A DNA stretch of 64,000 nt, taken from contig CATLAM010000005.1 of NCBI GenBank assembly GCA_949878485.1, positions 23,499-87,498 of the forward strand, in the 5' to 3' direction. This document shows positions 1-64,000 of the stretch, one piece after another. The translations under genes and the position numbers were made by a program. Under the pieces are notes generated by a model. That model saw nothing but the letters and a program-made list of their open reading frames with translations, made no database searches and was not told where the DNA came from. Position 1 is the first letter of the stretch, and each line of letters begins with the position of its first letter. Source of the stretch: an uncultured Eubacteriales bacterium. GTDB taxonomy: Bacteria > Bacillota > Clostridia > Christensenellales > UBA1242.

Positions 1-1157
1 CCACCAACAAAAGAATTGTTTTCTCCAAACTGAGCATCATTGCAAAGCACCATACATTTCAAAAGTGATTCAAAATTTGGTGATTTTATGTCAAAAAATG
101 CAAAAGTTTGTTCTACATTCATTTTATTTTGTGTTATTGTGCCAGTTTTGTCCGAACAAATTACATCGCAAGAACCAAGCGTTTCCACGGCGTGCATACG
201 CTTGACAATCGCTTTTTGTTTAGACAAACTTCCAATTCCAAGACACATAATAATTGTAATCACGGCTGGCATACTCTCTGGAATTGCCGCCACTGAAATC
301 GCCACAGCAGTTAAAAATGCTTGCAAAATGTTGTTTGGATTGGAGATAACTTCCAAAACAAAAGTTATTCCTGCCATAAGCAAAATCAAATAAGTCAGCA
401 CCTTTCCAACACTTTGAATGTTTTTCTGAAGTGGTGTCATTTCTTTTTTGGTGTCCCTTATGCTTTCGGCAATCTTACCAATTTCTGTCTGAGTTCCAAC
501 AAAAACCACAAGACCTTTAGCATGTCCATTTTCTACCACGCTTCCAGCAAAAGCCATGTTCTTTTGGTCAGCAAGTGATATATCTTTGTCGTAAATTAAG
601 TCAGCATTCTTTTCCACTGGCTCGCTTTCGCCAGTCAAAGAACTTTCATTTATTTTTACATCAGAAGTTTCAATAAGTCGTAAGTCAGCAGGCACAATGC
701 TTCCTGATTCCAAATAAACAATGTCACCCAAAACAATGTCGTTAGTCTTAACCTTTACAACTTTGCCATCACGCAAAACCAAACTTTCAGGCTGAGTCAT
801 CTTTTTAAGGTTTTCAATTGCCTTTTCACTCTTTCGCTCTTGATAGACCCCAAAGCAAGCGTTCATGACGACAATGCCTAATATTATTGCACCATCGATG
901 ATTTCTCCGCTGGTTTTGCCAATTATGCCAATCACAATGGAAACAACACCTGAAAACAGCAAAACCAAAACCATTAGTTCTTTAATTTGCCATAAGAATT
1001 TCATAAATAATGATGGCTTTTTTGCGTCTTTAATGTTGAATTTTTGTCTTTCAATCAGCCGAGTTTCAATCTCTTTTTCAGAAAGTCCATCTTTGGAACT
1101 TTGAAAATCTTTTAAACAAACATCTACACTTTTTTTGTAATACTTATTTTCTTCCAC
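1..1157 (-). CDS. P-type cation-transporting ATPase (Ca2+/P2-type-like), N-terminal ~385 codons; the rest lies beyond the window edge
   Basis: Absent from the ORF track (GTG start, no stop inside the window). My minus-strand translation from GTG at 1157 (AGGAG 6 nt upstream) reads VEENKYYKKSVDVCLKDFQSSKDGLSEKEIETRL...SLTGESEPVEK...AAIPESMPAVITI...CSDKTGTITQNKM...LCNDAQFGEN. The TGES actuator motif and DKTGT phosphorylation motif are diagnostic of P-type ATPases. Confidence 0.85.
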   Translation of the reverse strand, partial: MEENKYYKKSVDVCLKDFQSSKDGLSEKEIETRLIERQKFNIKDAKKPSLFMKFLWQIKELMVLVLLFSGVVSIVIGIIGKTSGEIIDGAIILGIVVMNACFGVYQERKSEKAIENLKKMTQPESLVLRDGKVVKVKTNDIVLGDIVYLESGSIVPADLRLIETSDVKINESSLTGESEPVEKNADLIYDKDISLADQKNMAFAGSVVENGHAKGLVVFVGTQTEIGKIAESIRDTKKEMTPLQKNIQSVGKVLTYLILLMAGITFVLEVISNPNNILQAFLTAVAISVAAIPESMPAVITIIMCLGIGSLSKQKAIVKRMHAVETLGSCDVICSDKTGTITQNKMNVEQTFAFFDIKSPNFESLLKCMVLCNDAQFGENNSFVG

Positions 1158-1218
1158 GATAACTCCTGACATAACTTACGAAAATAAGATTGTAATTTAT
1201 AACAATTCGACAAACTTT

Positions 1219-1980
1219 TTATAAAACAAAAAGTGATGCCACTGAAATTAAAACCAAATAAAACGAAAACCATTTTAAATTTGAATTTGTTGTAAGTTTC
1301 ATCATAAGTTTAATGGCAAAAATTCCCACCACAAATGCCACAACAAATGCCAAGATTGTTGGCAAAACCTGAATGGATAGCACAAGAGAATTAGTTGCTA
1401 TTTCAAAAATTTCCATAAGAAGCGAAAGCAGAATGATTGGAATGCTCATAAGAAACGAAAATTTTGCAATTTCGCTTTTATCTTTTCCACACATAAGCCC
1501 CGCACTTATTGTGCTTCCCGAACGCGAAATCCCAGGGAAAACGGCAAAACCTTGTGCGATACCCATTATAAGTGCTGTTTTAAAATCAATTTTTTGCTCG
1601 CTTTTATGCTTTGAAAGTCTTTGTGCCAAAAGAAGAACAATGGCAGTAATCAAAAAACATGCTGGAAGAATAGTGCCTGAAAAAGAACTTTTGATTACTG
1701 GCATAAGAATAAGCACAATCAAACAAGTTGGAATTGTAGCCACAACAATTTGCATTGTGTCTTGAGAAAAAGGATGTCTTATAAGTTTCCAAATGTCTTT
1801 ATAAAACACAACACAAATGGAAAGCAAAGTTGCCACATGCAAAAGAATGCTGACAAACAGACTTTCTTCCACACCAAAAATTTTGGAAAACAAAACCAAA
1901 TGCCCTGATGATGACACAGGCAGAAACTCTGTCAAACCTTGAATAAGACCAAGAAAAAATAAAGCAAGGAATACAGGCAT
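1219..1980 (-). CDS. uppP: Undecaprenyl-diphosphatase (UppP/BacA)
   Basis: 253-aa polytopic membrane protein. The N-terminus LTEFLPVSSSGHLVLF carries the UppP signature. ATG at 1980 is preceded by AAGGAGG. Confidence 0.9.
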   Translation of the reverse strand: MPVFLALFFLGLIQGLTEFLPVSSSGHLVLFSKIFGVEESLFVSILLHVATLLSICVVFYKDIWKLIRHPFSQDTMQIVVATIPTCLIVLILMPVIKSSFSGTILPACFLITAIVLLLAQRLSKHKSEQKIDFKTALIMGIAQGFAVFPGISRSGSTISAGLMCGKDKSEIAKFSFLMSIPIILLSLLMEIFEIATNSLVLSIQVLPTILAFVVAFVVGIFAIKLMMKLTTNSNLKWFSFYLVLISVASLFVL

Positions 1981-2028
1981 AAAAACCTCCTTGCTTTATT
2001 ATATTAGTCGCTTGTCCAAAATATCTGT

Positions 2029-5000
2029 TTATTTTCCTTCAATGGCTTTACGGCGTTTTCTCATGCGATAGTTGATGATAAGAATCACAACAACCATAAC
2101 CACTAAGAATACGCACACTCCAATTATAAGGAAAATCAACCAAAGTGAAGTCTGATTTTCGATGATGTTGGCATTTCCACCAAGCACACCAAACAAACCG
2201 TTGTGAGATGTCACATCAAAGAATTTGGCATTAGTTATTCCAGTAATTTCGTGTCCATTGAAATTGAATGTTCCATTGAAATAATTATTCCAACTGCCGA
2301 TTGGTGTCCAGAATTCTTTTGACAAATTGATGTCTGCCATAAGCATGAAGAAACAGTTTGTATATTTCTTTCCATCTGCATTGGATTTTCCACTGTTGAT
2401 GTATTGCATCATTCTGCTTAAATCTTCTGCAGTCCAGATTTCATAATGTTTCTCTTCTGTGCCTTGACCTTTAAATTCTGTGTTTTCAAAAGTTTCATTT
2501 TCCCAAAGCAGTCTTGTAAATCTTACTTCAATTTGCAGAAGTCCGACTATTTTGTTTTCCAACAAATAATCAATTGTAAGCAAAATTTCATTGTTGGAAA
2601 TGTCATTAAATTCAAACACGCGATTATAGTTTCGAAGTGTCACACTTGCAAGTTTATATTTTTCAAAAACTTCAACTTCAATTTTGATGTTTTGATTATA
2701 CTGAACTTTGAAATAGTCTGTGTAATTGCCTTTAAATTTAATTCTTCCAGCAAAACGAACATCATTGCCGTCAGTTGTGTTGGATGTTTTATCTCTTTCA
2801 GTGAAATCGCTGTTTACAACAATTGTAATCATGCTTGCTTCAAAAGTTATTGAAAGATTGACAGGTGTTCCAACAAATTCAGGTGTAATCATCAAAGAAT
2901 AGAAGATGTATTGTCTTACTTCATCATAATAAGAGGTTGCTGTTGGTGTTGGCAAACTTCCAAAGTTGCTTGACCAGTTTACAGCAAAGTCTTTGTTGAC
3001 TAGTGCTCTGAAAATCACTTCATCGCCCACTTTGACAACTGCATTATTATTTATAATTTTATACTCTCCACCAACCATTTGTCCAAGACGAACAGATGTT
3101 CCACTTGAAGTGCTTAAATCAATCAGCACGCCATTGTCAGCGACATAATTGAAATTCAAACTGACTGGTTTACCTTTGACAACCAATAACAACATAAGTT
3201 TTTCAGTTGTGCTTAAAGTCAAACTGCCATTGTTGCTTATATAAGTTTTTCCTGTGTAAGCATCAGTCCAACGAACAAAATCATAGCCTTCACTTGCTGT
3301 CGCTTTGATTGTAAACTGTCTTTCAGTGTCCACAAAGCCATCTTTTACAAGTTGTTGACCTTGTGCGTCATCTGTTGTTTGTTCAATTTCAAAACTGCCC
3401 TGTCCACCAAGCACTTCAACTTGAATTTGTGCAAAGTAATAAATTCTTACTGTGCATTCCACAATTGACTCACTTTCATTGGTGCTCCAGTCAACAGAAC
3501 GAGAATATTTGTTTCCAACAAATTCTGTTACATCACCGTTTTTATTCTTTTCAATAATTTCATATTTATAGAATCTGTAACCATTAAGATTTGGAGCAGT
3601 GATTGTTATATGCGTGTCAAAAGCAACTTCCATGTAAAGTGGAGAAGCCCCATAGAACCAAGAGTTTGTGTAATCCACACCACTTATGATGTCCTCTGCT
3701 GTGTAACTTGTTGTTATGTCTGGAACAAACTCAAAGTTGAATCTTGTTTTGAAATAAGAGAAATAAACATAAAGGTTGATTTCAGTTTCTGTGTCTGTAA
3801 CTGTGGCATTCTTTGAAAGTTCATATTTGTTTGTCAATCCATTGAAAATGTAACCAGTTTCTTGCCATGCTTTGACAACATTTCCTTCTGAATCGATGTA
3901 TTGCACACCGCTTCCGCCAGCATAAGTGAAGAAGCCTTCATAGTTGTAATTTGATTTTTGCAAAACAAGTCCAAGTTTTCCATCATCAAAGCCAACAGAA
4001 TTATCCAGAATTTCAATGTTTTCATTTTCTGCACTTAAATTAAGCACAGAATTGTAAGAAACATTTTTAATTTTGACAATAGTCTTATTTTCATCAACCA
4101 GATTGACTGTATAAGTTGTTGGCATTAAATTAATTTGAATATTATTTAAGTCAAGATAATTTGAAACTTCAAAACTCAAAAGCCCTGTGTAACCTGTATT
4201 TTCAACTGAAAGTGATGTAAATCTTACATTATTTACAAGATAATCTTCAGCAATAAGCATGTTTATAGGGTCAATATGATAACCTAAGCGAACATAAGCG
4301 AAAACTGTAAATCTGCTGTCTGTGTAAGCCGAAACAATTACAGAAGAATAGTTGTCACCTGTTGAATAAACTTTATTGGCATTAAATTCGTCCACATTAA
4401 TCACAATCGCTCCGCCATTTACTTTGCCATTTTCATCTGTGAATGACAAATTAATGGTGTTGAGTTGTGGTTTAAACAAAGCAAGCACTGAAACATTTTG
4501 TCCAAGTCCACCAACAAGTCCGCTTAATTTATAGACAAATGCACCATCTTGTTGTGAAACCAATTCCACGGTTAAATCTTGATTATTAGTTATTAAATCA
4601 AAGAATGTATAACCATTTCGAACGGTGTTTACTTTTAAATAAACATCATTTCCAGTGTAAGCGATCACTGTGAAGTGAGCATTGTCTGTCACATTATCAA
4701 GATAATGAACTCTTGTTCCTGCGACATAGCCATATTCATTTGCCAAGTTTCCTTCACTGTTTTGAAGCACAATTTTCCCAGTATGTGGATTGTAATTGTC
4801 ATCTTCAATGTTTCCGTCAATGTAAATGTAACTTCCAACATCAAGCGAAACTTCATAAGAAGAAACCAAGAACATTAAATTTACAACATCGCTTCCATTG
4901 CCAACAAGGCTTCCAATGTTTTTGCTGGAAATGGTTATTTCCACTTTTCCGTCTATGTAATGCTCTGTAACTTCAACAGGCTTAAATATGTTGTTGTCCA

Positions 5001-8000
5001 TAATTCCAAGCCCATAATATCTGAAACCATAGATTGGTTTAAACATAACTGTCACAGCCATGCCAAGTTTAATTTCTGCGGTTGAAATTGCATTACCTGA
5101 CAAATCAGTGATTGTTTCAACTGGCAAATCTTTTGTTTCAAACTTGTTGTAAACATCATAAGCAGGTTGTCCGTTTTGTGTGTGTTCAATGCGATAATAT
5201 TCTGCAACATCAAAAGACAAATAATATGTTCTTGTGGAGAATACAGCATAAACAGTTACATTGTCCAAAACAGAATACACAAAACTTTCTGCATTTGAAA
5301 GAATGTTGTAATCGCCACCCGTCATGGAATCAGCAAAACCAACAAAAGTGTAATCACTTTCTCTGTGTTTCAATTTCAGAGTAACATTATTACCAAACAA
5401 AATGCCTGTTGCTGTTTTACCATAGCCGTCAATTTCAGCATCATTTAAAGTGGTTGTTGTCACATTTCCGTTTCCGTCATAAGCGACAACTTGAAGATTT
5501 ACATTATATTTCAAGCGTTTAGTGGAAAGTGAAATTTTGCTGTCACCCGCAATGGAAGTTACATCAAAAGTCATAACATAATTTCCGTCAACTGCAACTT
5601 GATTTATGTTTTCAATGACATATCTTACACTTACACAGCCATCACCCATAAATCCATGTTTAAATTTAACTGAAACATTAAGTTCTGTGTTGGTGTAAAC
5701 ATCAACTTCAATTTTGCCTTCTGTAAAGTCGTCTGAAGTATAGTTTCTGCCCAAGATTGTCAAAGTGTCATATGCATCTAAATCTTCTCCAAGTAAGAAA
5801 GTAACTTTGTTTATTCCTTCAACAATTTCAAATTCCATTTCCATGTCATCGTGGATGCTTGTAATTGTCAAAGTCAAAACGCCTTTTTCAAGTTTAGTTG
5901 TGTAATCAACTTGTTTGCTGAAGATGATGTTTTCAGTCAATGTGTAACCAACTTCTGGAGTAATCGTAATTGAAACAACTTTTCCAGTTGAAATGTTAAA
6001 CTTATTATAATGGTCAAGGGTAAGAGTAATGTTGTCAGTTTCGTTTTTAATGACAATGTTGTCTACATTACCATTCCAAGAAAGAGTAACATGATTTGAA
6101 AGTGGAAGTGTTGGAATCACAAAATCAACATCATTTGCAGGCACAGTCAAAACAACCGTCACACGAGTTTTGCTGTAAGAGATGACATTAAATTCTTTTG
6201 CCCAACCGCTTTCAGAAATTTCATAACCCGCATCAGCAATAACTGTGAATGTTAAATTAGTTGAAAATTCCAAATTTGCTGTGTAAACATTGCCATTTTG
6301 AGTCAATATTTCACTTTCAATAGATGAATTTTGTGCGGTAATTGAAATGTTATATTTTTTAACTGTCCAATTTGCTGAAATTGTGTGAGCCTTAGCGTCA
6401 ACAATTTCAGTGTTTTCATCAATAAGAGTTTCACCAACATACCAACCTGCAAAGTCAAAACCTTCTCTTGTTGGTGCTGTCATAATATTTGCATCTGCAA
6501 AATATTTTTCGCCATAATCAAGGCTGACAATTTTTGGATTTGTCATTCCATCATTAAAGTTTAAAGTGATTGCAACAGTAAATACAGCATACAAAGTCAA
6601 AGTCTTTCCGCTTGGAAGCATATTGCTTAAATCCGTTGTTGCAAAGTTTTCTTTCAAAACAATGTCAGTGCCGTCACTCCAACCTTTAAGGTCAAACAAA
6701 GCATTGGCTATGTTTGGAAGATTGCTGAATTTCAATTTTTCAAAACTTAAATAGTCCACTTTTGCTGTAAAGACATTTCCTTGTTTTGTGAAATTGAGTC
6801 CTCTTCCACCAGTGATTGTTATGTCGTCTTTATATTCTGATAAATCCAAAACAACATCAACTTCGTCAACTGTGAAACTTGCCCAAATTTCATAATTTTT
6901 CTTGACATCACTTATTGTGTAAGCGTTTGCGAAGTTGGACGAAACATTGTCTGTTCGGTTATAAATGTTGTTGAAAATGCAATGTTCGTTGGCATTCGCT
7001 GTAATTGTAATGCTTGCTCCGTGTGCAACAGAGATTGTCTGATTTGTAAGAGAGTCATAAGTTGTTTGACCATTTTCATCAGTAACAACGACATCAACAG
7101 TGCCAAGCCCACTGTTTACGCTTCCATCTCTGTCAGTTACTTTAATGGAAACATTATATTTCAAAACATCCCAAACAGCGTTGAATGTCACATTAATATT
7201 TGCTTTGCCTTTAAAGAAATAAGCATTTTCAAACAAGCCGTCTGTTTCATTTAAAAGAGCATTCAAGAAGTTTACAGAACGAACATCATTGTCAATTGAA
7301 ACTGTAAACATTTTTGTAGCTGAATCATAACTTCCATAGTTTTTCAAGAAATTATATTCATCACTTGTGCTTTCCACATTTTCAAAAGTCATTTGCCATC
7401 CAAGTAAATAGTGTCCTTCCCAGCCACCCAAAGTTGAAGGAAAATTCGCTGAAGAAGATGTTGAAGAGTCATTTGAATTGGTTGTCAAATTTGTTCCTGA
7501 CAATGGAAATTTAATTTCTGAAATTCGTTTTGCAGGAGATGTGGCAGTAATTCCACTTGGTGTGTTGTCATTGTAAGAAACATTAATAATTATAGGCGTA
7601 ATGCTTCCAACTGCTTGAGAAACTGTGTAGTTTTCAAAGTCGCCAGTTTCCATAAGTTTGAAATTCACATAAACAGTTGAGCCTATGTGAGCAGTTTCAA
7701 ATTCTGCCCCAGCAAGCATAACAATGTCATCTGTTTCAATGCCATTAAGTCCGATAAGTCCTGCAATGTTGATTTCTTTTGTTCCGTCATAAGCCTTTGT
7801 CAAAATTTCTGACAAAGATTGTGCTGTAAGTGACCTTACAGTCAACATCTTTCTTTCCACTTTTAAAGGTATGTAAAGTGATTCAGTGTAAGCAACTGTT
7901 GTTCCATTTAAAACAACTGTAGAAATTTCAAAATCCGCAAAATTGCCTGTCATAGTCAAGTTGTAATTTCCTGCTTTCAAAAGTCTTGCAGAAGAGAAAT

Positions 8001-11000
8001 CATCCACTCCGTTTGGAAGAGTTAAAGCAAAATCTAAAGTCAAATTTTGGTCATATTCAAAATCAGGTTGACAAGAATATGTAAGCCCTAATGTGTTCAG
8101 ATTTGTGTCTGTTCCACCAGTTTGAACAATTTGGCCATAAACAAATTTCTGAGTGTCAATTACAACAGTAAGTCCAGCACGAATAATGCTTCCAGTTACA
8201 CCCACAACTGTGCCGTCGGCAGACAGTCCTTCAAGTTTATAGTTTGCCAAAGAAATTGAACTGCCATTAGGTTTTGTCAAAATCGCCTTAACGGTAAGAT
8301 TATTCTTTGTGTGGACTGCAAGGTTTGCACCATCATAGAATTCCACCAAAAGTCCCAAATCTTCATTTTCAATTGCACCATTTACAACACTGTTCAACTG
8401 AGCATAACCTTGATAGGTCATTGTTGCAGGTTTGTTGTCAAATGTCTTTTGCAAAACAGAATCTTTAAAAGTCAAAACTCTTTCATTTATTTCAAGTGTA
8501 AAGCAAATTGTTTCGCCTTTCATTCCAACTTGAATTTGATAGTTCCCAGAAGTGCTTGCAAGTGTATAAATGCCATATCTTCCCACATTCTTAACAAATG
8601 AAGAATAGAAAGCAAGTTCGACATTGAGATTTACGACATTTATATTGGTTTTGTTGTAAACATTTGCCGTTTCATCAAAAGTGTAAAAAGCGAGTTGTTT
8701 AACAATTTTTTCATCATTTTCATTTAAGCTGTTGGATATCTGCAAATAGAAACCTAATTCTTCAGAATATTCAACATTTATTGTGTCAAATTGAACACCA
8801 ATATATGGACTTGAAATTGTTGATACAACTTTATTTGCGTTTACTTGATTGCCATTTTCCGCCAACATTAAATATTGTGTTTCAGTGGAAATTGTGATTT
8901 GATAAGCACCCTTTTCACTGTTGTCCACAACACGGAACAAATAATTCCCGCTTTTATCTGTATAGTTTCCTGCTTTAACTCTGTAATATCCAACATCGCT
9001 TAAAGAGCCATTTTCATTTAATTCCCTTTCAAGAACAACTGTAAATTGTTCGTTTAAACTTGATATATCTGAAAAATCAAACATTGCAGTCAAAGTTTCA
9101 TCTGTCATGTAAGAAGCAGAAACCATGCCATTTCTGTCCAAAACAAGATTTGTTTCAAATTTGTTTACAACAATTTTTAAATCAAGATTTCCGTCAGATC
9201 CTAAGTCCAAACTTTCAAAATTTATGTTGTAATTAATTGCACTTATTACAATGTTTACATTGTAAGTGCCAACACACAAATTAACACCACTTATAACAGG
9301 GCTTAAAACATTAAACGAAGATATGGTGTATTGAGTAATCTTTACATTTGGATCGCTTGAAAGCACAACATCAAAAAGCACACCAAAATTGTCAGCATTT
9401 TTGTTTGTTGAAAGGTCGCCATAAGCATATTCATGCACAAATTGAATTGTGGCATCTGCCTTCAAAATTTCTCCAGAAACTTTGTTTGTTTCATCTTTAA
9501 ACTTAAGTTCATAATTTTGGCTGTCACTTCCCTGCAACAAGAGTGTCACATCTTTCACACCTGCATTTGGGTCATTATTGAAATTTGCCAAAATTGTTAC
9601 ATTTGTCCCTGAAATTTTTTCATCAAATTCTGAAATTGTCTTTGTATATGTTCCGTCATATTGTTTTTTAAGTGCTTGTTTAAATGATGCACTCTCTACG
9701 TCAATTTTCACTTTTTCCACTGTGAAGAATTGCCCACAAATGAAGTTTGTATATAAAATGTTTGAACCAGTAAAAGTAACATTTAAAGCATATTTCCCCG
9801 CAATTTTTGCTGTTACATTCAAATTAAGTGTTACATCTGCAATGTCAGCGACATCCACAGTTGTGCCTGCAGAATTTTGCAAATGAGTGGAAAGTTTTCT
9901 TGTGACAAAACTTTCATCATCTGATGTAATTTCCAAAACATATTTGCCGTCTTCAAGCAAAAGTTGAAGATGATAATCTTTATTGTTGTAATATTGTGAT
10001 AAGTCACTGATGTCATCAATCACCAAATAAAGCACATTAACTTCAGCAACAATGGTCATACCTTTGTTGGTGTCGAGATTTGAGATGGTCACTTGAATGC
10101 TGTCATTGGCATAAAGTCCATTTCCAACCAAAGCCAAATGATAATTGCCCGCATTTTGTGCCGTTCCGTCATCATTTAACACCAAGTTTTCATCATCGAT
10201 TTCAAATTGCAAATCAATTGTTTCATTAAGACCTGTCACAGAAACTTGAGTTGTGTAGACATCCTTAACCACATTCACAGTGTTTTCAATAAACAAGTTG
10301 GCTGGAATTGTGTATTCAAATTGATAAGCAGTTATTGTAAATTCAGCACCAGTGATGTTTGTGATGTTGAAATCGTTAAACAAACTGTTTGATGCTGTTA
10401 AAACATGTTTGCCTGCATAAACATTTCCATTTGAATTAACGTTTTCATCATCAACATTATAAATCAAAGTGCAATATAAATTGTCAAGCCAGTCTGTGTG
10501 GTCAACACCATCGACTTCAATGTTGACTGGTTGTTTTGCATCCACAAGCAAAGACAAATTGTTTGTTGAAACATTGCCATAAACAAAACTGCTTGCATCC
10601 AAAGTTTCATTCAAATTGATTGTCAATGTTGCGTCAACTTTTTTAATCTCGCCAGTTGTTGTTCTTGCAGAAAGAGTGTAATTCGCCAAATAAGATTCAG
10701 CATATTCACCGTTATAATTCAGTTCCAAATTAATTGTGATGTCAGTGCCTGCATGGATTGTGGAATAAGTTGCAGTCAGATAAACCCCAACATGACTTGA
10801 TAAGTCTTCAATTACATTTCCATTTAAGTCAACATAAACAAAATTGGTGTTGTCAAAAGTTTTGCTGATTTTGTCCATGCTTGAAACATCAATGTTTTGT
10901 CTGTTGATGACAAATGAATAAGCACCATCAAATTCGACTGTTGAATAATATCTTCCAAAATCGCCAACAGCAAATTGATAAGAATAAGTAGATGCGTTTG

Positions 11001-14000
11001 TCACGCCATTTTCAAAAGTGTGACTGCTTGAAGCAAAATATGCTGAAATGTTTTGAAGTTCGTTCTTTAAAATTTCGTAATAATCGCCAGTTACTTCACC
11101 TTTCAAATTGTCAACCAAAACAGGTTTAATTGTGTAAACTGCCACTCCGTTTAAATTGATGACAAAGTTACCTTCTTCATCAAATTCAACGGTGTAAACT
11201 CCACCACTGTAAGTCTGTGTCAAAGTTTTTGGCAAAAGGTCAGTAATTTCATAAGAAATTGACAATGCACCACCCGCATTGATTGTAAAGTTTCCAACAG
11301 CAACTTTTTCTTCACTTTCAAGGTCAATCAAAGTGCCATTAAACTTAAACGCATAGTTGTTTAAGTTGACATTCAAAACAGAAGAAAGCCAAACATCATA
11401 TAAATTAACTTTGTTTCCAGAAGCGTCAGTGTAAGTTGTTCTTTCTCCCGCTTCTCTTTCAAACTGCAAAGTCATTGTGTCATTGCCATAAGTATGCACA
11501 ATTTCCAAAGCAGGATCAGAGTTAAAGAAAGTCTTAGACCAAGTAAGCGTGCCAATCTGAGATAATTCTAATTGATATGCAGTTACAACATAATCAAACT
11601 GATAAGTCTCTGCCATGCTTGCATCAAGTTGGAAAATGTCAGCATTTGGCACTACTGAAAAAGCATATCTTCCTGTGTTTATCATTTCTGTCACATCTTC
11701 GCCTGTGCTTTCTGCATTTGCAAAATATTTTACAGCAAAACCCAAAGAACCTTTTGTCAAAAAGTTTTGCACAGATGTTTGAATTGTTTGGTCATAACTT
11801 CCAGTTTCATTGTTCCATTGCTTATAAGAAAGAGTAACAGAAGTCTTTGAACTGTTTGTCAACAGCAAATCAGAAGAAGTGTAAACATCTGTCAGATTTG
11901 TTGGCAAATCAATGTTTGTAACTAAGTGTTTTTTAAAGTTTATTTCAAAATCATATGATTGAGATAAAGTTTTATCTTCCACATAGCCATTTAAAATATC
12001 TTTTGTTTTAACGCTTATTGTCAATCTGTAATTTCCACTGTCTTTAACTGTTCCGCCATTAGCAAAAGTCAAAATGTCTGGTTTTTCTGTTTCGATGTCT
12101 TTCCAAGAACCGTCAATGTCGCGCTGCCAATTGTAAACGAAGTCGTAAAGGTTTTCATTTGCACTGACAGAAACAACATCAGAAGCAGAAAGGTTTGCAA
12201 GTGATTGAACGGCAACTTCCAAACTGTTTATGTTTTGTGTTGCAGTAAGTTCGGAAATTGTCCAAACAGATTTAACTGTCAATGCAGAGTGAACATTCCC
12301 TGTTTTTCCTTTAAACACGCTTTCGTTTTCATCACCAGTAAAGAATTCGGATGGAGCAAGGAAATTCTTGCCATCAGATGAAAGTGTTACATCTCCAAGC
12401 ACAAGACCGCCAACGCCAGTAATATCTTTTGGATAACTGTTTCTAAGGTCAGCAAGTGTAGAAACATCAATTTTAAGATTTGTTCCGCTTGCAAGTGCTA
12501 AGTTTGAAATAAGTTGTGGTGGCAAATTGTAATCATAAGCAACATAAACAAGATCAGTAAAAACTGCACAAATGTCTGTTGTGCTAAGTCCATTTTCTGA
12601 ATTTGCATTTACTTCAAAAACTTTTGAAGAAGAGTCCACTTCAACATCATTTGTTTGCCCATCAAATGTTGGAACAACAGTGACAGAATTTCTTGATTCC
12701 ATTGTTCCGTTTACACTGTATGTGCGATTTTCGTTCAGACACCATTCATATAAAGCATAGTTGTCAATTTGTGTTTGATTGATTGCAAATTCCGCTTTTG
12801 TCACCCAGCGATTAAGATAAACTGAAACAGTGTTGTCATTGTTTTGTTGAATAACACAAATTGTGATTGGAATAAGCACGCTGGAATCTTCCGAACTTGG
12901 AACTTCAATGTTGTTGTCGCCAATTTTTAAATCTTTTCCACTTATTGTGCCTTTCAAAACATTTGTTTCATCATATTTATAAGCATAAGAAACAGATGTA
13001 ATTGAAAGCAAAGAAAGCATATTGTAATTTTCTAACTCATCCAAATTACCCCTTACAGGTTGACCATTTTCCAATGTCAAATATGTGGCATTCAAATTCA
13101 CTTTTGCCACTCCTGCAACAGAAAGAATGGAATAGGTGTCCGCTTCGTCCATAACCAATTTATAATAATTGGAAACATCCACATAAGCACCATCTTTTTC
13201 CAAAATTATGGATGCAATTGAAAAATATAAAAAGTTTGTTTTGTCAGTATAACTAAACACAACATCTTTGTCAGATATGCCAGCATTAGAAGTATAAAGA
13301 TATGCCCTGACATAAATGTTTGCATTTGAATTATCCGCCAAATAATAAGTTTCATCATTATATTTAATTGACTCTTTTGAAGACCAATTAACCATTTTTC
13401 TTGATAAATTTGGCTCAAAATAACTGTTTTTTGCACCAGAATTGGTTATTTTTAACGTTTCAGGCATCACAAAAACAAATTCGTTAAAGTTTATATAATT
13501 GCCATTTTCATCTGTGTTATAATTATAATTTTCCAAACTTCCACTTAAAATTTCTGTCACATAAATTCTCATAACAGAATTTGATTTAGGAGTTAAAACA
13601 TCTCCAGTTGAAGAAGAAAACATAATTTTGTCAATCGTAAGGTCAGGGGTGTTTAAAGTCAAATTTCCATTATATTTGTCAACTTCCAATGAATGTGCAA
13701 AGTTTGAATAATCATATGAAACAAAGAAATTAAGAGAATTTATAATGTTGTCAATAATTGCTTTGTTGATGTATTCATTATTTTCATTTACATCAAAATA
13801 AGTTTCTTCAAAGTCGTAATATTCATATTCACTTTTAAACTTCACTTGAGTCGAGCCATCATTTGTCATCGTCATATTGTAATATTTATACATCAAATAA
13901 CGATATAAAATATCTTCAATCTTTTCTTTTGTGTCCAACTGTTCTGCACGGATTAAATATTTTTCTCCAAGTGCTTTCATGATTTCTTCAAAATCATTCT

Positions 14001-17000
14001 TGGAATTAACGATTTCGAAAATTTCTGTTGTAACAAAAGGTTTAACCATTTCTTTCACATTGATAAGTCTTATTTGTTTTTCTTGTGCTTTTGTTAAATC
14101 AAAACCTACTCCTGCCTTGTTTACTTTTAAATAAAGGGAATATGTTTCATTAAACAAACTGCCAAGTGCCAAATAATTTGAATTATCCTCAACCTTAACA
14201 TTAAAGTTTACAACATAATTTTTGGCAGAATTAACCACAAAATATGCCATAACCTTTTCGCCAAGTTGCTCCAAGGTTGTTTCCGCATCATTGGAAGAAA
14301 GACTTAAAGTCAAACTTACACTGTCAACCCCAACAAGTTTGAAAGTAAATTCTGTTCCGCTTTCATCAACTTCAATTTCAAAGCCTGTCAAATTTAAGTT
14401 GTCTTTCAAAATTTCAGCAAGATAAATTGTTTGATTGACTGCGTTTGGATTGTAAGTTCTGTTTTTAAAATTGTCATCAACAAAGCCAAAGTTAAGAACA
14501 TCTTCTTCAAACTTCCACATTACAAACAAATCCAAGGCATTTTCATTGTTTAAATTTACGGACAAAATGTTTGCATTAAAGGTTGTGCTTTCAGAAATCA
14601 TTTGCACTTGACCACCACTTGTTGCATAAAGTCCATCAAACTCAAAGCCTTTTCTTGTTATTTTCAAGTTTTTAATCAAGTCGAAAAGTTTAATCCCAGA
14701 AGCATTAACAAATCGTGAATCATAGACAACATCTTCAAACAAATAAACAAAGTCCAAATAATTTTCTTGTGTGCTGATGTCTTTTCCTTCGATTTCGGTT
14801 GCACCATTAACAAATATTCTGACATTGTAATTCAAAGTTTCAAAGTGAGCAAACAATTCAACATTGCCAGTGTTTTTATATTCGCCAAGTGCGTTGAACA
14901 GAACATTGTTGTCCACCAAATTTGCATCTTCATCAAAAATTCTGACTGCTGTGCCATCTGGTTTTGTGAAATACCAACCAACAAAAGAATATCCAGTCTT
15001 TAAAATTTGATTTTTATTTAATATGCTTGTGTTGTCAACACTGCGGTCATAAGTAGCCAAAACAGATGACAAAGTGTAACCGTTTGCAACTGTTCCATTT
15101 TCTTTTGTAATGTTGAAATTCAAATAATAATTATAGGCTTCCCAAGCACGATAGACATGAATCTTGACCAAACTTTCATTTGGAGCGTTTGTAAAGAAAT
15201 TTGAAAGCACAAGGTTGTTTCCTGCAAGAGAGAATGTTCTGCCAGATGTTTCACTTGTTGCTGACCAAAATCCTGTAAAGTTTGGAACATAATATCCCAC
15301 CCTTTGAGTGTAAAGCAAAGATGGATTAACAATTCGTTGAACCCCAGTTTGTGTTCCATTTAAATACATAAAGCCTTTATAACCATCGGCATTATTAAGG
15401 TCAATTTCTGTTTTATTGGTTGCATAATAAACTTTTTCGTCATCAATCTTAAAATATTGACTGAAAAATTGATTGTTTACATCAAAGCCAACCATGTCAC
15501 CATAGCTTCCGCTTACAGTGCCATACTTTTGGTCGCCATATTGGTTTTCAGCGTCGCCTGTTCCTGCATGAACAAAAATTTCAATCTCTTTTTGAGATAA
15601 AACAGGCATTATGTAATAACGAGTAACGTCGCCATTTATTTCCATGTCGGCATTCAACACATCAATGATGTTGAAATAATCGGAGTTGGAAGCATTGTTT
15701 GAATTTTCTGTAATTGCTTCGCCACCAACAGAAATGTATTCTCCACCACTGAAATAGCATAATTCATATCCTGTGAAATAGTAAGCATTTGCCACTCCAC
15801 CATTTTGCTTAACAAAATTAAAGTTAATTTCTTGCCCACTTTTTTTGGAGAAAATGTAATCTTGATTAAAACCTGCCTGTCCATTGAGAAGCAAATCGAT
15901 TTCAACACAATTTATGTTTGAGTTTCCGCGAGTGCTTTCAACCTTAGCCAAGTTAGCCAAAGAAATGTTTACTGTTCTTCTTAAATAAATTGCTTTAACT
16001 ATAAGAGTTCGGTCTGCACCATATTGATTGTAATAAGAAGCATAATCAAAGTTGAATATGTTTGGCAAATCCATAAAAATTCTTTCACCAATTTGCCAGC
16101 CTACAAAAGTGTAACCATGAGACTTTTCACCCAGTTCTGCTTTAAGTTCCACTTTTTGTTGATAACTTAATCCACCAAAAGTTTGTGGTTGAACATTGTC
16201 AACATTTGTTGTGCCGTTAATGGAAATTAAAATGCCAGAGTTTACTTCATCATTATCCAAACTGTTTATTGAAAGGTCTTTTGTTGAATTTGTGAAAACA
16301 GCATCATAACTTATATTATATTCTACATCTTCACAGACAAAAATCACATCGTAATGTCCAGCCAACAGATTTTTTCCATCGCCTTCAGCATAGGTGTAAC
16401 TAATGGATACTGTTCCGTCTGGATTGTAAACAGCCTTTAAATAATTTGTGTTATTGTTGTTGAACGCATCTTCAAATTCTTTATTGTCAGTGTTTGAAAC
16501 TTCCAATTTCAAACTTACTTTGCTTAACTCACCTGTTGAAGAATAAAGATTTAAAACTGAATTGTTGGTGTTTGCAAGGGTGTAATTGCTTGATGGAGTA
16601 AACTTAAATTGAATTGTTCCACCATTGATGACAGAAAAGTTTGGTCCACCATTAATAAATTCCACATCAGGAGTTTCTGCATCAAATGCTTCAAAAGTTT
16701 TAAGTGAAGAATTGTAAGTTGCAAAACTGTATGAAAAATATGCATCTGTGTAAAGTGTTTTAAAACTTAAATCACTTTTAAAAGAGTTGTCTTGTTTAAA
16801 AATTGTCATCAATTTGTTTGGCTTGCCACTGCTTTCTGACTCAACCAAAATTTTTGTATCTCGAGTTTCATAACCTGCAAAATTTGAATAATCAGAAACC
16901 ACTTTTGTGTCATCTTCTGTGGAAACAAGAATGACAAATTCTGAACTTGAAAGTCTGGAAATAGTGGTTTTATCTTTGTCATAGTTTAAAATTGGCAAAT

Positions 17001-20000
17001 TGTCCGCTGTCACATTATTGCCTGTTAAATTGTTTAAGCGTGCCAACATTCCAAGTCTTGTGCGGTCTGCTTGACACTCAAAAAGCGAGCATGTCCAACT
17101 GTCAGCCGTGTAAGTGTATTCATAACAATAATATTTTGCAGAAGACCCAATTCCATATCTGACATAAATGCAATGTTTTCCATTTGACAAAGTAAACACA
17201 GCACTTGGAGCATCAATTTTGTCTGCCCAGTTTTCTCCGTCTTTAGAACTTATAAATGCTTTCTTGACAAAATCATAACCAAAATAAAGTCCTTCATAAG
17301 CATTTTCATCAAGACCAAAAATATTTTCTGCTTTTTGATAAACGCCGTTTGTATAAATCCAAACACCATCATTTGAAACTTGCTTATCTGGAGCCAAAGC
17401 CATATATAAATCATTGTCAATGATTAATTTATTGCTTATTTCACTTACTTGCAAAGTAATGTCAATCACAGCGTCTGCAAGCAAATTATACATAGTCACT
17501 TTCAAATTTTCATTGTTTCGTTTAAGATTTCCAAATCTGGCATCTGGTTCGGTGTAAGTCACAACTGTGTCACCAGAAACACTGTAGCCATCTTGCAATT
17601 CCACCAAAACTTCTTTATAGTTGGTGATTAAATCAGAGTGTTTTGTGTCGACATTAAAAGTAAATGAAACTTTGCCGTCAATTTCAGTGTAACCTTTTAT
17701 CTGTGATTCATCAAATGCTTCAATTGCATTTACAGCCCCACTTTTAAACAATGAAATTCTTTTGACAGCATCAACAAGATTAAATTTATTGTAAGATTCA
17801 TTGTCAACTTTATTGAAACGAATTGTCACAATCTTTGTGGAATCAGCACTGTCGCAAGTTTTAGCCACCCATTTTGCATATAAAGTCGTGTTGGAATTAA
17901 TAAGAAATTCATTATTTCCTTCGTCATCAAGTTTTCTTTCGAAAACACCTTCACTTGTCTCTCGAACAGAATAAACCAATTTTTCAAATTCGGCATCTAA
18001 ATAAAATTCCAAATCCAAAAGTTTAAGTCTGTTTGAAAGTCCTGCATCAGTGGTTTCAAAAACTTCCTTATTGTTGTAAAGATATGTGTCGTTGTCAACT
18101 TTAAAAGTTTTGCTGTATTCGCTTTTTGCGTCAAAATTATTTATTTCATACCTGTTGTAAATGACTTTAACTTCTTTTTGTTTTTCAACAAAATTTGCAT
18201 AAATTCCAGAAACAACTTTTCCGCTGATGACTAAACTTTCTACACCTGTAATAGTAGCAAATCCATTGTCATCACTTGCATCTTTGTAAAAATAGCCACT
18301 TAATTCATTTCCAGCATAAATCACATAATCAGAATCTTCATCTCTGTCAAAGGTTTTGACTGGCAAGAAATTTTCTTTACCACCAATTCCATATGTTTCA
18401 TCTAAACCACTTATGTTTACAACTACGTTGGATGTATCTACCAAAACATGATAGTCACCTTTATAAACTGAACCATTTTTGTTGAAGAATGTTCCGCCTT
18501 GTCCATAAATGGTCAAGTCATAACCTGAAAAGTTTTTAATACCTTTCACAGAATTTGAATCTAATTCCCCGCTTGCTTCTAAATTGTTTTTTCCAGCAAA
18601 AATATGTAATAGATTATCTTCCAACACAGACCCAACAGTGTCTTTATCTGTGTTTGAGTTGTCTTTGCAGTTTATAACATAAGTTTGTTTGTCTATTCGT
18701 CCAATTAAATTGCCAACTTGGTTATCATTGTTTGTTGACCCTACAAAAACAAAATTGGAAATGGTTAAATTTTTAATAACCGCATTTTCTGTAAAACCAA
18801 AAAGACCAGTTGCAGCAAATTGAGCATTTAAAGATGAATTTAAACCTGAAATTGTGTGTCCGTTTCCGTCAAACACACCACTGAAATGAGTGGGATATCC
18901 GATTGGAATCCAAGTTCTGGTCCCAGACAAATTCAAATCATTTTCCAATGAATAATAATAAGAAGAATTTGCATTTTCTGCCAAAACAGTATTTATATAT
19001 TGCAAATCAGCAACAGTCTTAATTAAATAAGGGTTTTCTTTTGTTCCTTCTCCTTGCAATGACACGCTGTTGTCATTGTTTACAAAACTGTTTGCAATCA
19101 AATGAGGAAAACTTCCATTGACCCCACTTGAAATTTTCCAAATCTTGTCAAAATCCCACACTCCATTTGCCCAATATCTTGAGTTTGCATAAAAGCCACT
19201 TGTTTTTGCAAGTTCTTTCAAGTTGTAAACTGCTTTGCTGTCATTTGGCATTTTGTTGTCAGAATAATACCAAACATTGGAAGCATTTGCCAAGCCATTA
19301 AACAAATTGTTTGATGTTGCGTTTGCTTGTTCGTTTTCACGAACTGCTTTTACCAACTCTGTGTTGAAACAATTTGAAACGTTAAGTGTGCCGACAGAAT
19401 TTCCAACAAGGCCACCAACAAAGAATTCTGAAAGGTTATCAGAACTGTCTCTGGCGTTTTCCACAAGTCCACTGTTATAAGATGTGGACACAGAAAGCAC
19501 AGCATTATTTAATCCAACAAGGCCACCTAAATAATTGTCATTCATAACACCTTTAACATCAGAAGCGTTATAACAATTTTGAATGTCAGCATTATTGGAA
19601 ATTAAACCAATAAGTCCACCAACTTTTCCGTAAGAGTTGGTGGTTTCAATTTTTCCGTGACTGGAAGTTAAACTGATCTCTGTTTGAAAAGACGAGTTTG
19701 CCAATTCTCCCATTATGCCACCAACACAAGAATTAACAGAAGCATAGCCAGCAAAATTTAACATTGCACTTGTTGTAATTTCAACATTACTTCTGACATT
19801 TCTTAAAAACCTTACAGTTCCGCCGCCAATCAGTCCACCAACATTTTTGCTTACATTTGATTTTATTTTTCCTTGCACAGAACAGTTTTCAATTCCACTT
19901 GAAGTCCCACCCAAAGTCTGAGCAACAAGTCCGCCAACATAATCAGCACCATGCACATTGAAATCAAAATTACTTAAATGCAGATTTGAGATGCTTGCAG

Positions 20001-20445
20001 TGTTGCCTTTTAAAGACGCAAACAGTCCGACGTTTTTAATTACACTGTCGGACGAACTGTATATTTTTAAATTGTATATGTAATGCCCTTGACCATGGAA
20101 ATTTCCTTCAAAAGAATTTGACGCATTTCCAATTGGTGTCCAAGCCTTAGAGTTCAAATCAATGTCAGATTCCAAATAGACATTATAACCCGCAAACGAA
20201 GTATTGTTGTTTGTAACATTATCTGCAAAATAAGAAAACCCACTGGCACTTCTTATGTAAACTGTTTTTAAAACATCGTCTTTGTAATAATCTTCATAGC
20301 CGACACTTGTTGCATATTCACCGTCCCAAACATCTGCTGAAGGACTGGAAGCATAGACAGAAGATGCTTGGAAATTGACAAATCCAAGCATTCCACACAC
20401 CGCAAACATAAAGACAAAAAGTCCATAAAGCAATTTGTTTTTCAA
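2029..20445 (-). CDS. Giant (6138 aa) secreted, C-terminally membrane-anchored surface protein with GLUG-motif and Listeria-Bacteroides (InlB-B type) repeats
   Basis: One uninterrupted 18.4-kb ORF. TTG start at 20445 has GGGGAG 7 nt upstream. Signal peptide MKNKLLYGLFVFMFAVCGMLGFVNFQASSVYA. GLUG-like repeats: VGGLIGGG, VGGLIGLISNN, LGGLVGLNN, VGGLVGNSVG. At least 10 motifs of the G[YF]xFxGW type (GYTFVGWQ, GYSFVGWY, EGFDFAGWY, GYDFVRWT...). C-terminal TM LWLIFLIIGVCVFLVVMVVVILIINY is followed by RMRKRRK. No LPXTG. Confidence 0.85.
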   Translation of the reverse strand: MKNKLLYGLFVFMFAVCGMLGFVNFQASSVYASSPSADVWDGEYATSVGYEDYYKDDVLKTVYIRSASGFSYFADNVTNNNTSFAGYNVYLESDIDLNSKAWTPIGNASNSFEGNFHGQGHYIYNLKIYSSSDSVIKNVGLFASLKGNTASISNLHLSNFDFNVHGADYVGGLVAQTLGGTSSGIENCSVQGKIKSNVSKNVGGLIGGGTVRFLRNVRSNVEITTSAMLNFAGYASVNSCVGGIMGELANSSFQTEISLTSSHGKIETTNSYGKVGGLIGLISNNADIQNCYNASDVKGVMNDNYLGGLVGLNNAVLSVSTSYNSGLVENARDSSDNLSEFFVGGLVGNSVGTLNVSNCFNTELVKAVRENEQANATSNNLFNGLANASNVWYYSDNKMPNDSKAVYNLKELAKTSGFYANSRYWANGVWDFDKIWKISSGVNGSFPHLIANSFVNNDNSVSLQGEGTKENPYLIKTVADLQYINTVLAENANSSYYYSLENDLNLSGTRTWIPIGYPTHFSGVFDGNGHTISGLNSSLNAQFAATGLFGFTENAVIKNLTISNFVFVGSTNNDNQVGNLIGRIDKQTYVINCKDNSNTDKDTVGSVLEDNLLHIFAGKNNLEASGELDSNSVKGIKNFSGYDLTIYGQGGTFFNKNGSVYKGDYHVLVDTSNVVVNISGLDETYGIGGKENFLPVKTFDRDEDSDYVIYAGNELSGYFYKDASDDNGFATITGVESLVISGKVVSGIYANFVEKQKEVKVIYNRYEINNFDAKSEYSKTFKVDNDTYLYNNKEVFETTDAGLSNRLKLLDLEFYLDAEFEKLVYSVRETSEGVFERKLDDEGNNEFLINSNTTLYAKWVAKTCDSADSTKIVTIRFNKVDNESYNKFNLVDAVKRISLFKSGAVNAIEAFDESQIKGYTEIDGKVSFTFNVDTKHSDLITNYKEVLVELQDGYSVSGDTVVTYTEPDARFGNLKRNNENLKVTMYNLLADAVIDITLQVSEISNKLIIDNDLYMALAPDKQVSNDGVWIYTNGVYQKAENIFGLDENAYEGLYFGYDFVKKAFISSKDGENWADKIDAPSAVFTLSNGKHCIYVRYGIGSSAKYYCYEYTYTADSWTCSLFECQADRTRLGMLARLNNLTGNNVTADNLPILNYDKDKTTISRLSSSEFVILVSTEDDTKVVSDYSNFAGYETRDTKILVESESSGKPNKLMTIFKQDNSFKSDLSFKTLYTDAYFSYSFATYNSSLKTFEAFDAETPDVEFINGGPNFSVINGGTIQFKFTPSSNYTLANTNNSVLNLYSSTGELSKVSLKLEVSNTDNKEFEDAFNNNNTNYLKAVYNPDGTVSISYTYAEGDGKNLLAGHYDVIFVCEDVEYNISYDAVFTNSTKDLSINSLDNDEVNSGILISINGTTNVDNVQPQTFGGLSYQQKVELKAELGEKSHGYTFVGWQIGERIFMDLPNIFNFDYASYYNQYGADRTLIVKAIYLRRTVNISLANLAKVESTRGNSNINCVEIDLLLNGQAGFNQDYIFSKKSGQEINFNFVKQNGGVANAYYFTGYELCYFSGGEYISVGGEAITENSNNASNSDYFNIIDVLNADMEINGDVTRYYIMPVLSQKEIEIFVHAGTGDAENQYGDQKYGTVSGSYGDMVGFDVNNQFFSQYFKIDDEKVYYATNKTEIDLNNADGYKGFMYLNGTQTGVQRIVNPSLLYTQRVGYYVPNFTGFWSATSETSGRTFSLAGNNLVLSNFFTNAPNESLVKIHVYRAWEAYNYYLNFNITKENGTVANGYTLSSVLATYDRSVDNTSILNKNQILKTGYSFVGWYFTKPDGTAVRIFDEDANLVDNNVLFNALGEYKNTGNVELFAHFETLNYNVRIFVNGATEIEGKDISTQENYLDFVYLFEDVVYDSRFVNASGIKLFDLIKNLKITRKGFEFDGLYATSGGQVQMISESTTFNANILSVNLNNENALDLFVMWKFEEDVLNFGFVDDNFKNRTYNPNAVNQTIYLAEILKDNLNLTGFEIEVDESGTEFTFKLVGVDSVSLTLSLSSNDAETTLEQLGEKVMAYFVVNSAKNYVVNFNVKVEDNSNYLALGSLFNETYSLYLKVNKAGVGFDLTKAQEKQIRLINVKEMVKPFVTTEIFEIVNSKNDFEEIMKALGEKYLIRAEQLDTKEKIEDILYRYLMYKYYNMTMTNDGSTQVKFKSEYEYYDFEETYFDVNENNEYINKAIIDNIINSLNFFVSYDYSNFAHSLEVDKYNGNLTLNTPDLTIDKIMFSSSTGDVLTPKSNSVMRIYVTEILSGSLENYNYNTDENGNYINFNEFVFVMPETLKITNSGAKNSYFEPNLSRKMVNWSSKESIKYNDETYYLADNSNANIYVRAYLYTSNAGISDKDVVFSYTDKTNFLYFSIASIILEKDGAYVDVSNYYKLVMDEADTYSILSVAGVAKVNLNATYLTLENGQPVRGNLDELENYNMLSLLSITSVSYAYKYDETNVLKGTISGKDLKIGDNNIEVPSSEDSSVLIPITICVIQQNNDNTVSVYLNRWVTKAEFAINQTQIDNYALYEWCLNENRTYSVNGTMESRNSVTVVPTFDGQTNDVEVDSSSKVFEVNANSENGLSTTDICAVFTDLVYVAYDYNLPPQLISNLALASGTNLKIDVSTLADLRNSYPKDITGVGGLVLGDVTLSSDGKNFLAPSEFFTGDENESVFKGKTGNVHSALTVKSVWTISELTATQNINSLEVAVQSLANLSASDVVSVSANENLYDFVYNWQRDIDGSWKDIETEKPDILTFANGGTVKDSGNYRLTISVKTKDILNGYVEDKTLSQSYDFEINFKKHLVTNIDLPTNLTDVYTSSDLLLTNSSKTSVTLSYKQWNNETGSYDQTIQTSVQNFLTKGSLGFAVKYFANAESTGEDVTEMINTGRYAFSVVPNADIFQLDASMAETYQFDYVVTAYQLELSQIGTLTWSKTFFNSDPALEIVHTYGNDTMTLQFEREAGERTTYTDASGNKVNLYDVWLSSVLNVNLNNYAFKFNGTLIDLESEEKVAVGNFTINAGGALSISYEITDLLPKTLTQTYSGGVYTVEFDEEGNFVINLNGVAVYTIKPVLVDNLKGEVTGDYYEILKNELQNISAYFASSSHTFENGVTNASTYSYQFAVGDFGRYYSTVEFDGAYSFVINRQNIDVSSMDKISKTFDNTNFVYVDLNGNVIEDLSSHVGVYLTATYSTIHAGTDITINLELNYNGEYAESYLANYTLSARTTTGEIKKVDATLTINLNETLDASSFVYGNVSTNNLSLLVDAKQPVNIEVDGVDHTDWLDNLYCTLIYNVDDENVNSNGNVYAGKHVLTASNSLFNDFNITNITGAEFTITAYQFEYTIPANLFIENTVNVVKDVYTTQVSVTGLNETIDLQFEIDDENLVLNDDGTAQNAGNYHLALVGNGLYANDSIQVTISNLDTNKGMTIVAEVNVLYLVIDDISDLSQYYNNKDYHLQLLLEDGKYVLEITSDDESFVTRKLSTHLQNSAGTTVDVADIADVTLNLNVTAKIAGKYALNVTFTGSNILYTNFICGQFFTVEKVKIDVESASFKQALKKQYDGTYTKTISEFDEKISGTNVTILANFNNDPNAGVKDVTLLLQGSDSQNYELKFKDETNKVSGEILKADATIQFVHEYAYGDLSTNKNADNFGVLFDVVLSSDPNVKITQYTISSFNVLSPVISGVNLCVGTYNVNIVISAINYNINFESLDLGSDGNLDLKIVVNKFETNLVLDRNGMVSASYMTDETLTAMFDFSDISSLNEQFTVVLERELNENGSLSDVGYYRVKAGNYTDKSGNYLFRVVDNSEKGAYQITISTETQYLMLAENGNQVNANKVVSTISSPYIGVQFDTINVEYSEELGFYLQISNSLNENDEKIVKQLAFYTFDETANVYNKTNINVVNLNVELAFYSSFVKNVGRYGIYTLASTSGNYQIQVGMKGETICFTLEINERVLTFKDSVLQKTFDNKPATMTYQGYAQLNSVVNGAIENEDLGLLVEFYDGANLAVHTKNNLTVKAILTKPNGSSISLANYKLEGLSADGTVVGVTGSIIRAGLTVVIDTQKFVYGQIVQTGGTDTNLNTLGLTYSCQPDFEYDQNLTLDFALTLPNGVDDFSSARLLKAGNYNLTMTGNFADFEISTVVLNGTTVAYTESLYIPLKVERKMLTVRSLTAQSLSEILTKAYDGTKEINIAGLIGLNGIETDDIVMLAGAEFETAHIGSTVYVNFKLMETGDFENYTVSQAVGSITPIIINVSYNDNTPSGITATSPAKRISEIKFPLSGTNLTTNSNDSSTSSSANFPSTLGGWEGHYLLGWQMTFENVESTSDEYNFLKNYGSYDSATKMFTVSIDNDVRSVNFLNALLNETDGLFENAYFFKGKANINVTFNAVWDVLKYNVSIKVTDRDGSVNSGLGTVDVVVTDENGQTTYDSLTNQTISVAHGASITITANANEHCIFNNIYNRTDNVSSNFANAYTISDVKKNYEIWASFTVDEVDVVLDLSEYKDDITITGGRGLNFTKQGNVFTAKVDYLSFEKLKFSNLPNIANALFDLKGWSDGTDIVLKENFATTDLSNMLPSGKTLTLYAVFTVAITLNFNDGMTNPKIVSLDYGEKYFADANIMTAPTREGFDFAGWYVGETLIDENTEIVDAKAHTISANWTVKKYNISITAQNSSIESEILTQNGNVYTANLEFSTNLTFTVIADAGYEISESGWAKEFNVISYSKTRVTVVLTVPANDVDFVIPTLPLSNHVTLSWNGNVDNIVIKNETDNITLTLDHYNKFNISTGKVVSITITPEVGYTLTENIIFSKQVDYTTKLEKGVLTLTITSIHDDMEMEFEIVEGINKVTFLLGEDLDAYDTLTILGRNYTSDDFTEGKIEVDVYTNTELNVSVKFKHGFMGDGCVSVRYVIENINQVAVDGNYVMTFDVTSIAGDSKISLSTKRLKYNVNLQVVAYDGNGNVTTTTLNDAEIDGYGKTATGILFGNNVTLKLKHRESDYTFVGFADSMTGGDYNILSNAESFVYSVLDNVTVYAVFSTRTYYLSFDVAEYYRIEHTQNGQPAYDVYNKFETKDLPVETITDLSGNAISTAEIKLGMAVTVMFKPIYGFRYYGLGIMDNNIFKPVEVTEHYIDGKVEITISSKNIGSLVGNGSDVVNLMFLVSSYEVSLDVGSYIYIDGNIEDDNYNPHTGKIVLQNSEGNLANEYGYVAGTRVHYLDNVTDNAHFTVIAYTGNDVYLKVNTVRNGYTFFDLITNNQDLTVELVSQQDGAFVYKLSGLVGGLGQNVSVLALFKPQLNTINLSFTDENGKVNGGAIVINVDEFNANKVYSTGDNYSSVIVSAYTDSRFTVFAYVRLGYHIDPINMLIAEDYLVNNVRFTSLSVENTGYTGLLSFEVSNYLDLNNIQINLMPTTYTVNLVDENKTIVKIKNVSYNSVLNLSAENENIEILDNSVGFDDGKLGLVLQKSNYNYEGFFTYAGGSGVQYIDSEGNVVKAWQETGYIFNGLTNKYELSKNATVTDTETEINLYVYFSYFKTRFNFEFVPDITTSYTAEDIISGVDYTNSWFYGASPLYMEVAFDTHITITAPNLNGYRFYKYEIIEKNKNGDVTEFVGNKYSRSVDWSTNESESIVECTVRIYYFAQIQVEVLGGQGSFEIEQTTDDAQGQQLVKDGFVDTERQFTIKATASEGYDFVRWTDAYTGKTYISNNGSLTLSTTEKLMLLLVVKGKPVSLNFNYVADNGVLIDLSTSSGTSVRLGQMVGGEYKIINNNAVVKVGDEVIFRALVNKDFAVNWSSNFGSLPTPTATSYYDEVRQYIFYSLMITPEFVGTPVNLSITFEASMITIVVNSDFTERDKTSNTTDGNDVRFAGRIKFKGNYTDYFKVQYNQNIKIEVEVFEKYKLASVTLRNYNRVFEFNDISNNEILLTIDYLLENKIVGLLQIEVRFTRLLWENETFENTEFKGQGTEEKHYEIWTAEDLSRMMQYINSGKSNADGKKYTNCFFMLMADINLSKEFWTPIGSWNNYFNGTFNFNGHEITGITNAKFFDVTSHNGLFGVLGGNANIIENQTSLWLIFLIIGVCVFLVVMVVVILIINYRMRKRRKAIEGK

Positions 20446-20499
20446 ATTCTTACTCCCCTTTGCAAAGCGATTCTTCTGCCATTATTTTAATCTAATAAT

Positions 20500-20529
20500 A
20501 TTATACTAAAAATATAAACTTTTAAGCAA
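20500..20529 (-). promoter_or_regulatory. Putative sigma-A promoter of the giant gene (-35 TTGCTT, 18-nt spacer, -10 TATAAT)
   Basis: The minus strand reads TTGCTT(20529-20524)-N18-TATAAT(20505-20500), about 50 nt upstream of the TTG start. Confidence 0.45.
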
Positions 20530-20630
20530 GTAAAATTAAAAAATATATATATTATTATAATATATATAAACAGGTAAAATTAAAGAAAAAACTAATAAAT
20601 AAAAGCATGAAAAAATTTGAAAAACTAATT

Positions 20631-20660
20631 AAAAAAACACAAAAATCTGTTGTTTTTGCG
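20631..20660 (-). terminator. Weak AT-rich hairpin plus U-run after trpS
   Basis: The minus strand reads CGCAAAAA-caacaga-TTTTTGTG followed by TTTTTTT. The stem is 8 bp, includes G-U pairs and has low stability. Confidence 0.35.
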
Positions 20661-20674
20661 TCTTTTTTTGGCTT

Positions 20675-21733
20675 TTATTTGGTTTTCAAAAATTTTTCAT
20701 AATTCAAGCCCATTGCATCTTTCATTTTGTTTAATGTTTCTGATGCAACTTCTCTTGCTTTTCTGCCATTTTCAAAAAGCATTTCATAGATTTCATCAAT
20801 GTTTTTTTCCAATTCTTTGCGACGATCTCTGATTGGCTTTAAAAGGTCTTGCAACACATTGTTTAAGAAAAGTTTAATCTTGACATCTCCAAGTCCACCG
20901 CGTCTGTAGTGCGCTTTAAGTTCTTCCAAGTTTTTATATTCAGGAAGATATTTTGCAAAACTCTTATCTGTGGCAAAAGCATCAAGATAAGTGAAAACAA
21001 CATTCCCTTCCACCTTTCCAGCATCACTGACTTTAATATGATCTGGGTCAGTGTAAGCACTCATAACTTTTTGTTTTATAACTTCTGGTTCATCTTTCAA
21101 ATAGATGCAATTTCCAAGTGATTTACCCATTTTGGCATTACCGTCTAAACCCACAAGTCGACGGCACGCTTTGTTTTCTGGAATCACGGCTTCTGGAAGC
21201 GTCAATACATCACCGTAAGTAGCGTTGAAACTTCTGACAATTTCGCGAGTTTGTTCCACCATTGGAAGTTGGTCTTCTCCAACAGGTAAGCAAGTTGTGC
21301 CAAACGCCACAATATCACTCGCTTGACTAATTGGATAGCACATGAAGCCAACAGGAATGGAACTGCCAAATTCTTTTTGTTTAATTTCTTCTTTCACGGT
21401 TGGATTTCGAACAAGCCTTGCATAAGTCACTAAATTCATGAAATACATTGTCATTTCAGCAAGTTCTGGCACTTGTGATTGAATGAAAATGTTGACACGT
21501 TTAGGGTCAATACCGCAAGCAAGATAATCAAGTGCAACTTGAATGACACTGTTTTTAACTTTGTCGACATTGTCTGCGTTGTCAGTAAGTGCTTGAGTGT
21601 CGGCAATCATGATGTAAAATTTTTCATAATCATTTTTTTCTTGCATTTTAAGTCTGTTTGCAACCGAGCCAACATAATGACCTATGTGCAAGTTTCCAGT
21701 AGGTCTGTCGCCAGTTAATATAATCTTTTTCAT
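20675..21733 (-). CDS. trpS: Tryptophan--tRNA ligase
   Basis: Class I aaRS motifs GNLHIGHY (HIGH) and KMGKS (KMSKS), with TrpRS-like N-terminus MKKIILTGDRPTGNLHIGHYVG. I moved the start to ATG 21733 (GGAG 6 nt upstream) rather than the track start at 21745. Confidence 0.92.
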   Translation of the reverse strand: MKKIILTGDRPTGNLHIGHYVGSVANRLKMQEKNDYEKFYIMIADTQALTDNADNVDKVKNSVIQVALDYLACGIDPKRVNIFIQSQVPELAEMTMYFMNLVTYARLVRNPTVKEEIKQKEFGSSIPVGFMCYPISQASDIVAFGTTCLPVGEDQLPMVEQTREIVRSFNATYGDVLTLPEAVIPENKACRRLVGLDGNAKMGKSLGNCIYLKDEPEVIKQKVMSAYTDPDHIKVSDAGKVEGNVVFTYLDAFATDKSFAKYLPEYKNLEELKAHYRRGGLGDVKIKLFLNNVLQDLLKPIRDRRKELEKNIDEIYEMLFENGRKAREVASETLNKMKDAMGLNYEKFLKTK

Positions 21734-21772
21734 TTTAAACTCCATTTTAATTTTTAAACGACAGACACAAAC

Positions 21773-23404
21773 TTAAGCGTGCTGTGAAAGTCTTTCAAGC
21801 ACTTTATTTTCGCCTAAAAGACTCATGATTTCATATAAATCAGGCGAATTTTTTCTTCCAGTAATTGCAATTCTGATAAATTCGCACAATTTTGCGACAT
21901 TACCCTTATATTTTTCAGGATTAGCCTTGAAATCTTTGTTGTCAGTTGCATAACCAAGTTTTTCTGCCATTGCCTTAACTTTTTCAAACCAAACTTCTTT
22001 AGAAGAAAGGTCAAGATAATCTTTATAATTTCTGATTACATTTTCAAACTCGTTTTTGTCATTTTCATCAAGTTCAAATGATTTAACAGCACCAAACATA
22101 TAGTCAAAAAGTTCAAAAAACATGCTCCACTTATAAATATCCTTTCTTGGTTTTGGCTTTTCACGGTCGATGTTTAAAACTTTTGTGACATATTCTTTAT
22201 CTTTAATCAAATAATCAACATTTTCAAGTGAATATTCTTTTGCCCAGTTTAAAAGACCACGATAACACTCTTGTGCCGTCCATTTGGAAATAATTTCTTT
22301 GGAAACATCGTTGAGTTTAACTATGTCAAAAATTGGTGTGTTTGCAGTGATGTTGAAACCGTCAAAAGGAAATTCCGACAAGTCTGCCAAAGGATTATTC
22401 TTTCTCCAGACTTCAAAATTTGAATTTATAATGTTAAACAAATATTCCACAACAGATTGCTTTACATAACCTTCTTTGTCAAAATAACGCATATCTGCTT
22501 CAGGATGTTTTCTTTTAGAAAGTTTAATTTTATTGCCTTGTTCGTCAAATTTATACAACAGTGGTGAATGAATATATTTTGGCTGAGCAAAACCAAGCAC
22601 ATCAAAAATTTCTTTATGCAGTGGAAAGGAAGCAATCCATTCTTCCCCGCGAATTACAGTGGTTGTTCCCATAAGCGTGTCATCAATTGCATGAGCAAAA
22701 TGATAAGTAGGAATTAAATTGTCCTTAAGCAAGATGGCGTCTTTGCTGTTCTCTTGAATTTCAATTTCTCCCCTTAAATAGTCGTGTAACTTAATTTTGT
22801 GAGTTCCGTCATTTTCTGACTTTAATCGAATGGCAAACTTTTTGCCGTCTTTCAAGTTTTGTTCAATCTGTTCCATTGTTAAATTTCTGCAAGGGTCTTT
22901 TTCTTCAATCATGCCAACAGCAAATTTTTTCTCTCTGTTTTCCAAAACATCAGAAAGCCCTTCAGTTTTGCGACAAAAACAAGGGAACGCCTTTCCTTCA
23001 CTTACAAGTTTTTTTGCATAAGCCTTATAGATCTCTGCTCTTTCAGTTTGATAATAAGGCCCATATTCGCCAACAGTTACGCCACCTTTAAGTTGATATT
23101 CATCTGGCATAAGGTCATAATCATGCAAAATTCCTAAAATAATCGCACTTGCACCAGCAATTTCACGCTTTTGGTCAGTGTCTTCAATACGCAAATAAAA
23201 CACACCATTGCTGTGTCTTGCAATGTTACAATCAATCAATGCTTGAAAAAAACCACCTAAGTGCATATATCCTGTTGGACTTGGTGCAAAACGGGTGACT
23301 TCTGCACCCGTTTTTAATTCTCTTTTTTTATACTTTTCTTCAATTTCAGAAACGGTGTATCTATTGTCAGGAAACAATAAATCTGCCAATTTTAAAAAGT
23401 CCAT
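21773..23404 (-). CDS. gltX: Glutamate--tRNA ligase (long clostridial-type form)
   Basis: TRFAPSPTGYMHLGG (HIGH-type), YLRIEDTDQKRE and KLSKRK (KMSKS-type). The start is ambiguous: ATG at 23404 (MDFLKLADLLFP..., preferred) or the in-frame TTG at 23416 used by the track. Confidence 0.88.
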   Translation of the reverse strand: MDFLKLADLLFPDNRYTVSEIEEKYKKRELKTGAEVTRFAPSPTGYMHLGGFFQALIDCNIARHSNGVFYLRIEDTDQKREIAGASAIILGILHDYDLMPDEYQLKGGVTVGEYGPYYQTERAEIYKAYAKKLVSEGKAFPCFCRKTEGLSDVLENREKKFAVGMIEEKDPCRNLTMEQIEQNLKDGKKFAIRLKSENDGTHKIKLHDYLRGEIEIQENSKDAILLKDNLIPTYHFAHAIDDTLMGTTTVIRGEEWIASFPLHKEIFDVLGFAQPKYIHSPLLYKFDEQGNKIKLSKRKHPEADMRYFDKEGYVKQSVVEYLFNIINSNFEVWRKNNPLADLSEFPFDGFNITANTPIFDIVKLNDVSKEIISKWTAQECYRGLLNWAKEYSLENVDYLIKDKEYVTKVLNIDREKPKPRKDIYKWSMFFELFDYMFGAVKSFELDENDKNEFENVIRNYKDYLDLSSKEVWFEKVKAMAEKLGYATDNKDFKANPEKYKGNVAKLCEFIRIAITGRKNSPDLYEIMSLLGENKVLERLSQHA

Positions 23405-23425
23405 AATCACCTTCAAAAAATTTTA

Positions 23426-24586
23426 TTATTTTAATGCTTGTCCATAGAAATCGTTTTGAAAATTATCCAAAATCAAATCAAGAAAATCTTCAATTTTGTT
23501 TAAATAAGTTTCTGCCAAAGCATTGCTTTCTTTGACATACTTAGCCATGTCGTTTTTATAATCAACAGAAAGTTTTTGAATGTTAAGTTCTTTCAATGCT
23601 GTTTCATACTGATTTGCATTTACAACAAAAACATTGACCAAATTTTCCACCAATGGTTTCAATTCAACTGCATTGAAAATGTCAGTTTCAGTTTTACCTT
23701 CTGTGATTGTTGATTGTTTTACAAAATTTTTAAAAGAATTAAACGAAGTTTCAAGTTTTGAAATAAGGTTGGAAATTCTTGTTTTAGTCACTTTATCTTC
23801 ATCATTTGTTGATTCCCACCAAATTTTGTTTTTGATTTCACTAAGCATAAATGTGCTGTAAACTGGAAGAAGTTTTGCTCTTACAAAGCCTTCAACAATC
23901 ATTGTTCTGTCACTTGTTGCATTAAATTCTTTTAAATAATTAATGATGTTGTTGTTTTCCAAAACATCTGCCAAAGCACCTGAAACATTAACTGCTTTTT
24001 CAATCATCTCACCATAGCTTCTTTCCAAAGCCCTAAGTCCAGTAGTAATTTCAAAATCAGTTGTGTTGTAATAACTGTCAGTTGTTTTTCTTTGTTTCAA
24101 AAATTCATTAATGCTTTCAATATAGTCTTTGATTTCATTATTTAAAGTTTCAAGAGATTTTTCTGTTTCCTTGCTTATTTTGTCATCTTTTTTTGGAAGA
24201 TAAACTTTATATGCGTCAATAAATTCGTTTGCGTAAACAAAAATAACATTGTATTTACGGTCAAGTTCTTCATAACCATAAGAAAATTTCTTTTCAATTT
24301 CTTCTTTAACCGCTTTGTCTAAATTTTCACCTAAGACAACTTTATATTTTGTTTTAATTCCAGTGTCTGCCACAATTTCGTTTGTGTCACTTGATGAACC
24401 ATAAACTTCTGGGTCTACATATCCTTCAATAAAAACAGTGGAGTTTGATGTTATAACTTTTGAAAGTTCTTTTAAAGAATTATTTACGGTTTCCGCATCC
24501 ACGCCACAACCTGAGAAAATAAAAACAGGAACAATAAAACACAAGCAAAGAATCAAACTTAATAAAACGCCTTTTAAATTTTTCAT
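23426..24586 (-). CDS. Hypothetical helical lipoprotein
   Basis: ATG at 24586 with AGGAGAG upstream. Signal peptide plus lipobox MKNLKGVLLSLILCLCFIVPVFIFSGC. The remainder is predicted helical and coiled, and I recognise no family. Confidence 0.7.
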   Translation of the reverse strand: MKNLKGVLLSLILCLCFIVPVFIFSGCGVDAETVNNSLKELSKVITSNSTVFIEGYVDPEVYGSSSDTNEIVADTGIKTKYKVVLGENLDKAVKEEIEKKFSYGYEELDRKYNVIFVYANEFIDAYKVYLPKKDDKISKETEKSLETLNNEIKDYIESINEFLKQRKTTDSYYNTTDFEITTGLRALERSYGEMIEKAVNVSGALADVLENNNIINYLKEFNATSDRTMIVEGFVRAKLLPVYSTFMLSEIKNKIWWESTNDEDKVTKTRISNLISKLETSFNSFKNFVKQSTITEGKTETDIFNAVELKPLVENLVNVFVVNANQYETALKELNIQKLSVDYKNDMAKYVKESNALAETYLNKIEDFLDLILDNFQNDFYGQALK

Positions 24587-24611
24587 AATTTTCTCTCCTT
24601 TACTTAAAGTT

Positions 24612-25754
24612 TTAAACCACAACTTGCCACAAAGCAGTTAAAGTAACATTTCCTACATTACCTGCATTTAAAACCAAATTACTTTCGCCATCTTTTGGAG
24701 TGTAAACAGCATCTTTAACCCATGTTCCAACTGAATTAGATGTCACTTTCCAACCTGTAAACTTAAATCCTTCGCGGACTGGATTGTTAATTGTCACTTT
24801 TTCAAAGTTTTTAAATGTCACATCTGAAACACTTCCTGCACCTTCATAACCTAAATCAAACGAGATGTTAAATCTTTCATTTGGTGCAATAAACAAACTT
24901 CCGTCCAAAACTTTTGAATAATAGTAAGATTTGTTTCCTTGAGATTTCAAGTTTTCAATAATTACTTTCAATTCTCCAGACTTAAATTCGCCATATTGAT
25001 TAAAATAATTTGTAACAGTTGTTTTAACTTTTGAATAAACCAAATAGTTGTCAACATATTTTTTAAGGTTTGTTGATTGTGAAATAGAGTCATCTTTAGA
25101 TTCTCTGTTTGCTTTAATTTCAACATTTGCTTTGCTTAAAAGTTCTTTATAGAAATTGAAAACAACTTCTGTAAGGTCATTGTTGTAAGTTTTGGAAGTC
25201 ACGCAAGATGTGTAAATGTCACCAAGTTTTGCCATGGAATCTGTGGTGTAATCAATCATAACTTGGAAATCACTTGCTCTGTCATTCCACAAGTTTGCAA
25301 GTGTCACAGAATTTCCGTTTGCAACTTTTCTGTCAGATTCAATATCTTTCTTGAGTTTTTCTGCAGTTTTTTGAGCATTTTTTAAGTTATTAACTACTTT
25401 TTCGCCATTTTGCGAATAAAATTCTGTCCATTTTGTAAATGCCATTTGTCTGTTTACAAAGTCACTTACATCCAAACTTGTTTTATAAATCACAGAATAA
25501 TTTTTTATAAGTGCAATTTGACTTGCTGTTAAATTGCCAGTATATCCTGTTGTTGAAATTTCATCAAGATATTTAATTATTTCTTTATATTCGTCACTTG
25601 ACGAAGACAAATAACCTGTGGTTGTTGAATTATTTAATTGAAGTGTCAATTTTTTTGTGTCTTTATCTTTCAAAACAAAGATGAACACCACTGTCAAAAC
25701 CACAGCAATTACAACCAATGCTAATATGATTGCTAAAACCCACTTTCTTCTCAT
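24612..25754 (-). CDS. N-terminally membrane-anchored protein with a C-terminal Listeria-Bacteroides (InlB-B type) repeat
   Basis: N-terminal TM WVLAIILALVVIAVVLTVVFIFVL. The C-terminus REGFKFTGWKVTSNSVGTWVKDAVYTPKDG...NVTLTALWQ matches the Flg_new repeat pattern. GGGGGA lies upstream of ATG 25754. Confidence 0.7.
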   Translation of the reverse strand: MRRKWVLAIILALVVIAVVLTVVFIFVLKDKDTKKLTLQLNNSTTTGYLSSSSDEYKEIIKYLDEISTTGYTGNLTASQIALIKNYSVIYKTSLDVSDFVNRQMAFTKWTEFYSQNGEKVVNNLKNAQKTAEKLKKDIESDRKVANGNSVTLANLWNDRASDFQVMIDYTTDSMAKLGDIYTSCVTSKTYNNDLTEVVFNFYKELLSKANVEIKANRESKDDSISQSTNLKKYVDNYLVYSKVKTTVTNYFNQYGEFKSGELKVIIENLKSQGNKSYYYSKVLDGSLFIAPNERFNISFDLGYEGAGSVSDVTFKNFEKVTINNPVREGFKFTGWKVTSNSVGTWVKDAVYTPKDGESNLVLNAGNVGNVTLTALWQVVV

Positions 25755-25768
25755 TTTTATCCCCCTTT

Positions 25769-27118
25769 TTATTCCACAACAACTTTTTCATTTGGATTTA
25801 AGAATGTTGTATATTCTCCAACCCATTTCAATTTAACTTCGCCCGTGCTTCCGCTTCTGTGTTTTGAAATCAGAAGATAAACAGTCCCTGGTTCGTCTTC
25901 TGTTGATGTGTCGCCATATTTTTCTGGATTATATAAAAACAAAACAATGTCAGCATCTTGTTCGATAGAGCCAGACTCTCTAAGGTCTGAAAGCACTGGT
26001 CTGTGGTCTTCACGAGTTTCCACCGCACGAGATAATTGTGAAAGAAGCACAATCGGAACATTCAATTCTTTTGCAGCAATTTTAAGTGTTCTGGTCAAAT
26101 CGCTGACTTCTTGTGTTCTTGATTCTCTGGAACTTCGTCCCATTGTCATCAACTGCAAATAGTCAATCACGATAAGGTCAAGCCCATCTGTCATTTTAAG
26201 TTTACGACATTTCGAAATGATGTTGAAAGGTGTAACAAGTGATGAGTCATCAACAAAAATTGAACTCTGAGCCAATTTCTTTTCCGCTGTCCAAATTCGT
26301 TTCCATTCTTCACTGTCCATGCTTCCTTTCAAAACATGTGACAAGTTTACTTTTGCAAGTGAAGACAATGCCCTTTGCATAAGTTGTTCCTTGGACATTT
26401 CAAGTGAGAAAATGGCAATTTTCTTTCCTTCATTTACTGCAGTGTTGATTGCCATGTTCATGGCAAATGAAGTTTTACCCACACCTGGACGAGCCGCAAG
26501 CAAAATTAGGTCACTGTTTTGAAGTCCATTTGTAATGGCATCAAAATCTTTATAACCAGTTGGAATACCTCTCATTTTACCTTTGTTTTCAGCCAGTTCG
26601 GAAATTTGTTTCAAAACATTTGTCAAGACTCCGCCTGGTTTTCCAACAAGTTCAAGTTCATTGGAATTTTCTTTCTGAGAAAGGTCAAAAATTTTCTTTT
26701 CTGCAAACTGCATTGCTTCATTTCCATCAGCGTTGTCAAATGCAGTTCTTATTATCTCTTGTGATTCGCCAATTAAGCGTCTTCTTGTGGAATCGTTTTT
26801 AACAATGTTTAAATAATGTTGAAAGTTTGCTGCTGATGGAACAACATTGGTCAAAAAAGTTATGTAATCAATTCCTCCAATCAATTCCAATTTCTTGTCA
26901 ACTTCCAATTGATTTGTCAAAGTTACAAAATCAACAGGCACGCCTTTGTTATAGATTTTCACCATGCTTTCAAAAACTTGTTTGTGTGATTCTGCATAGA
27001 AATCGTTTGGTTGCAATTTGGAAATAATCTCCATTTGAGCATCATTATCCAATAAAACACAACCAAGCAATGCTTGTTCTGCTTCCAAACTATTTGGCAA
27101 AATTTTGTAATCTGGCAT
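25769..27118 (-). CDS. dnaB: Replicative DNA helicase DnaB
   Basis: N-terminal LPNSLEAEQALLGCVLLDNDA, Walker A GARPGVGKTSFA and a typical DnaB C-terminal RecA-like domain. GGAGG lies upstream of the ATG. Confidence 0.93.
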   Translation of the reverse strand: MPDYKILPNSLEAEQALLGCVLLDNDAQMEIISKLQPNDFYAESHKQVFESMVKIYNKGVPVDFVTLTNQLEVDKKLELIGGIDYITFLTNVVPSAANFQHYLNIVKNDSTRRRLIGESQEIIRTAFDNADGNEAMQFAEKKIFDLSQKENSNELELVGKPGGVLTNVLKQISELAENKGKMRGIPTGYKDFDAITNGLQNSDLILLAARPGVGKTSFAMNMAINTAVNEGKKIAIFSLEMSKEQLMQRALSSLAKVNLSHVLKGSMDSEEWKRIWTAEKKLAQSSIFVDDSSLVTPFNIISKCRKLKMTDGLDLIVIDYLQLMTMGRSSRESRTQEVSDLTRTLKIAAKELNVPIVLLSQLSRAVETREDHRPVLSDLRESGSIEQDADIVLFLYNPEKYGDTSTEDEPGTVYLLISKHRSGSTGEVKLKWVGEYTTFLNPNEKVVVE

Positions 27119-27130
27119 TTAAACCTCCAA

Positions 27131-27382
27131 TCAATCTGAGAAAGGGTCTTTTTTCTTACTCATACGCTCTTGTTTCTTTTTATCCAGTTTAGCACAAACT
27201 GCACAAAAAATAAAGAAGAATATAAACATAACAATAACTAAAACCAAAATGTTAAGCCATTGTGGCACATCAGCATATTGTAAACCAACACAAATAACCA
27301 AAACAGGAAGCAGGACAATCAACAAAAATAATCCAACTCTTTTCAATTTGTGTTTAAGTTCTTGCTTTTCTGTGCTTTTCAT
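27131..27382 (-). CDS. Small (83 aa) two-TM membrane protein, hypothetical
   Basis: Two hydrophobic helices (VGLFLLIVLLPVLVICVGL; LNILVLVIVMFIFFFIFCAVCA) and a basic tail. There is no SD. A promoter -10 lies only 9 nt upstream of the ATG. Confidence 0.55.
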   Translation of the reverse strand: MKSTEKQELKHKLKRVGLFLLIVLLPVLVICVGLQYADVPQWLNILVLVIVMFIFFFIFCAVCAKLDKKKQERMSKKKDPFSD

Positions 27383-27391
27383 CTTAATTTA

Positions 27392-27420
27392 AGTATATCA
27401 ATAAATTAAAGTTTTGTCAA
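27392..27420 (-). promoter_or_regulatory. Sigma-A-like promoter (-35 TTGACA, 17-nt spacer, -10 TATACT) heading the small-TM/dnaB/.../gltX/trpS gene string
   Basis: The minus strand reads TTGACA(27420-27415)-N17-TATACT(27397-27392). ATG at 27382 is 9 nt downstream of the -10 hexamer. Confidence 0.45.
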
Positions 27421-27475
27421 TCTGAAAGTAAAAAATAACTTTTAAATTGAAAACTATTTAGCAAACCAAGAAAAT

Positions 27476-27506
27476 AAAAAAAGATAAGCAAAAACTTATC
27501 TTTTTT
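27476..27506 (-). terminator. Rho-independent terminator after typA
   Basis: Inverted repeat AAAAAGATAAG / CTTATCTTTTT with a 6-nt loop, flanked by A/T runs and immediately downstream of the typA stop at 27509. Confidence 0.6.
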
Positions 27507-27508
27507 AA

Positions 27509-29341
27509 TTAAATTTCTCCACGAAGCATTTTGCCGCGTTCACGCATACGCATATTGTGGTCAAGAATGATTTTTCTGATGCGAATAGATTTTGGAGTAA
27601 CTTCCATATATTCGTCATCGCCCAAAAATTCGATGCAGTCTTCCAAACTCATTACTCTTGGTGGAGTCAATCTTAAAGCATCATCAGAGCCTGATGCACG
27701 GCAGTTTGAAAGGTGTTTTGTTTTGCAAACATTGACAACAATGTCGCCACCTTTAGGGTTTGTCCCAACAACCATTCCACCATAAACATCAACACCAGCA
27801 CCTATGAAAAGTTCTCCGCGTTCTTGTGCATTATAAAGCCCATAAACAATGGCTTTGCCTGTTTCATGTGCAATCAAAGCACCAAACTCACGACGATTGA
27901 TTTCGCCTTTATATGGTTGATATTCAAAGAATATTGAATTTACAATACCTTCCCCTCTAGTGTCAGTCAAGAAGTCAGACTTAAAGCCAAAAAGACCACG
28001 AGAAGGAATTAAAAATTCCATTCTCATACGGCTTCCGTGTGGAGCCATGTTTTGCAAATCACCTTTACGAACTCCCATTTTGTTCATAACTGTTCCCACA
28101 CAATCTTCAGGAACATCCAAGAAAAGTCTGTCAATAGGCTCGCACTTAACACCATCAATAACTTTAATCAAAACCTTTGGCTGACTTACTTGGAATTCAT
28201 AACCGTCACGGCGCATATTTTCAATTAAGATTGAAAGGTGCATTTCCCCTCTTCCGCGAACTTTAAACTTTTCAGCAGTGTCGCCATCTTCCACACGAAG
28301 AGAAAGGTCTTTCACTGCTTCTTTATAAAGTCTGTCACGCAGGTGTCTGGAAGTCACAAACTTCCCTTCTTTCCCTGCAAAAGGACTGTCATTTACCATG
28401 AAAGTCATCTCTACGCTTGGTTCTGCAATCTTGACAAATTCAATTGGTTCAACTTGTGCTTCATCACAAATTGTGTCACCAATCGTGACATCTTCAAGCC
28501 CTGCAACACAAACAATTTCTCCGCTTTCAGCACTTTCCACAGGCACACGCTTAAGCCCATCATAGACAAACAAACTTACAATTTTTGACTTAACCTTTTT
28601 GCTTTCATCATGATAGTTGCAGACAACAACATTTTGTCCAACCCTAACTTTTCCGCGTTCAAGTTTTCCGACTGCAAGTTTTCCGACATATTCATTGTGT
28701 TCAGCAGAAGAAATCAACATCTTCATAGGTTCATTCACTTCGCCTTGTGGGGCAGGAATGTGATTTATGATTGTTTCAAAAAGTGGTTTCAAATCTGTGC
28801 CCATAACACCAGCGTCTGTAGAAGAAATGCCTTGTCTTGCAGAAGCAAAAACGAAAGGAGAATCAAGTTGATCTTCATCTGCGTCAAGTTCCAAGAAAAG
28901 TTCCAAAACTTCATCAATAACTTCTTTAACGCGTGCATCAGGTCTGTCAATTTTGTTTACAACAACAACAACTTTAAGTTTTAACGACAACGCTTTTTCC
29001 AGCACGAAACGAGTCTGTGGCATTGGTCCTTCATAGGCATCAACAACCAAAAGCACGCCGTCAACCATTTTTAAAACTCTTTCCACTTCTCCACCGAAGT
29101 CAGCATGTCCTGGGGTGTCTACGACATTGATTTTAATGTCGCCATAAACGCAAGAAGCATTTTTAGACAAAATTGTAATGCCTCTTTCTCTTTCCAAGTC
29201 ATTGCTGTCCATAACTCTGTCCTCAACAACTTGGTTGTTTCTGAATACATTTCCTTGTTTCAACATTTCATTGACCAATGAAGTTTTGCCATGGTCAACG
29301 TGGGCAATAATTGCCACATTTCTTATCATCTTGTTTTCCAT
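27509..29341 (-). CDS. typA: Translational GTPase TypA/BipA
   Basis: IRNVAIIAHVDHGKTSLV and DTPGHADFGGEVER, with EF-G-like domain order and the TypA C-terminal domain. The start was refined to ATG 29341 (MENKMIRNV, AAGGAA upstream), giving 610 aa. Confidence 0.92.
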   Translation of the reverse strand: MENKMIRNVAIIAHVDHGKTSLVNEMLKQGNVFRNNQVVEDRVMDSNDLERERGITILSKNASCVYGDIKINVVDTPGHADFGGEVERVLKMVDGVLLVVDAYEGPMPQTRFVLEKALSLKLKVVVVVNKIDRPDARVKEVIDEVLELFLELDADEDQLDSPFVFASARQGISSTDAGVMGTDLKPLFETIINHIPAPQGEVNEPMKMLISSAEHNEYVGKLAVGKLERGKVRVGQNVVVCNYHDESKKVKSKIVSLFVYDGLKRVPVESAESGEIVCVAGLEDVTIGDTICDEAQVEPIEFVKIAEPSVEMTFMVNDSPFAGKEGKFVTSRHLRDRLYKEAVKDLSLRVEDGDTAEKFKVRGRGEMHLSILIENMRRDGYEFQVSQPKVLIKVIDGVKCEPIDRLFLDVPEDCVGTVMNKMGVRKGDLQNMAPHGSRMRMEFLIPSRGLFGFKSDFLTDTRGEGIVNSIFFEYQPYKGEINRREFGALIAHETGKAIVYGLYNAQERGELFIGAGVDVYGGMVVGTNPKGGDIVVNVCKTKHLSNCRASGSDDALRLTPPRVMSLEDCIEFLGDDEYMEVTPKSIRIRKIILDHNMRMRERGKMLRGEI

Positions 29342-29429
29342 ATTGCGTTTTCCTTTTTTAAATAACCATATTAGTATAACATTTTTAAAGCAAAAACACA
29401 ATATTTAAACAAAAATTTATTTATTTTTT

Positions 29430-30278
29430 TTAATTGTTTTTCTTATTTTTTGTTGCAAATTTTAAGATTACAAAGTATGCAACCATAGAAACGCACACCA
29501 AAATCAAAGCAGAAGCATACCAAACAGCATGATTTGGTCCAGTCACAAAAAACTCAATTGAATTGTCAGTTTTAAGCTCTTCCAATGTTTTGAAGAAGAT
29601 GTTATGTTTAACTCCGTTTACTTCATACATTTGGTCGCTTTTCAAAGTGTTTGACATTGAAGCAAAATCATAGATGAAAACCGATTCATCAAACGATGCT
29701 TTCATTAAAGTCCTTCTTTCTTCAGAAACTTTAATGCTTTCACAAGTGGAATTTACTGCAAGCAGGCAAACATCTTTCAAACTCTGTGCAGATTTTTCTG
29801 AAATTGGAAAGTTGGATTTTAATGTAATCTTTTTCATAAAGAAACCACTGGACTCTGTGTTGTTTTCTTTTTCTTCTTCGCTTTCATCATCACTTACACC
29901 AAAAAATTGTTTTTGGCTTTCCAAATTTTTAAAAACAATGGAAAAACCAATTCCGTCAACATCGGAGAAATATTTGCAATAACCAACTTCCACACCTTCC
30001 ACATCTTTGTCGCGGTTTACTTTTGCCAAAGCGTTGACATAAGATGACAAATAAAAACGATAGATCATCAACTCATCTTCATTGAAACCTTTTTCTTTCA
30101 TTATGGCAGAGTTTAAAGGAAAGATGTAACTAAGCCCTATTTGACCTGAAGAATCATTTGATTTTAAAATTCTGAAAGCGTTTGTTTGAAAGACATCTGC
30201 TGTCGGTGCAGTAGATGAACATCCCACAAAGCAGAACAAAACAATAAATAAAAAAAGAGCACAAACAGATTTTTTCAC
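29430..30278 (-). CDS. Hypothetical lipoprotein with an additional C-terminal TM helix
   Basis: GTG start. Signal peptide plus lipobox MKKSVCALFLFIVLFCFVGC. C-terminal TM AVWYASALILVCVSMVAYFVIL is followed by KFATKNKKNN. The RBS is weak. Confidence 0.65.
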   Translation of the reverse strand: MKKSVCALFLFIVLFCFVGCSSTAPTADVFQTNAFRILKSNDSSGQIGLSYIFPLNSAIMKEKGFNEDELMIYRFYLSSYVNALAKVNRDKDVEGVEVGYCKYFSDVDGIGFSIVFKNLESQKQFFGVSDDESEEEKENNTESSGFFMKKITLKSNFPISEKSAQSLKDVCLLAVNSTCESIKVSEERRTLMKASFDESVFIYDFASMSNTLKSDQMYEVNGVKHNIFFKTLEELKTDNSIEFFVTGPNHAVWYASALILVCVSMVAYFVILKFATKNKKNN

Positions 30279-30322
30279 AATCTATTTATACTCTTTTTAA
30301 AGGCTTATTATGCTTGATTTGG

Positions 30323-33300
30323 TTAAATCAAAGTTGTTTCCACTCTTGTTCCAAAGTCGCTGTCATTCAAAGCATAATTGCAAGAGCCAAAACCATGTGG
30401 AATATTAAGTGTTCCATTATTGACATTACCTGTCATTGTTCCACCTTGATAGTCAACAAGACCAGCGATGTAAACTGTGCAGTTTAAAGCAGTGCTTACA
30501 CCTTCAACATCAATTTCAAGATTGTTTTGACATCCTGAGATGATGGCATTTGCATTGGTTATGCAGATTCCTGCAAGTTGAACAATGTTTTGACCTTGTG
30601 TAATTGACACTTGAATTTTGTTTGTTGTAGGAATGGCATTTGCTGGGTCGAAATTCACAGTATAGCCACTGTAGCCTGTCATGCAGTATAAGATTTTTGC
30701 ATTTGTTTGATTGATAAACGCAATTCCACTTGCAAAAATTACTTGAGAAGAGCCTTTGTCTTCAATAATCATGTCAGTGGAAACAAAGCAGTTAGAAACT
30801 GTGGCTTGTTCTCCAATGTTTTGAGAAACAATTCCGCTGTAAACCATCATTGGACGGCTGTTTGCATTATAACCACTGAAATTGGTGTTGAAACCAACCA
30901 GTTCCACATTGCTTATCATGCCATAGTTGGAAATTGCAAGTCCAGCAATAAGCGAATGAACAGAAATCAACACAGTCTTTTCATCCGAATAATCAGCATC
31001 AATACGCAAATTGGAAATAGATGAATTTATTGATGTTCTTTCAAACAACGATGCTCCATATAAGAAGGTTGTGGAATTGACACCTGCCGTTGGACTCTTT
31101 ACAAAGCCAGTGTCAACATAGACGCTGTATGTCAATGCATCAGTTGCTGTAACTTTGTAAGTGATTTTATGCCCATTTCCATTTACAACACCTTCAAATG
31201 TTCCCTTAAACAAAACACCAGTGAATGGCATGTTTGACAAATCAATGTCAGCCAAAATGTCGAAATAGTTTACACTATTGTCATCTTCGCCTGCTTTGAG
31301 ATAGTCTTCCAATTTAAGACGATGTTGAATGTTTCTAAACTGGTCAGCATTGGCAATTCTGTAAGGTGTTGCTTGAGTTCCATCTCCACCAGCAAACAAG
31401 TTGAACATAACATAGTCGCCGTTGTTGTATTGCAAAACTTCTGATTGAATGTTTGCAGGTCCAAGTTTTACACGAATGTTTAATGTGACATATCCAACAA
31501 CAGTTGGCTTAAATGTTGTGCCTTCGGTTGTGTAATATTTCTTGCCACTTGCACGATAGTCTGCTTCAATGATGTAAACAGGTTTTGAAATCACGCTTGA
31601 AAGCACTCTGTAAAATTCTTCTCTTTCTTCGTCACTGTCAGCATCTTTTACTTTGATTATTGAATAATCTCCATCTGTTTCCACAACTTTTAAAAGTGTG
31701 TTTGCAGAAAGTGCAAATGTGTCAACTGGCACACGGTCAATAAACATATCGCTGACATAAAACTCTTCGCCAAGGTAAGCTATCTTGATGTAACCGCTTC
31801 CCCTTTCCAAGATGTCAAGCACTGTTCCACTTGCCAATTTGTTGTTTTCAATTTCGCTTGGAGTTGTAAGGTTTGCATCATTAAATAATGTGGTTTCTCT
31901 TGAAACAGCATAACCCAACACTTCAGCATCTACACCTTGATTAAGTGAAAGATATCCAGTGTAATTCCATGAAAATTCGCCTTTCGTGGAATCCCAAGCA
32001 ATAGAGTCATTGTTTTGCCATTCAACTCGTTGCAAAGGAATGAAGTCACTTACATCAGAATAAAGCACACTTGTTGCGTTATATTTAACCTTAAATGTTA
32101 AATTGCAACCGCCAGAAACCGAATCAATGATCACATTATATTCGTCATCATACGATTGTTCTGGACTGCTTATTAAATAAATTCTGCTTTTGTTGTATGT
32201 CAAAGTGAATGGATTTCCAGTTGTGTTTATAATGTTGCCATACATATTATAGAATGTCACAACGACTTCATGGTTTTGATTTGATTTGAAATATTCTGAC
32301 AAATCAAGCATATCAACACCACTTCCAACATATTCAATGGAGAAATCGTTGCTTGAAATTGTGTCAAGTTTATTGACTGTAATTTCAACACCCCTTGACT
32401 TGATGACTGAACTGTCTAAGTTTGCACCTGTTGTGGCATAAACCTTAACTTTTTGATTTCCAATTTTCATCTGACCTTTATCTTCATTAAATTTAATCAA
32501 GAATGTTCCGTCTGATTGCAAAATTGGTTTTTCAAATGTTCCTGAAATTTCTTTTCCATCTTCGTCTTCAACAATAAATTTGTAATATAAATCAAAACTA
32601 TCAACAGTCAAACTTGCACCATTTGGCAAATTGTTTGCACTGTAAACCCATTGCAATTTTCCGTCTGAAACTTCAAGAGAAGTAACAGTCTTTAAACGCA
32701 AAATTTGTGACATTGATGAAGAGTCGTTTATTTCACTTAAAAGCACAAATGTTTCTGTTTCAGTTGAAGCATAAACAACATTGCCATAAGCATATCCACC
32801 AGAAATAAGTTCAACAAAGTTGGTGTTTGGTTTGTTTGCTTGTGCATAAAGTGCCAATGCTTGAACAGAAATTTTGATGAAGATTTGTTTGTCAGAATCT
32901 AATATTTCCAACTTGTCTTCAATGTCAGCAAAATCAAGTTCGGCATTCTTTGTGTAAACAGGTTCAACAATTTGTTCTGTGTATTCTGTTGTGGTGTTGT
33001 CATCAGTTTTAGAAATTGAATATTGTTCAATGGAAACCTTATAAATTATTTCCGCTTGGCTTTCCACAGTCAAAATTCCATCTTCTTCTGTTCTTCCTTC
33101 CACACCTGACCATGCAATTCGTCCATTTGTCACTTTCAAGTTTTGAACGCTGTCAAGCATTCTTGCAGAAAGCGATGCTGGAGAACTTTGAAGAGCAATG
33201 GCAGAAAGTGGATTTCCTTGTGCGTTTGTCCAAGAAGATGTGTCAAGTCTGTTGATGTAATAATTTTTGTTGTAACCATTTTCATCTAAGTCAGATTGAT

Positions 33301-36300
33301 CACGAACAAATTTGACATCTTCAACAGTTGACCCAACAGAAATCACTTGGAAATTTTCTGCGTTGACTTCAGTGCTTTTATATCTGTAGTCTTCTTCACC
33401 GTCACGGCCTGCAACATAAAGGAAAGCCCCATTACCTTCAACACTGTTTCCAAGAGTTGAGTCCACTCGTTTGATGTAAATGTCATCATTATTGTTGTTG
33501 TAAATCATATATTGGAAGAAACTTCCGTCGCTGTAACTTGAATTATATCTTGTTCTGTTGCCATTTTGTGTTTCATCAATGCTGATGTAACCAAGATAAT
33601 TGGTAAGTTTTGGAGAAGCAAGTTTATAGACATTGTCAATTTCAAATATGTCACTGTCCACCATAATGTTGTTGTCCACAACATCACTGCCTGCTACGAC
33701 AAACTTAATGTAACTGTATGTTCCTTCACCTTTTCCGTTAAGGCTGTAAGTTGCATAAGAATTTTCTGTCACGATTTCTTCTGTCATTTCAGAACCACGA
33801 AGAGTCCGATACATAACAGTGATGTTTCTGTTAAGTTGAGTTGTCCAACTTAAAACTCCGTCAGAGATTGCAAAATCATCGCCAAAACTTAAAAGTATAA
33901 GTTTGAAATATTCTGATTTTGATGACAAAGAGTTTTCATTACCAACAGCATAAATTTGCATTCCATAGATTGTTCTTGGCACTAAATCTCCATAAACACC
34001 CAAAATGGAATCTCCGTTATTTTGATTGATGTAAAACATCAAATATTCGCCAAGAGTTACTTTGTTTCCGTTTTTGTCAGATTGATAAACCGAAATGGAT
34101 TTGCTTGTGTCGAAAGTTGATGTATCTGTGTTTGAAGACAAATAATGAAGTCTGAAATCTCCACTGAAATTGTCAATTGAGAAAGCATAAATTTTGCCAT
34201 TGTCACTTTCAGATTTTGTGGCAAGTTGAAGCACATATTGATTGGCATCTACTGCAGTGTAAGCACCATCAACATAATCAAAAACTTTTTCTTTCTTGAC
34301 AATCACCTTATAACTGTTTGTAACTGAATCAATCTTTTCGCGTCTTGCTGTTACGTTTGTTTCACCATTTACATAAAGGGAATTTCCACCATCAATATTG
34401 TCGTTTACAAAAGTCATCCAAGTTGAATTTAATGAAGAAGATCCACCAAGCAAACAATAAGTAATGGCATATTCGCCCGCTTGAATTTTTTCAAAGTAAG
34501 AGTCAAACAAGATGTTTTCGTTTGCCACACCATGACTGCCATTTTGAATGAAATCCATAAAATCGTCAAGTGTGCGTTTATAACTTTCGGTTGTTGCACC
34601 TTGTGACCATTCTTGCAATGTTGCAATGATGTCGTAAGTGTCATTGTTATCCGCAAATTCTGCAAGATTTGTCAAAAGGTCTTTTGCATTTACATCAACA
34701 GATTGAGTGCGATTTGTTTCATTTGAAATGAATGTCATTCGCAACACAACTTGCCCATTTAAAAGTGAAGCAAGTTTAAATGTGAATGGATAAGTCCAAG
34801 TTGTTTCAATTAATGTTTTTGCACGCTCTTCAAATGTGAGATCTGAATTTCTGTTTTCTGTGATGAATTTATAAATGTTGTTTGTTGCATCACCACTTAC
34901 ATTGTCATAGTCAATCGTGAAACTTCCACCTGAAAGTTTTAATTTGCCTGAAAGTTGGTTTTTAATGACTGGTTCTTCTGAAACAGCATATTTGCTTGAA
35001 GCCAAAACAAATGGATCTGCACTTACACCTTGAATTTCAATAAAGCAGTTTTGTCCTCCAAATTTAGAAGCGTCAAAAACAGTTTGATTACCCACTTCAA
35101 ATCGGCTGTAACTTTCAGTTTTGTTTCCATTGTCATCGACTGAATAGAAATAAATGTAATAACCTTCTGCGTTAACCGCATCCCCTGCACTCCATTCAAT
35201 GTTTCCGCCAGAAAGTGTGGCATAAGAAACAGGTGCAAGTCTGACAAAATCAAAACCAGAAAGCCAATCCGTAACAATAAACATTTGTTGTAATAAGTTA
35301 AATCTAACTCTTAAAAATTCAATTGAGATGTTTCCTGTAATGTCATTAAGTTCATCTTCTTCAAACATCTTAACCAAATCAATTACATAATAGTCTTGGT
35401 TATCATAGTAAGGATAATCTACTTTAAGTTTAGTTACATCCACAAATCTATATGCAGTTGCATCAGCATACTGAACATCAATAACATTTCCGCGTTCGTC
35501 ATAAATGTAAGTAGTTTCCACATAGTCAATCTTGACATTTATTCCAAGTGTTTGAGAATTTAACATATTGTCATTCTTTTCAAACAACACAAATGTATTG
35601 GCGTTATCAACAGGCTCTGCATTGTTTCCAAGTTTGTCAACCTTGACAAATCCTACATCATCAGATAAGGCAATGTCAAAGCCAAAAGCGTCAGAAACAA
35701 CATAAGTAAGTCCGCCTGCATCATTTTCCAAAGTCCAGAAATAAACTGTTATTTTGCCTGCAGTGTAATCTACTCCAAGTTCTTTCAAAACTGCAAGCAT
35801 ATCTGAAAGCGGATATGCATAACTGCGTCTTGTTGTGTCTGGTGTTGTTGAATCTCCGTCAGCATTTCCGCATTCTTTAAGTTTTTCAGCATCCAAACTT
35901 ACAACTCTCTGAGAATATACTGCATTTTCTTCAACTCCTACCAAAACTTTTGAAAGGTTGGCAAATGTAGATTGCCCCATTTCTAAGATGATGCTTGTGG
36001 CGTCGGTTTGGTCATATCTTACATTTAAAATAGGATTAGACTTTCCAAATCTGGTTGTAGAAAGTGATGATGTCCAGAAATAAGAGTCAAAAACAAAATT
36101 TGTTGCACTTTCTGTGATTGTTGTTCCAGAATTGTCCGCACTGCCAAGAATGATTATTTCAACATTAAAAGCAATGGCAGAATCAATTTCAAGTTCTGAT
36201 GTGTCAAGAGTTGTTTCTGTTGTTTGTGCAGTCACTTTTTTCCAGTCTTGAACAACCGCATTTCCACTTACAAATCTGTAAAGGTAAGAATAGTTTGGCA

Positions 36301-39300
36301 AAGTTTCCAAAGTCACTGTTCCAAATTCTTCTGAAACTTGCACGCTTTGGTAACTTAAGTTGTTTGGTCTTAAATAAGCATAGAATGTGTAAGCCTGAGA
36401 ATTGCTTGTGCCATCTTTTCCAACTGAAATTATTTCAAATTTGGCGTCAATATCAGTTGTGCCAACTGTTAAATTAACATTTTCAAAATCATTATAATTT
36501 GCCCAGAAAAGTTGAGAAAGTGTGTTGACATTTGATGTAGTGGTTGTCGAGAAGATAAGTTTTCCATTTACATTGTTGTAAACTCTGAAAATATATTCGC
36601 TGACATTTGTCACACTGTTCCATTCAATGTTAAGTTCACTTTGGTTTGTTTCATCTCTTGAAATTTCAACTTGGCTGATTTTTTCGGCTCTGTTAATTTG
36701 GAAAGTCAAGTTGTTTGTCCAAGAGTTGACATAGACATTTATAACGCCTTCATTTTCAGTTTGTTTTTGTTTAGCATAAATGCTTAATGAATATTCACCT
36801 TCATCTATCCAAACAGCAGGGAATTCAAAATAGAAGTTGTCATCTTTTGTGATTTCTTTTGTTTCAAAAGAATATTCGCCAACTTTATAAGAAACCACAA
36901 ACACAATGTCATCTGAAAGTGTCTTGCCAGTTGCAGGAAGAATTTGGAAACCGCCCGCATCAGCGCGATAGTGAATGTCGTCATAAGTTGTGCTTTCGTC
37001 ATAATTATCTGTTGTTGCCACGCCACCTAAAACAATGATGTTTTCTGTGATGTCTGTTGAAACTTTGTTTTTGCAAGCCAAAATATAGTTTCCATTTCCA
37101 GAATAACTGTTTATAAACGCTTCCACGCTTATGCTTGCACCACTTTGCAAATTGGTTTTAATAAAGTCAGTTAAATCGCAAGTAATTGAGTTTGTCACTG
37201 TTGTGACATCATAATTTAAGAAATAAATTTTATTTGTAGTTTTGTCAGTAACTTTCAAAACAACTCCACCTAAAACATATTCAGGAGCATTGTCCATAAA
37301 AGTAACTGTAACTTTATGAGTTGTAAATTCATTGCCGTTTTCCAGCACAGTTTCAAATTCAACACTGCGAACTTGTTTCGCCATGTAAACATCTTTACTT
37401 CCAATTGTGGATGGCAAGTTTACATTTGATGTTGCCAAAATTTCTAAGATAAGATTTTCATCTGGTTGAACAAAAGCATAATCTGTTGCATTTAATGTAA
37501 ATTCAAAAACACCAGTTGTCTTTTCTGAAACAGCAACATTCAACTGTGTTCTTTCTGATGTTGAAGTGGAAGAAACAAAAACTTTGAAATTGTCATTTCC
37601 AGCACCACTTTGGAAATCATAATCACCTTCAAAGGTAATCTTAACATCAGGCTTTTCAACTTTGCTGTTGTTTGTTCCGTTGTCGAATGTAATGTTTGTA
37701 ATGTTTGGAACATTCAGTTTTTTGTTTGTTATTTTCTGATAAACATAATGATTAAATTCTTGCTTGCCATTTAAAAGTGTCTGTAAATCAGCAAAATAAA
37801 TCACACCATTCTTGTTTGTGCTGTATCTTGAAAGATTTGCACTTACTTGGATTTCAATATCGCCAGCACTAAGCTTTGACAAATCTTTATATATTTGTGA
37901 TTTATCATTAAGTTCTACGCTGACAGTGTTGCCATCAATTTTATAAGTTGATGTTTCTGCTGTAACTCCATTCTTGTCTTTAAAAATTAAAACATAATGC
38001 AAATTCTCGCCAAAGTTTCCAGCAAACTTATCCCAACTTATAACTTCGTTTGCAAACCTAAGTTGTGGAACATTGTCGTTTGCCACAGTGTCTAAAGATT
38101 TAAGTGTCCAACTGCTTTGCAAACTGTCTATGTAATATGTTGCAATGTTTGTCACATCATTTAAACTGTTTTCTTTTGCCACAACCTTGACAGTGTATTC
38201 GCCTTCTCCTGCAACAGGAATTGCAAAGTTACCGTTGTTTTCAACAGCGTAATCTTGTGCAACACCTTTGACAGTCACAACAACCTTTTGTGCATATCCT
38301 GCATCAGCAACACTTGCAGTAAGTTTGTTTTCATTTAAAGACAAAGTGTCAACAGATTTAAGTCTGTAAACAATTAAATTGTTTGAAATGCTTGTCCCAA
38401 GATAATGTGGTTGTGTGGCTGTTAAGTAAAAGTTGTAGAACACGCCTGCTTGATAATCTTGTGCTTTCAAAGTTATGTATGCAAATTTTTTCTCTGAAAC
38501 GATTTCATAATTAACAGCAAAGTCTGTCACTTCTTCGAAACTTGTGTTTCCAGCATTGACGAATAATTTGTAATTAACATTGGAAATTTCCAAACTTGAA
38601 GTTTCCAAAACTTGCCATGATAGTTTAAAGTTTTCGTCTTCTTCCACAAAATTGAACTTCAATTCTGCTTCTGGCAATTTTTCCAACTGTGTTTCAACTG
38701 AGTTTCTTGATGAAATAAGATATTTTTCTGTAATTGAGTCATATTGTTTAAAACTTACAAACAATGAAAACTTAGGATTGTTCATCTGTCTGTAACATGC
38801 TTCCAATTTTGCATTGTCATAGATTGCTGTTTCAATTGCATTGAAATCAATCGTGTTTGCCGACAAATCAATAAAGTCTTGCATTCTTCCAAGCACAATT
38901 TTTTCATTGCTTCCGCCAATTGTGGCAGTAACTGTTCCGTCAAACTTAATTGCAATCAAAAAGTTTGTGTTGTTTGCGTTTTTATAAGCAATTTCCAAAA
39001 CATAATTATATTCACTTGCAGGAATTCCGTTTGCTGTGAAATTAAATTTTCCATTTTCATATACAAGTTGTTCTGGCTTTGCAATTCTTGAGAAAGCAAT
39101 TGTCTTAGACCCTTCATCACAATTAAGGAAAACTTTGTTGTTTTGAACATCATAAATTCCATTAACCAAATCACTGCCAACAAATTCAAAAGTCAAATTA
39201 AATTCATCAGCACCAACTCCTGAAACATCAAGAGTTGCTTTGGTGTTTTTTGCACTTGTTTTGTTGCTTGCATCATAAGTGATTTTGGATGTTATTCCAT

Positions 39301-41710
39301 CTTTATAAGGCACTAAACTGATTGAATAGCCATGGTCATCTTCAACCAAAACATCGTCAGCAGTTACGTTTCGAAGTTTTTCCACACCCAAACTGTAACT
39401 GTCAGATGGTCTTAATGTTGAGTCACTGGCATTTGCAGTGACTGTAACTGTGACATCAGTGTCCTGCGTGAAGAATGCTTTATTTAAAGTGTAATCATCA
39501 TAACTTTCACCACTTGCCACCAAAGTTTCATCTTCTTGACCTGTAACACTGATTGTGTATGTTTTTACATTGCTGTCTTTGTTGAAAATTCTTAAAAATA
39601 TACTACTTCCGTTGTTTCGCAACTGAACATCCCCGATTGTTACTTTTTCGGAAACATGGAAATTTCTTTCCAAAGCAACTGCAGAAGAAATGTAAAGATT
39701 TTCACTTGCAGTGTCTGCAACTGCATATACGCGAACGATGTAATAACCGACTTTATTAAAACGATGTCGTGTTTCAGTTGTCACTGTGCTTGTCTTTTCA
39801 AATAAACTTAAATCATTGTTTTCAAAAATGTCTTTGTTGTTGGTGTAATAAATTTCCACACTATATTTATCTGCGTTTTCCACTGCATTCCAGACAAAAA
39901 CTCCATTTTGTGGATTTCCAGTTTCAGGAGCAGTTGGTTGACCAAGAAGTGTCAATGTCTTGTTTGCAGAAGAACTTATTGATGTTTCACTTTCTGTCGT
40001 GTTTGCAACAATTTTAAATTCAAACTCGTTGTCAATTGCTTCAAACAAAGTTTCCACTCTGCCGTTTAAAACAAAAGTTACAACTTTATTTAAAACTGAA
40101 ACAGAAGAAATCTTGTTTTCTTCAACTGCTTCAAAATTTGTGCCATTGAAGTGCAAAATTTTATAACTGTTTTGGTCAGCAAAATCAACTTCGCTGAAAG
40201 TCAAAACTGAATTTCCGTTTTCGTATTTGTGCATAACAAGTCCGACAGAGCCAACTTTTGTCAAAACAACATCTTCACTTGCGTTTGAGTTGATTACATA
40301 GACCATGTTTCCGTCAATGCTTGATGTTGCACTTTTTGATTGCAAAACACCAGAAAGTCTGTATTGTCCACTGACATTTGCTGTCCAAGAAAATCCGTTT
40401 TTAAAGTTGTCAAAAAGTTGAGAATCATCTTTTGAAGAAACTTTTAAAGATGTTTCCACAACTGCTGTATTTTCAACCGCCACATTAAATGCCGTTCCAT
40501 TTTCAGTGTTTTCGCCTTTGCCAGACAAAACAACTGCTGGAAGTTTGTAAACTTTGCCAAAGTTGGCGGGATTGCTTTTAAAATAATGTCTTGTTTCGTC
40601 ACGATTTTCAGCAACTACACTTATGTCATAAACGCCACCCTTTAAAAAGTCCAAAGTAGTCAAAATGTCTTGTCCAACATTTTCTAAATCAAATTCCAGT
40701 TTTCCGACAACTGCGTTTTGGGCAATCACTTTAAAGTTTTCCACGCTTTGGTTGGATTTAATCAAAATTTGTCCACCATTTGTCATTGTGAAATCGTTGG
40801 AAACAACAGGAGTTGCAAGTTTTGTAATCACGAAGTTTTCACTTGCCATTTCATATTTCACACCATTTTTGTCGAAAACCGTAACTGTCACATCATAGTC
40901 GCCATTGTTTGCGTCACTTAAATATCTTGTAAGATCAACTGCATTTGTTGTTATGTATCCGTTTGCATCAGCCCCTGCCAAATCAGAAAGCAAAGCACCA
41001 TTAAGTCTGACAGTGAACTTAGCATCTTCAATTTCTTGCCAAGTCAAAACACCAGTGTCAAAATTCCAAACAAAATCTTTTTCTTTGATTTTTTGCATAT
41101 AGCCATAATAAACTGGTTCGCTTGTTGCAAATTCACTGGCATCAAAATATTCGTGTGTGTTGGCTTTAACTTTGAAATTGTAAACACCAGATTTAAAACC
41201 TGTCATATCCAACTGATTTGTGAAAACAACTTGACTGCCATTTTCTTTTTCATTGCCAGCACCATTATAATCCCATTCAACTGTGTAAGAACTTGCCACA
41301 GTGTGAGTTGCTTCGCCTTCATACCAACCAGTAACTGTGTTCCAAACCAAGTTGCCATCAGCAAAACGAATCGAACTTGGTGCATCGAATTGTTTTCTTA
41401 CAACCACCTGCATGGATGTAAGATTGCTTTCTTCATAAAAAGCATAGACCTTTGACTTGCCTGATGCTTTGGCTTTAATTTTATGTCCATTTATTTCAAA
41501 TAAGGAAGAATCAGAAAAACGATATGTAAGTTCATCTTTACTCACACCCGTAATTTGCAAATATTCGTCTAAATCAATTTGTTCGCCAATTGAAACAATT
41601 CGTTCGTTTTCAGAAAACTGTGCTTCTGGTTTCTTGAAAGAGCATGCACAAAATAAGGTTGCCAGAAGGGTTACGCAAATTGACATGAAAACAATGCTAA
41701 ACTTTTTCAT
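30323..41710 (-). CDS. Giant (3795 aa) surface lipoprotein with Big_2-like, many FN3-like, two SH3b-like and a C-terminal GLUG-like beta-helix module
   Basis: One uninterrupted 11.4-kb ORF. Lipoprotein-type signal MKKFSIVFMSICVTLLATLFCAC, with GGGGA upstream. At least 10 FN3-like motifs (GNLVWNTV..YTVEWD, GVFVWNAVENADKYSVEIYY, NIEWNSVTNVSEYIFRVY, GNIEWSAGDAVNAEGYYIYFY, DGKLQWVY...). SH3b-like segments GTVLDILERGSGYIKIAYLGEEFYV and LLKVVETDGDYSIIKV. The C-terminus has TPYRIANADQFRNI...FKGTFEGVVNGNGHKI followed by degenerate GLUG repeats. Confidence 0.85.
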   Translation of the reverse strand: MKKFSIVFMSICVTLLATLFCACSFKKPEAQFSENERIVSIGEQIDLDEYLQITGVSKDELTYRFSDSSLFEINGHKIKAKASGKSKVYAFYEESNLTSMQVVVRKQFDAPSSIRFADGNLVWNTVTGWYEGEATHTVASSYTVEWDYNGAGNEKENGSQVVFTNQLDMTGFKSGVYNFKVKANTHEYFDASEFATSEPVYYGYMQKIKEKDFVWNFDTGVLTWQEIEDAKFTVRLNGALLSDLAGADANGYITTNAVDLTRYLSDANNGDYDVTVTVFDKNGVKYEMASENFVITKLATPVVSNDFTMTNGGQILIKSNQSVENFKVIAQNAVVGKLEFDLENVGQDILTTLDFLKGGVYDISVVAENRDETRHYFKSNPANFGKVYKLPAVVLSGKGENTENGTAFNVAVENTAVVETSLKVSSKDDSQLFDNFKNGFSWTANVSGQYRLSGVLQSKSATSSIDGNMVYVINSNASEDVVLTKVGSVGLVMHKYENGNSVLTFSEVDFADQNSYKILHFNGTNFEAVEENKISSVSVLNKVVTFVLNGRVETLFEAIDNEFEFKIVANTTESETSISSSANKTLTLLGQPTAPETGNPQNGVFVWNAVENADKYSVEIYYTNNKDIFENNDLSLFEKTSTVTTETRHRFNKVGYYIVRVYAVADTASENLYISSAVALERNFHVSEKVTIGDVQLRNNGSSIFLRIFNKDSNVKTYTISVTGQEDETLVASGESYDDYTLNKAFFTQDTDVTVTVTANASDSTLRPSDSYSLGVEKLRNVTADDVLVEDDHGYSISLVPYKDGITSKITYDASNKTSAKNTKATLDVSGVGADEFNLTFEFVGSDLVNGIYDVQNNKVFLNCDEGSKTIAFSRIAKPEQLVYENGKFNFTANGIPASEYNYVLEIAYKNANNTNFLIAIKFDGTVTATIGGSNEKIVLGRMQDFIDLSANTIDFNAIETAIYDNAKLEACYRQMNNPKFSLFVSFKQYDSITEKYLISSRNSVETQLEKLPEAELKFNFVEEDENFKLSWQVLETSSLEISNVNYKLFVNAGNTSFEEVTDFAVNYEIVSEKKFAYITLKAQDYQAGVFYNFYLTATQPHYLGTSISNNLIVYRLKSVDTLSLNENKLTASVADAGYAQKVVVTVKGVAQDYAVENNGNFAIPVAGEGEYTVKVVAKENSLNDVTNIATYYIDSLQSSWTLKSLDTVANDNVPQLRFANEVISWDKFAGNFGENLHYVLIFKDKNGVTAETSTYKIDGNTVSVELNDKSQIYKDLSKLSAGDIEIQVSANLSRYSTNKNGVIYFADLQTLLNGKQEFNHYVYQKITNKKLNVPNITNITFDNGTNNSKVEKPDVKITFEGDYDFQSGAGNDNFKVFVSSTSTSERTQLNVAVSEKTTGVFEFTLNATDYAFVQPDENLILEILATSNVNLPSTIGSKDVYMAKQVRSVEFETVLENGNEFTTHKVTVTFMDNAPEYVLGGVVLKVTDKTTNKIYFLNYDVTTVTNSITCDLTDFIKTNLQSGASISVEAFINSYSGNGNYILACKNKVSTDITENIIVLGGVATTDNYDESTTYDDIHYRADAGGFQILPATGKTLSDDIVFVVSYKVGEYSFETKEITKDDNFYFEFPAVWIDEGEYSLSIYAKQKQTENEGVINVYVNSWTNNLTFQINRAEKISQVEISRDETNQSELNIEWNSVTNVSEYIFRVYNNVNGKLIFSTTTTSNVNTLSQLFWANYNDFENVNLTVGTTDIDAKFEIISVGKDGTSNSQAYTFYAYLRPNNLSYQSVQVSEEFGTVTLETLPNYSYLYRFVSGNAVVQDWKKVTAQTTETTLDTSELEIDSAIAFNVEIIILGSADNSGTTITESATNFVFDSYFWTSSLSTTRFGKSNPILNVRYDQTDATSIILEMGQSTFANLSKVLVGVEENAVYSQRVVSLDAEKLKECGNADGDSTTPDTTRRSYAYPLSDMLAVLKELGVDYTAGKITVYFWTLENDAGGLTYVVSDAFGFDIALSDDVGFVKVDKLGNNAEPVDNANTFVLFEKNDNMLNSQTLGINVKIDYVETTYIYDERGNVIDVQYADATAYRFVDVTKLKVDYPYYDNQDYYVIDLVKMFEEDELNDITGNISIEFLRVRFNLLQQMFIVTDWLSGFDFVRLAPVSYATLSGGNIEWSAGDAVNAEGYYIYFYSVDDNGNKTESYSRFEVGNQTVFDASKFGGQNCFIEIQGVSADPFVLASSKYAVSEEPVIKNQLSGKLKLSGGSFTIDYDNVSGDATNNIYKFITENRNSDLTFEERAKTLIETTWTYPFTFKLASLLNGQVVLRMTFISNETNRTQSVDVNAKDLLTNLAEFADNNDTYDIIATLQEWSQGATTESYKRTLDDFMDFIQNGSHGVANENILFDSYFEKIQAGEYAITYCLLGGSSSLNSTWMTFVNDNIDGGNSLYVNGETNVTARREKIDSVTNSYKVIVKKEKVFDYVDGAYTAVDANQYVLQLATKSESDNGKIYAFSIDNFSGDFRLHYLSSNTDTSTFDTSKSISVYQSDKNGNKVTLGEYLMFYINQNNGDSILGVYGDLVPRTIYGMQIYAVGNENSLSSKSEYFKLILLSFGDDFAISDGVLSWTTQLNRNITVMYRTLRGSEMTEEIVTENSYATYSLNGKGEGTYSYIKFVVAGSDVVDNNIMVDSDIFEIDNVYKLASPKLTNYLGYISIDETQNGNRTRYNSSYSDGSFFQYMIYNNNNDDIYIKRVDSTLGNSVEGNGAFLYVAGRDGEEDYRYKSTEVNAENFQVISVGSTVEDVKFVRDQSDLDENGYNKNYYINRLDTSSWTNAQGNPLSAIALQSSPASLSARMLDSVQNLKVTNGRIAWSGVEGRTEEDGILTVESQAEIIYKVSIEQYSISKTDDNTTTEYTEQIVEPVYTKNAELDFADIEDKLEILDSDKQIFIKISVQALALYAQANKPNTNFVELISGGYAYGNVVYASTETETFVLLSEINDSSSMSQILRLKTVTSLEVSDGKLQWVYSANNLPNGASLTVDSFDLYYKFIVEDEDGKEISGTFEKPILQSDGTFLIKFNEDKGQMKIGNQKVKVYATTGANLDSSVIKSRGVEITVNKLDTISSNDFSIEYVGSGVDMLDLSEYFKSNQNHEVVVTFYNMYGNIINTTGNPFTLTYNKSRIYLISSPEQSYDDEYNVIIDSVSGGCNLTFKVKYNATSVLYSDVSDFIPLQRVEWQNNDSIAWDSTKGEFSWNYTGYLSLNQGVDAEVLGYAVSRETTLFNDANLTTPSEIENNKLASGTVLDILERGSGYIKIAYLGEEFYVSDMFIDRVPVDTFALSANTLLKVVETDGDYSIIKVKDADSDEEREEFYRVLSSVISKPVYIIEADYRASGKKYYTTEGTTFKPTVVGYVTLNIRVKLGPANIQSEVLQYNNGDYVMFNLFAGGDGTQATPYRIANADQFRNIQHRLKLEDYLKAGEDDNSVNYFDILADIDLSNMPFTGVLFKGTFEGVVNGNGHKITYKVTATDALTYSVYVDTGFVKSPTAGVNSTTFLYGASLFERTSINSSISNLRIDADYSDEKTVLISVHSLIAGLAISNYGMISNVELVGFNTNFSGYNANSRPMMVYSGIVSQNIGEQATVSNCFVSTDMIIEDKGSSQVIFASGIAFINQTNAKILYCMTGYSGYTVNFDPANAIPTTNKIQVSITQGQNIVQLAGICITNANAIISGCQNNLEIDVEGVSTALNCTVYIAGLVDYQGGTMTGNVNNGTLNIPHGFGSCNYALNDSDFGTRVETTLI

Positions 41711-41762
41711 AAGAATTCCCCTTATTTTTCCTTAGCAAAAATTACTTGTCCAATCTAAAAAT

Positions 41763-41792
41763 ATTTTAACACTTTTAAATCCAATTTATCAA
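41763..41792 (-). promoter_or_regulatory. Putative extended -10 promoter of the 3795-aa gene (-35 TTGATA, 18 nt, TGtTAAAAT)
   Basis: The minus strand reads TTGATA(41792-41787)-N18-TAAAAT(41768-41763), with TG one base upstream of the -10 hexamer. Confidence 0.4.
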
Positions 41793-41915
41793 ACAAATTG
41801 AAAGAATTTTTATTTTATATATATTTTTATATAAAGGGGTTTAAACTTCCCTAAAATAGGGAGAAAAAATAATTTCAAGAAAATTAAAAAAATTAAGAAA
41901 AAATTTATTAAAAAA

Positions 41916-42386
41916 TTAACCAATTAAATTAAGTTTAAAATATTTTTCTTTTAAAAAATTCAAGGAAATTTGCTTGTTTTTTAAGATTTTTTTCAATTTT
42001 TCTTTAATTTTTGTGTTATCAATCTTATTTATTATATTTTTTATTTCAATCACATTTACTTCCAAAAACTCAATATCTGCCAAGAAAATTTTGGAAAAAT
42101 TCTTAATGTAATCCACATTATAACCTGAAAGAAATTTTTTGGAACTGGAAAAATATTTGTTATCTCCGTCCATTTTTAAAATAATTTCACTTAAAATTGT
42201 GCAGTTTTCAAGTTCCAACTGCCAAAGTTTTTCAAAACATTCGCTTAACTCTGGTTGAAAAACAGCACTTTGATTATATTGATAAAAGAAGTGCATAAAT
42301 GCCACAAAGCATCCATTTGCACCCCCATAATAATTTTGTAATAAACCTTGATAATATGAATTTATTTGATAAAATTCGCCCTTCAT
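41916..42386 (-). CDS. Hypothetical protein, possibly a degenerate ferritin-like / CotJC (Mn-catalase-like) four-helix protein
   Basis: 156 aa. The layout ...YYGGANGCFVAFMHFFYQY...LELENCTILSEIILKMDGDNKY...FLADIEFLEVNVIEIKNII... parallels the helix pattern of CotJC/Mn-catalase-like proteins, but the usual Glu/His metal ligands are not all present. No clear SD. Confidence 0.45.
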   Translation of the reverse strand: MKGEFYQINSYYQGLLQNYYGGANGCFVAFMHFFYQYNQSAVFQPELSECFEKLWQLELENCTILSEIILKMDGDNKYFSSSKKFLSGYNVDYIKNFSKIFLADIEFLEVNVIEIKNIINKIDNTKIKEKLKKILKNKQISLNFLKEKYFKLNLIG

Positions 42387-42419
42387 ACTTATTTAGTTAT
42401 GCATAAATCAATTTAAATG

Positions 42420-43250
42420 TCACACTTTCCATTTAGGATTTTTCACAAATTCCTTGCCATCAAGTCCTGTTATTCCAACATTTTTAAACTTCAATTTAAC
42501 ACAAGCCAATTTCTGACGAGTCTGTTTAAACTTTTTGTTATCATCGTTTTTTCCATATTTCCCGTCCCCAATTATGGCGTGACCAAGAAAAGCCAGATGA
42601 GCCCTTATTTGATGTGTTTTACCCGTCAACAACTCAATTTCCAACAAACTGCTTTCTTTTCCTGCCTTCAATGTGTTGACAACCATGGAAATTTCCACAG
42701 CACCTTTTACCTTGTTTTGAAATATTTTTACACTTGAATTTTCTCCATCTTTAAGAAGGTATGCATTATAAGTTTTGTTTTTTGCTTCAAAAAAACCAAC
42801 CACTTCGGCAACATAAAACTTGCTTACAGTTTTTTCTTTAAACGCTTTAAGCAATTTTTTCTCTGCCACTTCATTCTTGGCAAACACCATAAGACCTTCG
42901 GTATTTCTGTCAAGCCTGTGAACAGCAATGGCATTTTTTAAGATGCTTTCAACTCCTTTTTCTCCGTCTGATTCAATTCCAGCAGACTTATAGATTATGT
43001 AAACATCATCATTTTCATAAACGATTTCCACTTTTTTGTCCAGCATTTCAGGCGAATAAAAGAAGACCAATTCGTCCCCAATTTCCAGAATGGCGTTTTC
43101 TTTTGTTGCTTTGCCGTTGATTTTGACATCTTTATTTCTAAGCATCTTGTTTACATCAGCAAAAGTAAAACCAAAGTCTTGCAAAAGATTTACAGTTTTT
43201 TGTCTTTTTTCTACTATTATTTCTTTTTTAATCATAAATATATTATACAC
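42420..43250 (-). CDS. RluA-family pseudouridine synthase with an N-terminal S4-like domain
   Basis: HRLDRNTEGLMVFAKN (catalytic Asp motif) and GKTHQIRAHLAFLGHAIIGDGKYG. The start is uncertain: GTG 43250 from the track or ATG 43235 (MIKKEII...). Confidence 0.85.
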   Translation of the reverse strand: MYNIFMIKKEIIVEKRQKTVNLLQDFGFTFADVNKMLRNKDVKINGKATKENAILEIGDELVFFYSPEMLDKKVEIVYENDDVYIIYKSAGIESDGEKGVESILKNAIAVHRLDRNTEGLMVFAKNEVAEKKLLKAFKEKTVSKFYVAEVVGFFEAKNKTYNAYLLKDGENSSVKIFQNKVKGAVEISMVVNTLKAGKESSLLEIELLTGKTHQIRAHLAFLGHAIIGDGKYGKNDDNKKFKQTRQKLACVKLKFKNVGITGLDGKEFVKNPKWKV

Positions 43251-43304
43251 AAACTTTAAAGCAATTTAAAACAAAATTCAACTTGAAAATAAAAAGGAGA
43301 AGAA

Positions 43305-43553
43305 ATGGAACAGATAACAATTGAAAACCGTAAGAAACTTGACATAACTGGTGCAACAAAAATGCTTTCTTCCACTGGCACTCAGGCTGTGGTGGAAGTT
43401 GGAGATTGCAACATAATCATCAGCGGAACAAACATAGAAATCACAAAACTTGACCTTGATAACAAGCAAGTGTCGTTCAGTGGCGACATCAATGCCATTA
43501 AATATTCTCGCAAAGCCGAAAAAGTTGGACTTGTAAAAAGGCTGTTTAGATAA
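43305..43553 (+). CDS. yabP: Sporulation protein YabP
   Basis: 82 aa. ITIENRKKLDITGATKMLSSTGTQAVVEVGDCNIIISGTNIEITKLDLDNKQVSFSGDINAIKY follows the YabP family pattern. AAGGAGA RBS. It is followed by yabQ with a 1-nt stop/start overlap. Confidence 0.8.
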   Translation: MEQITIENRKKLDITGATKMLSSTGTQAVVEVGDCNIIISGTNIEITKLDLDNKQVSFSGDINAIKYSRKAEKVGLVKRLFR

Positions 43554-43912
43554 TGCTTTACGAAACTTTAACTCAACCAATCGTTTTCTTGTGGCTTTTC
43601 TTAGGCGGAATTGCCACAGGTTTTTTGTTTGACTTAAGAAACATTTTGATTAACAAAACAAAAAAACAGCAAATTTTAAAGGAAATTATCACATTTTTTA
43701 CTGTTATTTTGACTTTTTTTGCATTTTATTATTTAAATTTAAAATTCAACTATGGTCAGTTCAGGCTTTGGACTGTTGCGGTTTTCAGCCTTTCAATTTG
43801 CCTGCAAAGATTTTTAATGAATAAATTTGTTGCATTACCTCTGACAAAATGCTACAATAAGATAAAGGAAAAATCTAATGCCAGAAGAAAAAGAAAACAC
43901 AAAGAGATTTAG
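43553..43912 (+). CDS. yabQ: Spore cortex biosynthesis protein YabQ
   Basis: 119-aa multi-TM protein, LWLFLGGIATGFLFDLRNIL, in the conserved position directly after yabP. ATG overlaps the yabP stop (TAATG). Confidence 0.7.
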   Translation: MLYETLTQPIVFLWLFLGGIATGFLFDLRNILINKTKKQQILKEIITFFTVILTFFAFYYLNLKFNYGQFRLWTVAVFSLSICLQRFLMNKFVALPLTKCYNKIKEKSNARRKRKHKEI

Positions 43913-44114
43913 TGCTTTACAAATATTCATGATGGTGCTTATCGTCTTGTTGACGATTGGCATAATTGTGCAAATAATTTTGCTTGTCAATTTTAAAAAC
44001 AAAATCGAACATTATAAGGAAGAAAATAAAAAGTTGGAAGGGCTTTTGCCTGAAACCAAGCAAAACACCATTTTTGAAAATTACATCTTAGAAATAGAAA
44101 ATCAGATGTTGTAA
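43878..44114 (+). CDS. divIC: Septum formation initiator-like (DivIC/FtsB family) small bitopic protein
   Basis: 78 aa with a single TM (LQIFMMVLIVLLTIGIIVQIILLV) followed by a short coiled coil (KNKIEHYKEENKKLEGL). The position after yabP-yabQ mirrors the B. subtilis yabP-yabQ-divIC order. AAGGA lies 8 nt upstream. Confidence 0.5.
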   Translation: MPEEKENTKRFSALQIFMMVLIVLLTIGIIVQIILLVNFKNKIEHYKEENKKLEGLLPETKQNTIFENYILEIENQML

Positions 44115-44767
44115 AAAATTGAAAACAAAAAGTCAACTATGTTCTCATAAACAAAATTTGAAACCTGACCACTCTTTACGAAAGTAAGGAGTGTTTCATT
44201 TAAGAAGAAGTTTGAAAGCGTCAACATGACAAAATAGCATACACCAAAGATGACAATACCTTTACATAAACCAATCAAACTTCCAAAAATTCGATTACAA
44301 ACTCCAAGACCGCAAAACTTGACAATTCTGTTTATCAGAAAACGCAAAAGTTTAAGCAGAATAACAAAAAAAATAAACAAAACCACAAACGCCAAAAGTT
44401 TAACGCAAAGACTGTTTAAAGGTCGTGCCAAAATTTGCCCTGCTGTCAGGTTGCCGTCAAAAGTAATGTCTAAAAACAATTTGGAAAAGATTGGAGCAAA
44501 GATGACACCAAAATGGCTTTTCATCACTGCTTGCTCTAGTTCAAATATGTTGGAAAATTGCCCTGGTAAAAATTGGTCTAACACATTGGAAAGACCGCTT
44601 GTAAAATTAAACCAGTTTTGAAAATAAGTCTGACAAAAATCGCTGAGTTTCCACGCCAACAGAATGACAAAGACAACTCCAAATAAAGAAAAAAGCATGG
44701 AAACAAGTCCCTTGACATAGCCTTTAACTAAATAAAACACACATATTGCCAGCAAAATTATGTCCAT
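44102..44767 (-). CDS. cvpA: CvpA-family membrane protein
   Basis: MDIILLAICVFYLVKGYVKGLVSMLFSLFGVVFVILLAWKL is a typical CvpA (colicin V production) N-terminus, and the protein has 4-5 TM helices. ATG 44767 is preferred over TTG 44773. The 3' end overlaps the convergent divIC-like gene by 13 nt. Confidence 0.75.
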   Translation of the reverse strand: MDIILLAICVFYLVKGYVKGLVSMLFSLFGVVFVILLAWKLSDFCQTYFQNWFNFTSGLSNVLDQFLPGQFSNIFELEQAVMKSHFGVIFAPIFSKLFLDITFDGNLTAGQILARPLNSLCVKLLAFVVLFIFFVILLKLLRFLINRIVKFCGLGVCNRIFGSLIGLCKGIVIFGVCYFVMLTLSNFFLNETLLTFVKSGQVSNFVYENIVDFLFSIFYNI

Positions 44768-44787
44768 AAACAAATCTTTGCCAAATA

Positions 44788-44818
44788 TAAAAGAAAAAAG
44801 ACATAAATATGTCTTTTA
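44788..44818 (-). terminator. Rho-independent terminator after pflA
   Basis: The minus strand reads TAAAAGACAT-attt-ATGTCTTTT followed by TTCTTTT. The stem overlaps the pflA stop codon. Confidence 0.6.
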
Positions 44819-45520
44819 ATCTTTAAGCAATTTTTCTAATTTTTGACATCTTTGTTTGTCCATTTCAGGAGTGTCTTCCAATCGATATTTGATGCCAAGT
44901 TTTTTATACTTTTCTTTAGCCATGGTGTGATATGGCAAAAGTTCAATTTTCTCAATGTTTTTCAATTTTTTTGCAAATTCTTTAAGTTTCAAAACACTTT
45001 CTTCATTATCGTTAAAGTTTGGAACAATGACTTGTCTAAGCCACATCTTTTTGTTTTTCTTTTGGCAGGCATCCAGAAACTTGGTAAACTTGCTGATATC
45101 TTTGCCGACCAAGTTTAGATATTTCTCTTTATCAAGTTCTTTAACATCTAAGATCACAAGATCACAAAAATCTAAAAGTTCATCATATCCATCCCCTTGC
45201 CCAGAAGTGTCAAGGCAAGTGTGAATGTTGTTTTGTTTGCAAAGTTTAAACAACTCAGTAACAAATTCCACTTGCAGAAGTGGCTCTCCACCTGAAACAG
45301 TTATTCCACCACCATTTTTAAAATATGGCTTATATCTCAACATTTTTGCAAGCAACTCTTCTGGCGTCATCTTTGTTTTGGAAAGGTTTGGGTCCCACAT
45401 TTCTGGATTGTGGCAATAAGCACATCGAATTGGGCAACCTTGCAAAAACACAACAAATCGCACCCCCGGTCCATCCACCAAACCCATCGTTTCAAAACTG
45501 TCTATATTTCCTTTAATCAT
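44816..45520 (-). CDS. pflA: Pyruvate formate-lyase activating enzyme (radical SAM)
   Basis: GLVDGPGVRFVVFLQGCPIRCAYCHNPE (CxxxCxxC cluster) and GGGITVSGGEPLLQ. It lies directly downstream of pflB. Confidence 0.92.
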   Translation of the reverse strand: MIKGNIDSFETMGLVDGPGVRFVVFLQGCPIRCAYCHNPEMWDPNLSKTKMTPEELLAKMLRYKPYFKNGGGITVSGGEPLLQVEFVTELFKLCKQNNIHTCLDTSGQGDGYDELLDFCDLVILDVKELDKEKYLNLVGKDISKFTKFLDACQKKNKKMWLRQVIVPNFNDNEESVLKLKEFAKKLKNIEKIELLPYHTMAKEKYKKLGIKYRLEDTPEMDKQRCQKLEKLLKD

Positions 45521-45609
45521 ATTTTCTCTTCTTTTAGTTTGTTATTTATAAAGAAAAAGAGCAAAATTGCTCGTTTTCTATTTTTATTGCCAAGATGATA
45601 AACGAATAT

Positions 45610-45690
45610 AAATTAACTTTTTAAATTTAAGTGTCAAAGTAAAAAGTTAATTTTCTTTCGCTTACCTTTCTTTTTTAAAAGAAAGATAAG
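45610..45690 (-). promoter_or_regulatory. Two hairpin-forming inverted repeats in the pflB-pflA intergenic region
   Basis: A perfect 13-bp inverted repeat AAATTAACTTTTT (45610-45622) / AAAAAGTTAATTT (45641-45653) with an 18-nt loop. A second hairpin at 45661-45690 (CTTACCTTTCTTTT / AAAAGAAAGATAAG, one G-U) abuts the pflB stop. Confidence 0.35.
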
Positions 45691-47928
45691 TTATCTTTTG
45701 CCATGGAATGTTCTTGCAATAACTTCTTTTTGATGAGCCTTAGACAAACGATTGAAGTTTACTGCATAACCTGAAACTCTGATTGTCAAGTTTGGATATT
45801 TCCAAGGATGATTCATGGCGTCAATCAAAAGTTCTCTATTTAAAACATTTACATTAAGATGTTGTGCATCTTGAACAAAATATCCGTCCAAAATGTCAAC
45901 AAGATTGCTTATTCTTGAACTTTCGCTGTGTCCCAACGCATCTGGAACAATGGAGAATGTGTTGGAAATTCCGTCTTGACAGCAACATCCATAAGGAATT
46001 TTAGCCACAGAGTTAAGGGAAGCCAAAGCACCAGAGCAATCTCTTTCATGCATTGGGTTTGCACCAGGAGCAAATGCCACTCCTGCTTTTCTTCCGTCAG
46101 GAGTTGAGCCTGTTTTCTTTCCATACATTACATTTGAAGTAATTGTCAAAAGTGACAATGTGTGCATTGCGTTTCTGTAGGTTTTTTGTTTCTTCAAACA
46201 ACCAAAGAAGAATTGAACTACATCAACACCAATTTGGTCAACTCTGTCATCATCATTTCCAAATTTAGGGAAATCTCCTTCAATTTCAAAGTCAACAATG
46301 ATTCCTCTTTCGTCTCTGATTGGTTTAACTTTGGCATATTTGATTGCAGAAAGTGAATCCGCAACAACGGAAAATCCTGCTGCACCAAAAGCCATAAGTC
46401 TTTCAACGCGAGTGTCAAGCAAAGCCATTTGACCTCTTTCGTAAGCATATTTGTCATGCATATAGTGAATGATATTCATGGCTTCAACATAAGTTTTTGC
46501 CACTTTTTCAAGTGTTTTTTGATAGTTTTTCCAAACTTTGTCAAATGAAAGCACTTCTTCAGTGTTTTTCGCCAAGCCTTCAACAACTTGAACGCCAGAA
46601 TTTTCGTCTACACCACCATTAAGAGAATAAAGGAGAGATTTAGCCAAGTTACATCTTGCACCAAAGAATTGCATTTGTTTGCCAACTTTCATGGCAGAAA
46701 CGCAACAAGCAATGGCATAATCATTTCCATAGAGTGGTCTCATTACATCGTCGCCTTCATATTGAATAGAGTCTGTCAAAATGGAAATTTTTGCACAGAA
46801 TTTACGGAAATTCAATGGAAGTTTTTCAGAATATAAAACAGTTAAGTTTGGTTCTGGAGATGCATCAAGATTGATAAGTGTTTGCAAATATCTGAAAGAG
46901 TTTTTTGTAACCAAACTCTTTTTGTCGTCAACCATTCCACCAATGCTTTCTGTAACCCATGTTGGGTCGCCAGCAAAGATTTCATCATAGTCAGGTGTTC
47001 TTAAATGACGAACAAGACGAAGTTTAATGACAAATTGGTCAACAAGTTCTTGTGCTTCTTCTTCTGTCAATGTGCCATTTTTGAAATCTCTTTCAAAATA
47101 GATGTCAAGGAATGTTGCAGTTCTTCCCAAACTCATGGCAGCACCATTGTTTTCTTTAACAGATGCCAAATAAGCAAAATATAACCATTGAACGGCTTCA
47201 CGGCTGTTTTGAGCAGGTTTTGAAATGTCAAATCCATATGATAAAGCCATTTCTTTGATTTGTCCTAATGCTCTGATTTGCTCGGAAACTTCTTCACGAA
47301 GTCTGATGCTTTCTTCATCACGAACATCAATTGTTTCCTTGTCATGTTTCTTTTCTTCAATCAAAACATCAATTCCATACAACGCAACGCGACGATAGTC
47401 ACCAATAATTCTGCCTCTGCCGTATGCATCAGGAAGTCCTGTCAAAAGACCAGCACTTCTTGCTCTTCTGATTTCTGGTGTGTAAGCATCAAATACGCCA
47501 TCATTATGAGTTTTTCTGTATTCCATAAAGTGACGACGGATTTCAGGGTCAAGTTCTCTGCCATATGCAGCCAAAGCCTTTTCGGCTGTTCTGAATCCAC
47601 CATAAAGGTTGACAATTCTTTTCAATGGTTGGTCTGTTTGAAGCCCAACAACCACTTCGTTCTTCTTGTCAATATAACCTGGTGCAAATGTGTTGATTCC
47701 TGAAACTGTGGTAAGTTCTACATCCAACAACCCCAATTTACTTTCTTTTTTAAGAAGTGTGTTGCATTTAGCCCAAACTTTTTTTGTTTTTTCAGTTGGT
47801 TCACACAAAAACTTATCGTCTCCGCGATATTCCTTAAAGTTGGAGAGAATAAAGTCAGACACATCAATTGACTCTTTCCACTTATCTCCTTTAAAACCTT
47901 TCCATTGTTCAAATTTTTGCTTTTCCAT
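45691..47928 (-). CDS. pflB: Formate C-acetyltransferase (pyruvate formate-lyase)
   Basis: 745 aa with active-site IACCVSAM and the C-terminal glycyl-radical motif [20 protein letters not shown]. Confidence 0.95.
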
Positions 47929-47949
47929 AATTTCTCCTTTTTGTGTTTG

Positions 47950-47972
47950 TTGTTTGAAAAGTTTTCAAACAA
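47950..47972. promoter_or_regulatory. Perfect 11-1-11 palindrome in the pflB leader (candidate operator)
   Basis: TTGTTTGAAAA g TTTTCAAACAA lies between the predicted pflB promoter and the RBS. Confidence 0.4.
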
Positions 47973-47985
47973 ATTTTGCCCTTTT

Positions 47986-48015
47986 ATTTTAATATATAAT
48001 CACAAATAAAGTCAA
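47986..48015 (-). promoter_or_regulatory. Putative pflB promoter (-35 TTGACT, 18 nt, -10 TAAAAT)
   Basis: The minus strand reads TTGACT(48015-48010)-N18-TAAAAT(47991-47986). Confidence 0.4.
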
Positions 48016-48033
48016 ATCATATTGCACCTAAAT

Positions 48034-48068
48034 AAAAAAAAGATTTCAAATTTTTTTTGAAATCTTTT
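48034..48068 (-). terminator. Rho-independent terminator ending the ABC-exporter operon
   Basis: 13-bp perfect stem AAAAGATTTCAAA / TTTGAAATCTTTT with a 5-nt loop, followed on the minus strand by a U-run. It lies 10 nt after the stop at 48078. Confidence 0.65.
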
Positions 48069-48077
48069 AAACAAAAT

Positions 48078-48548
48078 TTATGCAAGGTTTTCAATCTGTT
48101 TCACACTGTCAAGATTGTGAATGAAACTGTCAAGTTCGCTCATATCCTTTTCAAAATCAATATATATGCATCGTCCATTAAATTCTCCGTTTATTCCGCG
48201 ATAAAGGTTTACGCCAGACCAGTCCGCTTCCACTTTAAACACCAGTTCATCAAATGGCAAACCATTAACTTCAATGAGTTGTGGAAACCTTAAAGAAATA
48301 AATGTTCCGCTTTTAATCTCATCTTTATACATATCATTGAAAATAACTCCAAATGCTGGCATAGTTCTTGAATCTTTAAACAAAAGTTCCACTTGCTCTT
48401 GCAAAAGTTTTTCTTCATCTTGTGTCATTTCAACAACATAACCATCGACAAGCAAACTTGTGGAATTTACATGTGGCAAAACATCCATTGTTTCAAAAAA
48501 TGATAAAATCATATAAGGTACTCCTAAAAGAAAGAAAAGAAATTTCAC
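48078..48548 (-). CDS. Hypothetical exported or membrane-anchored protein (156 aa)
   Basis: The start was refined to GTG 48548 (GGAGG 5 nt upstream). Hydrophobic N-terminus KFLFFLLGVPYMILSFF. I recognise no family. It appears co-transcribed with the ABC pair. Confidence 0.6.
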   Translation of the reverse strand: MKFLFFLLGVPYMILSFFETMDVLPHVNSTSLLVDGYVVEMTQDEEKLLQEQVELLFKDSRTMPAFGVIFNDMYKDEIKSGTFISLRFPQLIEVNGLPFDELVFKVEADWSGVNLYRGINGEFNGRCIYIDFEKDMSELDSFIHNLDSVKQIENLA

Positions 48549-48595
48549 AATAACCTCCAAAAACTATTATGACAATTTCTTAACTTTATATTCAA

Positions 48596-50368
48596 TTATT
48601 TTTCTTCAAATTGGCTGTTGTAAAGTTCGGCATAGAAACCGCCCTTTTTCAAAAGTTGGTTATGTGTTCCATTTTCAATGATGTCACCATCTTTAAGCAC
48701 CAAAATCATGTCGGCATTTTTAATTGTTGAAAGTCTGTGTGCAATAATGAAAGATGTGCGTCCTTCCATAACTTTATCCATTGCTTTTTGCAAAAGGATT
48801 TCTGTTCTGGTGTCCACCGAACTTGTTGCTTCATCCAAAATAAGCATTGGTCTGTCTTGAATCATTGTTCTTGCAATGGTAAGAAGTTGCTTTTGTCCTG
48901 CAGACAAATTGATGGCGTCATCGATAACTGTGTCATAACCCTTAGACAATGTTTGAATAAAGTGGTCTACTCCCACTTGTTTGCAAGCGTTGTAAATCTG
49001 TTCATCTGTGACATTTTCATTATTGTAACGCAAGTTTTCTTTAATTGTTCCTTCAAAAAGCCATGTGTCTTGCAAAACCATTCCAAACAATGCGTGCACA
49101 TTTTCACGGGTCATAAATCTGGTTGGAATGCCATCAATGCGAATATCCCCAGAATTGATTTCATAGAATCGCATCAAAAGGTTTACAAGCGTGGTCTTAC
49201 CTGCACCAGTTGGTCCAACAATAGCCACTTTTTGCCCAGCCTTAACTTTTGCTGAGAAATCTTTAATGATAATTTTATCTTGATTGTAACCAAACTGAAC
49301 ATGGTCAAACTGAACATTACCCTTGACATCTTCCACTTTCAAAACTGGATTTTCAAATTCACTGCTTTCCAAAAATTCAAACACACGATTTGCCGCAGCA
49401 GATGTCGATTGAAGTCTGGTTAAACTTTGTGCAATTTGAGAAAGTGGATTAGAGAATAATCTGACATAAATCATAAATGAAGCAATAACACCATAGCCTA
49501 AACCTTGTTTTGCAATCAGCACTGCACCAACAACGCAGACTGCAACATAGCCTAAGTTTCCCACAAAACTCATAACTGGCATCATAACACCAGAAATAAA
49601 TTGTGATTTCCAACCACTGAAAAACAGTTTTCTGTTGATTTTTCCAAACTCTTGAGATTGAGTTTCTTTGGCATTAAAAAGTTGAACGACATTATGTCCA
49701 GAATAGACTTCTTCAACATGAGCATTGATGTCCGCCAAGTTTTTCTGATTTTGGTCAAAATATTTTTGAGCACGAAGAAGGAAAATGCTGGCAAAAGCAA
49801 AGCCTAAGATTGTTGTTACAATTACTGTCAAAGCCATAATCCATTGAGTAACAAACATCATGATAAGCACACCGATAAACAAAATCACATTTGAAAGCAA
49901 GTTTGCAATGCTTTCATTCATGCTTTGACCAAGTGTGTCCACATCATTTGTGACACGGCTTAACACATCCCCATGAAGATGTGTGTCAAAATAATTAAGT
50001 GGCAAACGATTAATTTTTTTTGAAATGTCAGTTCTAAATCTTTTTACAACATTCTGTGTGACATTATTCATGATGAAATGTTGTAAATATTGCAATATTG
50101 CCATAGAAACATAGATTGCAACCAAAATAAAGCAAAGGTCAGAAATCTGTTTCAGGACATCCGCACCCATCAAGCCTTCTTGAATGTAATCTGTTACATC
50201 TCCAATCAAGTTTGGCCCTACAATTTGACATGCCACACCTATTGTGCCAAAAATCACTGATAAAATAAGTGGCCACATCTGAAAACGGCAATATCTGAAA
50301 AGTTTGCCCATGGAAGATTTGAAAGTGCCTTTTGTTTCTTTTTGTTTAACTGAAAATTTTCTTGCCAT
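48596..50368 (-). CDS. ABC exporter, fused permease/ATPase subunit (type I exporter, heterodimer partner)
   Basis: Six-TM N-terminal domain. Walker A GPTGAGKTT, signature LSAGQKQLL, Walker B MLILDEATS. The start is 1 nt after the upstream stop. Confidence 0.9.
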   Translation of the reverse strand: MARKFSVKQKETKGTFKSSMGKLFRYCRFQMWPLILSVIFGTIGVACQIVGPNLIGDVTDYIQEGLMGADVLKQISDLCFILVAIYVSMAILQYLQHFIMNNVTQNVVKRFRTDISKKINRLPLNYFDTHLHGDVLSRVTNDVDTLGQSMNESIANLLSNVILFIGVLIMMFVTQWIMALTVIVTTILGFAFASIFLLRAQKYFDQNQKNLADINAHVEEVYSGHNVVQLFNAKETQSQEFGKINRKLFFSGWKSQFISGVMMPVMSFVGNLGYVAVCVVGAVLIAKQGLGYGVIASFMIYVRLFSNPLSQIAQSLTRLQSTSAAANRVFEFLESSEFENPVLKVEDVKGNVQFDHVQFGYNQDKIIIKDFSAKVKAGQKVAIVGPTGAGKTTLVNLLMRFYEINSGDIRIDGIPTRFMTRENVHALFGMVLQDTWLFEGTIKENLRYNNENVTDEQIYNACKQVGVDHFIQTLSKGYDTVIDDAINLSAGQKQLLTIARTMIQDRPMLILDEATSSVDTRTEILLQKAMDKVMEGRTSFIIAHRLSTIKNADMILVLKDGDIIENGTHNQLLKKGGFYAELYNSQFEEK

Positions 50369-50369
50369 T

Positions 50370-52109
50370 TTACAATTCCTCCTTAGAGAGTTGTGACAAG
50401 GCGATTTCTTTGTAAACAGAACATTTTTTCAAAAGTTCATCATGCTTGCCAATTCCCACGACTTTTCCATTGTCTAAAACAATAATCTTGTCAGCATCTT
50501 TAATTGTGCCGATTCTTTGTGCGACAATAAACTTGGTTGCTTTGTTTGTATGCTTTGAAAGGGCTGTTCTAAGTTTTCTGTCTGTCTTATAGTCAAGTGC
50601 AGAAAAACTGTCGTCAAAGATGAAAATTTCTGGTTTTCTTGCAATTGCACGAGCAATTGAAAGTCTTTGTTTCTGTCCACCAGAAACATTTGTCCCGCCT
50701 TGAGAAATTTTGCTGTCAATTCCATCGCTCATGCGAGAAACAAAGTTGGTCGCCTGTGCAACACTTATGGATTTTTTAATAGTTTCGTCATCAGCATTAT
50801 TGTCACCGAAATCAATGTTTGACTTAACTGTTCCGCTGAACAAAACACCGCGTTGTGGAACATAACCAATCTTTTTGTTTAAATTGTCAAGTTTATAATC
50901 CTTAACATTTACACCATCAATCAGAATTTCGCCTTCTGTGCAATCATAAAGTCTTGGAATCAAATTAATAAGCGTGCTTTTTCCACTTCCTGTTGACCCT
51001 ATGAACGCCACTGTTTCGCCTTCATGTGCTTCAAAAGAAATGTTTTCCAAAACATATTCTTCCGCATCTGGATATTTAAAAGAAACATTTTTAAACACCA
51101 CTGATGCTGTGCTGTTTAAGTTTTCATCAACATATTCGCCAGAAACAATCATGTTTTCAGTGTCCAAAACTTCGTTTATTCTTTTTGCTGAAACAATTGC
51201 TCTTGGCATAAGTATGAAAATCATAATCAAAAGCATGAATGCCATAAGCACATTCATTGCATATGTTGTAAATGTCATCATGTTGGCAAAATCTGTTGGT
51301 GTCTTAACAACATAAGCACCAATCCAATATATGGCAAGGCTAAGTCCTGACATAATAAGTGTCATTCCTGGACCCAAAATGCTCATAACTCTGCCAGTAA
51401 ACAAATAAGCTTTTGTCAAATTGTTGTTATATTTAGAAAATTTTTCTTCTTGATATTCTTCCGCATTAGAAGCACGAATAACTCTTATACCTGTCAAATG
51501 TTCTCTTGTAACACGGTTAATGTCGTCAGTTAAAGTTTGAATCTTTTTAAACATAGGCATAGCCAAAACCACAATTATTGCAATCATAACAATCAATGTC
51601 AAAACTGCAACCCCAACAGCAGCAGACCAAGCTGTTGATATATTTAAAATTTTTAATATTGACCAAACCGCCAAAATTGGTGCTTTAAAAATTGCTTGCA
51701 TTCCCATTACAATGACCATTTGCACTTGAGTTATGTCATTTGTTGTTCTTGTAATCAAACTTGCTGTGGAAAACCTGCTTATTTCAGCCAAAGAAAAACC
51801 TTGCACTTTGTCATAAACTTTTTGTCTGATGTTGAAAGCAAAACGAGACGAGATGTTGGAAATTAAAAATCCATTAATAATCATTGCACCCAAACTGCCA
51901 ACAGCACAAGCCAACATATAACCACCATTGATTAATATGGTGTTTATGTCAACTTCCAAACCAAACTGCGATTTTTGAAGTTCGCCAATGATGCTTCCCA
52001 AATATTCTGGCATTCTTAAATCCAGCCAGACTTGCAAAACAACAAGACCAATCACAACAAGTAAAAAAACATAGTCTTGCCATTTTAAATTTTTAAGTAA
52101 TTTAAACAT
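50370..52109 (-). CDS. ABC exporter, fused permease/ATPase subunit (type I exporter, heterodimer partner)
   Basis: Walker A GSTGSGKST, signature VSGGQKQRL, Walker B IFIFDDSFSALD. ATG 52109 (GAGGTG upstream) is preferred over the track's GTG at 52115. Confidence 0.9.
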   Translation of the reverse strand: MFKLLKNLKWQDYVFLLVVIGLVVLQVWLDLRMPEYLGSIIGELQKSQFGLEVDINTILINGGYMLACAVGSLGAMIINGFLISNISSRFAFNIRQKVYDKVQGFSLAEISRFSTASLITRTTNDITQVQMVIVMGMQAIFKAPILAVWSILKILNISTAWSAAVGVAVLTLIVMIAIIVVLAMPMFKKIQTLTDDINRVTREHLTGIRVIRASNAEEYQEEKFSKYNNNLTKAYLFTGRVMSILGPGMTLIMSGLSLAIYWIGAYVVKTPTDFANMMTFTTYAMNVLMAFMLLIMIFILMPRAIVSAKRINEVLDTENMIVSGEYVDENLNSTASVVFKNVSFKYPDAEEYVLENISFEAHEGETVAFIGSTGSGKSTLINLIPRLYDCTEGEILIDGVNVKDYKLDNLNKKIGYVPQRGVLFSGTVKSNIDFGDNNADDETIKKSISVAQATNFVSRMSDGIDSKISQGGTNVSGGQKQRLSIARAIARKPEIFIFDDSFSALDYKTDRKLRTALSKHTNKATKFIVAQRIGTIKDADKIIVLDNGKVVGIGKHDELLKKCSVYKEIALSQLSKEEL

Positions 52110-52139
52110 TTTCACCTCGCTTAAACATAAAGTAAACTG

Positions 52140-52171
52140 ATTTTATCACACAAAAAGTTGATAAGTCAACT
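52140..52171 (-). promoter_or_regulatory. Extended -10 promoter of the ABC-exporter operon with a palindrome over the -35 box
   Basis: The minus strand reads TTGACT(52169-52164)-N18-TAAAAT(52145-52140) with TGa just upstream of the -10. The palindrome AGTTGA-taag-TCAACT (52156-52171) overlaps the -35. Confidence 0.45.
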
Positions 52172-52225
52172 AAAATTGAATTACTAAAACAAAAATCATA
52201 TAAATTTTAATCTAATTTATATATG

Positions 52226-52253
52226 AAAAAAAGTTCTTAAAAGAACCTTTTTT
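52226..52253 (-). terminator. Weak hairpin plus U-run after the seven-gene operon
   Basis: The minus strand reads AAAAAAGGTTCTTTTAAGAACTTTTTTT, a short GTTCT/AGAAC stem extended by A/U pairs and followed by a U-run. Confidence 0.35.
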
Positions 52254-52277
52254 CATTTTATTTTTATATAAAAAATT

Positions 52278-55200
52278 CTATTTTAAAGTTGGGAAATTTT
52301 CAGTTAAATCCCAGATTTTGTCATCAAAATGGAATTTGGTTTCATAACCACTTATGTTTTTCCCACAATTTTTGGCAGAACCAAAACCCACTCTGTTTCC
52401 AAATACATTTAAAGGCAAACTTGAGAAACTGTTTTCAATTTCTCCGCCAAGCCTACCAACCAAACTGCCAACTTCTGACAAATCATTTGAAAACAAAATT
52501 TCAATGGTTGAATAAGAAGTTGAAACTTTGGTTTTGTTTATCTTATCTGAATCTACAATAAATTTTCCATAAAGTCCGCCAACACAACTTTCTCCAGAAA
52601 ATTGACTTGTTTCAATTTTTCCAACTGTGTAGTTGTTGGAAGAACCAAGTTCGCCATAGCCAACAAGACCACCGAATGACATTTCTTGTGCATTGCCAGC
52701 AATATTGGCGTCGATGTTGACATGGTTTAAAGAAACATCAATCTTTTTCTCAGAAAAACTTTCAACCAAACCAACAAGACCTCCAACTTTCATTTCTTGT
52801 GCGTTATTTGCAGTAAGGTTAATTTTCAAGTTTTCAACAGAATTCTTTTTAAGTTCTGAAGTCTTTTTGCCAGCCACAATTTTTCCTGCCATGCCACCAA
52901 AAGTTACATCTTTTGCATTGATTGAAATTTCTACAACAAGGTCGCATTGGCTGTTGACAATTTTTCCACCCTTTAAATTCCCAACAATTCCACCAAGCAC
53001 GGCATTTATGTTGCAATCAAACGCAATTTCTCCAGAAACAAAACATCTTTCAATTGTGCCAACATTTGTGCCTGCAATCGTTCCAAACAATGATAGATTT
53101 TTATATTTCTCATTAAACAAATTTACATTTAAATTCTTTATCTTTCCTGAGTTTGTTGCAAAAAGGCCATTGCTGTTGTTTGAAAATTTGACATTTTTAA
53201 GTGTTTTTCCATTTCCATCCAATGTTCCTGTGAAATTAACGCTGTGCCAGATGATGTCTTTTAAATCCAAATCTTCTTGCAAAACAAACGAAGCATGGCT
53301 GGCATTGTGCAATAAAGTGTTGAATTCATTAACATTGTTGATTTCCATTCTGACAGGAAAAGCATAGAATCCAAGCAACAATAAAACTATGTTTGCAAAC
53401 CCAATTCCCATTAGGCTTAAATTTATTATTTTCAGTTTTAAAGTTGACTTATGCTTATTTAAAATGAAATAAATTAAACTTATAATTGCCACAGCAACAG
53501 AATAGATAAGTGTGCAGACCAAGAAATTGTAACTGAAACTCATGTAAACTTCCTTAGGTGCAGACAATGTTGTGATTAAAAGCACTGTTGTGAAAAGTGC
53601 AGGAAAATAAACCAAAAATCCAAGTAAAAACCTTTTTAAAAAGACATCTTTTCTTAAGTCTTTAATTTTCTTTCTGTGTTTTTCTTCCTTAACTTCTTCT
53701 TTTTCGCCAAGCGCATTGTTTAAATTATTTTCTTTTTCCAACAAATTTGTTACATTGATGGACGCTTCAAAAGTTAAATCCAAATTTTTAAGGCGTTGTT
53801 CAATTCTTAAAACGACATCATTAAATTCATCATATTTATGAGTGTTTTCCAACGTATTAACATATTCTTCAAAAGGCTGAAGTTGCAAGCGATAATAATT
53901 TACACCACGCAAAACAGATGTTCCTTCTTGCTTTTCCATCTCCAACAAAATTTTATAGTTTCTATCCAAGAATTCATTGGTCTTAAAAATGTATTGAGCC
54001 TTATCTAAAGCATCTTCGTTAAATTCTTTCTTCTTGCCTTTAAACAAATTCATCTTGCTGACAATGCCAGCATATTTTTCTGATTGCTGTTCGTTGGCAA
54101 GTGTCAAAAGTGTTGACCACTCTGGCAACTGTGTAATTTTCACATTTGAAGTGATGAGTTCTTGTTCTTTACGGCAATGTGTCTTTGCCAAAATTAAAAA
54201 CCAAAACAATTCAGCATTTTTCTTGTCTTTGTTGATGGCAATGGAAATGTATTTTTCTGCTTGAGTAAAAAATTCTAAATCCAAAAACTTTTGTGCGATG
54301 TTTTTTAACATTAATACCAATCGCTTGGCGTCAGAAACATATGAAAGATAGAAATCAATTTGATTTTGACATTTTTCAAGGTCAATAAACGCCACTTCCA
54401 TAATCATATTTATAAGTCTGGAAATAAACTCATCGCGCTGAGCACCGTTTAAAAACTTAAACACTGCTTCCAACTCATTTCGATTTTGATATGTAAGCAA
54501 ATCGTTGTCAGTCTTAAAATGATCAAACAAAACAGCATAATTGCTTTCTGCGTGACCTTCATCTATTTCCAAAATCTTGTCATAATATTTTTTGTTGTCG
54601 CTTTTTTGTGCCAAATCAAAATAAAACTTGACAATTCCGTCCACATCAGACTTTTTGAAACATCTTAAAACCTTTTCAATAAGTTCTTCATTCATTGTTT
54701 CCACAGCCAAAGCCTTTGCACTGTCAATAAAGTGCTGACGGTTTGGACTGTTGTATTTTGCAAGATATAAAAGGTAGGTGTTGTAATAAATTACATCATG
54801 CAGTTTAATTACAAGATTTTCCATGTTGTCCACAAATTCTTCGGCAAAATCTTTTGAAGCAAACTGCAAAATTCGGTCTATCTCTACAGTGTTTTTGAAG
54901 TTGGAAATATTGTCAAAAAACTCTTCTTTGGTTTTAATCTGCTTGGAAAGCATAAGTTGAGCAAGAAGCAGTTCGGCATTGTTGGAATCATTTTCAAGTT
55001 CGGTCACCAAAACTTCTTCCGCTGTGGCAAAGTCGCCATTTTTTAAAGACAAATAAATCCATTTAATTTTGCCTTCTTCTGTGATTTCCACATTATCCAC
55101 ATGATAATGCCCAAGTTCAAGCGGGTTGATTGTTTCAGTGGCTATATATTTTTTCTTTTTAGGTTGCACTTTGTCAACCTTTATTGTGTCAATTTTGGCA

Positions 55201-56069
55201 ATTTCAGATGCCGACTTTCGCATCTCTTCGCCAACCATAACTTGAATGTCGAACAAGAGAGTGTCAGAGTTTAAATCCAAAATATTTTTGCAAGATTGCA
55301 GTTCTATTGGAAGTCTTGACATATCCAAATTTGTTTTGTCGGCAATTAAAATAAAACTTGTTTTCGTTTTCTTTCTTTGAGAGATGAAATATAAATATCT
55401 TTCATAAATGCTTCTAAATGTGCTGTTCATGTTGGCATCTGTCACAAACAACAACAAAACTTTTGCCCTTTGAAGAGCATTGAATGTCACTTCTTCCAAT
55501 TCTTCGTTGTCAGGAACGACATAATTTCTAAAATTATGTTCGTTCAGTTTGTCTGAGATGTCCGACAAAACATTTTGCACTTTGCTTGTGTCAACAGCAC
55601 TTATAACGACATCAACTTTGTCTTTAATCTCTCTGTAAGCATTTCTGATTTTGTCAACACGCTTGGCAAGCGCATTATAAGTCTTGGCTGTTTCACTTGG
55701 TGCAAGTTCCACTGCACGCTTGAAATCGCTGTTGTTGAAAAGAGATGGTATATCTTCGCCAAAAAAGCGTGGTCGTTTAGACATGTTTTTATTATTAGAA
55801 TACAAAACAATTTTGCTTGTCGCAAGCGCTCTGCCATAGAAGCCAGCAAAAGAAAAAGGAAACAGTAACAGAATTTTGTTAAATTCATCCACTGCTTCTT
55901 TAAATTTAAGGTCACGGAGTTTTTCTGTTGCACCAACAATTAAAACTTCTTCTTCCTTTGAAGCCTGTTCGTCCACATAGAGAGTCCCACAAAACATACA
56001 TTTAACCATGTTTTGCCCAACAACCTTATATTGTCTGCCCCCACAATTTTTACAAACACGCTCTTTCAC
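52278..56069 (-). CDS. 1263-aa multidomain membrane protein: N-terminal zinc ribbon, TIR-like (flavodoxin-like) domain, TPR-like helical repeats, 3 TM helices, C-terminal extracytoplasmic GLUG-repeat domain
   Basis: GTG start at 56069 (GGAGA upstream). CKNCGG...CMFCG zinc ribbon. VDVVISAVDTSKV...RAKVLLLFVTDANMNSTF suggests a TIR-like fold. TPR-like motifs AELLLAQLMLSK and AELFWFLILAK. Three TM helices at about 53350-53640. The ectodomain has FTGTLDGNGKTLKNV followed by VLGGIVGN, FGGMAGK, VGGLVGLV, FGGLVGYG, VGGLYGK (GLUG motifs). Confidence 0.8.
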   Translation of the reverse strand: MKERVCKNCGGRQYKVVGQNMVKCMFCGTLYVDEQASKEEEVLIVGATEKLRDLKFKEAVDEFNKILLLFPFSFAGFYGRALATSKIVLYSNNKNMSKRPRFFGEDIPSLFNNSDFKRAVELAPSETAKTYNALAKRVDKIRNAYREIKDKVDVVISAVDTSKVQNVLSDISDKLNEHNFRNYVVPDNEELEEVTFNALQRAKVLLLFVTDANMNSTFRSIYERYLYFISQRKKTKTSFILIADKTNLDMSRLPIELQSCKNILDLNSDTLLFDIQVMVGEEMRKSASEIAKIDTIKVDKVQPKKKKYIATETINPLELGHYHVDNVEITEEGKIKWIYLSLKNGDFATAEEVLVTELENDSNNAELLLAQLMLSKQIKTKEEFFDNISNFKNTVEIDRILQFASKDFAEEFVDNMENLVIKLHDVIYYNTYLLYLAKYNSPNRQHFIDSAKALAVETMNEELIEKVLRCFKKSDVDGIVKFYFDLAQKSDNKKYYDKILEIDEGHAESNYAVLFDHFKTDNDLLTYQNRNELEAVFKFLNGAQRDEFISRLINMIMEVAFIDLEKCQNQIDFYLSYVSDAKRLVLMLKNIAQKFLDLEFFTQAEKYISIAINKDKKNAELFWFLILAKTHCRKEQELITSNVKITQLPEWSTLLTLANEQQSEKYAGIVSKMNLFKGKKKEFNEDALDKAQYIFKTNEFLDRNYKILLEMEKQEGTSVLRGVNYYRLQLQPFEEYVNTLENTHKYDEFNDVVLRIEQRLKNLDLTFEASINVTNLLEKENNLNNALGEKEEVKEEKHRKKIKDLRKDVFLKRFLLGFLVYFPALFTTVLLITTLSAPKEVYMSFSYNFLVCTLIYSVAVAIISLIYFILNKHKSTLKLKIINLSLMGIGFANIVLLLLGFYAFPVRMEINNVNEFNTLLHNASHASFVLQEDLDLKDIIWHSVNFTGTLDGNGKTLKNVKFSNNSNGLFATNSGKIKNLNVNLFNEKYKNLSLFGTIAGTNVGTIERCFVSGEIAFDCNINAVLGGIVGNLKGGKIVNSQCDLVVEISINAKDVTFGGMAGKIVAGKKTSELKKNSVENLKINLTANNAQEMKVGGLVGLVESFSEKKIDVSLNHVNIDANIAGNAQEMSFGGLVGYGELGSSNNYTVGKIETSQFSGESCVGGLYGKFIVDSDKINKTKVSTSYSTIEILFSNDLSEVGSLVGRLGGEIENSFSSLPLNVFGNRVGFGSAKNCGKNISGYETKFHFDDKIWDLTENFPTLK

Positions 56070-56079
56070 AAATTCTCCG

Positions 56080-57234
56080 TTATTTTTTAGGTTTCTTTAT
56101 GTAACTTGAAACTTCGTTGTTATAGTCTTCAAATTCTTTCAATTCTTTCTTGGTCACACTTGGTGGCAAAACTTCCAACACTCTGTCGAAGTCTGCATTG
56201 GTCACCAAAATGACACTGTCTGTGGCAATTGCCTTTAAAAGTGGCTCATCTTTTGCACGGTCGCACAATTCTTCAATGTCTGCACCACTGTAAAGTTCTG
56301 TTTGCTCCACAACTCTGTTGACATCAAAATCTTTGTCAACTGGCACACCTTTAAGTGCCTTTTCAATCATAAATTTTCTGGCAGGAGCATCTGGCAATGG
56401 AAGATAAATCTTTTGAGAGAATCTTCCAGAACGCATTGCTGCACTGTCAATGTCCCATGGTCTGTTGGTTGCACCAAGAAGAAGCAAGTTTTGATTTCTT
56501 CCCGAAACACCATCTATTTGTTGCAAAAATTCGTTGACACGCTTGTCATTGTGTGTGTCAACACCACGCTTGCCAATTAAACTGTCCATTTCATCAATAA
56601 AAATTATGGCTCTGTCCTGCTTGTTGGCTTCTTGGAAAAGCGAATTAATGTTCTTTTCACTGTCGCCAACCCATTTGCTGACAATGTCAGAGCCTTTTAT
56701 GGCATAAAACTTTGCACCAACTTCATTGGCAATCGCTTTTGCAATCATGGTTTTACCTGTCCCTGGTGGGCCATATAAAAGCACACCACCACCAGTTTTC
56801 TTGCCATACATTTTATATTTATCTGGATATTTAATTGGGTTGATCATGCGAATAGTAATGGCTTTCTTGACATCATCAAGTCCTGCAACATCACTGAAAC
56901 TGATTTTAGGCACTTCTGCTGTTTGCCATTTCTTTACATCTTCATCTTCTTCAGAATTGTTGTTTTCACCCTTAGGTTTTTCGCTTTTTTCCACTTTGAT
57001 TGGTTTCTTGTTTAAATTGTCAGTAAGTTCCACCAAACGACGAGCCCTGTCCATTCTTACTTCTTTAAGTTTTCCTTGACTTTGCTTAGCCATTTGCATC
57101 ATTACTTCACTTGCCAACAAGAAATTTCTCTTGGCAAGAGCAATGTTCCCTTGTTCTTTTGCCTGCTTGCCTTTTTTCATGTAAAGGTCAAATTTGTCAG
57201 ACAAAACACTTATGCTTGTATTTTTATCATTCAT
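56080..57234 (-). CDS. Vps4-like AAA+ ATPase with an N-terminal MIT-like three-helix domain
   Basis: Walker A GPPGTGKT, Walker B IIFIDEMD, pore loop SDIVSKWVGDSEK (compare Vps4 SDLVSKW[ML]GESEK), second region of homology GATNRPWDIDSAAMRSGRFSQKIYLPLPD (compare Vps4 GATNIPW.LDSAIRRRFE.RIYIPLP). The N-terminus KKGKQAKEQGNIALAKRNFLLASEVMMQM...RMDRARRLVELTDNL is MIT-like. The start was refined to ATG 57234. Confidence 0.85.
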   Translation of the reverse strand: MNDKNTSISVLSDKFDLYMKKGKQAKEQGNIALAKRNFLLASEVMMQMAKQSQGKLKEVRMDRARRLVELTDNLNKKPIKVEKSEKPKGENNNSEEDEDVKKWQTAEVPKISFSDVAGLDDVKKAITIRMINPIKYPDKYKMYGKKTGGGVLLYGPPGTGKTMIAKAIANEVGAKFYAIKGSDIVSKWVGDSEKNINSLFQEANKQDRAIIFIDEMDSLIGKRGVDTHNDKRVNEFLQQIDGVSGRNQNLLLLGATNRPWDIDSAAMRSGRFSQKIYLPLPDAPARKFMIEKALKGVPVDKDFDVNRVVEQTELYSGADIEELCDRAKDEPLLKAIATDSVILVTNADFDRVLEVLPPSVTKKELKEFEDYNNEVSSYIKKPKK

Positions 57235-57252
57235 TGGCAAAAAATCCTTTTT

Positions 57253-57849
57253 TTAGTTAATGTCAGATTCAATTTTCTTTCTAAGTTCTTCCATTTCTTT
57301 GTCGATGGATTCAGATGACATTTCATCTTGGCTTGCTTGTTCTTCAATAAACTTTTCAAATTCTTCATCTGACATTTCTTTGCCATCTCTTGCCTTTCCT
57401 TGATTATAGAAAGTTTCTTGGCTCATTTCCATAAAGTTATCCATTTGGTCAGCCTGAGTTTCAACAGCAGCCATTGCTTGTTCGAATTGATTTTGAATTT
57501 TGGCAAACTCTTTGGCATCTGCAAACTTTGTCATTTCCTTGCTGATGTCGCTCATGCCATGCAAAAATTCAGCAGTCATCATTGTTACATCTTTCATTTG
57601 TGCTGTGATTTCAAAATTCAAAAGCATTTCTTGAGCACGTTTTTGTTGTTGAACAGTCATCTTATAACCAGAAAGTGCCAAGTTATACTGAGCATCCAAA
57701 TCCTTTTGTTTTGCTTTTTTTGCAGCATCAATAAACACTTGTTTTTGTGCTTCAAGTTTGTTGATTTGCTTGTTCATCGAGTTGATTGTTCTTTTAATCA
57801 ACATTTTTTTCTCGATTGCCTTTTCTTCCTTAGATTTAAAAAGTCCCAT
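57253..57849 (-). CDS. ESCRT-III-like protein (Snf7/CHMP-like; PspA/IM30 superfamily is the alternative assignment), 198 aa
   Basis: MGLFKSKEEKAIEKKMLIKRTINSMNKQINKLEAQKQVFIDAAKKAKQKDLDAQYNLALSGYK... follows the CHMP/Snf7 helix alpha1-alpha2 hairpin pattern. The N-half is basic and the C-half is acidic (DGKEMSDEEFEKFIEEQASQDEMSSES), ending in an amphipathic helix DKEMEELRKKIESDIN. GGAGG RBS. Confidence 0.7.
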   Translation of the reverse strand: MGLFKSKEEKAIEKKMLIKRTINSMNKQINKLEAQKQVFIDAAKKAKQKDLDAQYNLALSGYKMTVQQQKRAQEMLLNFEITAQMKDVTMMTAEFLHGMSDISKEMTKFADAKEFAKIQNQFEQAMAAVETQADQMDNFMEMSQETFYNQGKARDGKEMSDEEFEKFIEEQASQDEMSSESIDKEMEELRKKIESDIN

Positions 57850-57852
57850 TTT

Positions 57853-58482
57853 TTATTCCTCCAATTTCGCTTTTTTCTTTTTTATTGTTTCCTTTGCAGG
57901 TTCTTCATAATCTTCTTGTGCTTGATATAAATCACGCTCGTCACTAAGTTGGTCTTCTTGTTCAAACATACTTAAAAGTTCTTCTTCCTGTTTTCCAACG
58001 CCATAAATAGGTTCGCTGACATCATAAGCCGCTTGCACTTCAGCAAACAAATCATCCGCACTTGTCAAAACATCTTCAGACTTTATTCTGGTTTGCAGTG
58101 CTTTGTTTAAAAACTTGGCAAGCCCAGTTTGGTCTTTCAAAAGTTCGCTGAGCGGAACTTTTGTCTGCGTTTTAAAGAAAGTGTTGCTGTCATAAGCGTC
58201 TTTAAGTTTGTTCATAAGGCGAATGTTGTAAAGCAAATACATTCCCCTTTCCATGCAAGTTTGTTTTTCTTCGTTTAAGTGGCTGATTTTCTTGGCATAG
58301 AAAAGTTGAAGTTCTTTATTTTTCTCTTTCTTTCCCTTTTCCTTTAATGCGTCAATCTCTTTCAACTTTTGAAAAACTTCCGCTTCCACTGTTCTTTCTT
58401 GTCTTTCCAATTCGCAAATGGAATTGACAAGGTCTTCTCTGTTAAGTTTTTTAAATTTATTTCTCTTAAATGGTAACCACAT
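57853..58482 (-). CDS. Second ESCRT-III-like coiled-coil protein (Snf7/CHMP4-6-like layout), 209 aa
   Basis: The start was refined to ATG 58482 (AAGGAG 5 nt upstream). LVNSICELERQERTVEAEVFQKLKEIDALKEKGKKEKNKELQLFYAKKISHLNEEKQ resembles the Snf7 alpha1-alpha2 hairpin. Acidic C-terminal region EEELLSMFEQEDQLSDERDLYQAQEDYEE followed by a Lys-rich tail. Confidence 0.55.
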   Translation of the reverse strand: MWLPFKRNKFKKLNREDLVNSICELERQERTVEAEVFQKLKEIDALKEKGKKEKNKELQLFYAKKISHLNEEKQTCMERGMYLLYNIRLMNKLKDAYDSNTFFKTQTKVPLSELLKDQTGLAKFLNKALQTRIKSEDVLTSADDLFAEVQAAYDVSEPIYGVGKQEEELLSMFEQEDQLSDERDLYQAQEDYEEPAKETIKKKKAKLEE

Positions 58483-58494
58483 AGTCACTCCTTT

Positions 58495-58848
58495 TTAAAA
58501 ATCATCGCCCGCATTGATTTTGTAAATGTTTTCCATCATGTCATCAAAACGGCGTTTTTGGTCTTTATCAGCATATTTCATGGCGTTTTCATATTCTGGT
58601 AAATAAATGGCAGTCTTATAATGAATGGCATTGTCTGTCAAATCATTTTCATTTGGCAATTGAAATTTGGCAAGCATCAACCCCCAGTAAGCATCTGCAC
58701 ATTTAGGGTCATATTGCAAAACAATTTCAAAACTTAGTCTTGCTTGTTCAAACATTTGGTCTTCCAAATTTAGATAACCAAGATTAAGTTCTTTCAATGC
58801 TTTTTCTTTATCTGCCACATTTGACGAAACTTGATATGTTCTTTTCAT
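58495..58848 (-). CDS. Small TPR protein (117 aa)
   Basis: ATG at 58848 overlaps the upstream stop (TAATG). LGYLNLEDQMFEQARLSFEIVLQYDPKCADAYWGLMLAK is a canonical TPR unit. The motif ADAYWGLMLAK recurs in the 1263-aa protein. Confidence 0.6.
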   Translation of the reverse strand: MKRTYQVSSNVADKEKALKELNLGYLNLEDQMFEQARLSFEIVLQYDPKCADAYWGLMLAKFQLPNENDLTDNAIHYKTAIYLPEYENAMKYADKDQKRRFDDMMENIYKINAGDDF

Positions 58849-59267
58849 TAAGCCTGTTCTTCCTTTTTGCGTTGAACGATGTATGCTTCCACTTCTTCCA
58901 ACAACCTTAAACAAGTTTCTTGAGTGTTGTCTTTTGCCACTGCAATTTTAAGGTCATCAAGTTTGGCTGCAAGTTTTACATCAACTGCCAAAGCCTTTTG
59001 GTTTGTTGTTGGGTTGAAGAATCTGATGTTGTCCTTAACTTCAACTAAACGATTGCAAAGTGTGTCGTTTCCGTTTGCATAAACAATAATACTTTCCACA
59101 TTTGCCACCATGCTTTCAATAGCCTTTTTGTTTTTCATAACGCCACGGCCACCAATGTCAAGTTTCTCGCCTTTCTTTCTGTCACCTTTAGAAAAATATT
59201 CTTTCCAGATGTAAAAGGCTGAAACACCTAAGATTAAAATCAAAATTACAATTAAAAATGCCAACAT
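58848..59267 (-). CDS. N-terminally anchored small membrane protein (139 aa), hypothetical
   Basis: TM LAFLIVILILILGVSAFYIW followed by a helical soluble part. AGGAGG lies 7 nt upstream and overlaps the TAG of the preceding gene. Confidence 0.6.
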   Translation of the reverse strand: MLAFLIVILILILGVSAFYIWKEYFSKGDRKKGEKLDIGGRGVMKNKKAIESMVANVESIIVYANGNDTLCNRLVEVKDNIRFFNPTTNQKALAVDVKLAAKLDDLKIAVAKDNTQETCLRLLEEVEAYIVQRKKEEQA

Positions 59268-59278
59268 AATTTTTCCTC

Positions 59279-60124
59279 CTATAATTTACTTCCACAAGAC
59301 GAGCAAAACTTTGCACCATCTGGATTTTCGGCTTGACAACTTGGACAATGGTTGTTGCCACAAACTTTCTTTCCGCAATTTGGACAGAATTTTGTGTTTT
59401 CGTCCAATGCCTGTCCACACTCTTTGCAAAAGAAACCATTTTCTGACTTTTCTTGACTTTTTGGATTTTTAAGTTCTTTAAAATGTGCTGAAAGTCTTTT
59501 ATGGTCATTTTCTTCTATTATAATGTTTGCAATGTTGAAAGAAAAAACCGCAATTCCATATTCATTCATAAGTTTTTGATTTAATTGAGTCAAAACTTTG
59601 GCAGAAACTTTTTTCTTTGTCAGTGAAAGTTGATTGAAACAAACCTTATTTGCTTCCGCAAATTGCATAACCACATCTTCCAAAACTGCAACCACATTTG
59701 ACTGCAATCTTTCTTGTAAGCCATCTGCAGTTAAATCATCAGCAACTCCAACAAGATATAAATAACATTTTCTTGGATCACCAATTTGCACTTCAAAGTC
59801 ACCACTCATTCCGACATGATAGTCTTCATCTAAAACGAAATCATAAAGCGTAAATCTCTGAGCCGTGCCCCACAAAAGTTTAAGTTTTGCAGTCTTAGAC
59901 ATAAACAAAACTTCCAAGGTTGAGCCTGCATCTTCCTTTTGGTCAACAAACGAATCAAGCCTGTATTTCCCAGATGACAAGGTTTGCAACATCTGTCCAT
60001 CTTTAACCAATATGGCATTGTGAGTTTCTGGAACGATTATTGTTTGCCTTATGTCCAAACTTTCCAACAAACATCTTGAAAAGAGTTTTTCATTACTTCC
60101 AGAAAAAGTAATAGTTTTTTCCAT
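59279..60124 (-). CDS. SPFH-fold protein (Band_7_1 / YdjI-like) fused to a C-terminal double zinc ribbon
   Basis: IIVPETHNAILVKDGQMLQTLSSGKYRLD...KLLWGTAQRFTLYD...VGMSGDFEVQIGDPRKCYLYLVG...LQERLQSNVVAVLEDVV...LMNEYGIAVFSFNIANIIIEEND matches the Band_7_1 pattern as I remember it. The C-terminus is FCKECGQAL..KFCPNCGKK..HCPSCQAENPDGAKFCSSCG (two CxxC-Xn-CxxC ribbons). Confidence 0.75.
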   Translation of the reverse strand: MEKTITFSGSNEKLFSRCLLESLDIRQTIIVPETHNAILVKDGQMLQTLSSGKYRLDSFVDQKEDAGSTLEVLFMSKTAKLKLLWGTAQRFTLYDFVLDEDYHVGMSGDFEVQIGDPRKCYLYLVGVADDLTADGLQERLQSNVVAVLEDVVMQFAEANKVCFNQLSLTKKKVSAKVLTQLNQKLMNEYGIAVFSFNIANIIIEENDHKRLSAHFKELKNPKSQEKSENGFFCKECGQALDENTKFCPNCGKKVCGNNHCPSCQAENPDGAKFCSSCGSKL

Positions 60125-60155
60125 AGTTTCTCCTATGATATAATCTTACAAGGTA

Positions 60156-60185
60156 ATTATAACAAAAATAAAATTAAAAAGGCAA
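60156..60185 (-). promoter_or_regulatory. Extended -10 promoter of the seven-gene operon (-35 TTGCCT, 18 nt, TGtTATAAT)
   Basis: The minus strand reads TTGCCT(60185-60180)-N18-TATAAT(60161-60156), with TG one base upstream of the -10. It lies about 30 nt upstream of ATG 60124. Confidence 0.5.
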
Positions 60186-60224
60186 GCATAAAAAGAAATT
60201 AAAAATGTTTTAAAATAATTTTCT

Positions 60225-60253
60225 TTGCAAAAATTAAAGAAATCTGCTAAAAT
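60225..60253 (+). promoter_or_regulatory. Putative promoter of the SDR gene (-35 TTGCAA, 17 nt, -10 TAAAAT)
   Basis: TTGCAA(60225-60230)-N17-TAAAAT(60248-60253), divergent from the operon promoter. Confidence 0.4.
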
Positions 60254-60275
60254 AATATGGCTTGGGAGATATGAT

Positions 60276-61070
60276 ATGAAAAAGATTGCCATAATTACTG
60301 GTGCATCATCTGGCATGGGTCAAAAATTTTGTTATGAAATAGACAAACTTGGCTTAGATGAAATTTGGGGAGTTGCCCTTAATACTGACCATGTTGAAAA
60401 AATGCAAAGCGAACTTAAAACTAAATTTAAATTCTTTTCTTTAGACTTGACTAAGGATGAAAGTTTTAAAACTCTTGAAGCAGAACTTAAAAAACAAAAA
60501 GATGTTTGTGTAGAGTGGCTTGTCAATGCCAGTGGCTATGGAAAATTTGGTCGATATGACGAAATTTCAATTGAAGCACAAATTGGCATGATTGACCTTA
60601 ATTGCAAAGGTTTGACACATCTTACACTTCTTGCCTTGCCTTTTATGAAAGAAGGTGGAAGAATTGTGGAGTTTGGTTCAATTGCCGCTTTTCAACCAAT
60701 ACCTTACATTGCGGTGTATGGTGCAACTAAGGCTTATGTGTTGTCTTATTCTCGTGCGTTAAACCGCGAACTTAAATCTCGCAAAATCAGCGTAACTTGT
60801 CTTTGCCCTTATTGGACAAAAACACCATTCTTAAACAGAGCAACAGATGTCAAAACCAAAGAAACCGTCATAAAGAAGTATGTTGCAATGTATGATGCCG
60901 AAAAGGTTGTAAAACGCGGGATGAAAAAAGCATTAAAACGCAAAGAAGTTGTGCTTTATGGTTTCAAAGCCAAGGCACAGACTGCCATGGTCAAAATTTT
61001 GCCACACAAGTGGATCATGTCAATCTGGGGAAAACAACAAAACTTTAAAAAGACTTATAAAGGAAGATAG
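60276..61070 (+). CDS. Short-chain dehydrogenase/reductase (SDR) family oxidoreductase
   Basis: The start was refined to ATG 60276 (GGGAG 7 nt upstream). TGASSGMG (TGxxxGxG), LVNASG (NNAG-like) and the catalytic YGATKAY (YxxxK). Confidence 0.88.
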   Translation: MKKIAIITGASSGMGQKFCYEIDKLGLDEIWGVALNTDHVEKMQSELKTKFKFFSLDLTKDESFKTLEAELKKQKDVCVEWLVNASGYGKFGRYDEISIEAQIGMIDLNCKGLTHLTLLALPFMKEGGRIVEFGSIAAFQPIPYIAVYGATKAYVLSYSRALNRELKSRKISVTCLCPYWTKTPFLNRATDVKTKETVIKKYVAMYDAEKVVKRGMKKALKRKEVVLYGFKAKAQTAMVKILPHKWIMSIWGKQQNFKKTYKGR

Positions 61071-61119
61071 TTTTTTAAATCACACAAGCAAAAATAACAA
61101 ACTAGATAAAGGAGAAAAA

Positions 61120-61296
61120 ATGAAATTTTTTAAAAATTACATCGACACTATGCAAACAAATGCTTATGCAGGTGAAGATTATGAATTACCAGATGAAAGT
61201 TGCGAAGCAGAAAAGGAAAGAACAGCAGGCTTTACAACTTCCAAAGCAATTAAAACTTATGAAAACAACTTAGAAAACGATGTAAGAAGTTTATAA
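61120..61296 (+). CDS. Small acidic hypothetical protein (58 aa)
   Basis: ATG 61120 with AAAGGAGA upstream. MKFFKNYIDTMQTNAYAGEDYELPDESCEAEKERTAGF... The longer track ORF (60949-) overlaps the SDR gene and lacks an RBS. Confidence 0.45.
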   Translation: MKFFKNYIDTMQTNAYAGEDYELPDESCEAEKERTAGFTTSKAIKTYENNLENDVRSL

Positions 61297-61326
61297 AAAA
61301 GAAGTCAAATTGACTTCTTTTTTTGT
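61295..61326. terminator. Bidirectional rho-independent terminator between convergent genes
   Basis: AAAAAAGAAGTCA-aat-TGACTTCTTTTTTT: a perfect stem flanked by an A-run and a T-run. Confidence 0.6.
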
Positions 61327-61343
61327 TTAGTTTTTAAAACATC

Positions 61344-61634
61344 TTATGCTTCAGGTTCGCTAGGGTCAACATCAATGCTTGGTGCTTTATATTCTTCAAA
61401 TGCTGAAAAATCTGGATAAGCGATTGTGCCAACTGCTTCAAGTTTCAAAACTTCTTGTCCTGCTTGAGAACCTTTAATTGCTTGCAATTTGCCATCTGCA
61501 AAATTTAAAACACAATTAACAGATTGACCATTTGTTTAGCTGCTGCAAACAAGTTCTGTTTTGTTTCCATCAACTTTTTTGATGAATTTATTGCTATTTG
61601 CAACAACTTGTGTCAAGATTAAATCTTGTAACAT
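61344..61634 (-). pseudogene. 96-codon ORF interrupted by one in-frame TAA (codon 33)
   Basis: The minus-strand reading is MLQDLILTQVVANSNKFIKKVDGNKTELVCSS*TNGQSVNCVLNFADGKLQAIKGSQAGQEVLKLEAVGTIAYPDFSAFEEYKAPSIDVDPSEPEA*. The internal stop is at 61536-61538. The same frame is kept on both sides. Confidence 0.45.
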
Positions 61635-61660
61635 CTGAAATAATTTTTGACTAGTCTTTT

Positions 61661-61689
61661 ATTATAATCAGTTTTAAACTTTTTGTCAT
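61661..61689 (-). promoter_or_regulatory. Putative promoter upstream of the interrupted ORF (-35 ATGACA, 17 nt, -10 TATAAT)
   Basis: The minus strand reads ATGACA(61689-61684)-N17-TATAAT(61666-61661). There is no SD before ATG 61634. Confidence 0.4.
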
Positions 61690-61704
61690 ACAATTAAAGA
61701 AATA

Positions 61705-62073
61705 TTAATTTCCTTCATACCTTTTAACCATTGTCCTTTCAGTTGCATTATTTTGCACAGAAGGACTTGCGTTATGGTTGTTGCCATTTATTATGTTTTG
61801 TGAAATTAAAGCGTCTTTCAATCCATTGATTGCAGACATCATTTCGCCGTGATTTTCTTCTGCTTGCATCTTCGCTTCTTTTGCTTTTCTTTCTTTTTCA
61901 ATATTATCAGCCAACGCGAGTATTGTGTTATCAGGAGCATTTCCTTGCTGCCTTTCAAACTTTTCCCTTGCTTCTCGTTGTTGGGCTTGTCTTTCTTGTT
62001 CTGCTTGCTCTTCAAGTTGTCTTGCCCTTTCATTGATTTTTCTCATATATTCTTCTTCTGCTGACATTTCCAT
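61705..62073 (-). CDS. Hypothetical charged coiled-coil protein (122 aa)
   Basis: GGGAGA RBS. An E/Q/R/K-rich helix (ARQLEEQAEQERQAQQREAREKFERQQ) followed by an Asn-rich tail. No recognisable family. Confidence 0.55.
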   Translation of the reverse strand: MEMSAEEEYMRKINERARQLEEQAEQERQAQQREAREKFERQQGNAPDNTILALADNIEKERKAKEAKMQAEENHGEMMSAINGLKDALISQNIINGNNHNASPSVQNNATERTMVKRYEGN

Positions 62074-62256
62074 TTATTCATCTCCCTTTTATACATTTAT
62101 TGATATCACAGTTTATTACCATTTTGCAATGAAAATTTAAATTTATTTAATATAAAAGTTTTTATGCACATTTTTTTGTGTTTTTAAATACATTGTTAAT
62201 GTGCAAGAACTTTAAGCACACAAAAGTCGTACATAAGAAACTTTTAGGAGGCACAA

Positions 62257-62469
62257 ATGAACTTTTTTGGAGGCTCAAATTGTGGCGAAGTAGGTAGAGA
62301 TTGCAACTGCGGTATGGACTGCTGCTCTCTTATCTTCTTACTTTTGCTCTTACAAAACTGTGGTTGTGGCTGTGGCTGCGGTAATAAAGGTGGCGAAATC
62401 TGCATCGATTGTCAAACATTGTTGTTCTTGATTTTGCTCTCTAACTGTGGTTGCGGTTGCAAAAACTAA
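62257..62469 (+). CDS. Cys/Gly-rich small protein (70 aa) with two Leu-rich hydrophobic cores, possibly a YjcZ-like tiny sporulation protein
   Basis: Strong RBS (AGGAGG) and a strong terminator. MNFFGGSNCGEVGRDCNCGMDCCSLIFLLLLLQNCGCGCGCGNKGGEICIDCQTLLFLILLSNCGCGCKN contains two repeats of D-C-x-x-L-hydrophobic-N-C-G-C-G-C. Confidence 0.6.
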   Translation: MNFFGGSNCGEVGRDCNCGMDCCSLIFLLLLLQNCGCGCGCGNKGGEICIDCQTLLFLILLSNCGCGCKN

Positions 62470-62481
62470 TCAAGTTTTGGG

Positions 62482-62511
62482 AAAAGACCTGCGTTTGCAG
62501 GTCTTTTTTTG
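62482..62511 (+). terminator. Rho-independent terminator
   Basis: AAAAGACCTGC-gttt-GCAGGTCTTTT followed by a T-run, 13 nt after the stop. Confidence 0.7.
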
Positions 62512-62595
62512 TGTATATAAAAGAATTATTTTGCTAAAACTGTTTACTTTTTCAAACTTTTAGTGTAAAATAAAGAAAAAATAGGAGAAAATTGT

Positions 62596-62985
62596 ATGAA
62601 CGTTGAAAGATTACACGGAAAAGGTGCCGAACTTGTATGGCACGACAGAAAAAGAGTTTTAGGTATGCCACTCTCTTTTACACGTTATCGTCTTGTAAAT
62701 AAACCAGGTTCTTGGTTTAAAGTTTTTTCAGACATTGGTTTTACATATTCTGCTTTGGAAGAAGTAAACCTTTACAGAGTTTGCGACATTTCTCTTCGTC
62801 AATCTTTGTTTGGAAAATTGCTTAACACTGGCACAGTAATTTTGTCAACAAACGATGAAAGAGCCCCAATCTTTGTTTTGAAAAACATTAAAAACCCATT
62901 CAGAGTAAGAGAAATGTTTTCCAACTATGTGGAAGAACAAAGAAAAATCAATAATGTTCGTCTTACAGAATTCCACACACACTGA
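62596..62985 (+). CDS. Bacterial PH-domain (bPH_2 / YdbT-like) protein without TM segments
   Basis: 129 aa. VNLYRVCDISLRQSLFGKLLNTGTVILSTNDERAPIFVLKNIKNPFRVREMF fits the bPH_2 pattern. GGAGA RBS. Confidence 0.65.
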   Translation: MNVERLHGKGAELVWHDRKRVLGMPLSFTRYRLVNKPGSWFKVFSDIGFTYSALEEVNLYRVCDISLRQSLFGKLLNTGTVILSTNDERAPIFVLKNIKNPFRVREMFSNYVEEQRKINNVRLTEFHTH

Positions 62986-63014
62986 AATTAAAATTAAAAA
63001 TTTTTATAATTTGA

Positions 63015-63043
63015 TTGACAATCGCCTTGAAATATGGTAATAT
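63015..63043 (+). promoter_or_regulatory. Strong sigma-A promoter for tRNA-Ala (-35 TTGACA, 17 nt, TGgTAATAT)
   Basis: TTGACA(63015-63020)-N17-TAATAT(63038-63043) with the extended -10 TG. The tRNA 5' end lies 13 nt downstream of the -10. Confidence 0.6.
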
Positions 63044-63055
63044 TTTAGGGCATAT

Positions 63056-63131
63056 GGGGGTATGGCTCAGTTGGTAGAGCACCTGCCTTGCAAGCAGGGG
63101 GTCATCGGTTCGAATCCGATTATCTCCACCA
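63056..63131 (+). tRNA. tRNA-Ala (anticodon UGC), CCA encoded
   Basis: Hand-folded cloverleaf: acceptor GGGGGTA/TATCTCC with the G3:U70 alanine identity pair, D stem GCTC/GAGC, anticodon stem CCTGC/GCAGG with loop CTTGCAA, T stem ATCGG/CCGAT with loop TTCGAAT, then ACCA. 76 nt. Confidence 0.93.
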
Positions 63132-63137
63132 CTTAAA

Positions 63138-63176
63138 AACAACTCAAATTCTGGATAAGTATTTGGGTTGTTTTTT
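63138..63176 (+). terminator. Rho-independent terminator after the tRNA
   Basis: 12-bp stem AACAACTCAAAT / ATTTGGGTTGTT (one G-U) with an 11-nt loop, followed by TTTTTT. Confidence 0.6.
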
Positions 63177-63177
63177 A

Positions 63178-63206
63178 TTGCAAAATTTGCTTATAAGGGA
63201 TATAAT
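63178..63206 (+). promoter_or_regulatory. Sigma-A-like promoter (-35 TTGCAA, 17 nt, -10 TATAAT) driving tandem micro-ORFs
   Basis: TTGCAA(63178-63183)-N17-TATAAT(63201-63206), followed by AAGGAG at 63220-63225. Confidence 0.45.
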
Positions 63207-63230
63207 TATTTATATAATCAAGGAGCAATT

Positions 63231-63308
63231 ATGTCTAAGCATCCAACATATAATAACTTGGACCCACGCTATTTTTTGGAACTTAAAAAAAATTATGAAA
63301 TTTTCTAA
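63231..63308 (+). CDS. 25-codon micro-ORF (MSKHPTYNNLDPRYFLELKKNYEIF)
   Basis: Consensus promoter and AAGGAG 5 nt upstream of the ATG. A second 17-codon ORF (63295-63348, MKFSKSKNRPYFLENGE) repeats the P-x-YFLE core. Coding status is unproven. Confidence 0.3.
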   Translation: MSKHPTYNNLDPRYFLELKKNYEIF

Positions 63309-63419
63309 GTCTAAAAATCGACCCTATTTTTTGGAAAATGGTGAATAGTTTTGTGTTTCAAAACTAAAAGAATATTATATATTTAACTTAACAAAACTTG
63401 GAAAAAAAATCCAAAGGTA

Positions 63420-63638
63420 ATGAAAAGTTACATGGATTTTTGCAATATGCAACATAAAGATGTTTTTGATTACAAAGCAAATTATAACATAAAAACTGAA
63501 TTTGAACTTAAGTCAAAAGATTCAATTACTAAAAAAATGAAAAAAGATGGTGCGACAGATAAAGAAATAAAAGACACAATTGATTTATGGCTTAACATAG
63601 AAGAAATTATGGCAAAAGAAAATAAAAAAGATAATTAA
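63420..63638 (+). CDS. Hypothetical small Lys/Asp-rich protein (72 aa)
   Basis: ORF only. The SD is weak or misplaced, and the start could instead be ATG 63432. No recognisable family. Confidence 0.35.
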   Translation: MKSYMDFCNMQHKDVFDYKANYNIKTEFELKSKDSITKKMKKDGATDKEIKDTIDLWLNIEEIMAKENKKDN

Positions 63639-63653
63639 TTTAAAAGGAACTGA

Positions 63654-64000
63654 ATGAAAAATCAACAATCAAAATTAAATAAATCAACAATATTTTTCTG
63701 TTTATTTTTTTCTCTTTTCATAATTGTGGGAATTGGTCTTGCTGCTTGGGGTTTTATTAAACTTACAAAATATAATCTGGCAGAACAAGTGGAAGCCACT
63801 GTTATTTCAACAGAATATAATGACGACAGAACTGCCGAGATTGTTTTTGGCTTTGAACGCAAGAATGAATATACGGAAAGCAAACTGCATTTGACAAATG
63901 TCAAAACTTTTCCATATTATATAGGAGATAAAGTTTCCATTAAAGTAAATGACTTAAATGAAATTCAAAATTTTGGGAGAATTGAAATAATAGTCTTAGT
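63654..64000 (+). CDS. Hypothetical membrane protein, N-terminal part (runs off the window), DUF3592-like layout
   Basis: Not in the ORF track (no stop). MKNQQSKLNKSTIFFCLFFSLFIIVGIGLAAWGFIKLTKYNLAEQVEATVISTEYNDDRTAEIVFGFE...: one N-terminal TM followed by a beta-rich segment. Confidence 0.45.
   Translation, partial: MKNQQSKLNKSTIFFCLFFSLFIIVGIGLAAWGFIKLTKYNLAEQVEATVISTEYNDDRTAEIVFGFERKNEYTESKLHLTNVKTFPYYIGDKVSIKVNDLNEIQNFGRIEIIVL

Follow-up and report, generated by a model that had tools for sequence, protein, structure and literature searches.

Organisation of the operon

Seven minus-strand open reading frames are tightly packed between positions 52278 and 60124 of the window, the 64,000-nt stretch of DNA from an uncultured gut Clostridium, close to Candidatus Caccovivens, that was analysed here, and all were confirmed at the coordinates given below. 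In transcriptional order, the predicted products are an SPFH protein (g1), a small membrane anchor (g2), a TPR-like protein (g3), two proteins of ESCRT-III type (g4 and g5), a Vps4-like ATPase (g6) and a large membrane protein (g7). The junctions, read directly in the sequence, bear out the head-to-tail arrangement described in the first-pass annotation of this DNA: the g1 stop codon, TAG, sits within TAGGAGG, 11 nt ahead of the g2 ATG, and the g3 start overlaps the g2 stop at TAATG (58850-58846). The remaining intergenic gaps are short, as had been claimed, but their range is 3-18 nt rather than 3-12 nt.

The extended -10 promoter that had been proposed upstream of g1 was recovered as the top-scoring promoter-like site of the region, TTGCCT-18 nt-TG-n-TATAAT at 60185-60156 on the minus strand, some 30 nt before g1 begins, with 10 of 12 matches plus the TG extension (a consensus match only). 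At the other end, the proposed hairpin lies 23 nt past the g7 stop (about 52224..52255, minus strand), is followed by a U-run as in an intrinsic terminator, and has a folding energy of -16.3 kcal/mol (z = -5.1 against shuffled sequences, of which 1 in 200 folds as well); with its AT-rich stem, it was missed by a simple terminator scan. Lying between a single extended -10 promoter and a single terminator hairpin, the seven genes form a predicted transcription unit, and the ABC-transporter genes downstream have a separate promoter-like site at 52169-52140.

ESCRT-III-type proteins and the Vps4-like ATPase

Homology of the parts, their domain order and the conserved linkage of their genes are directly supported. 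Because the window's own g4, g5 and g6 N-terminal domain have no Pfam match above cut-off, the case for ESCRT-III and MIT domains depends on family profiles and intermediate sequences. For g5 (57253..57849, minus strand; 198 aa, N-terminal MGLFKSK), the window sequence alone gave no Pfam match, and a profile built from 77 diverse homologues matches CHMP2A (E=5e-7, in an alignment spanning helices alpha1-alpha4), CHMP3, CHMP1B, CdvB and Vps24 chains in the PDB, while 25 of the 77 family members match Pfam Snf7 (best E=9.6e-7). Furthermore, tblastn with g5 retrieves, at E=1e-6, a Snf7-like gene of a Thermococcus plasmid, where it neighbours a genuine Vps4. The C-terminus of the family carries a conserved acidic-x-x-h-x-x-x-h-x-x-h-basic pattern, which we take to fit MIM1 spacing and which suggests a MIM1-like amphipathic helix. 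None of the operon proteins matches PspA_IM30 in Pfam, and on these sequence matches the g5 family is assigned to the Snf7/CHMP type of ESCRT-III, not the PspA type.

The evidence for g4 (57853..58482, minus strand; 209 aa, N-terminal MWLPFK, ATG start with a GTG 6 nt upstream) is less direct, as its sequence gave no match when searched against Pfam and the PDB. Its AlphaFold (AF2) model has the helix order of ESCRT-III, hairpin plus alpha3-5, with a hairpin of helices 15-52 and 56-99 (pLDDT 83-89) and three more helices after it. The best Foldseek match, an Asgard ESCRT-IIIB, has a probability of 0.97 but is not significant (E=0.11), and helical hairpins resemble many folds. By hhalign, g4 matches the proteins L083_194/206 together with the additional ESCRT-III-like paralogues, of 198 and 201 aa, of the Thermococcus locus (probability 92%, P=7e-7), and with these added it reaches a Snf7-like profile at P=1.9e-4, whereas control profiles of unrelated helical families were negative (P>=0.07). 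Taken with the model, these intermediates suggest that g4 is a diverged second ESCRT-III paralogue, a weaker case than that for g5. Both proteins have the basic N-half and acidic C-half that had been noted, with net charges of +7 and -11 for g4 and +7 and -15 for g5, and the first-pass view of them as ESCRT-III-like holds; their placement in the broader ESCRT-III/PspA superfamily stands as well, on the Snf7 side of it, with the PspA type excluded.

The product of g6 (56080..57234, minus strand; 384 aa, ATG start with an alternative TTG at 57240) consists of an MIT-like three-helix bundle (residues 8-72), a disordered acidic linker (79-99), a single classical AAA domain and a Vps4_C-type C-terminal helix. 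The Pfam AAA match is strong (E=8e-43) and that to Vps4_C falls just under the cut-off (E=6.7e-4; 20.0 bits against 21.3), with Vps4_C exceeding the cut-off in several orthologues and precomputed in many close ones. The N-terminal bundle is modelled by AF2 with a pLDDT of about 90; across the family, MIT is the top Pfam match for this domain (4 of 20 members, best E=1.6e-4, under curated thresholds), and its best PDB match is 2mpk (E=0.023). The pore loop, SKWVGDSEK, and the signature ATNRPWDID supply the SKW-G-SE and PW motifs that g6 shares with the Vps4 of Thermococcus, and the PW motif is absent in Cdc48 and FtsH. In a neighbour-joining tree of limited size, built with few reference sequences, 80 of 100 bootstraps unite g6 with archaeal Vps4-like ATPases and keep it separate from Cdc48. 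By sequence and model, g6 is thus best described as Vps4-like, as had been proposed from its MIT-like region and Vps4 hallmarks.

By raw similarity, the AAA domain lies no further from the D2 domain of p97/Cdc48 than from CdvC. In the PDB, p97/Cdc48 D2 is the top match of g6 by sequence and by fold, its SRH region retains the Cdc48-type R-x-G-R-F where the Thermococcus Vps4 has a two-residue deletion, and the NCBIfam CdvC model, which aligns with g6 end to end, scores 211 bits against 215 for CDC48. Coupled with MIT matches under curated thresholds and a g4 that has no significant direct match, this would fit a Cdc48-like unfolding or quality-control ATPase working with coiled-coil adaptors, the likeness to ESCRT-III and MIT being generic to helical proteins. 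Such a reading is very improbable, however, because the matches of the g5 profile are specific, to CHMP, Vps24 and CdvB chains and to Pfam Snf7, the helical controls are negative, g5 and g4 match different paralogues in a Thermococcus locus whose Vps4 has a strong Vps4_C, Vps4_C passes the cut-off in several g6 orthologues, and an SPFH partner is common to PspA loci and archaeal ESCRT loci.

Partner proteins, conservation and accessory genes

The first gene, g1 (59279..60124, minus strand), encodes a 281-aa SPFH protein with two C-terminal zinc ribbons, in which Band_7_1 (E=4e-13), Zn_Ribbon_1 (E=4e-16) and DZR (E=1e-9) all match above the Pfam cut-offs and no TM segment was found in a hydropathy/TM scan. 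This predicted architecture is YdjI-like, as first described. The 139-aa product of g2 (58848..59267, minus strand) matched no family in Pfam or other profile sets, and the hydropathy scan agrees with its description as an N-anchored membrane protein, with one TM helix at residues 1-25 and a cytoplasmic helical tail. The 117-aa reading frame of g3 (58495..58848, minus strand) is as annotated, but its designation as a TPR protein draws on matches under the curated threshold (TPR_16, E=0.012; TPR_2, E=0.11).

The 1263-aa g7 protein (52278..56069, minus strand) has the layout previously outlined: an N-terminal zinc ribbon, a degenerate TIR-like region (about 150-290), a helical, TPR-like region, three TM segments within 813-907 by TM scan, and a C-terminal GLUG-like ectodomain. 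The GLUG and TIR assignments are sub-threshold in the window sequence; Glug matches at E=0.005 with GG(L/I)VG motifs repeated in the sequence, and residues 1-509 align (E=1e-17) with a 1447-aa protein of a related locus (L068) that bears Pfam TIR_2 and TPR matches. Across the window clade, the TIR motifs have degenerated. The protein is also faster-evolving, at 32-49% identity against 71-87% for g4-g6.

Among 80 species-level genomes of gut Clostridia, the core g1-(g2)-g4-g5-g6 is collinear in 74, with g1 kept as its first gene, and all seven genes are collinear in 47. A recognisable g2 homologue occupies the same position in 63 of the 80 loci, and conservation of g3 is limited to the Caccovivens-like clade. 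The arrangement is more than chance, because the same gene order is found in dozens of other genomes, and the linkage that the first-pass annotation had predicted across related genomes is borne out. The operon is flanked by housekeeping genes (tRNA synthetases, DnaB, BipA and PflB), and the same SDR and ABC genes flank it in many species, so that its site looks chromosomal and fixed.

Conserved vertically in one chromosomal position throughout a clade, and with an archaeal precedent (PMC10936438), the operon could act in cell division or sporulation-type membrane fission, like Cdv in Crenarchaeota. This is the least probable of the explanations considered: no division or sporulation genes are linked to the operon within the window, and spore formation is not established for these metagenome-assembled genomes, nothing in which supports the earlier "spore-former" label. 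Furthermore, Makarova et al. suggest a sorting or vesicle role, rather than division, for the archaeal 'Main'-type relatives, and a conditional response agrees better with the changing set of immune-like accessory genes and the presence of a surface-sensor partner.

The locus is instead probably a bacterial ESCRT-III/Vps4-type membrane-remodelling machine, its likeliest role being the repair or shedding of damaged membrane. The combination of Snf7-like, AAA/Vps4_C and Band_7_1 genes recurs in distant contigs of 39-64% GC (Band_7_1 genes are present in L082, L089 and L091, for instance), and these loci often add TIR, trypsin-like, BrxL-like or TerD genes. Some relatives combine the core with canonical TIR_2 proteins, with trypsin-like peptidases and with BrxL-like Lon ATPases, and others with Sel1+trypsin, a second AAA, an LRR protein and a TerD cluster. 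The accessory genes differ among lineages and the core is constant. The TIR, trypsin-like and BrxL-like genes speak for a role different from simple housekeeping repair.

One possibility, less likely as an account of the locus and overlapping with membrane repair rather than exclusive of it, is that the locus serves primarily in immunity or conflict, with phage or toxins as its targets. Proteins of TIR, TPR or LRR type would sense a surface or infection signal, and ESCRT-III, Vps4 and SPFH would act as the effector, sealing or shedding membrane or blocking virion exit or entry, or as a self-protection arm. The variation of accessory genes around a constant core and the rapid evolution of g7 are consistent with conflict, as are distant g5 homologues fused to a RuvB-like AAA and NERD nuclease or to an FtsK/SpoIIIE ATPase. 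Against this, PADLOC models gave generic AAA matches only (IetA, TRIP13), with nothing for the remaining six proteins; searches of phage sequences and IMG/VR found no match, and the sole plasmid match is archaeal. Unlike a mobile defence island, the operon keeps the same position among housekeeping genes in at least 47 species; canonical motifs have been lost from the TIR of g7 in the window, and the window clade is without trypsin and BrxL genes. The preferred reading is thus of an ESCRT-III machine, recycled by ATP, that remodels or repairs membrane and that may be linked to an immune or stress response.

Known systems and a proposed mechanism

Euryarchaeal 'Main-clade' ESCRT systems resemble the operon in several respects. 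They combine Vps4 with several ESCRT-III paralogues, and arCOG09748 and arCOG08177 proteins are further products of their loci (Makarova et al. 2024, PMC10936438). The example on the Thermococcus peptonophilus plasmid NZ_CP014751 likewise has two types of ESCRT-III paralogue and a single-AAA ATPase with a Vps4_C helix, and its 188-aa Snf7-like gene is the tblastn match of g5 (profile E=3e-26). It further encodes a Ser/Thr kinase and a PP2C phosphatase; in place of the archaeal partners, the bacterial operon has the SPFH-zinc-ribbon protein, the small TM anchor, the TPR-like protein and the TIR-like/GLUG membrane protein. Archaeal 'Meth_adaptin' loci encode a protein with SPFH, coiled-coil and zinc-ribbon regions (PMC10936438) and, compared by description only, share with the operon the association of ESCRT-III and Vps4 with an SPFH/zinc-ribbon protein; none of their adaptin-appendage, GOLD or ProX components was seen in the operon.

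Among bacteria, YdjI, which combines Band_7_1 with a zinc ribbon, is reported to localise PspA to the membrane (PMC11237479; PMC10936438). In the pspA-ydjGHI operon of Bacillus subtilis, as here, an SPFH/zinc-ribbon gene adjoins an ESCRT-III-superfamily gene and small membrane proteins. The polymer there is PspA rather than Snf7/CHMP-type, and the Bacillus operon is without the second paralogue and dedicated Vps4-like ATPase; no homologue of YdjH (TPM-domain) or YdjG was detected in the operon. Pairings of PspA or Snf7 with AAA proteins in bacteria have occasionally been noted by Ravi, Aravind and co-workers (mSystems 2024, PMC11237479), and a Vps4-like AAA adjoining a large TPR and TM protein, as g6 adjoins g7, was read as a membrane-proximal complex (Text S2.2). 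Their Clostridium example pairs PspA with a double-AAA protein, whereas the present operon, in Clostridia, unites a pair of Snf7-type genes with a single-AAA MIT protein and with an SPFH protein.

The eukaryotic ESCRT-III/VPS4 system has in common with the operon the basic-N/acidic-C charge pattern, the MIM1-like C-terminus and the MIT-linker-AAA-C-helix order. In contrast, the beta-domain insertion of the small AAA subdomain of VPS4 is absent from the g6 AF2 model, and the operon has no ESCRT-0, -I or -II components, its partners being entirely different. No published description of the operon was found in the literature. Recent reviews restrict the ESCRT-III/Vps4 toolkit for membrane cutting and repair to archaea and eukaryotes, with which an ESCRT-III pair, Vps4-like ATPase and SPFH scaffold conserved in gut Clostridia contrasts.

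For the working of such a machine we infer polymerisation, MIT-MIM binding, ATP-driven disassembly, recruiting roles for g1, g2 and g7, and a trigger. The two distinct paralogues g4 and g5 would form a joint polymer along the inner surface of the cytoplasmic membrane, where g1, by analogy with YdjI and PspA in Bacillus subtilis, may recruit or corral them and the small anchor g2 would hold g1 at the membrane. The MIT-like domain of g6 would bind the acidic C-terminal helices of g4 and g5 and, with ATP, draw subunits through its pore, leading to turnover or constriction of the polymer, by which damaged membrane would most likely be repaired or shed. Spanning the membrane, g7 may make polymer assembly respond to an event at the cell surface through its GLUG-like surface domain and its cytoplasmic zinc-ribbon, TIR-like and helical-repeat region, and g3 may serve as a small adaptor.

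Layout and conservation of the operon

The seven minus-strand ORFs called in the first-pass annotation were all found at the positions described, namely g1 (59279-60124), g2 (58848-59267), g3 (58495-58848), g4 (57853-58482, 209 aa), g5 (57253-57849, 198 aa), g6 (56080-57234, 384 aa), and g7 (52278-56069, 1263 aa). The first two junctions also read as reported, with the TAG stop of g1 lying inside TAGGAGG and the ATG of g2 11 nt further on, and with TAATG at 58850-58846 joining g2 and g3. The remaining gaps had been given as 3-12 nt, which is correct for g3-g4 (12 nt, with AAAGGAG in front of the g4 ATG at 58482), for g4-g5 (3 nt), and for g6-g7 (10 nt); the g5-g6 gap, however, is 18 nt if g6 starts at the ATG at 57234, which is more likely than the TTG start that would leave 12 nt. 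Because a promoter-like site (TTGCCT-18-TGnTATAAT, minus strand, 60185-60156, the best-scoring such site in the region) precedes the genes, a hairpin with a U-run (minus strand, ~52224-52255, RNA fold -16.3 kcal/mol, z = -5.1) follows them, and the two ABC exporter genes that come next have a promoter-like site of their own, the natural reading of these signals is that g1 to g7 would be expressed as one transcription unit.

For conservation, a single genome of each species was scanned, which yielded 80 loci. Every one comes from an uncultured gut member of the Clostridia that carries the label Caccovivens, Coproplasma, Christensenella(ceae), Lachnospiraceae, Catabacter, Eubacteriales, or plain Clostridia. 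In 74 of these loci the core g1-g4-g5-g6 is collinear, the other six lying mostly at contig ends or on short contigs; g2 is recognisable in 63, and in 47 the full set of seven genes lies side by side in collinear order. Across the clade of the window, g4 to g6 retain 71-87% identity and g7 only 32-49%, and the SDR and ABC genes on either side of the operon are kept too. Housekeeping proteins are also encoded in the window (two tRNA synthetases, DnaB, BipA, and PflB), and the locus looks like a fixed chromosomal one rather than an obvious island. A phage or plasmid origin of the locus was considered and rejected; no relatives of g5 were found in phage records or IMG/VR, and a tblastn search of 7.3 Gb of plasmid sequence with g5 gave as its sole match a 188-aa gene on a plasmid of Thermococcus peptonophilus (E=1e-6). 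The premise that the host is a spore-former found no support, the organism being an uncultured gut Clostridium near Candidatus Caccovivens, and a role of the operon in division or sporulation, which is less supported, strikes us as very improbable.

ESCRT-III-like proteins and the Vps4-like ATPase

The window sequence of g5 taken alone has no match in Pfam, and single-sequence searches with g4 and g5 against Pfam, NCBIfam, PADLOC, and the PDB returned nothing meaningful. An exhaustive search collected g5 homologues in 320 representative clusters, and a family profile of 77 diverse full-length members matched CHMP2A in the PDB (E=5e-7) as well as CHMP3, CHMP1B, CdvB, and Vps24; the matched chains are of the CHMP and CdvB kinds, with no PspA and no Vipp1 among them. 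Pfam Snf7 (PF03357) is matched by 25 of the 77 members, with a best E of 9.6e-7, so that by sequence profile g5 sits with Snf7, CHMP, and CdvB. PspA_IM30, on the other hand, matches neither g4 nor g5 at E<=1 and does not figure in the list of 25 families obtained with the g5 family. The earlier description of g4 and g5 as two ESCRT-III-like proteins holds for g5 and probably for g4, with a Snf7-type affiliation, whereas membership of the PspA type was rejected on the missing PspA_IM30 match and the CHMP/CdvB identity of the PDB matches. Both proteins have the basic N-half and acidic C-half of ESCRT-III, with net charges of +7 and -11 in g4 and of +7 and -15 in g5. The C-terminus of the g5 family conserves the pattern acidic-x-x-h-x-x-x-h-x-x-h followed by K/R, a spacing that we take to fit MIM1, making it a candidate MIM. 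These profile comparisons place g5 in ESCRT-III, as a member of the Snf7/CHMP type.

The 188-aa Thermococcus gene itself matches Pfam Snf7 (E=4e-4) and adjoins genes for a PP2C phosphatase, a Vps4_C ATPase (Vps4_C E=8e-9), and a Ser/Thr kinase. On this 49-kb plasmid (NZ_CP014751), positions 12031-24471 hold the Ser/Thr kinase, Vps4, PP2C, and three ESCRT-III-like paralogues of 188, 198, and 201 aa, which is how archaeal ESCRT loci of the 'Main-clade' are laid out in Makarova et al. 2024 (PMC10936438). Carriage of ESCRT genes by a plasmid points to one way in which they may spread horizontally.

The affiliation of g4 is more distant. No direct match to g4 was found in Pfam or the PDB, its family profile matched no ESCRT-III entry in the PDB, BLASTP between g4 and g5 was not significant, and direct comparison of the g4-family and g5-family profiles was marginal (P=0.002-0.03). 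An AF2 model from a shallow MSA places helices at residues 15-52, 56-99, 111-134, 137-155, and 166-190, of which the hairpin 15-52/56-99 is confident (pLDDT 83-89) although the mean pLDDT is only 62.7. A Foldseek search with this model ranked Asgard ESCRT-IIIB first (E=0.11), and CHMP3, Vipp1, PspA, and CdvB2 recurred in the top 30, no match being significant. Better evidence than the fold search comes from intermediate sequences that form a chain. A 194-aa protein from the distant locus L083 (E=2e-6) and the 201-aa Thermococcus paralogue are both picked up by the g4 family profile, and hhalign of the g4 family with the L083 proteins of 194 and 206 aa and the Thermococcus proteins of 198 and 201 aa gave a probability of 92% (P=7e-7) over 146 columns. 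These paralogues in turn match the Snf7-like 188-aa protein, at E=4e-7 in the case of the Thermococcus pair, and once the g4 profile had been enlarged by them, it aligned over the full length with the profile of the Snf7-like proteins (P=1.9e-4, probability 47%), compared with P>=0.07 for control profiles of unrelated helical families. A conserved DDELLAMFE in g4 is a further candidate MIM. Taken together with the predicted fold, the chain points to g4 as probably a second, different ESCRT-III paralogue, more diverged than g5.

The product of g6 has one classical AAA domain (Pfam AAA E=8e-43), whose pore loop is of the Vps4 type, and its SKWVGDSEK loop and ATNRPWDID motif are common to Thermococcus Vps4 and differ from those of Cdc48, p97, and FtsH. 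Vps4_C scores 20.0 bits on the window protein against a cut-off of 21.3, and exceeds it in orthologues from the Clostridia locus L068 (22.6 bits) and the distant loci L083 (22.8) and L089 (25.8); it is also precomputed for many close orthologues. The AF2 model runs from a three-helix bundle at residues 8-72 (pLDDT ~84-92) through a disordered acidic linker and the AAA module to a C-terminal helix at 362-377, the position of the Vps4_C helix. Among 20 N-domains of orthologues, four match MIT, more than match any other Pfam family (best E=1.6e-4, below the cut-off), and the L068 orthologue gives E=0.0094; the N-domain profile has as its best PDB match 2mpk (E=0.023), which we take to be the MIT domain of a chitin synthase, and the N-terminal 110 aa of g6 alone gave no MIT match in Pfam. 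Of the proposal that g6 is a Vps4-like MIT-AAA+ ATPase, the single AAA domain, the pore loop, and Vps4_C in orthologues bear out the Vps4-like part, and the MIT matches stay below threshold.

The placement of the AAA module bears on whether g6 could be a generic unfoldase of the Cdc48 kind. By raw similarity the module is closest to p97 D2, the NCBIfam CDC48 model scores about the same on g6 as the CdvC model, and p97 entries dominate a Foldseek search with the whole model, which is uninformative both on MIT and on Vps4 versus Cdc48. A neighbour-joining tree of 18 AAA modules, a small set from which eukaryotic Vps4, katanin, spastin, and PAN were left out, sets g6 and the Thermococcus Vps4-like proteins apart from Cdc48 and p97 D1/D2 in 80 of 100 bootstraps. 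The unfoldase reading is less supported, and we consider it improbable. Orthology to crenarchaeal CdvC was rejected, since g6 aligns end to end with the NCBIfam CdvC equivalog (NF041006) at 211 bits, far under the curated cut-off of 650. The label "Vps4-like" is justified.

Partner proteins and accessory genes of relatives

The remaining products include one with clear family assignments. Pfam matches of g1 are all above cut-off, comprising Band_7_1 (E=4e-13, 49.8 bits, cut-off 24), Zn_Ribbon_1 (58.6 bits), and DZR (38.6 bits), and the protein has two zinc ribbons and no TM segment; at the level of domain architecture, Band_7_1 with C-terminal zinc ribbons is the arrangement of YdjI. Against the PDB, g1 gave zinc-ribbon noise only. 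One N-terminal TM helix and no family match characterise g2, while g3 is weakly TPR-like. In g7 there are a zinc ribbon, three TM segments (residues 813-907), and C-terminal repeated GG(L/I)VG motifs, on which Glug scores E=0.005 (17.5 bits, cut-off 20.5). No Pfam TIR match was found on the window g7, in whose clade the canonical TIR motifs DVF-S-F and S-W-x-x-E are degenerate; its residues 1-509 align with a 1447-aa L068 protein (E=1e-17) that matches Pfam TIR_2 and TPR. The calls of TPR in g3 and of GLUG and TIR in g7 are sub-threshold on the window proteins themselves and draw their support from relatives.

Clostridia further removed from the window (g5 identity 49-65%) lack g3 and have g7 either replaced or at another place, and their operons have gained canonical TIR_2(+TPR) proteins, a trypsin-like peptidase (22 of the 80 loci), and a BrxL-like Lon ATPase (nine of the 80). 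In L056 (10611-14174) and other Coproplasma-type loci, a pair of canonical TIR_2 paralogues, each of ~580 aa and one of them with TPR matches besides, lies between the g5 and g6 orthologues and so splits the ESCRT-III genes from the ATPase.

The Snf7-like/AAA theme is repeated around far more distant g5 homologues (25-35% identity, contig GC 39-64%). L081 has two Snf7-like genes and an AAA gene; L082 has YbjN-like proteins, two Snf7-like genes, and Band_7_1; and L084 has Snf7-like, AAA, and trypsin genes. L089 and L090 combine TIR, Band_7_1, small proteins including a Snf7-like gene, AAA+Vps4_C, a second AAA, Sel1+trypsin, and a Snf7-like::RuvB-like fusion, and L091 has two YbjN genes, a Snf7-like::FtsK fusion, a Snf7-like gene, Band_7_1, a further Snf7-like gene, AAA, and an LRR protein. 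In L083 (261-4659, 64% GC), two AAA types accompany two g4-like genes and one Snf7-like gene, one being a Thermococcus-type Vps4 that groups with Thermococcus in 100 of 100 bootstraps and the other a g6-type AAA with 41% identity to g6 over its full length; this contig could be archaeal.

Several features of these distant loci were noted in passing. YbjN-like tandem pairs lie ahead of Snf7-like genes in two unrelated loci (L082, 6917-7867; L091, 5909-6870). Directly downstream of the Band_7_1/Snf7-like/AAA-Vps4_C/trypsin operon of L089, positions 8935-15812 encode a P-type ATPase, four TerD, C-C_Bond_Lyase, and ATPgrasp_Ter, which is a tellurite-resistance-type stress cluster. Among distant g5-homologue proteins, the homologue is fused N-terminally to a RuvB-like AAA and winged helix in P0284, P0292, P0295, P0373, and P0377, with a NERD nuclease and zinc ribbon in some, and homologues are fused to FtsK/SpoIIIE ATPase domains in P0291, P0293, P0304, and P0310; in the operons around P0292 and P0310 there are, in addition, stand-alone Snf7-like genes, Band_7_1, and AAA/Vps4_C ATPases.

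Given the immune-like accessory genes of relatives, it is plausible that the operon serves in a response triggered by stress or infection, a role that would overlap partly with that of a membrane-acting ESCRT-III machine. PADLOC-DB 2.0 gave generic AAA matches for g6 (IetA, TRIP13) and nothing significant for the other six proteins, and PHROGs likewise gave generic AAA matches only; identity with an anti-phage defence system catalogued in PADLOC-DB 2.0 was rejected on the PADLOC result, and the immune-type reading is a possibility that we hold to be rather unlikely.

Proposed mechanism, known systems, and other window ORFs

The best-supported reading, which we think is probably correct, is that the operon makes an ESCRT-III polymer that is recycled with ATP at the cytoplasmic membrane, and each step of this we infer from homology and gene linkage. 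In such a machine g4 and g5 would co-polymerise, and the SPFH-zinc-ribbon protein g1 with its anchor g2 would recruit or confine them, a role modelled on the reported action of YdjI on PspA in B. subtilis, where YdjI recruits or localises PspA (PMC11237479; PMC10936438). The MIT-like domain of g6 would bind the C-terminal helices, allowing g6 to extract subunits, and g7 may couple a surface event to the cytoplasmic assembly.

Each of the closest known systems has part of this arrangement. Two paralogue types and Vps4 are common to the window operon and the euryarchaeal Main-clade ESCRT loci, and an SPFH-zinc-ribbon partner is common to it and the archaeal Meth_adaptin ESCRT loci, which encode such a protein (PMC10936438). 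The pspA-ydjGHI operon of B. subtilis has the same SPFH-zinc-ribbon logic, but with PspA and without an ATPase. The mSystems 2024 survey (PMC11237479) reported bacterial Vps4-like ATPases in other phyla, with snf7 displaced by a TPR-6TM gene, along with PspA beside a double-AAA protein and a divergent membrane-anchored Snf7; the architecture of g1 to g7 is absent from its descriptions. A 2021 analysis found Snf7/CHMP-type proteins to be archaeal and eukaryotic, with PspA/Vipp1 in bacteria; in the words of a 2025 review, a Vps4-like ATPase "appears absent in bacteria"; and a preprint on magnetotactic bacteria describes PspA without Vps4. No published description of the g1-g7 operon was found in the full-text literature searched, beyond which papers may exist.

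A broader reading, whose chances we put at about even, is that a complete archaeal-type ESCRT-III/Vps4 machine, comprising two ESCRT-III paralogue types matching distinct archaeal ones, an MIT-AAA-Vps4_C ATPase, and an SPFH-zinc-ribbon scaffold, is present in bacteria, having become fixed throughout one clade of gut Clostridia and occurring in modified form among other uncultured prokaryotes, where it would be wired to TIR/protease/Lon-like immune-type modules. If this is true, it would be a prokaryotic counterpart of ESCRT membrane repair during immune or toxin attack. A conserved bacterial operon would also be a tractable system for ATP-driven ESCRT-III turnover beside an SPFH scaffold, would add new data on whether ESCRT history reflects ancient inheritance or archaea-bacteria transfer, in the gut and elsewhere, and would offer a possible tie between ESCRT-type repair and prokaryotic TIR/protease immune modules; it also gives a probable function to hundreds of "hypothetical proteins" of abundant gut Clostridia.

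Other ORFs of the window are recorded here. Two giant minus-strand ORFs, at 2029-20445 (6138 aa) and 30323-41710 (3795 aa), may encode giant surface proteins; the N-terminal 1500 aa of the former match Pfam Glug (E=8.5e-6), the same motif type as in the g7 ectodomain, and the first 1500 aa of the latter have no Pfam match. A functional link between these ORFs and the GLUG-like ectodomain of g7 is speculation. Outside the operon, a 122-aa minus-strand ORF (61705-62073), upstream of the divergent SDR gene, is highly charged, Glu/Gln/Arg-rich, and coiled-coil-like, and a very Cys/Gly-rich 70-aa ORF on the plus strand (62257-62469) has repeated CGCGCG runs flanking hydrophobic stretches.

Follow-up and report, generated by a model that had tools for sequence, protein, structure and literature searches.

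Seven tightly packed genes lie on the minus strand of the window (the whole 64,000-nucleotide stretch of DNA that was analyzed) and form an operon in a gut bacterium belonging to the Clostridia (Bacillota). The first gene (59279..60124) encodes a 281-aa SPFH-zinc-ribbon protein, and is followed by genes for a single-pass membrane protein of 139 aa (58848..59267) and a small TPR-like protein of 117 aa (58495..58848). The next two genes encode helical proteins, here called B (57853..58482, 209 aa) and A (57253..57849, 198 aa). These are the adjacent reading frames that the first-pass annotation had picked out, and the peptides it quoted are found in them. The series continues with an MIT-AAA ATPase of 384 aa (56080..57234) and ends with a large membrane protein of 1263 aa (52278..56069). 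The best promoter-like site of the region (60156..60185, minus strand; TTGCCT, 18 nt, TG-TATAAT) is just 5' of the SPFH gene and is, as a consensus match only, the probable promoter of the operon. GC content is even across the region, and housekeeping genes flank the operon. An Rfam scan of the whole window identified one tRNA and nothing else.

The junctions between the genes are consistent with translational coupling. The stop codon of the 139-aa gene overlaps the ATG of the 117-aa gene (TAATG), only 3 nt separate B from A with the GGAGGA site for A located in the stop region of B, and the ATG of the ATPase is preceded by AAAGGA. The longest open reading frame for B begins with a GTG and spans 57853-58488. 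However, an AAAGGAG ribosome-binding site is positioned 6 nt ahead of the ATG at 58482 and the homologues of B begin with MW(P/L)F, and we therefore assign B to 57853-58482, the 209-aa form that the first-pass annotation had given.

The SPFH protein matches Band_7_1 (E 4e-13; 49.8 bits, where the cut-off is 24), Zn_Ribbon_1 (4e-16) and DZR (1e-9). It is soluble, has no transmembrane segment, and carries a C-terminal double zinc ribbon. This is the architecture of YdjI from B. subtilis. The 139-aa protein has no Pfam match. By hydropathy it consists of one N-terminal transmembrane helix (residues 2–20) followed by a cytoplasmic helical part, and it is kept in the Clostridia loci. It is a candidate membrane anchor. 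Similarity of the 117-aa protein to Pfam TPR_16 (E 0.018) is under the cut-off; homologues of about 117–119 aa hold the same position in a Caccovivens-like clade. The 1263-aa protein begins with a CxxC..CxxC zinc ribbon, continues with a TPR-like, helical and cytoplasmic stretch of about 790 aa, crosses the membrane with three transmembrane helices (814–899) and exposes a domain of about 360 aa with GG[LI]VG repeats on the outside. It is syntenic in the Caccovivens-like clade only, with 32–85% identity.

Family assignment of proteins A and B

Protein A begins with the sequence MGLFKSK, and its AF2 model is almost wholly helical (helices at 7–48, 52–106, 112–151, 161–173 and 180–197). The model of B is also nearly all helix, as the first-pass annotation had predicted for both proteins, and mean pLDDT is 64–65 for the two models (64 for A). 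The asymmetry between a lysine-rich N-terminal half and an acidic C-terminal half, likewise described there, proved significant. The net charge of A is +7 in the N-terminal half (pI 9.7) and -15 in the C-terminal half (pI 4.2; shuffle p = 0.005), and that of B is +7 and -11 (shuffle p = 0.03).

As single sequences, neither A nor B matches the Snf7 or PspA_IM30 models of Pfam (A has no match at E ≤ 1), and searches of Pfam, NCBIfam and the PDB with the individual proteins returned nothing meaningful. Their close database relatives are all unnamed and carry no Pfam domain. A comparison of Snf7 with PspA profiles, the means by which the first-pass annotation would have chosen between these two families, is uninformative for the single proteins and informative for the family of A. 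The Snf7 signal of A is visible only with a family profile, not from the protein of the window alone.

The profile of the A family matches CHMP2A (E 4.4e-6), CHMP3 (4e-3) and CHMP1B (0.018) in the PDB, as well as CdvB and Vps24. Pfam Snf7 (PF03357) is matched by 27 of 84 relatives of A with a best E of 1.4e-9, and one of the relatives, P0362, scores 28.9 bits where the cut-off is 27.3. Alignment of profiles with hhalign gave 96.4% (E 1e-9) for the A family against CHMP2A/3/1B and 82% against CHMP4B/Snf7/CHMP6/CHMP5; the CHMP and Snf7 reference sequences were validated against Pfam or the PDB. In Foldseek searches the model of A finds CHMP1B, CHMP2A/3 and CdvB as its best matches at E values of only 0.3–0.5, and its predicted helices fit the ESCRT-III layout. 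Based on its family profile, A is a Snf7-family (PF03357) ESCRT-III protein that is closest to Vps2/Vps24/CHMP1. Its membership of the ESCRT-III superfamily had been claimed from the first inspection, and can now be narrowed to the Snf7 branch.

The alternative offered at that time, that A is a PspA/IM30 protein, is ruled out. The A family gave 1.1% against PspA/Vipp1 in hhalign, with a score (18.9) that equals background, using a PspA/Vipp1 alignment validated against the PDB. PspA/Vipp1 chains are absent from the PDB matches of the A profile despite being numerous in the library, and no member of the A or B family matches PF04012.

The C-terminus of A resembles a docking motif of eukaryotic ESCRT-III proteins in sequence. 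The C-terminal MIT-interacting motif MIM1 has the consensus (D/E)xxLxxRLxxL(K/R). An amphipathic helix at residues of about 179–193 of A, SESIDKEMEELRKKI, agrees with five of six consensus positions, with the arginine at +6 replaced by glutamate. The strict pattern is found in 17 of 84 tails of the A family where 1.1 would be expected, a 15-fold excess over shuffled sequences, and 16 of 26 strict matches fall within the last decile of the protein. A thus appears to bear a conserved MIM1-like C-terminal helix, and docking to an MIT domain is putative.

Protein B shows an N-terminal MW(L/P)FK motif, a basic alpha1-alpha2 hairpin, an acidic C-terminal half and a conserved (D/E)(D/E)ELLxMFE segment. 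Helices are predicted at 15–52, 56–98, 111–128, 136–152 and 166–192. The hairpin formed by the first two has a pLDDT of about 85–90, and the C-terminal half reaches only 45–64. Both the narrow (25 sequences) and the broad (36 sequences) profile of B lack a Snf7 or PspA match in Pfam or the PDB, and a Pfam scan of environmental B/C/D-type proteins gave no Snf7 match. In hhalign, B scored 0.4–23% against canonical Snf7 sets and up to 30% when the A family was included. The Snf7/CHMP4-6 subclass, one of the two layouts that the first-pass annotation had named for the pair, is not supported for B at these values. PspA/IM30 was also rejected for B, on an hhalign value of 0.5% against PspA/Vipp1 and the lack of PF04012, PspA or Vipp1 matches in profile searches.

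Given these results, B could be an unrelated coiled-coil or helical adaptor, either CdvA-like or some other recruiter, leaving A as the only ESCRT-III protein and precluding a hetero-polymer. The missing Pfam and PDB sequence matches, the low values against Snf7 sets, the fold matches with E of at least 0.13 and the low pLDDT of the C-terminal half would all be compatible with such a protein. However, B has the size of an ESCRT-III protein and likewise combines a hydrophobic N-terminal motif with a basic hairpin and an acidic tail, and when its model was compared with 350,542 PDB chains by Foldseek the top eight matches were all CdvB2/CdvB (probability up to 0.97, E ≥ 0.13). The alignment of B with the A family covers 159 collinear columns at a sub-threshold score of 30.5. 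Profile scores of B range from 30 to 47 against 10 to 23 for reversed and column-shuffled controls, all below conventional significance, and are full-length and collinear. Additionally, the broad B family aligns with a further family, D, at 90–95%, and D in turn aligns with CHMP2A/3/1B at 68% over 189 columns. We consider an unrelated adaptor unlikely, and suggest that B is a divergent ESCRT-III-like protein, on weaker support than A. The original claim that both proteins belong to ESCRT-III therefore stands for A and, in a weaker form, for B, through sub-threshold profiles, the link via D, the predicted hairpin and non-significant fold matches. The comparison of structures is similarly divided: the expected alpha1-alpha2 hairpin is predicted for B, but the Foldseek E values of both models are not significant.

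The MIT-AAA ATPase and conservation of the gene order

The ATPase consists of an MIT-like three-helix domain (about 12–75), an acidic linker, one AAA cassette and a C-terminal Vps4_C-like helix. It matches Pfam AAA (8e-43) and AAA_lid_3, and contains a Walker A motif (GPPGTGKT), a Walker B motif (IIFIDEMD) and the pore loop KWVG (SKWVGDSEK). The NCBIfam CdvC model aligns end to end (residues 12–375 onto 6–366 of 370, E 2e-62) with 211 bits, far under the curated cut-off of 650, and the CDC48 model aligns with D2 only at 215 bits, also far under its cut-off. Vps4_C scores 23.8 bits on the isolated C-terminal 55 aa, where the cut-off is 21.3, and 20.0 bits on the whole protein.

Support for the MIT domain is only moderate because the copy in the window alone gives no Pfam MIT match. 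Among 17 orthologous N-terminal domains six match Pfam MIT, with a best E of 1.1e-4. A profile of the domain finds a chitin-synthase MIT domain as its best PDB match (E 0.009) and VPS4A at E of about 1, neither of which is significant. With moderate confidence, the ATPase carries an N-terminal MIT domain. By BLAST against unvalidated reference sequences its identity is 41% both to yeast Vps4 and to p97 D2, with p97 scoring slightly higher. PDB searches with the whole ATPase and with its C-terminal third gave lists filled by p97 variants. The protein appears to be Vps4/CdvC-like by architecture and scores, with an AAA core equidistant from Vps4 and Cdc48/p97 D2.

Database searches identified 508 relatives of A and 304 of B. 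A search for loci seeded with a seven-sequence alignment of A identified 80 species-representative Clostridia genomes that keep the order of A and B, with protein identities of 56–99% for A and 46–100% for B. Given these relatives and the kept order, A and B are genes and not chance open reading frames. Across Clostridia the genes keep the order SPFH, B, A, AAA: the ATPase gene is 3' of A in 74 of 76 loci, B is 5' of A in 73 of 79, and an SPFH gene lies within 5 kb 5' of A in all 69 loci with enough flanking sequence. The pairing of A with an MIT-AAA ATPase also recurs in very distant environmental bacterial loci. One clade shares only about 28% identity with A, and there 21 of 41 loci have an AAA gene no more than 5 kb away, which in 19 cases also matches the MIT profile. 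An adjacent AAA gene is missing from about half of the distant metagenomic loci, and most metagenome contigs carry no taxonomy. Some distant members of the A family contain a fused RuvB-NERD or FtsK-like ATPase.

The first-pass annotation had suggested that one of the two paralogues recruits a Vps4-type ATPase. This idea is strengthened by the MIT-AAA gene directly 3' of A and by the conserved MIM1-like helix that A appears to carry. We consider it very unlikely that the operon is instead a PspA/IM30-type envelope-stress module like pspA-ydjGHI, in which the AAA protein would be a Cdc48-like unfoldase or an ATPase acting on other substrates. The YdjI-like first gene and the slightly higher scores of the AAA core with p97/Cdc48 D2 than with Vps4 are compatible with such a module, as is the MGLF N-terminus of A, since N-termini of this type are also found in PspA/Vipp1. 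However, the hhalign values of the A family (96.4% for CHMP2A/3/1B, background for PspA/Vipp1) and its PDB matches argue against a PspA-type protein. The ATPase has the MIT domain rather than a Cdc48 N-domain, still adjoins A in clades that are about 28% identical, and is accompanied by the MIM1-like tail kept on A.

The least probable reading is that the operon serves in phage defence or another conflict, or belongs to a mobile element, with an Iet-like AAA protein and the helical proteins as membrane-damaging effectors. It is hinted at by matches of the ATPase to PADLOC IetA (133 bits) and NCBIfam IteA (114 bits) and by the RuvB-NERD and FtsK-like fusions, architectures often seen in conflict systems, but unsupported by PADLOC and IMG/VR, as the IetA score is below those of CdvC and CDC48 (211–215 bits), there is no IetS-like protease, the other six operon proteins match no PADLOC model, 2.9 million viral contigs (IMG/VR) contain no relatives, GC content and flanking genes are unremarkable, and the synteny is stable over 80 species, unlike typical defence islands.

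Proposed function and relation to known systems

Considering the sequence relationships described above, A and B probably form the polymers at the centre of a bacterial operon of seven genes that acts like an ESCRT-III/Vps4 machine. The single-pass protein, perhaps together with the 1263-aa protein, would tether the soluble SPFH-zinc-ribbon protein to the membrane, and the latter would mark a site there on the cytoplasmic side, in the way that YdjI marks one for PspA. At the marked site B and A may attach by way of their basic hairpins and hydrophobic/basic N-terminal motifs, then open and co-polymerize. The MIM1-like C-terminal helix of A would then dock the MIT domain of the ATPase, whose hexamer would thread subunits through the KWVG pore and turn the polymer over, and this turnover would drive membrane repair, constriction or scission. 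In the cell, the machine may serve to repair the envelope, to release vesicles, or to carry out a fission step in division or sporulation. Given that one partner is YdjI-like, membrane maintenance and repair is the most likely by analogy.

YdjI, which combines an SPFH domain with a zinc finger at its C-terminus, binds PspA and brings it to the membrane, and in B. subtilis YdjI and the membrane proteins YdjG/H recruit the PspA polymer (PMC8581546). The pspA-ydjGHI operon likewise combines a gene of the ESCRT-III superfamily with a soluble SPFH protein containing a C-terminal zinc finger and with small membrane proteins (PMC8581546). However, the Clostridia operon has two polymer proteins, A is Snf7-type and not PspA-type, and an MIT-AAA ATPase is added. 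PspA systems are not known to have a Vps4-like partner.

Archaeal ESCRT/Cdv systems, especially the euryarchaeal Meth_adaptin loci (Makarova et al. 2024, PMC10936438), likewise place one or more Snf7-family genes beside a single-cassette MIT-AAA gene. They also have more than one ESCRT-III paralogue, and CdvB2/CdvB are the best fold matches of B. SPFH and a zinc ribbon again occur in the same locus, the Meth_adaptin loci encoding an SPFH, coiled-coil and zinc-ribbon protein (PMC10936438). However, the Clostridia operon is found in a bacterial host and the tail of A is MIM1-like. No CdvA, winged-helix ESCRT-II-like or adaptin-appendage protein was detected in the operon, unlike the archaeal loci, and its accessories are different (the small TPR-like, the single-pass, and the 1263-aa zinc-ribbon/3-TM/external-repeat proteins).

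With eukaryotic Vps2/Vps24/Did2 (CHMP2/3/1), the A family can be aligned over the whole stretch between the N-terminal MxLF motif and alpha5, and A resembles the CHMPs in its basic N-terminal half, its acidic C-terminal half and a MIM1-like amphipathic helix at the extreme C-terminus. Similarly, the ATPase shares with Vps4 the MIT domain, the KW-G pore loop and the Vps4_C helix. However, the identity of A to CHMP2/3/1 is about 15–18%, the MIM1 arginine is replaced, B cannot be placed in Snf7/Vps20/Vps60, and the operon is without ESCRT-0/I/II components.

Bacterial genes for MIT-containing VPS4-like ATPases with a 'TPR + 6TM' partner have been described (Ravi et al. 2024; PMC11237479, Text S2.2). 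Compared by description, the 1263-aa protein recalls this TPR + TM partner in general layout. Different from those operons, Snf7-family genes are located directly 5' of the ATPase both in Clostridia and in distant metagenomic loci, and they escape the Pfam Snf7 model.

According to reviews and surveys, bacteria have only PspA/Vipp1-type ESCRT-III, usually in one copy, and lack a clear Vps4 homologue (PMC7615534, PMC7619361). The pairing of ESCRT-III with a Vps4-like ATPase, which current reviews confine to archaea and eukaryotes, is found here in a Clostridia operon. Scenarios of ESCRT evolution that place a PspA-like protein in LUCA and regard Vps4 as an archaeal innovation rest on that dichotomy. 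A bacterial operon with a Snf7-type protein, a second ESCRT-III-like subunit and an MIT-AAA ATPase would qualify it, and the distant pairs add weight. One would then also have to ask whether the operon is an ancient inheritance or the product of inter-domain transfer. The locus bridges the SPFH-PspA partnership of Bacillus and the SPFH-containing ESCRT loci of archaea. With two subunits, a single ATPase and an SPFH protein as recruiter, it would provide a compact system for the study of how Vps4-type turnover powers ESCRT-III remodelling, and would let one ask what an ESCRT-III machine does in a walled bacterium that uses FtsZ.

It is possible, if on balance doubtful, that Snf7-type ESCRT-III with an MIT-AAA ATPase is a widespread and overlooked bacterial machinery for membrane scission or repair, missed by Snf7 models, and not an archaeal or eukaryotic invention. 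If so, bacterial 'VPS4-like' genes reported as snf7-less would in fact retain divergent Snf7 partners, and bacteria would possess ATP-driven scission or repair of membranes. The ESCRT-III/Vps4 couple would then have originated, or been exchanged, beyond the archaeal stem, and a simple bacterial model would be gained.

The tandem genes and the family of the 198-aa protein

Two adjacent genes on the minus strand encode a 198-aa protein with the N-terminus MGLFKSK (protein A, 57253-57849) and a 209-aa protein (protein B, 57853-58482). The longest mechanical ORF for B begins upstream, at a GTG (58488). We place its start at the ATG at 58482 because the N-termini of homologues, MW(P/L)FK, and an AAAGGAG site ahead of this codon agree. 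The genes are separated by 3 nt, and the GGAGGA ribosome-binding site of A sits inside the last codons of B. AF2 predicts both proteins to be nearly all-helical, and both have a basic N-terminal and an acidic C-terminal half (+7 and -15 in A, shuffle p = 0.005; +7 and -11 in B, p = 0.03). A first-pass annotation had described the two ORFs, their helical content and their charge asymmetry in these terms, and all of this is borne out. Hundreds of database relatives exist for each protein, every one unnamed or 'hypothetical' and none with a precomputed Pfam domain. Their hosts are uncultured gut Clostridia (Bacteria; Bacillota), for example Candidatus Caccovivens and Candidatus Coproplasma.

Protein A alone matches neither Snf7 nor PspA_IM30 in Pfam, and no PDB chain. 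A search of 1.84 billion cluster representatives with an A profile recovered 352 relatives at E <= 1e-3. The profile of 84 diverse full-length family members matches CHMP2A (E 4.4e-6), CHMP3 (4e-3) and CHMP1B (0.018) in the PDB, as well as CdvB, Vps24 and CHMP1A, and no PspA/Vipp1 chain. Individually, 27 of the 84 members match Pfam Snf7 (best 1.4e-9), and none matches PspA_IM30. The family was also compared by hhalign with small reference alignments, whose sequences were checked against Pfam and the PDB. CHMP2A/CHMP3/CHMP1B ranked highest (96.4%, E 1.2e-9), over 160 columns from the N-terminal MxLF motif onward, followed by CHMP4B/Snf7/CHMP6/CHMP5 (82%, E 1e-5), while PspA/Vipp1 stayed at background (1.1%, score 18.9). 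Based on the PDB and Pfam matches and this ranking, A is by sequence a Snf7-branch ESCRT-III protein, nearest the Vps2/Vps24/Did2 ('A-type') class. The earlier placement of A in the ESCRT-III superfamily was therefore largely right, and the PspA/IM30 family, offered as an alternative, is ruled out for A by these comparisons. The AF2 model of A (mean pLDDT 64) agrees weakly with the assignment; its best Foldseek matches are CHMP1B, CHMP2A/3 and CdvB, but at E 0.3-0.5.

The divergent 209-aa protein

Profiles of B, built from 25 sequences of Clostridia loci or from 36 including environmental relatives, match neither Snf7 nor PspA in Pfam or the PDB, and hhalign probabilities against the canonical sets are 0.4-23%. 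Iteration over the recovered loci joined B to a broad family (108 sequences) whose genes precede those of A type at many environmental loci. Local hhalign connects this broad family to a neighbouring ~200-aa family, D (90.5%, E 1.3e-6; 95% for one B sub-family), and D to CHMP2A/3/1B over its full length (68%, E 5e-5, 189 columns). Broad B aligns to the A family over 159 collinear columns (30%, score 30.5). Reversed profiles, and 20 shuffles of the columns for each pair, served as controls; they gave scores of 10-23 and probabilities <=1% except one of 4.8%. The unrelated neighbouring family X242 reached no more than 0.5% in any comparison.

The AF2 model of B, built with a 35-sequence alignment, consists of a hairpin of helices 15-52 and 56-98 (pLDDT ~85-90) followed by three shorter helices. 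Its eight best Foldseek matches among 350,542 PDB chains are archaeal ESCRT-III proteins (CdvB2 filaments and CdvB), and the next are Asgard ESCRT-IIIB, CHMP2A/3, Vipp1 and Ist1; E values are at least 0.13, with probability up to 0.97. The earlier claim that B too is an ESCRT-III protein is thus plausible from the hairpin and the link through D, but direct profile searches find neither Snf7 nor PspA. B is probably a highly divergent member of the superfamily, and it is unlikely, if still worth weighing, that it is an unrelated adaptor. Within the superfamily, a place for B in the Snf7/CHMP4-6 subclass is at most tentative.

A Vps4-like ATPase in a conserved operon

Immediately downstream of A is a gene for a single-cassette classical AAA ATPase (56080-57234, minus strand), beginning at an ATG with AAAGGA ahead of it. 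The NCBIfam CdvC model matches it over its full length (E 2e-62; residues 12-375 align to model positions 6-366 of 370), with a score well under the curated cut-off and equal to the one for the D2 region of CDC48. The catalytic motifs are intact (Walker A, GPPGTGKT; Walker B, IIFIDEMD; pore loop, SKWVGDSEK), and the last 55 residues scanned alone pass Pfam Vps4_C (23.8 vs 21.3 bits). The first ~75 residues form a MIT-like three-helix domain. Pfam MIT is matched by 6 of 17 orthologous N-terminal domains (best 1.1e-4), and their family profile has its best PDB match in the MIT domain of a chitin synthase (E 0.009; VPS4A MIT, E ~1). From these features the ATPase is, by sequence, of Vps4/CdvC type, a class of architecture and not of clade; its AAA core is 41% identical to yeast Vps4 and to p97 D2 alike. 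The A family ends in a conserved amphipathic helix after acidic residues, with the consensus D-x-x-I-E-K-E-L-x-E-L-x-K-K-I. The tail of A, SESIDKEMEELRKKI, meets 5 of 6 positions of the MIM1 consensus, and 17 of 84 family tails fit the strict pattern against 1.1 expected from shuffled tails.

The operon contains seven genes with spacings of -1 to 18 nt. Upstream of B, on the same strand, are genes for a 281-aa soluble SPFH protein (Band_7_1 and two C-terminal zinc ribbons), a 139-aa single-pass membrane protein and a 117-aa protein with weak TPR-like similarity; directly ahead of the SPFH gene lies the region's best promoter-like site. The last gene, downstream of the ATPase (52278-56069, minus strand), encodes a 1263-aa protein with no Pfam or NCBIfam match. 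It has a CxxC..CxxC zinc ribbon (residues 6-27), a helical cytoplasmic part of ~790 aa, three TM helices (814-899) and a presumably extracellular C-terminal domain of ~360 residues made up of GG[LI]VG-type repeats. Having a Vps4-like ATPase and a YdjI-like SPFH gene as neighbours adds weight to the reading of A and B.

Two ABC exporter genes (ABC_membrane and ABC_tran; 48596-52115, minus strand) follow the operon behind a second promoter-like site (52169-52140). They keep synteny with it throughout the Caccovivens-like clade, and a functional tie is possible. A short-chain dehydrogenase gene (60225-61070, plus strand), syntenic in many Clostridia loci, diverges from the operon promoter region, and a putative gene at 61705-62073 (minus strand) encodes a Q/E/A-rich, coiled-coil-like 122-aa ORF without a Pfam match. 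Pyruvate formate-lyase (745 aa) with its radical-SAM activase (44816-47928, minus strand) and tRNA-Ala(tgc) (63056-63131, plus strand) are ordinary chromosomal context.

We examined 80 species-representative Clostridia MAG genomes (A identity 56-99%), counting loci with enough flank. The ATPase lies <=5 kb downstream of A in 74 of 76 loci (<=150 nt in 54 of 76), B is upstream of A in 73 of 79, and the SPFH gene in all 69. Only the Caccovivens-like clade has the 1263-aa protein and the ABC genes. Metagenomes were also scanned with a more distant clade of the family (~28% identity to A), which gave 80 environmental loci. Of the 41 with sufficient flank, 21 have an AAA gene <=5 kb downstream, and 19 of these 21 match the MIT profile derived from the Clostridia set. 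B-family genes are upstream in 15 of 45. A PspA-type system beside an unrelated unfoldase is improbable given this linkage in distant clades, the MIT domain and the Snf7-versus-PspA result. Least likely is a defence or mobile-element role; the ATPase matches PADLOC IetA (133 bits), but below its CdvC/CDC48 scores, no other operon protein matches a PADLOC model, no relatives occur in IMG/VR, the composition is uniform, and housekeeping genes flank the operon.

Some distant-clade loci contain two B copies, more families resembling ESCRT-III and a second AAA, with Ser/Thr kinases at the flanks; one such contig bears the bacterial marker PriA, which points to a bacterial host for that contig. Loci L092 (4503-5790), L106 (4237-5524), L098 (4662-5909), L112 (75-5093) and L117 (6276-9725) are richer than the window operon, with a tandem B-family pair, ~200-aa helical families C and D, another AAA (400-450 aa) and a conserved protein of 242 aa that matches no Pfam family. 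In L138 (2-3085 and 4902-7568), Snf7-like and MIT-AAA genes lie between two membrane Ser/Thr kinases (the downstream one Pkinase, TM and FGE-sulfatase), an arrangement reminiscent of the 'Main' clade of archaeal ESCRT loci, which is associated with kinases (Makarova et al.). In distant A-family proteins P0296, P0373, P0305, P0318, P0298, P0315, P0300 and P0308, an N-terminal Snf7-like domain is fused to motors: in some a RuvB-like AAA+ together with a NERD nuclease domain, in others FtsK_alpha with an FtsK/SpoIIIE-type ATPase. An ESCRT-III domain tethered to DNA-translocase/nuclease modules is an unusual architecture.

Possible function and relation to known systems

The SPFH-zinc-ribbon protein shares its architecture with YdjI of B. 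subtilis, a PspA-binding protein required to bring PspA to the membrane (PMC8581546), and with the SPFH protein encoded in archaeal 'Meth_adaptin' ESCRT loci (PMC10936438). We propose that the single-pass protein, and possibly the large membrane protein, would hold the SPFH protein at the membrane, where, on the cytoplasmic side, it could recruit or nucleate B and A. Both would bind by means of their basic hairpins and the hydrophobic/basic motifs at their N-termini, and would co-polymerise. The MIM1-like tail of A would engage the MIT domain of the ATPase, whose hexamer would pull out subunits and remodel the polymer. Because of the YdjI-like partner, we favour by analogy a role in membrane maintenance or repair; the system could also serve vesicle release or act at a fission step of division or sporulation.

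Reviews describe bacteria as having no clear Vps4 homologue and tending to a single PspA-type gene (PMC7615534, PMC7619361), with Snf7-type proteins placed in archaea and eukaryotes and PspA-type in bacteria (PMC8281802). Ravi et al. 2024 report occasional bacterial Snf7 homologues and the transfer of a VPS4-like MIT-AAA to five Gram-negative phyla, where 'snf7 is displaced' by a TPR + 6TM protein (PMC11237479). These operons are the nearest precedent. The host here belongs to the Bacillota, and two ESCRT-III-like genes, neither of them caught by the Pfam Snf7 model, are kept directly upstream of the ATPase. VPS4-like genes in bacteria may, as this suggests, have Snf7 partners that went unnoticed. 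The literature searched contained no account of the Clostridia system, though one may exist elsewhere. In our judgement the module is of a known kind, the ESCRT-III/Vps4 type, and its occurrence in bacteria together with an accessory set of its own is what is new.
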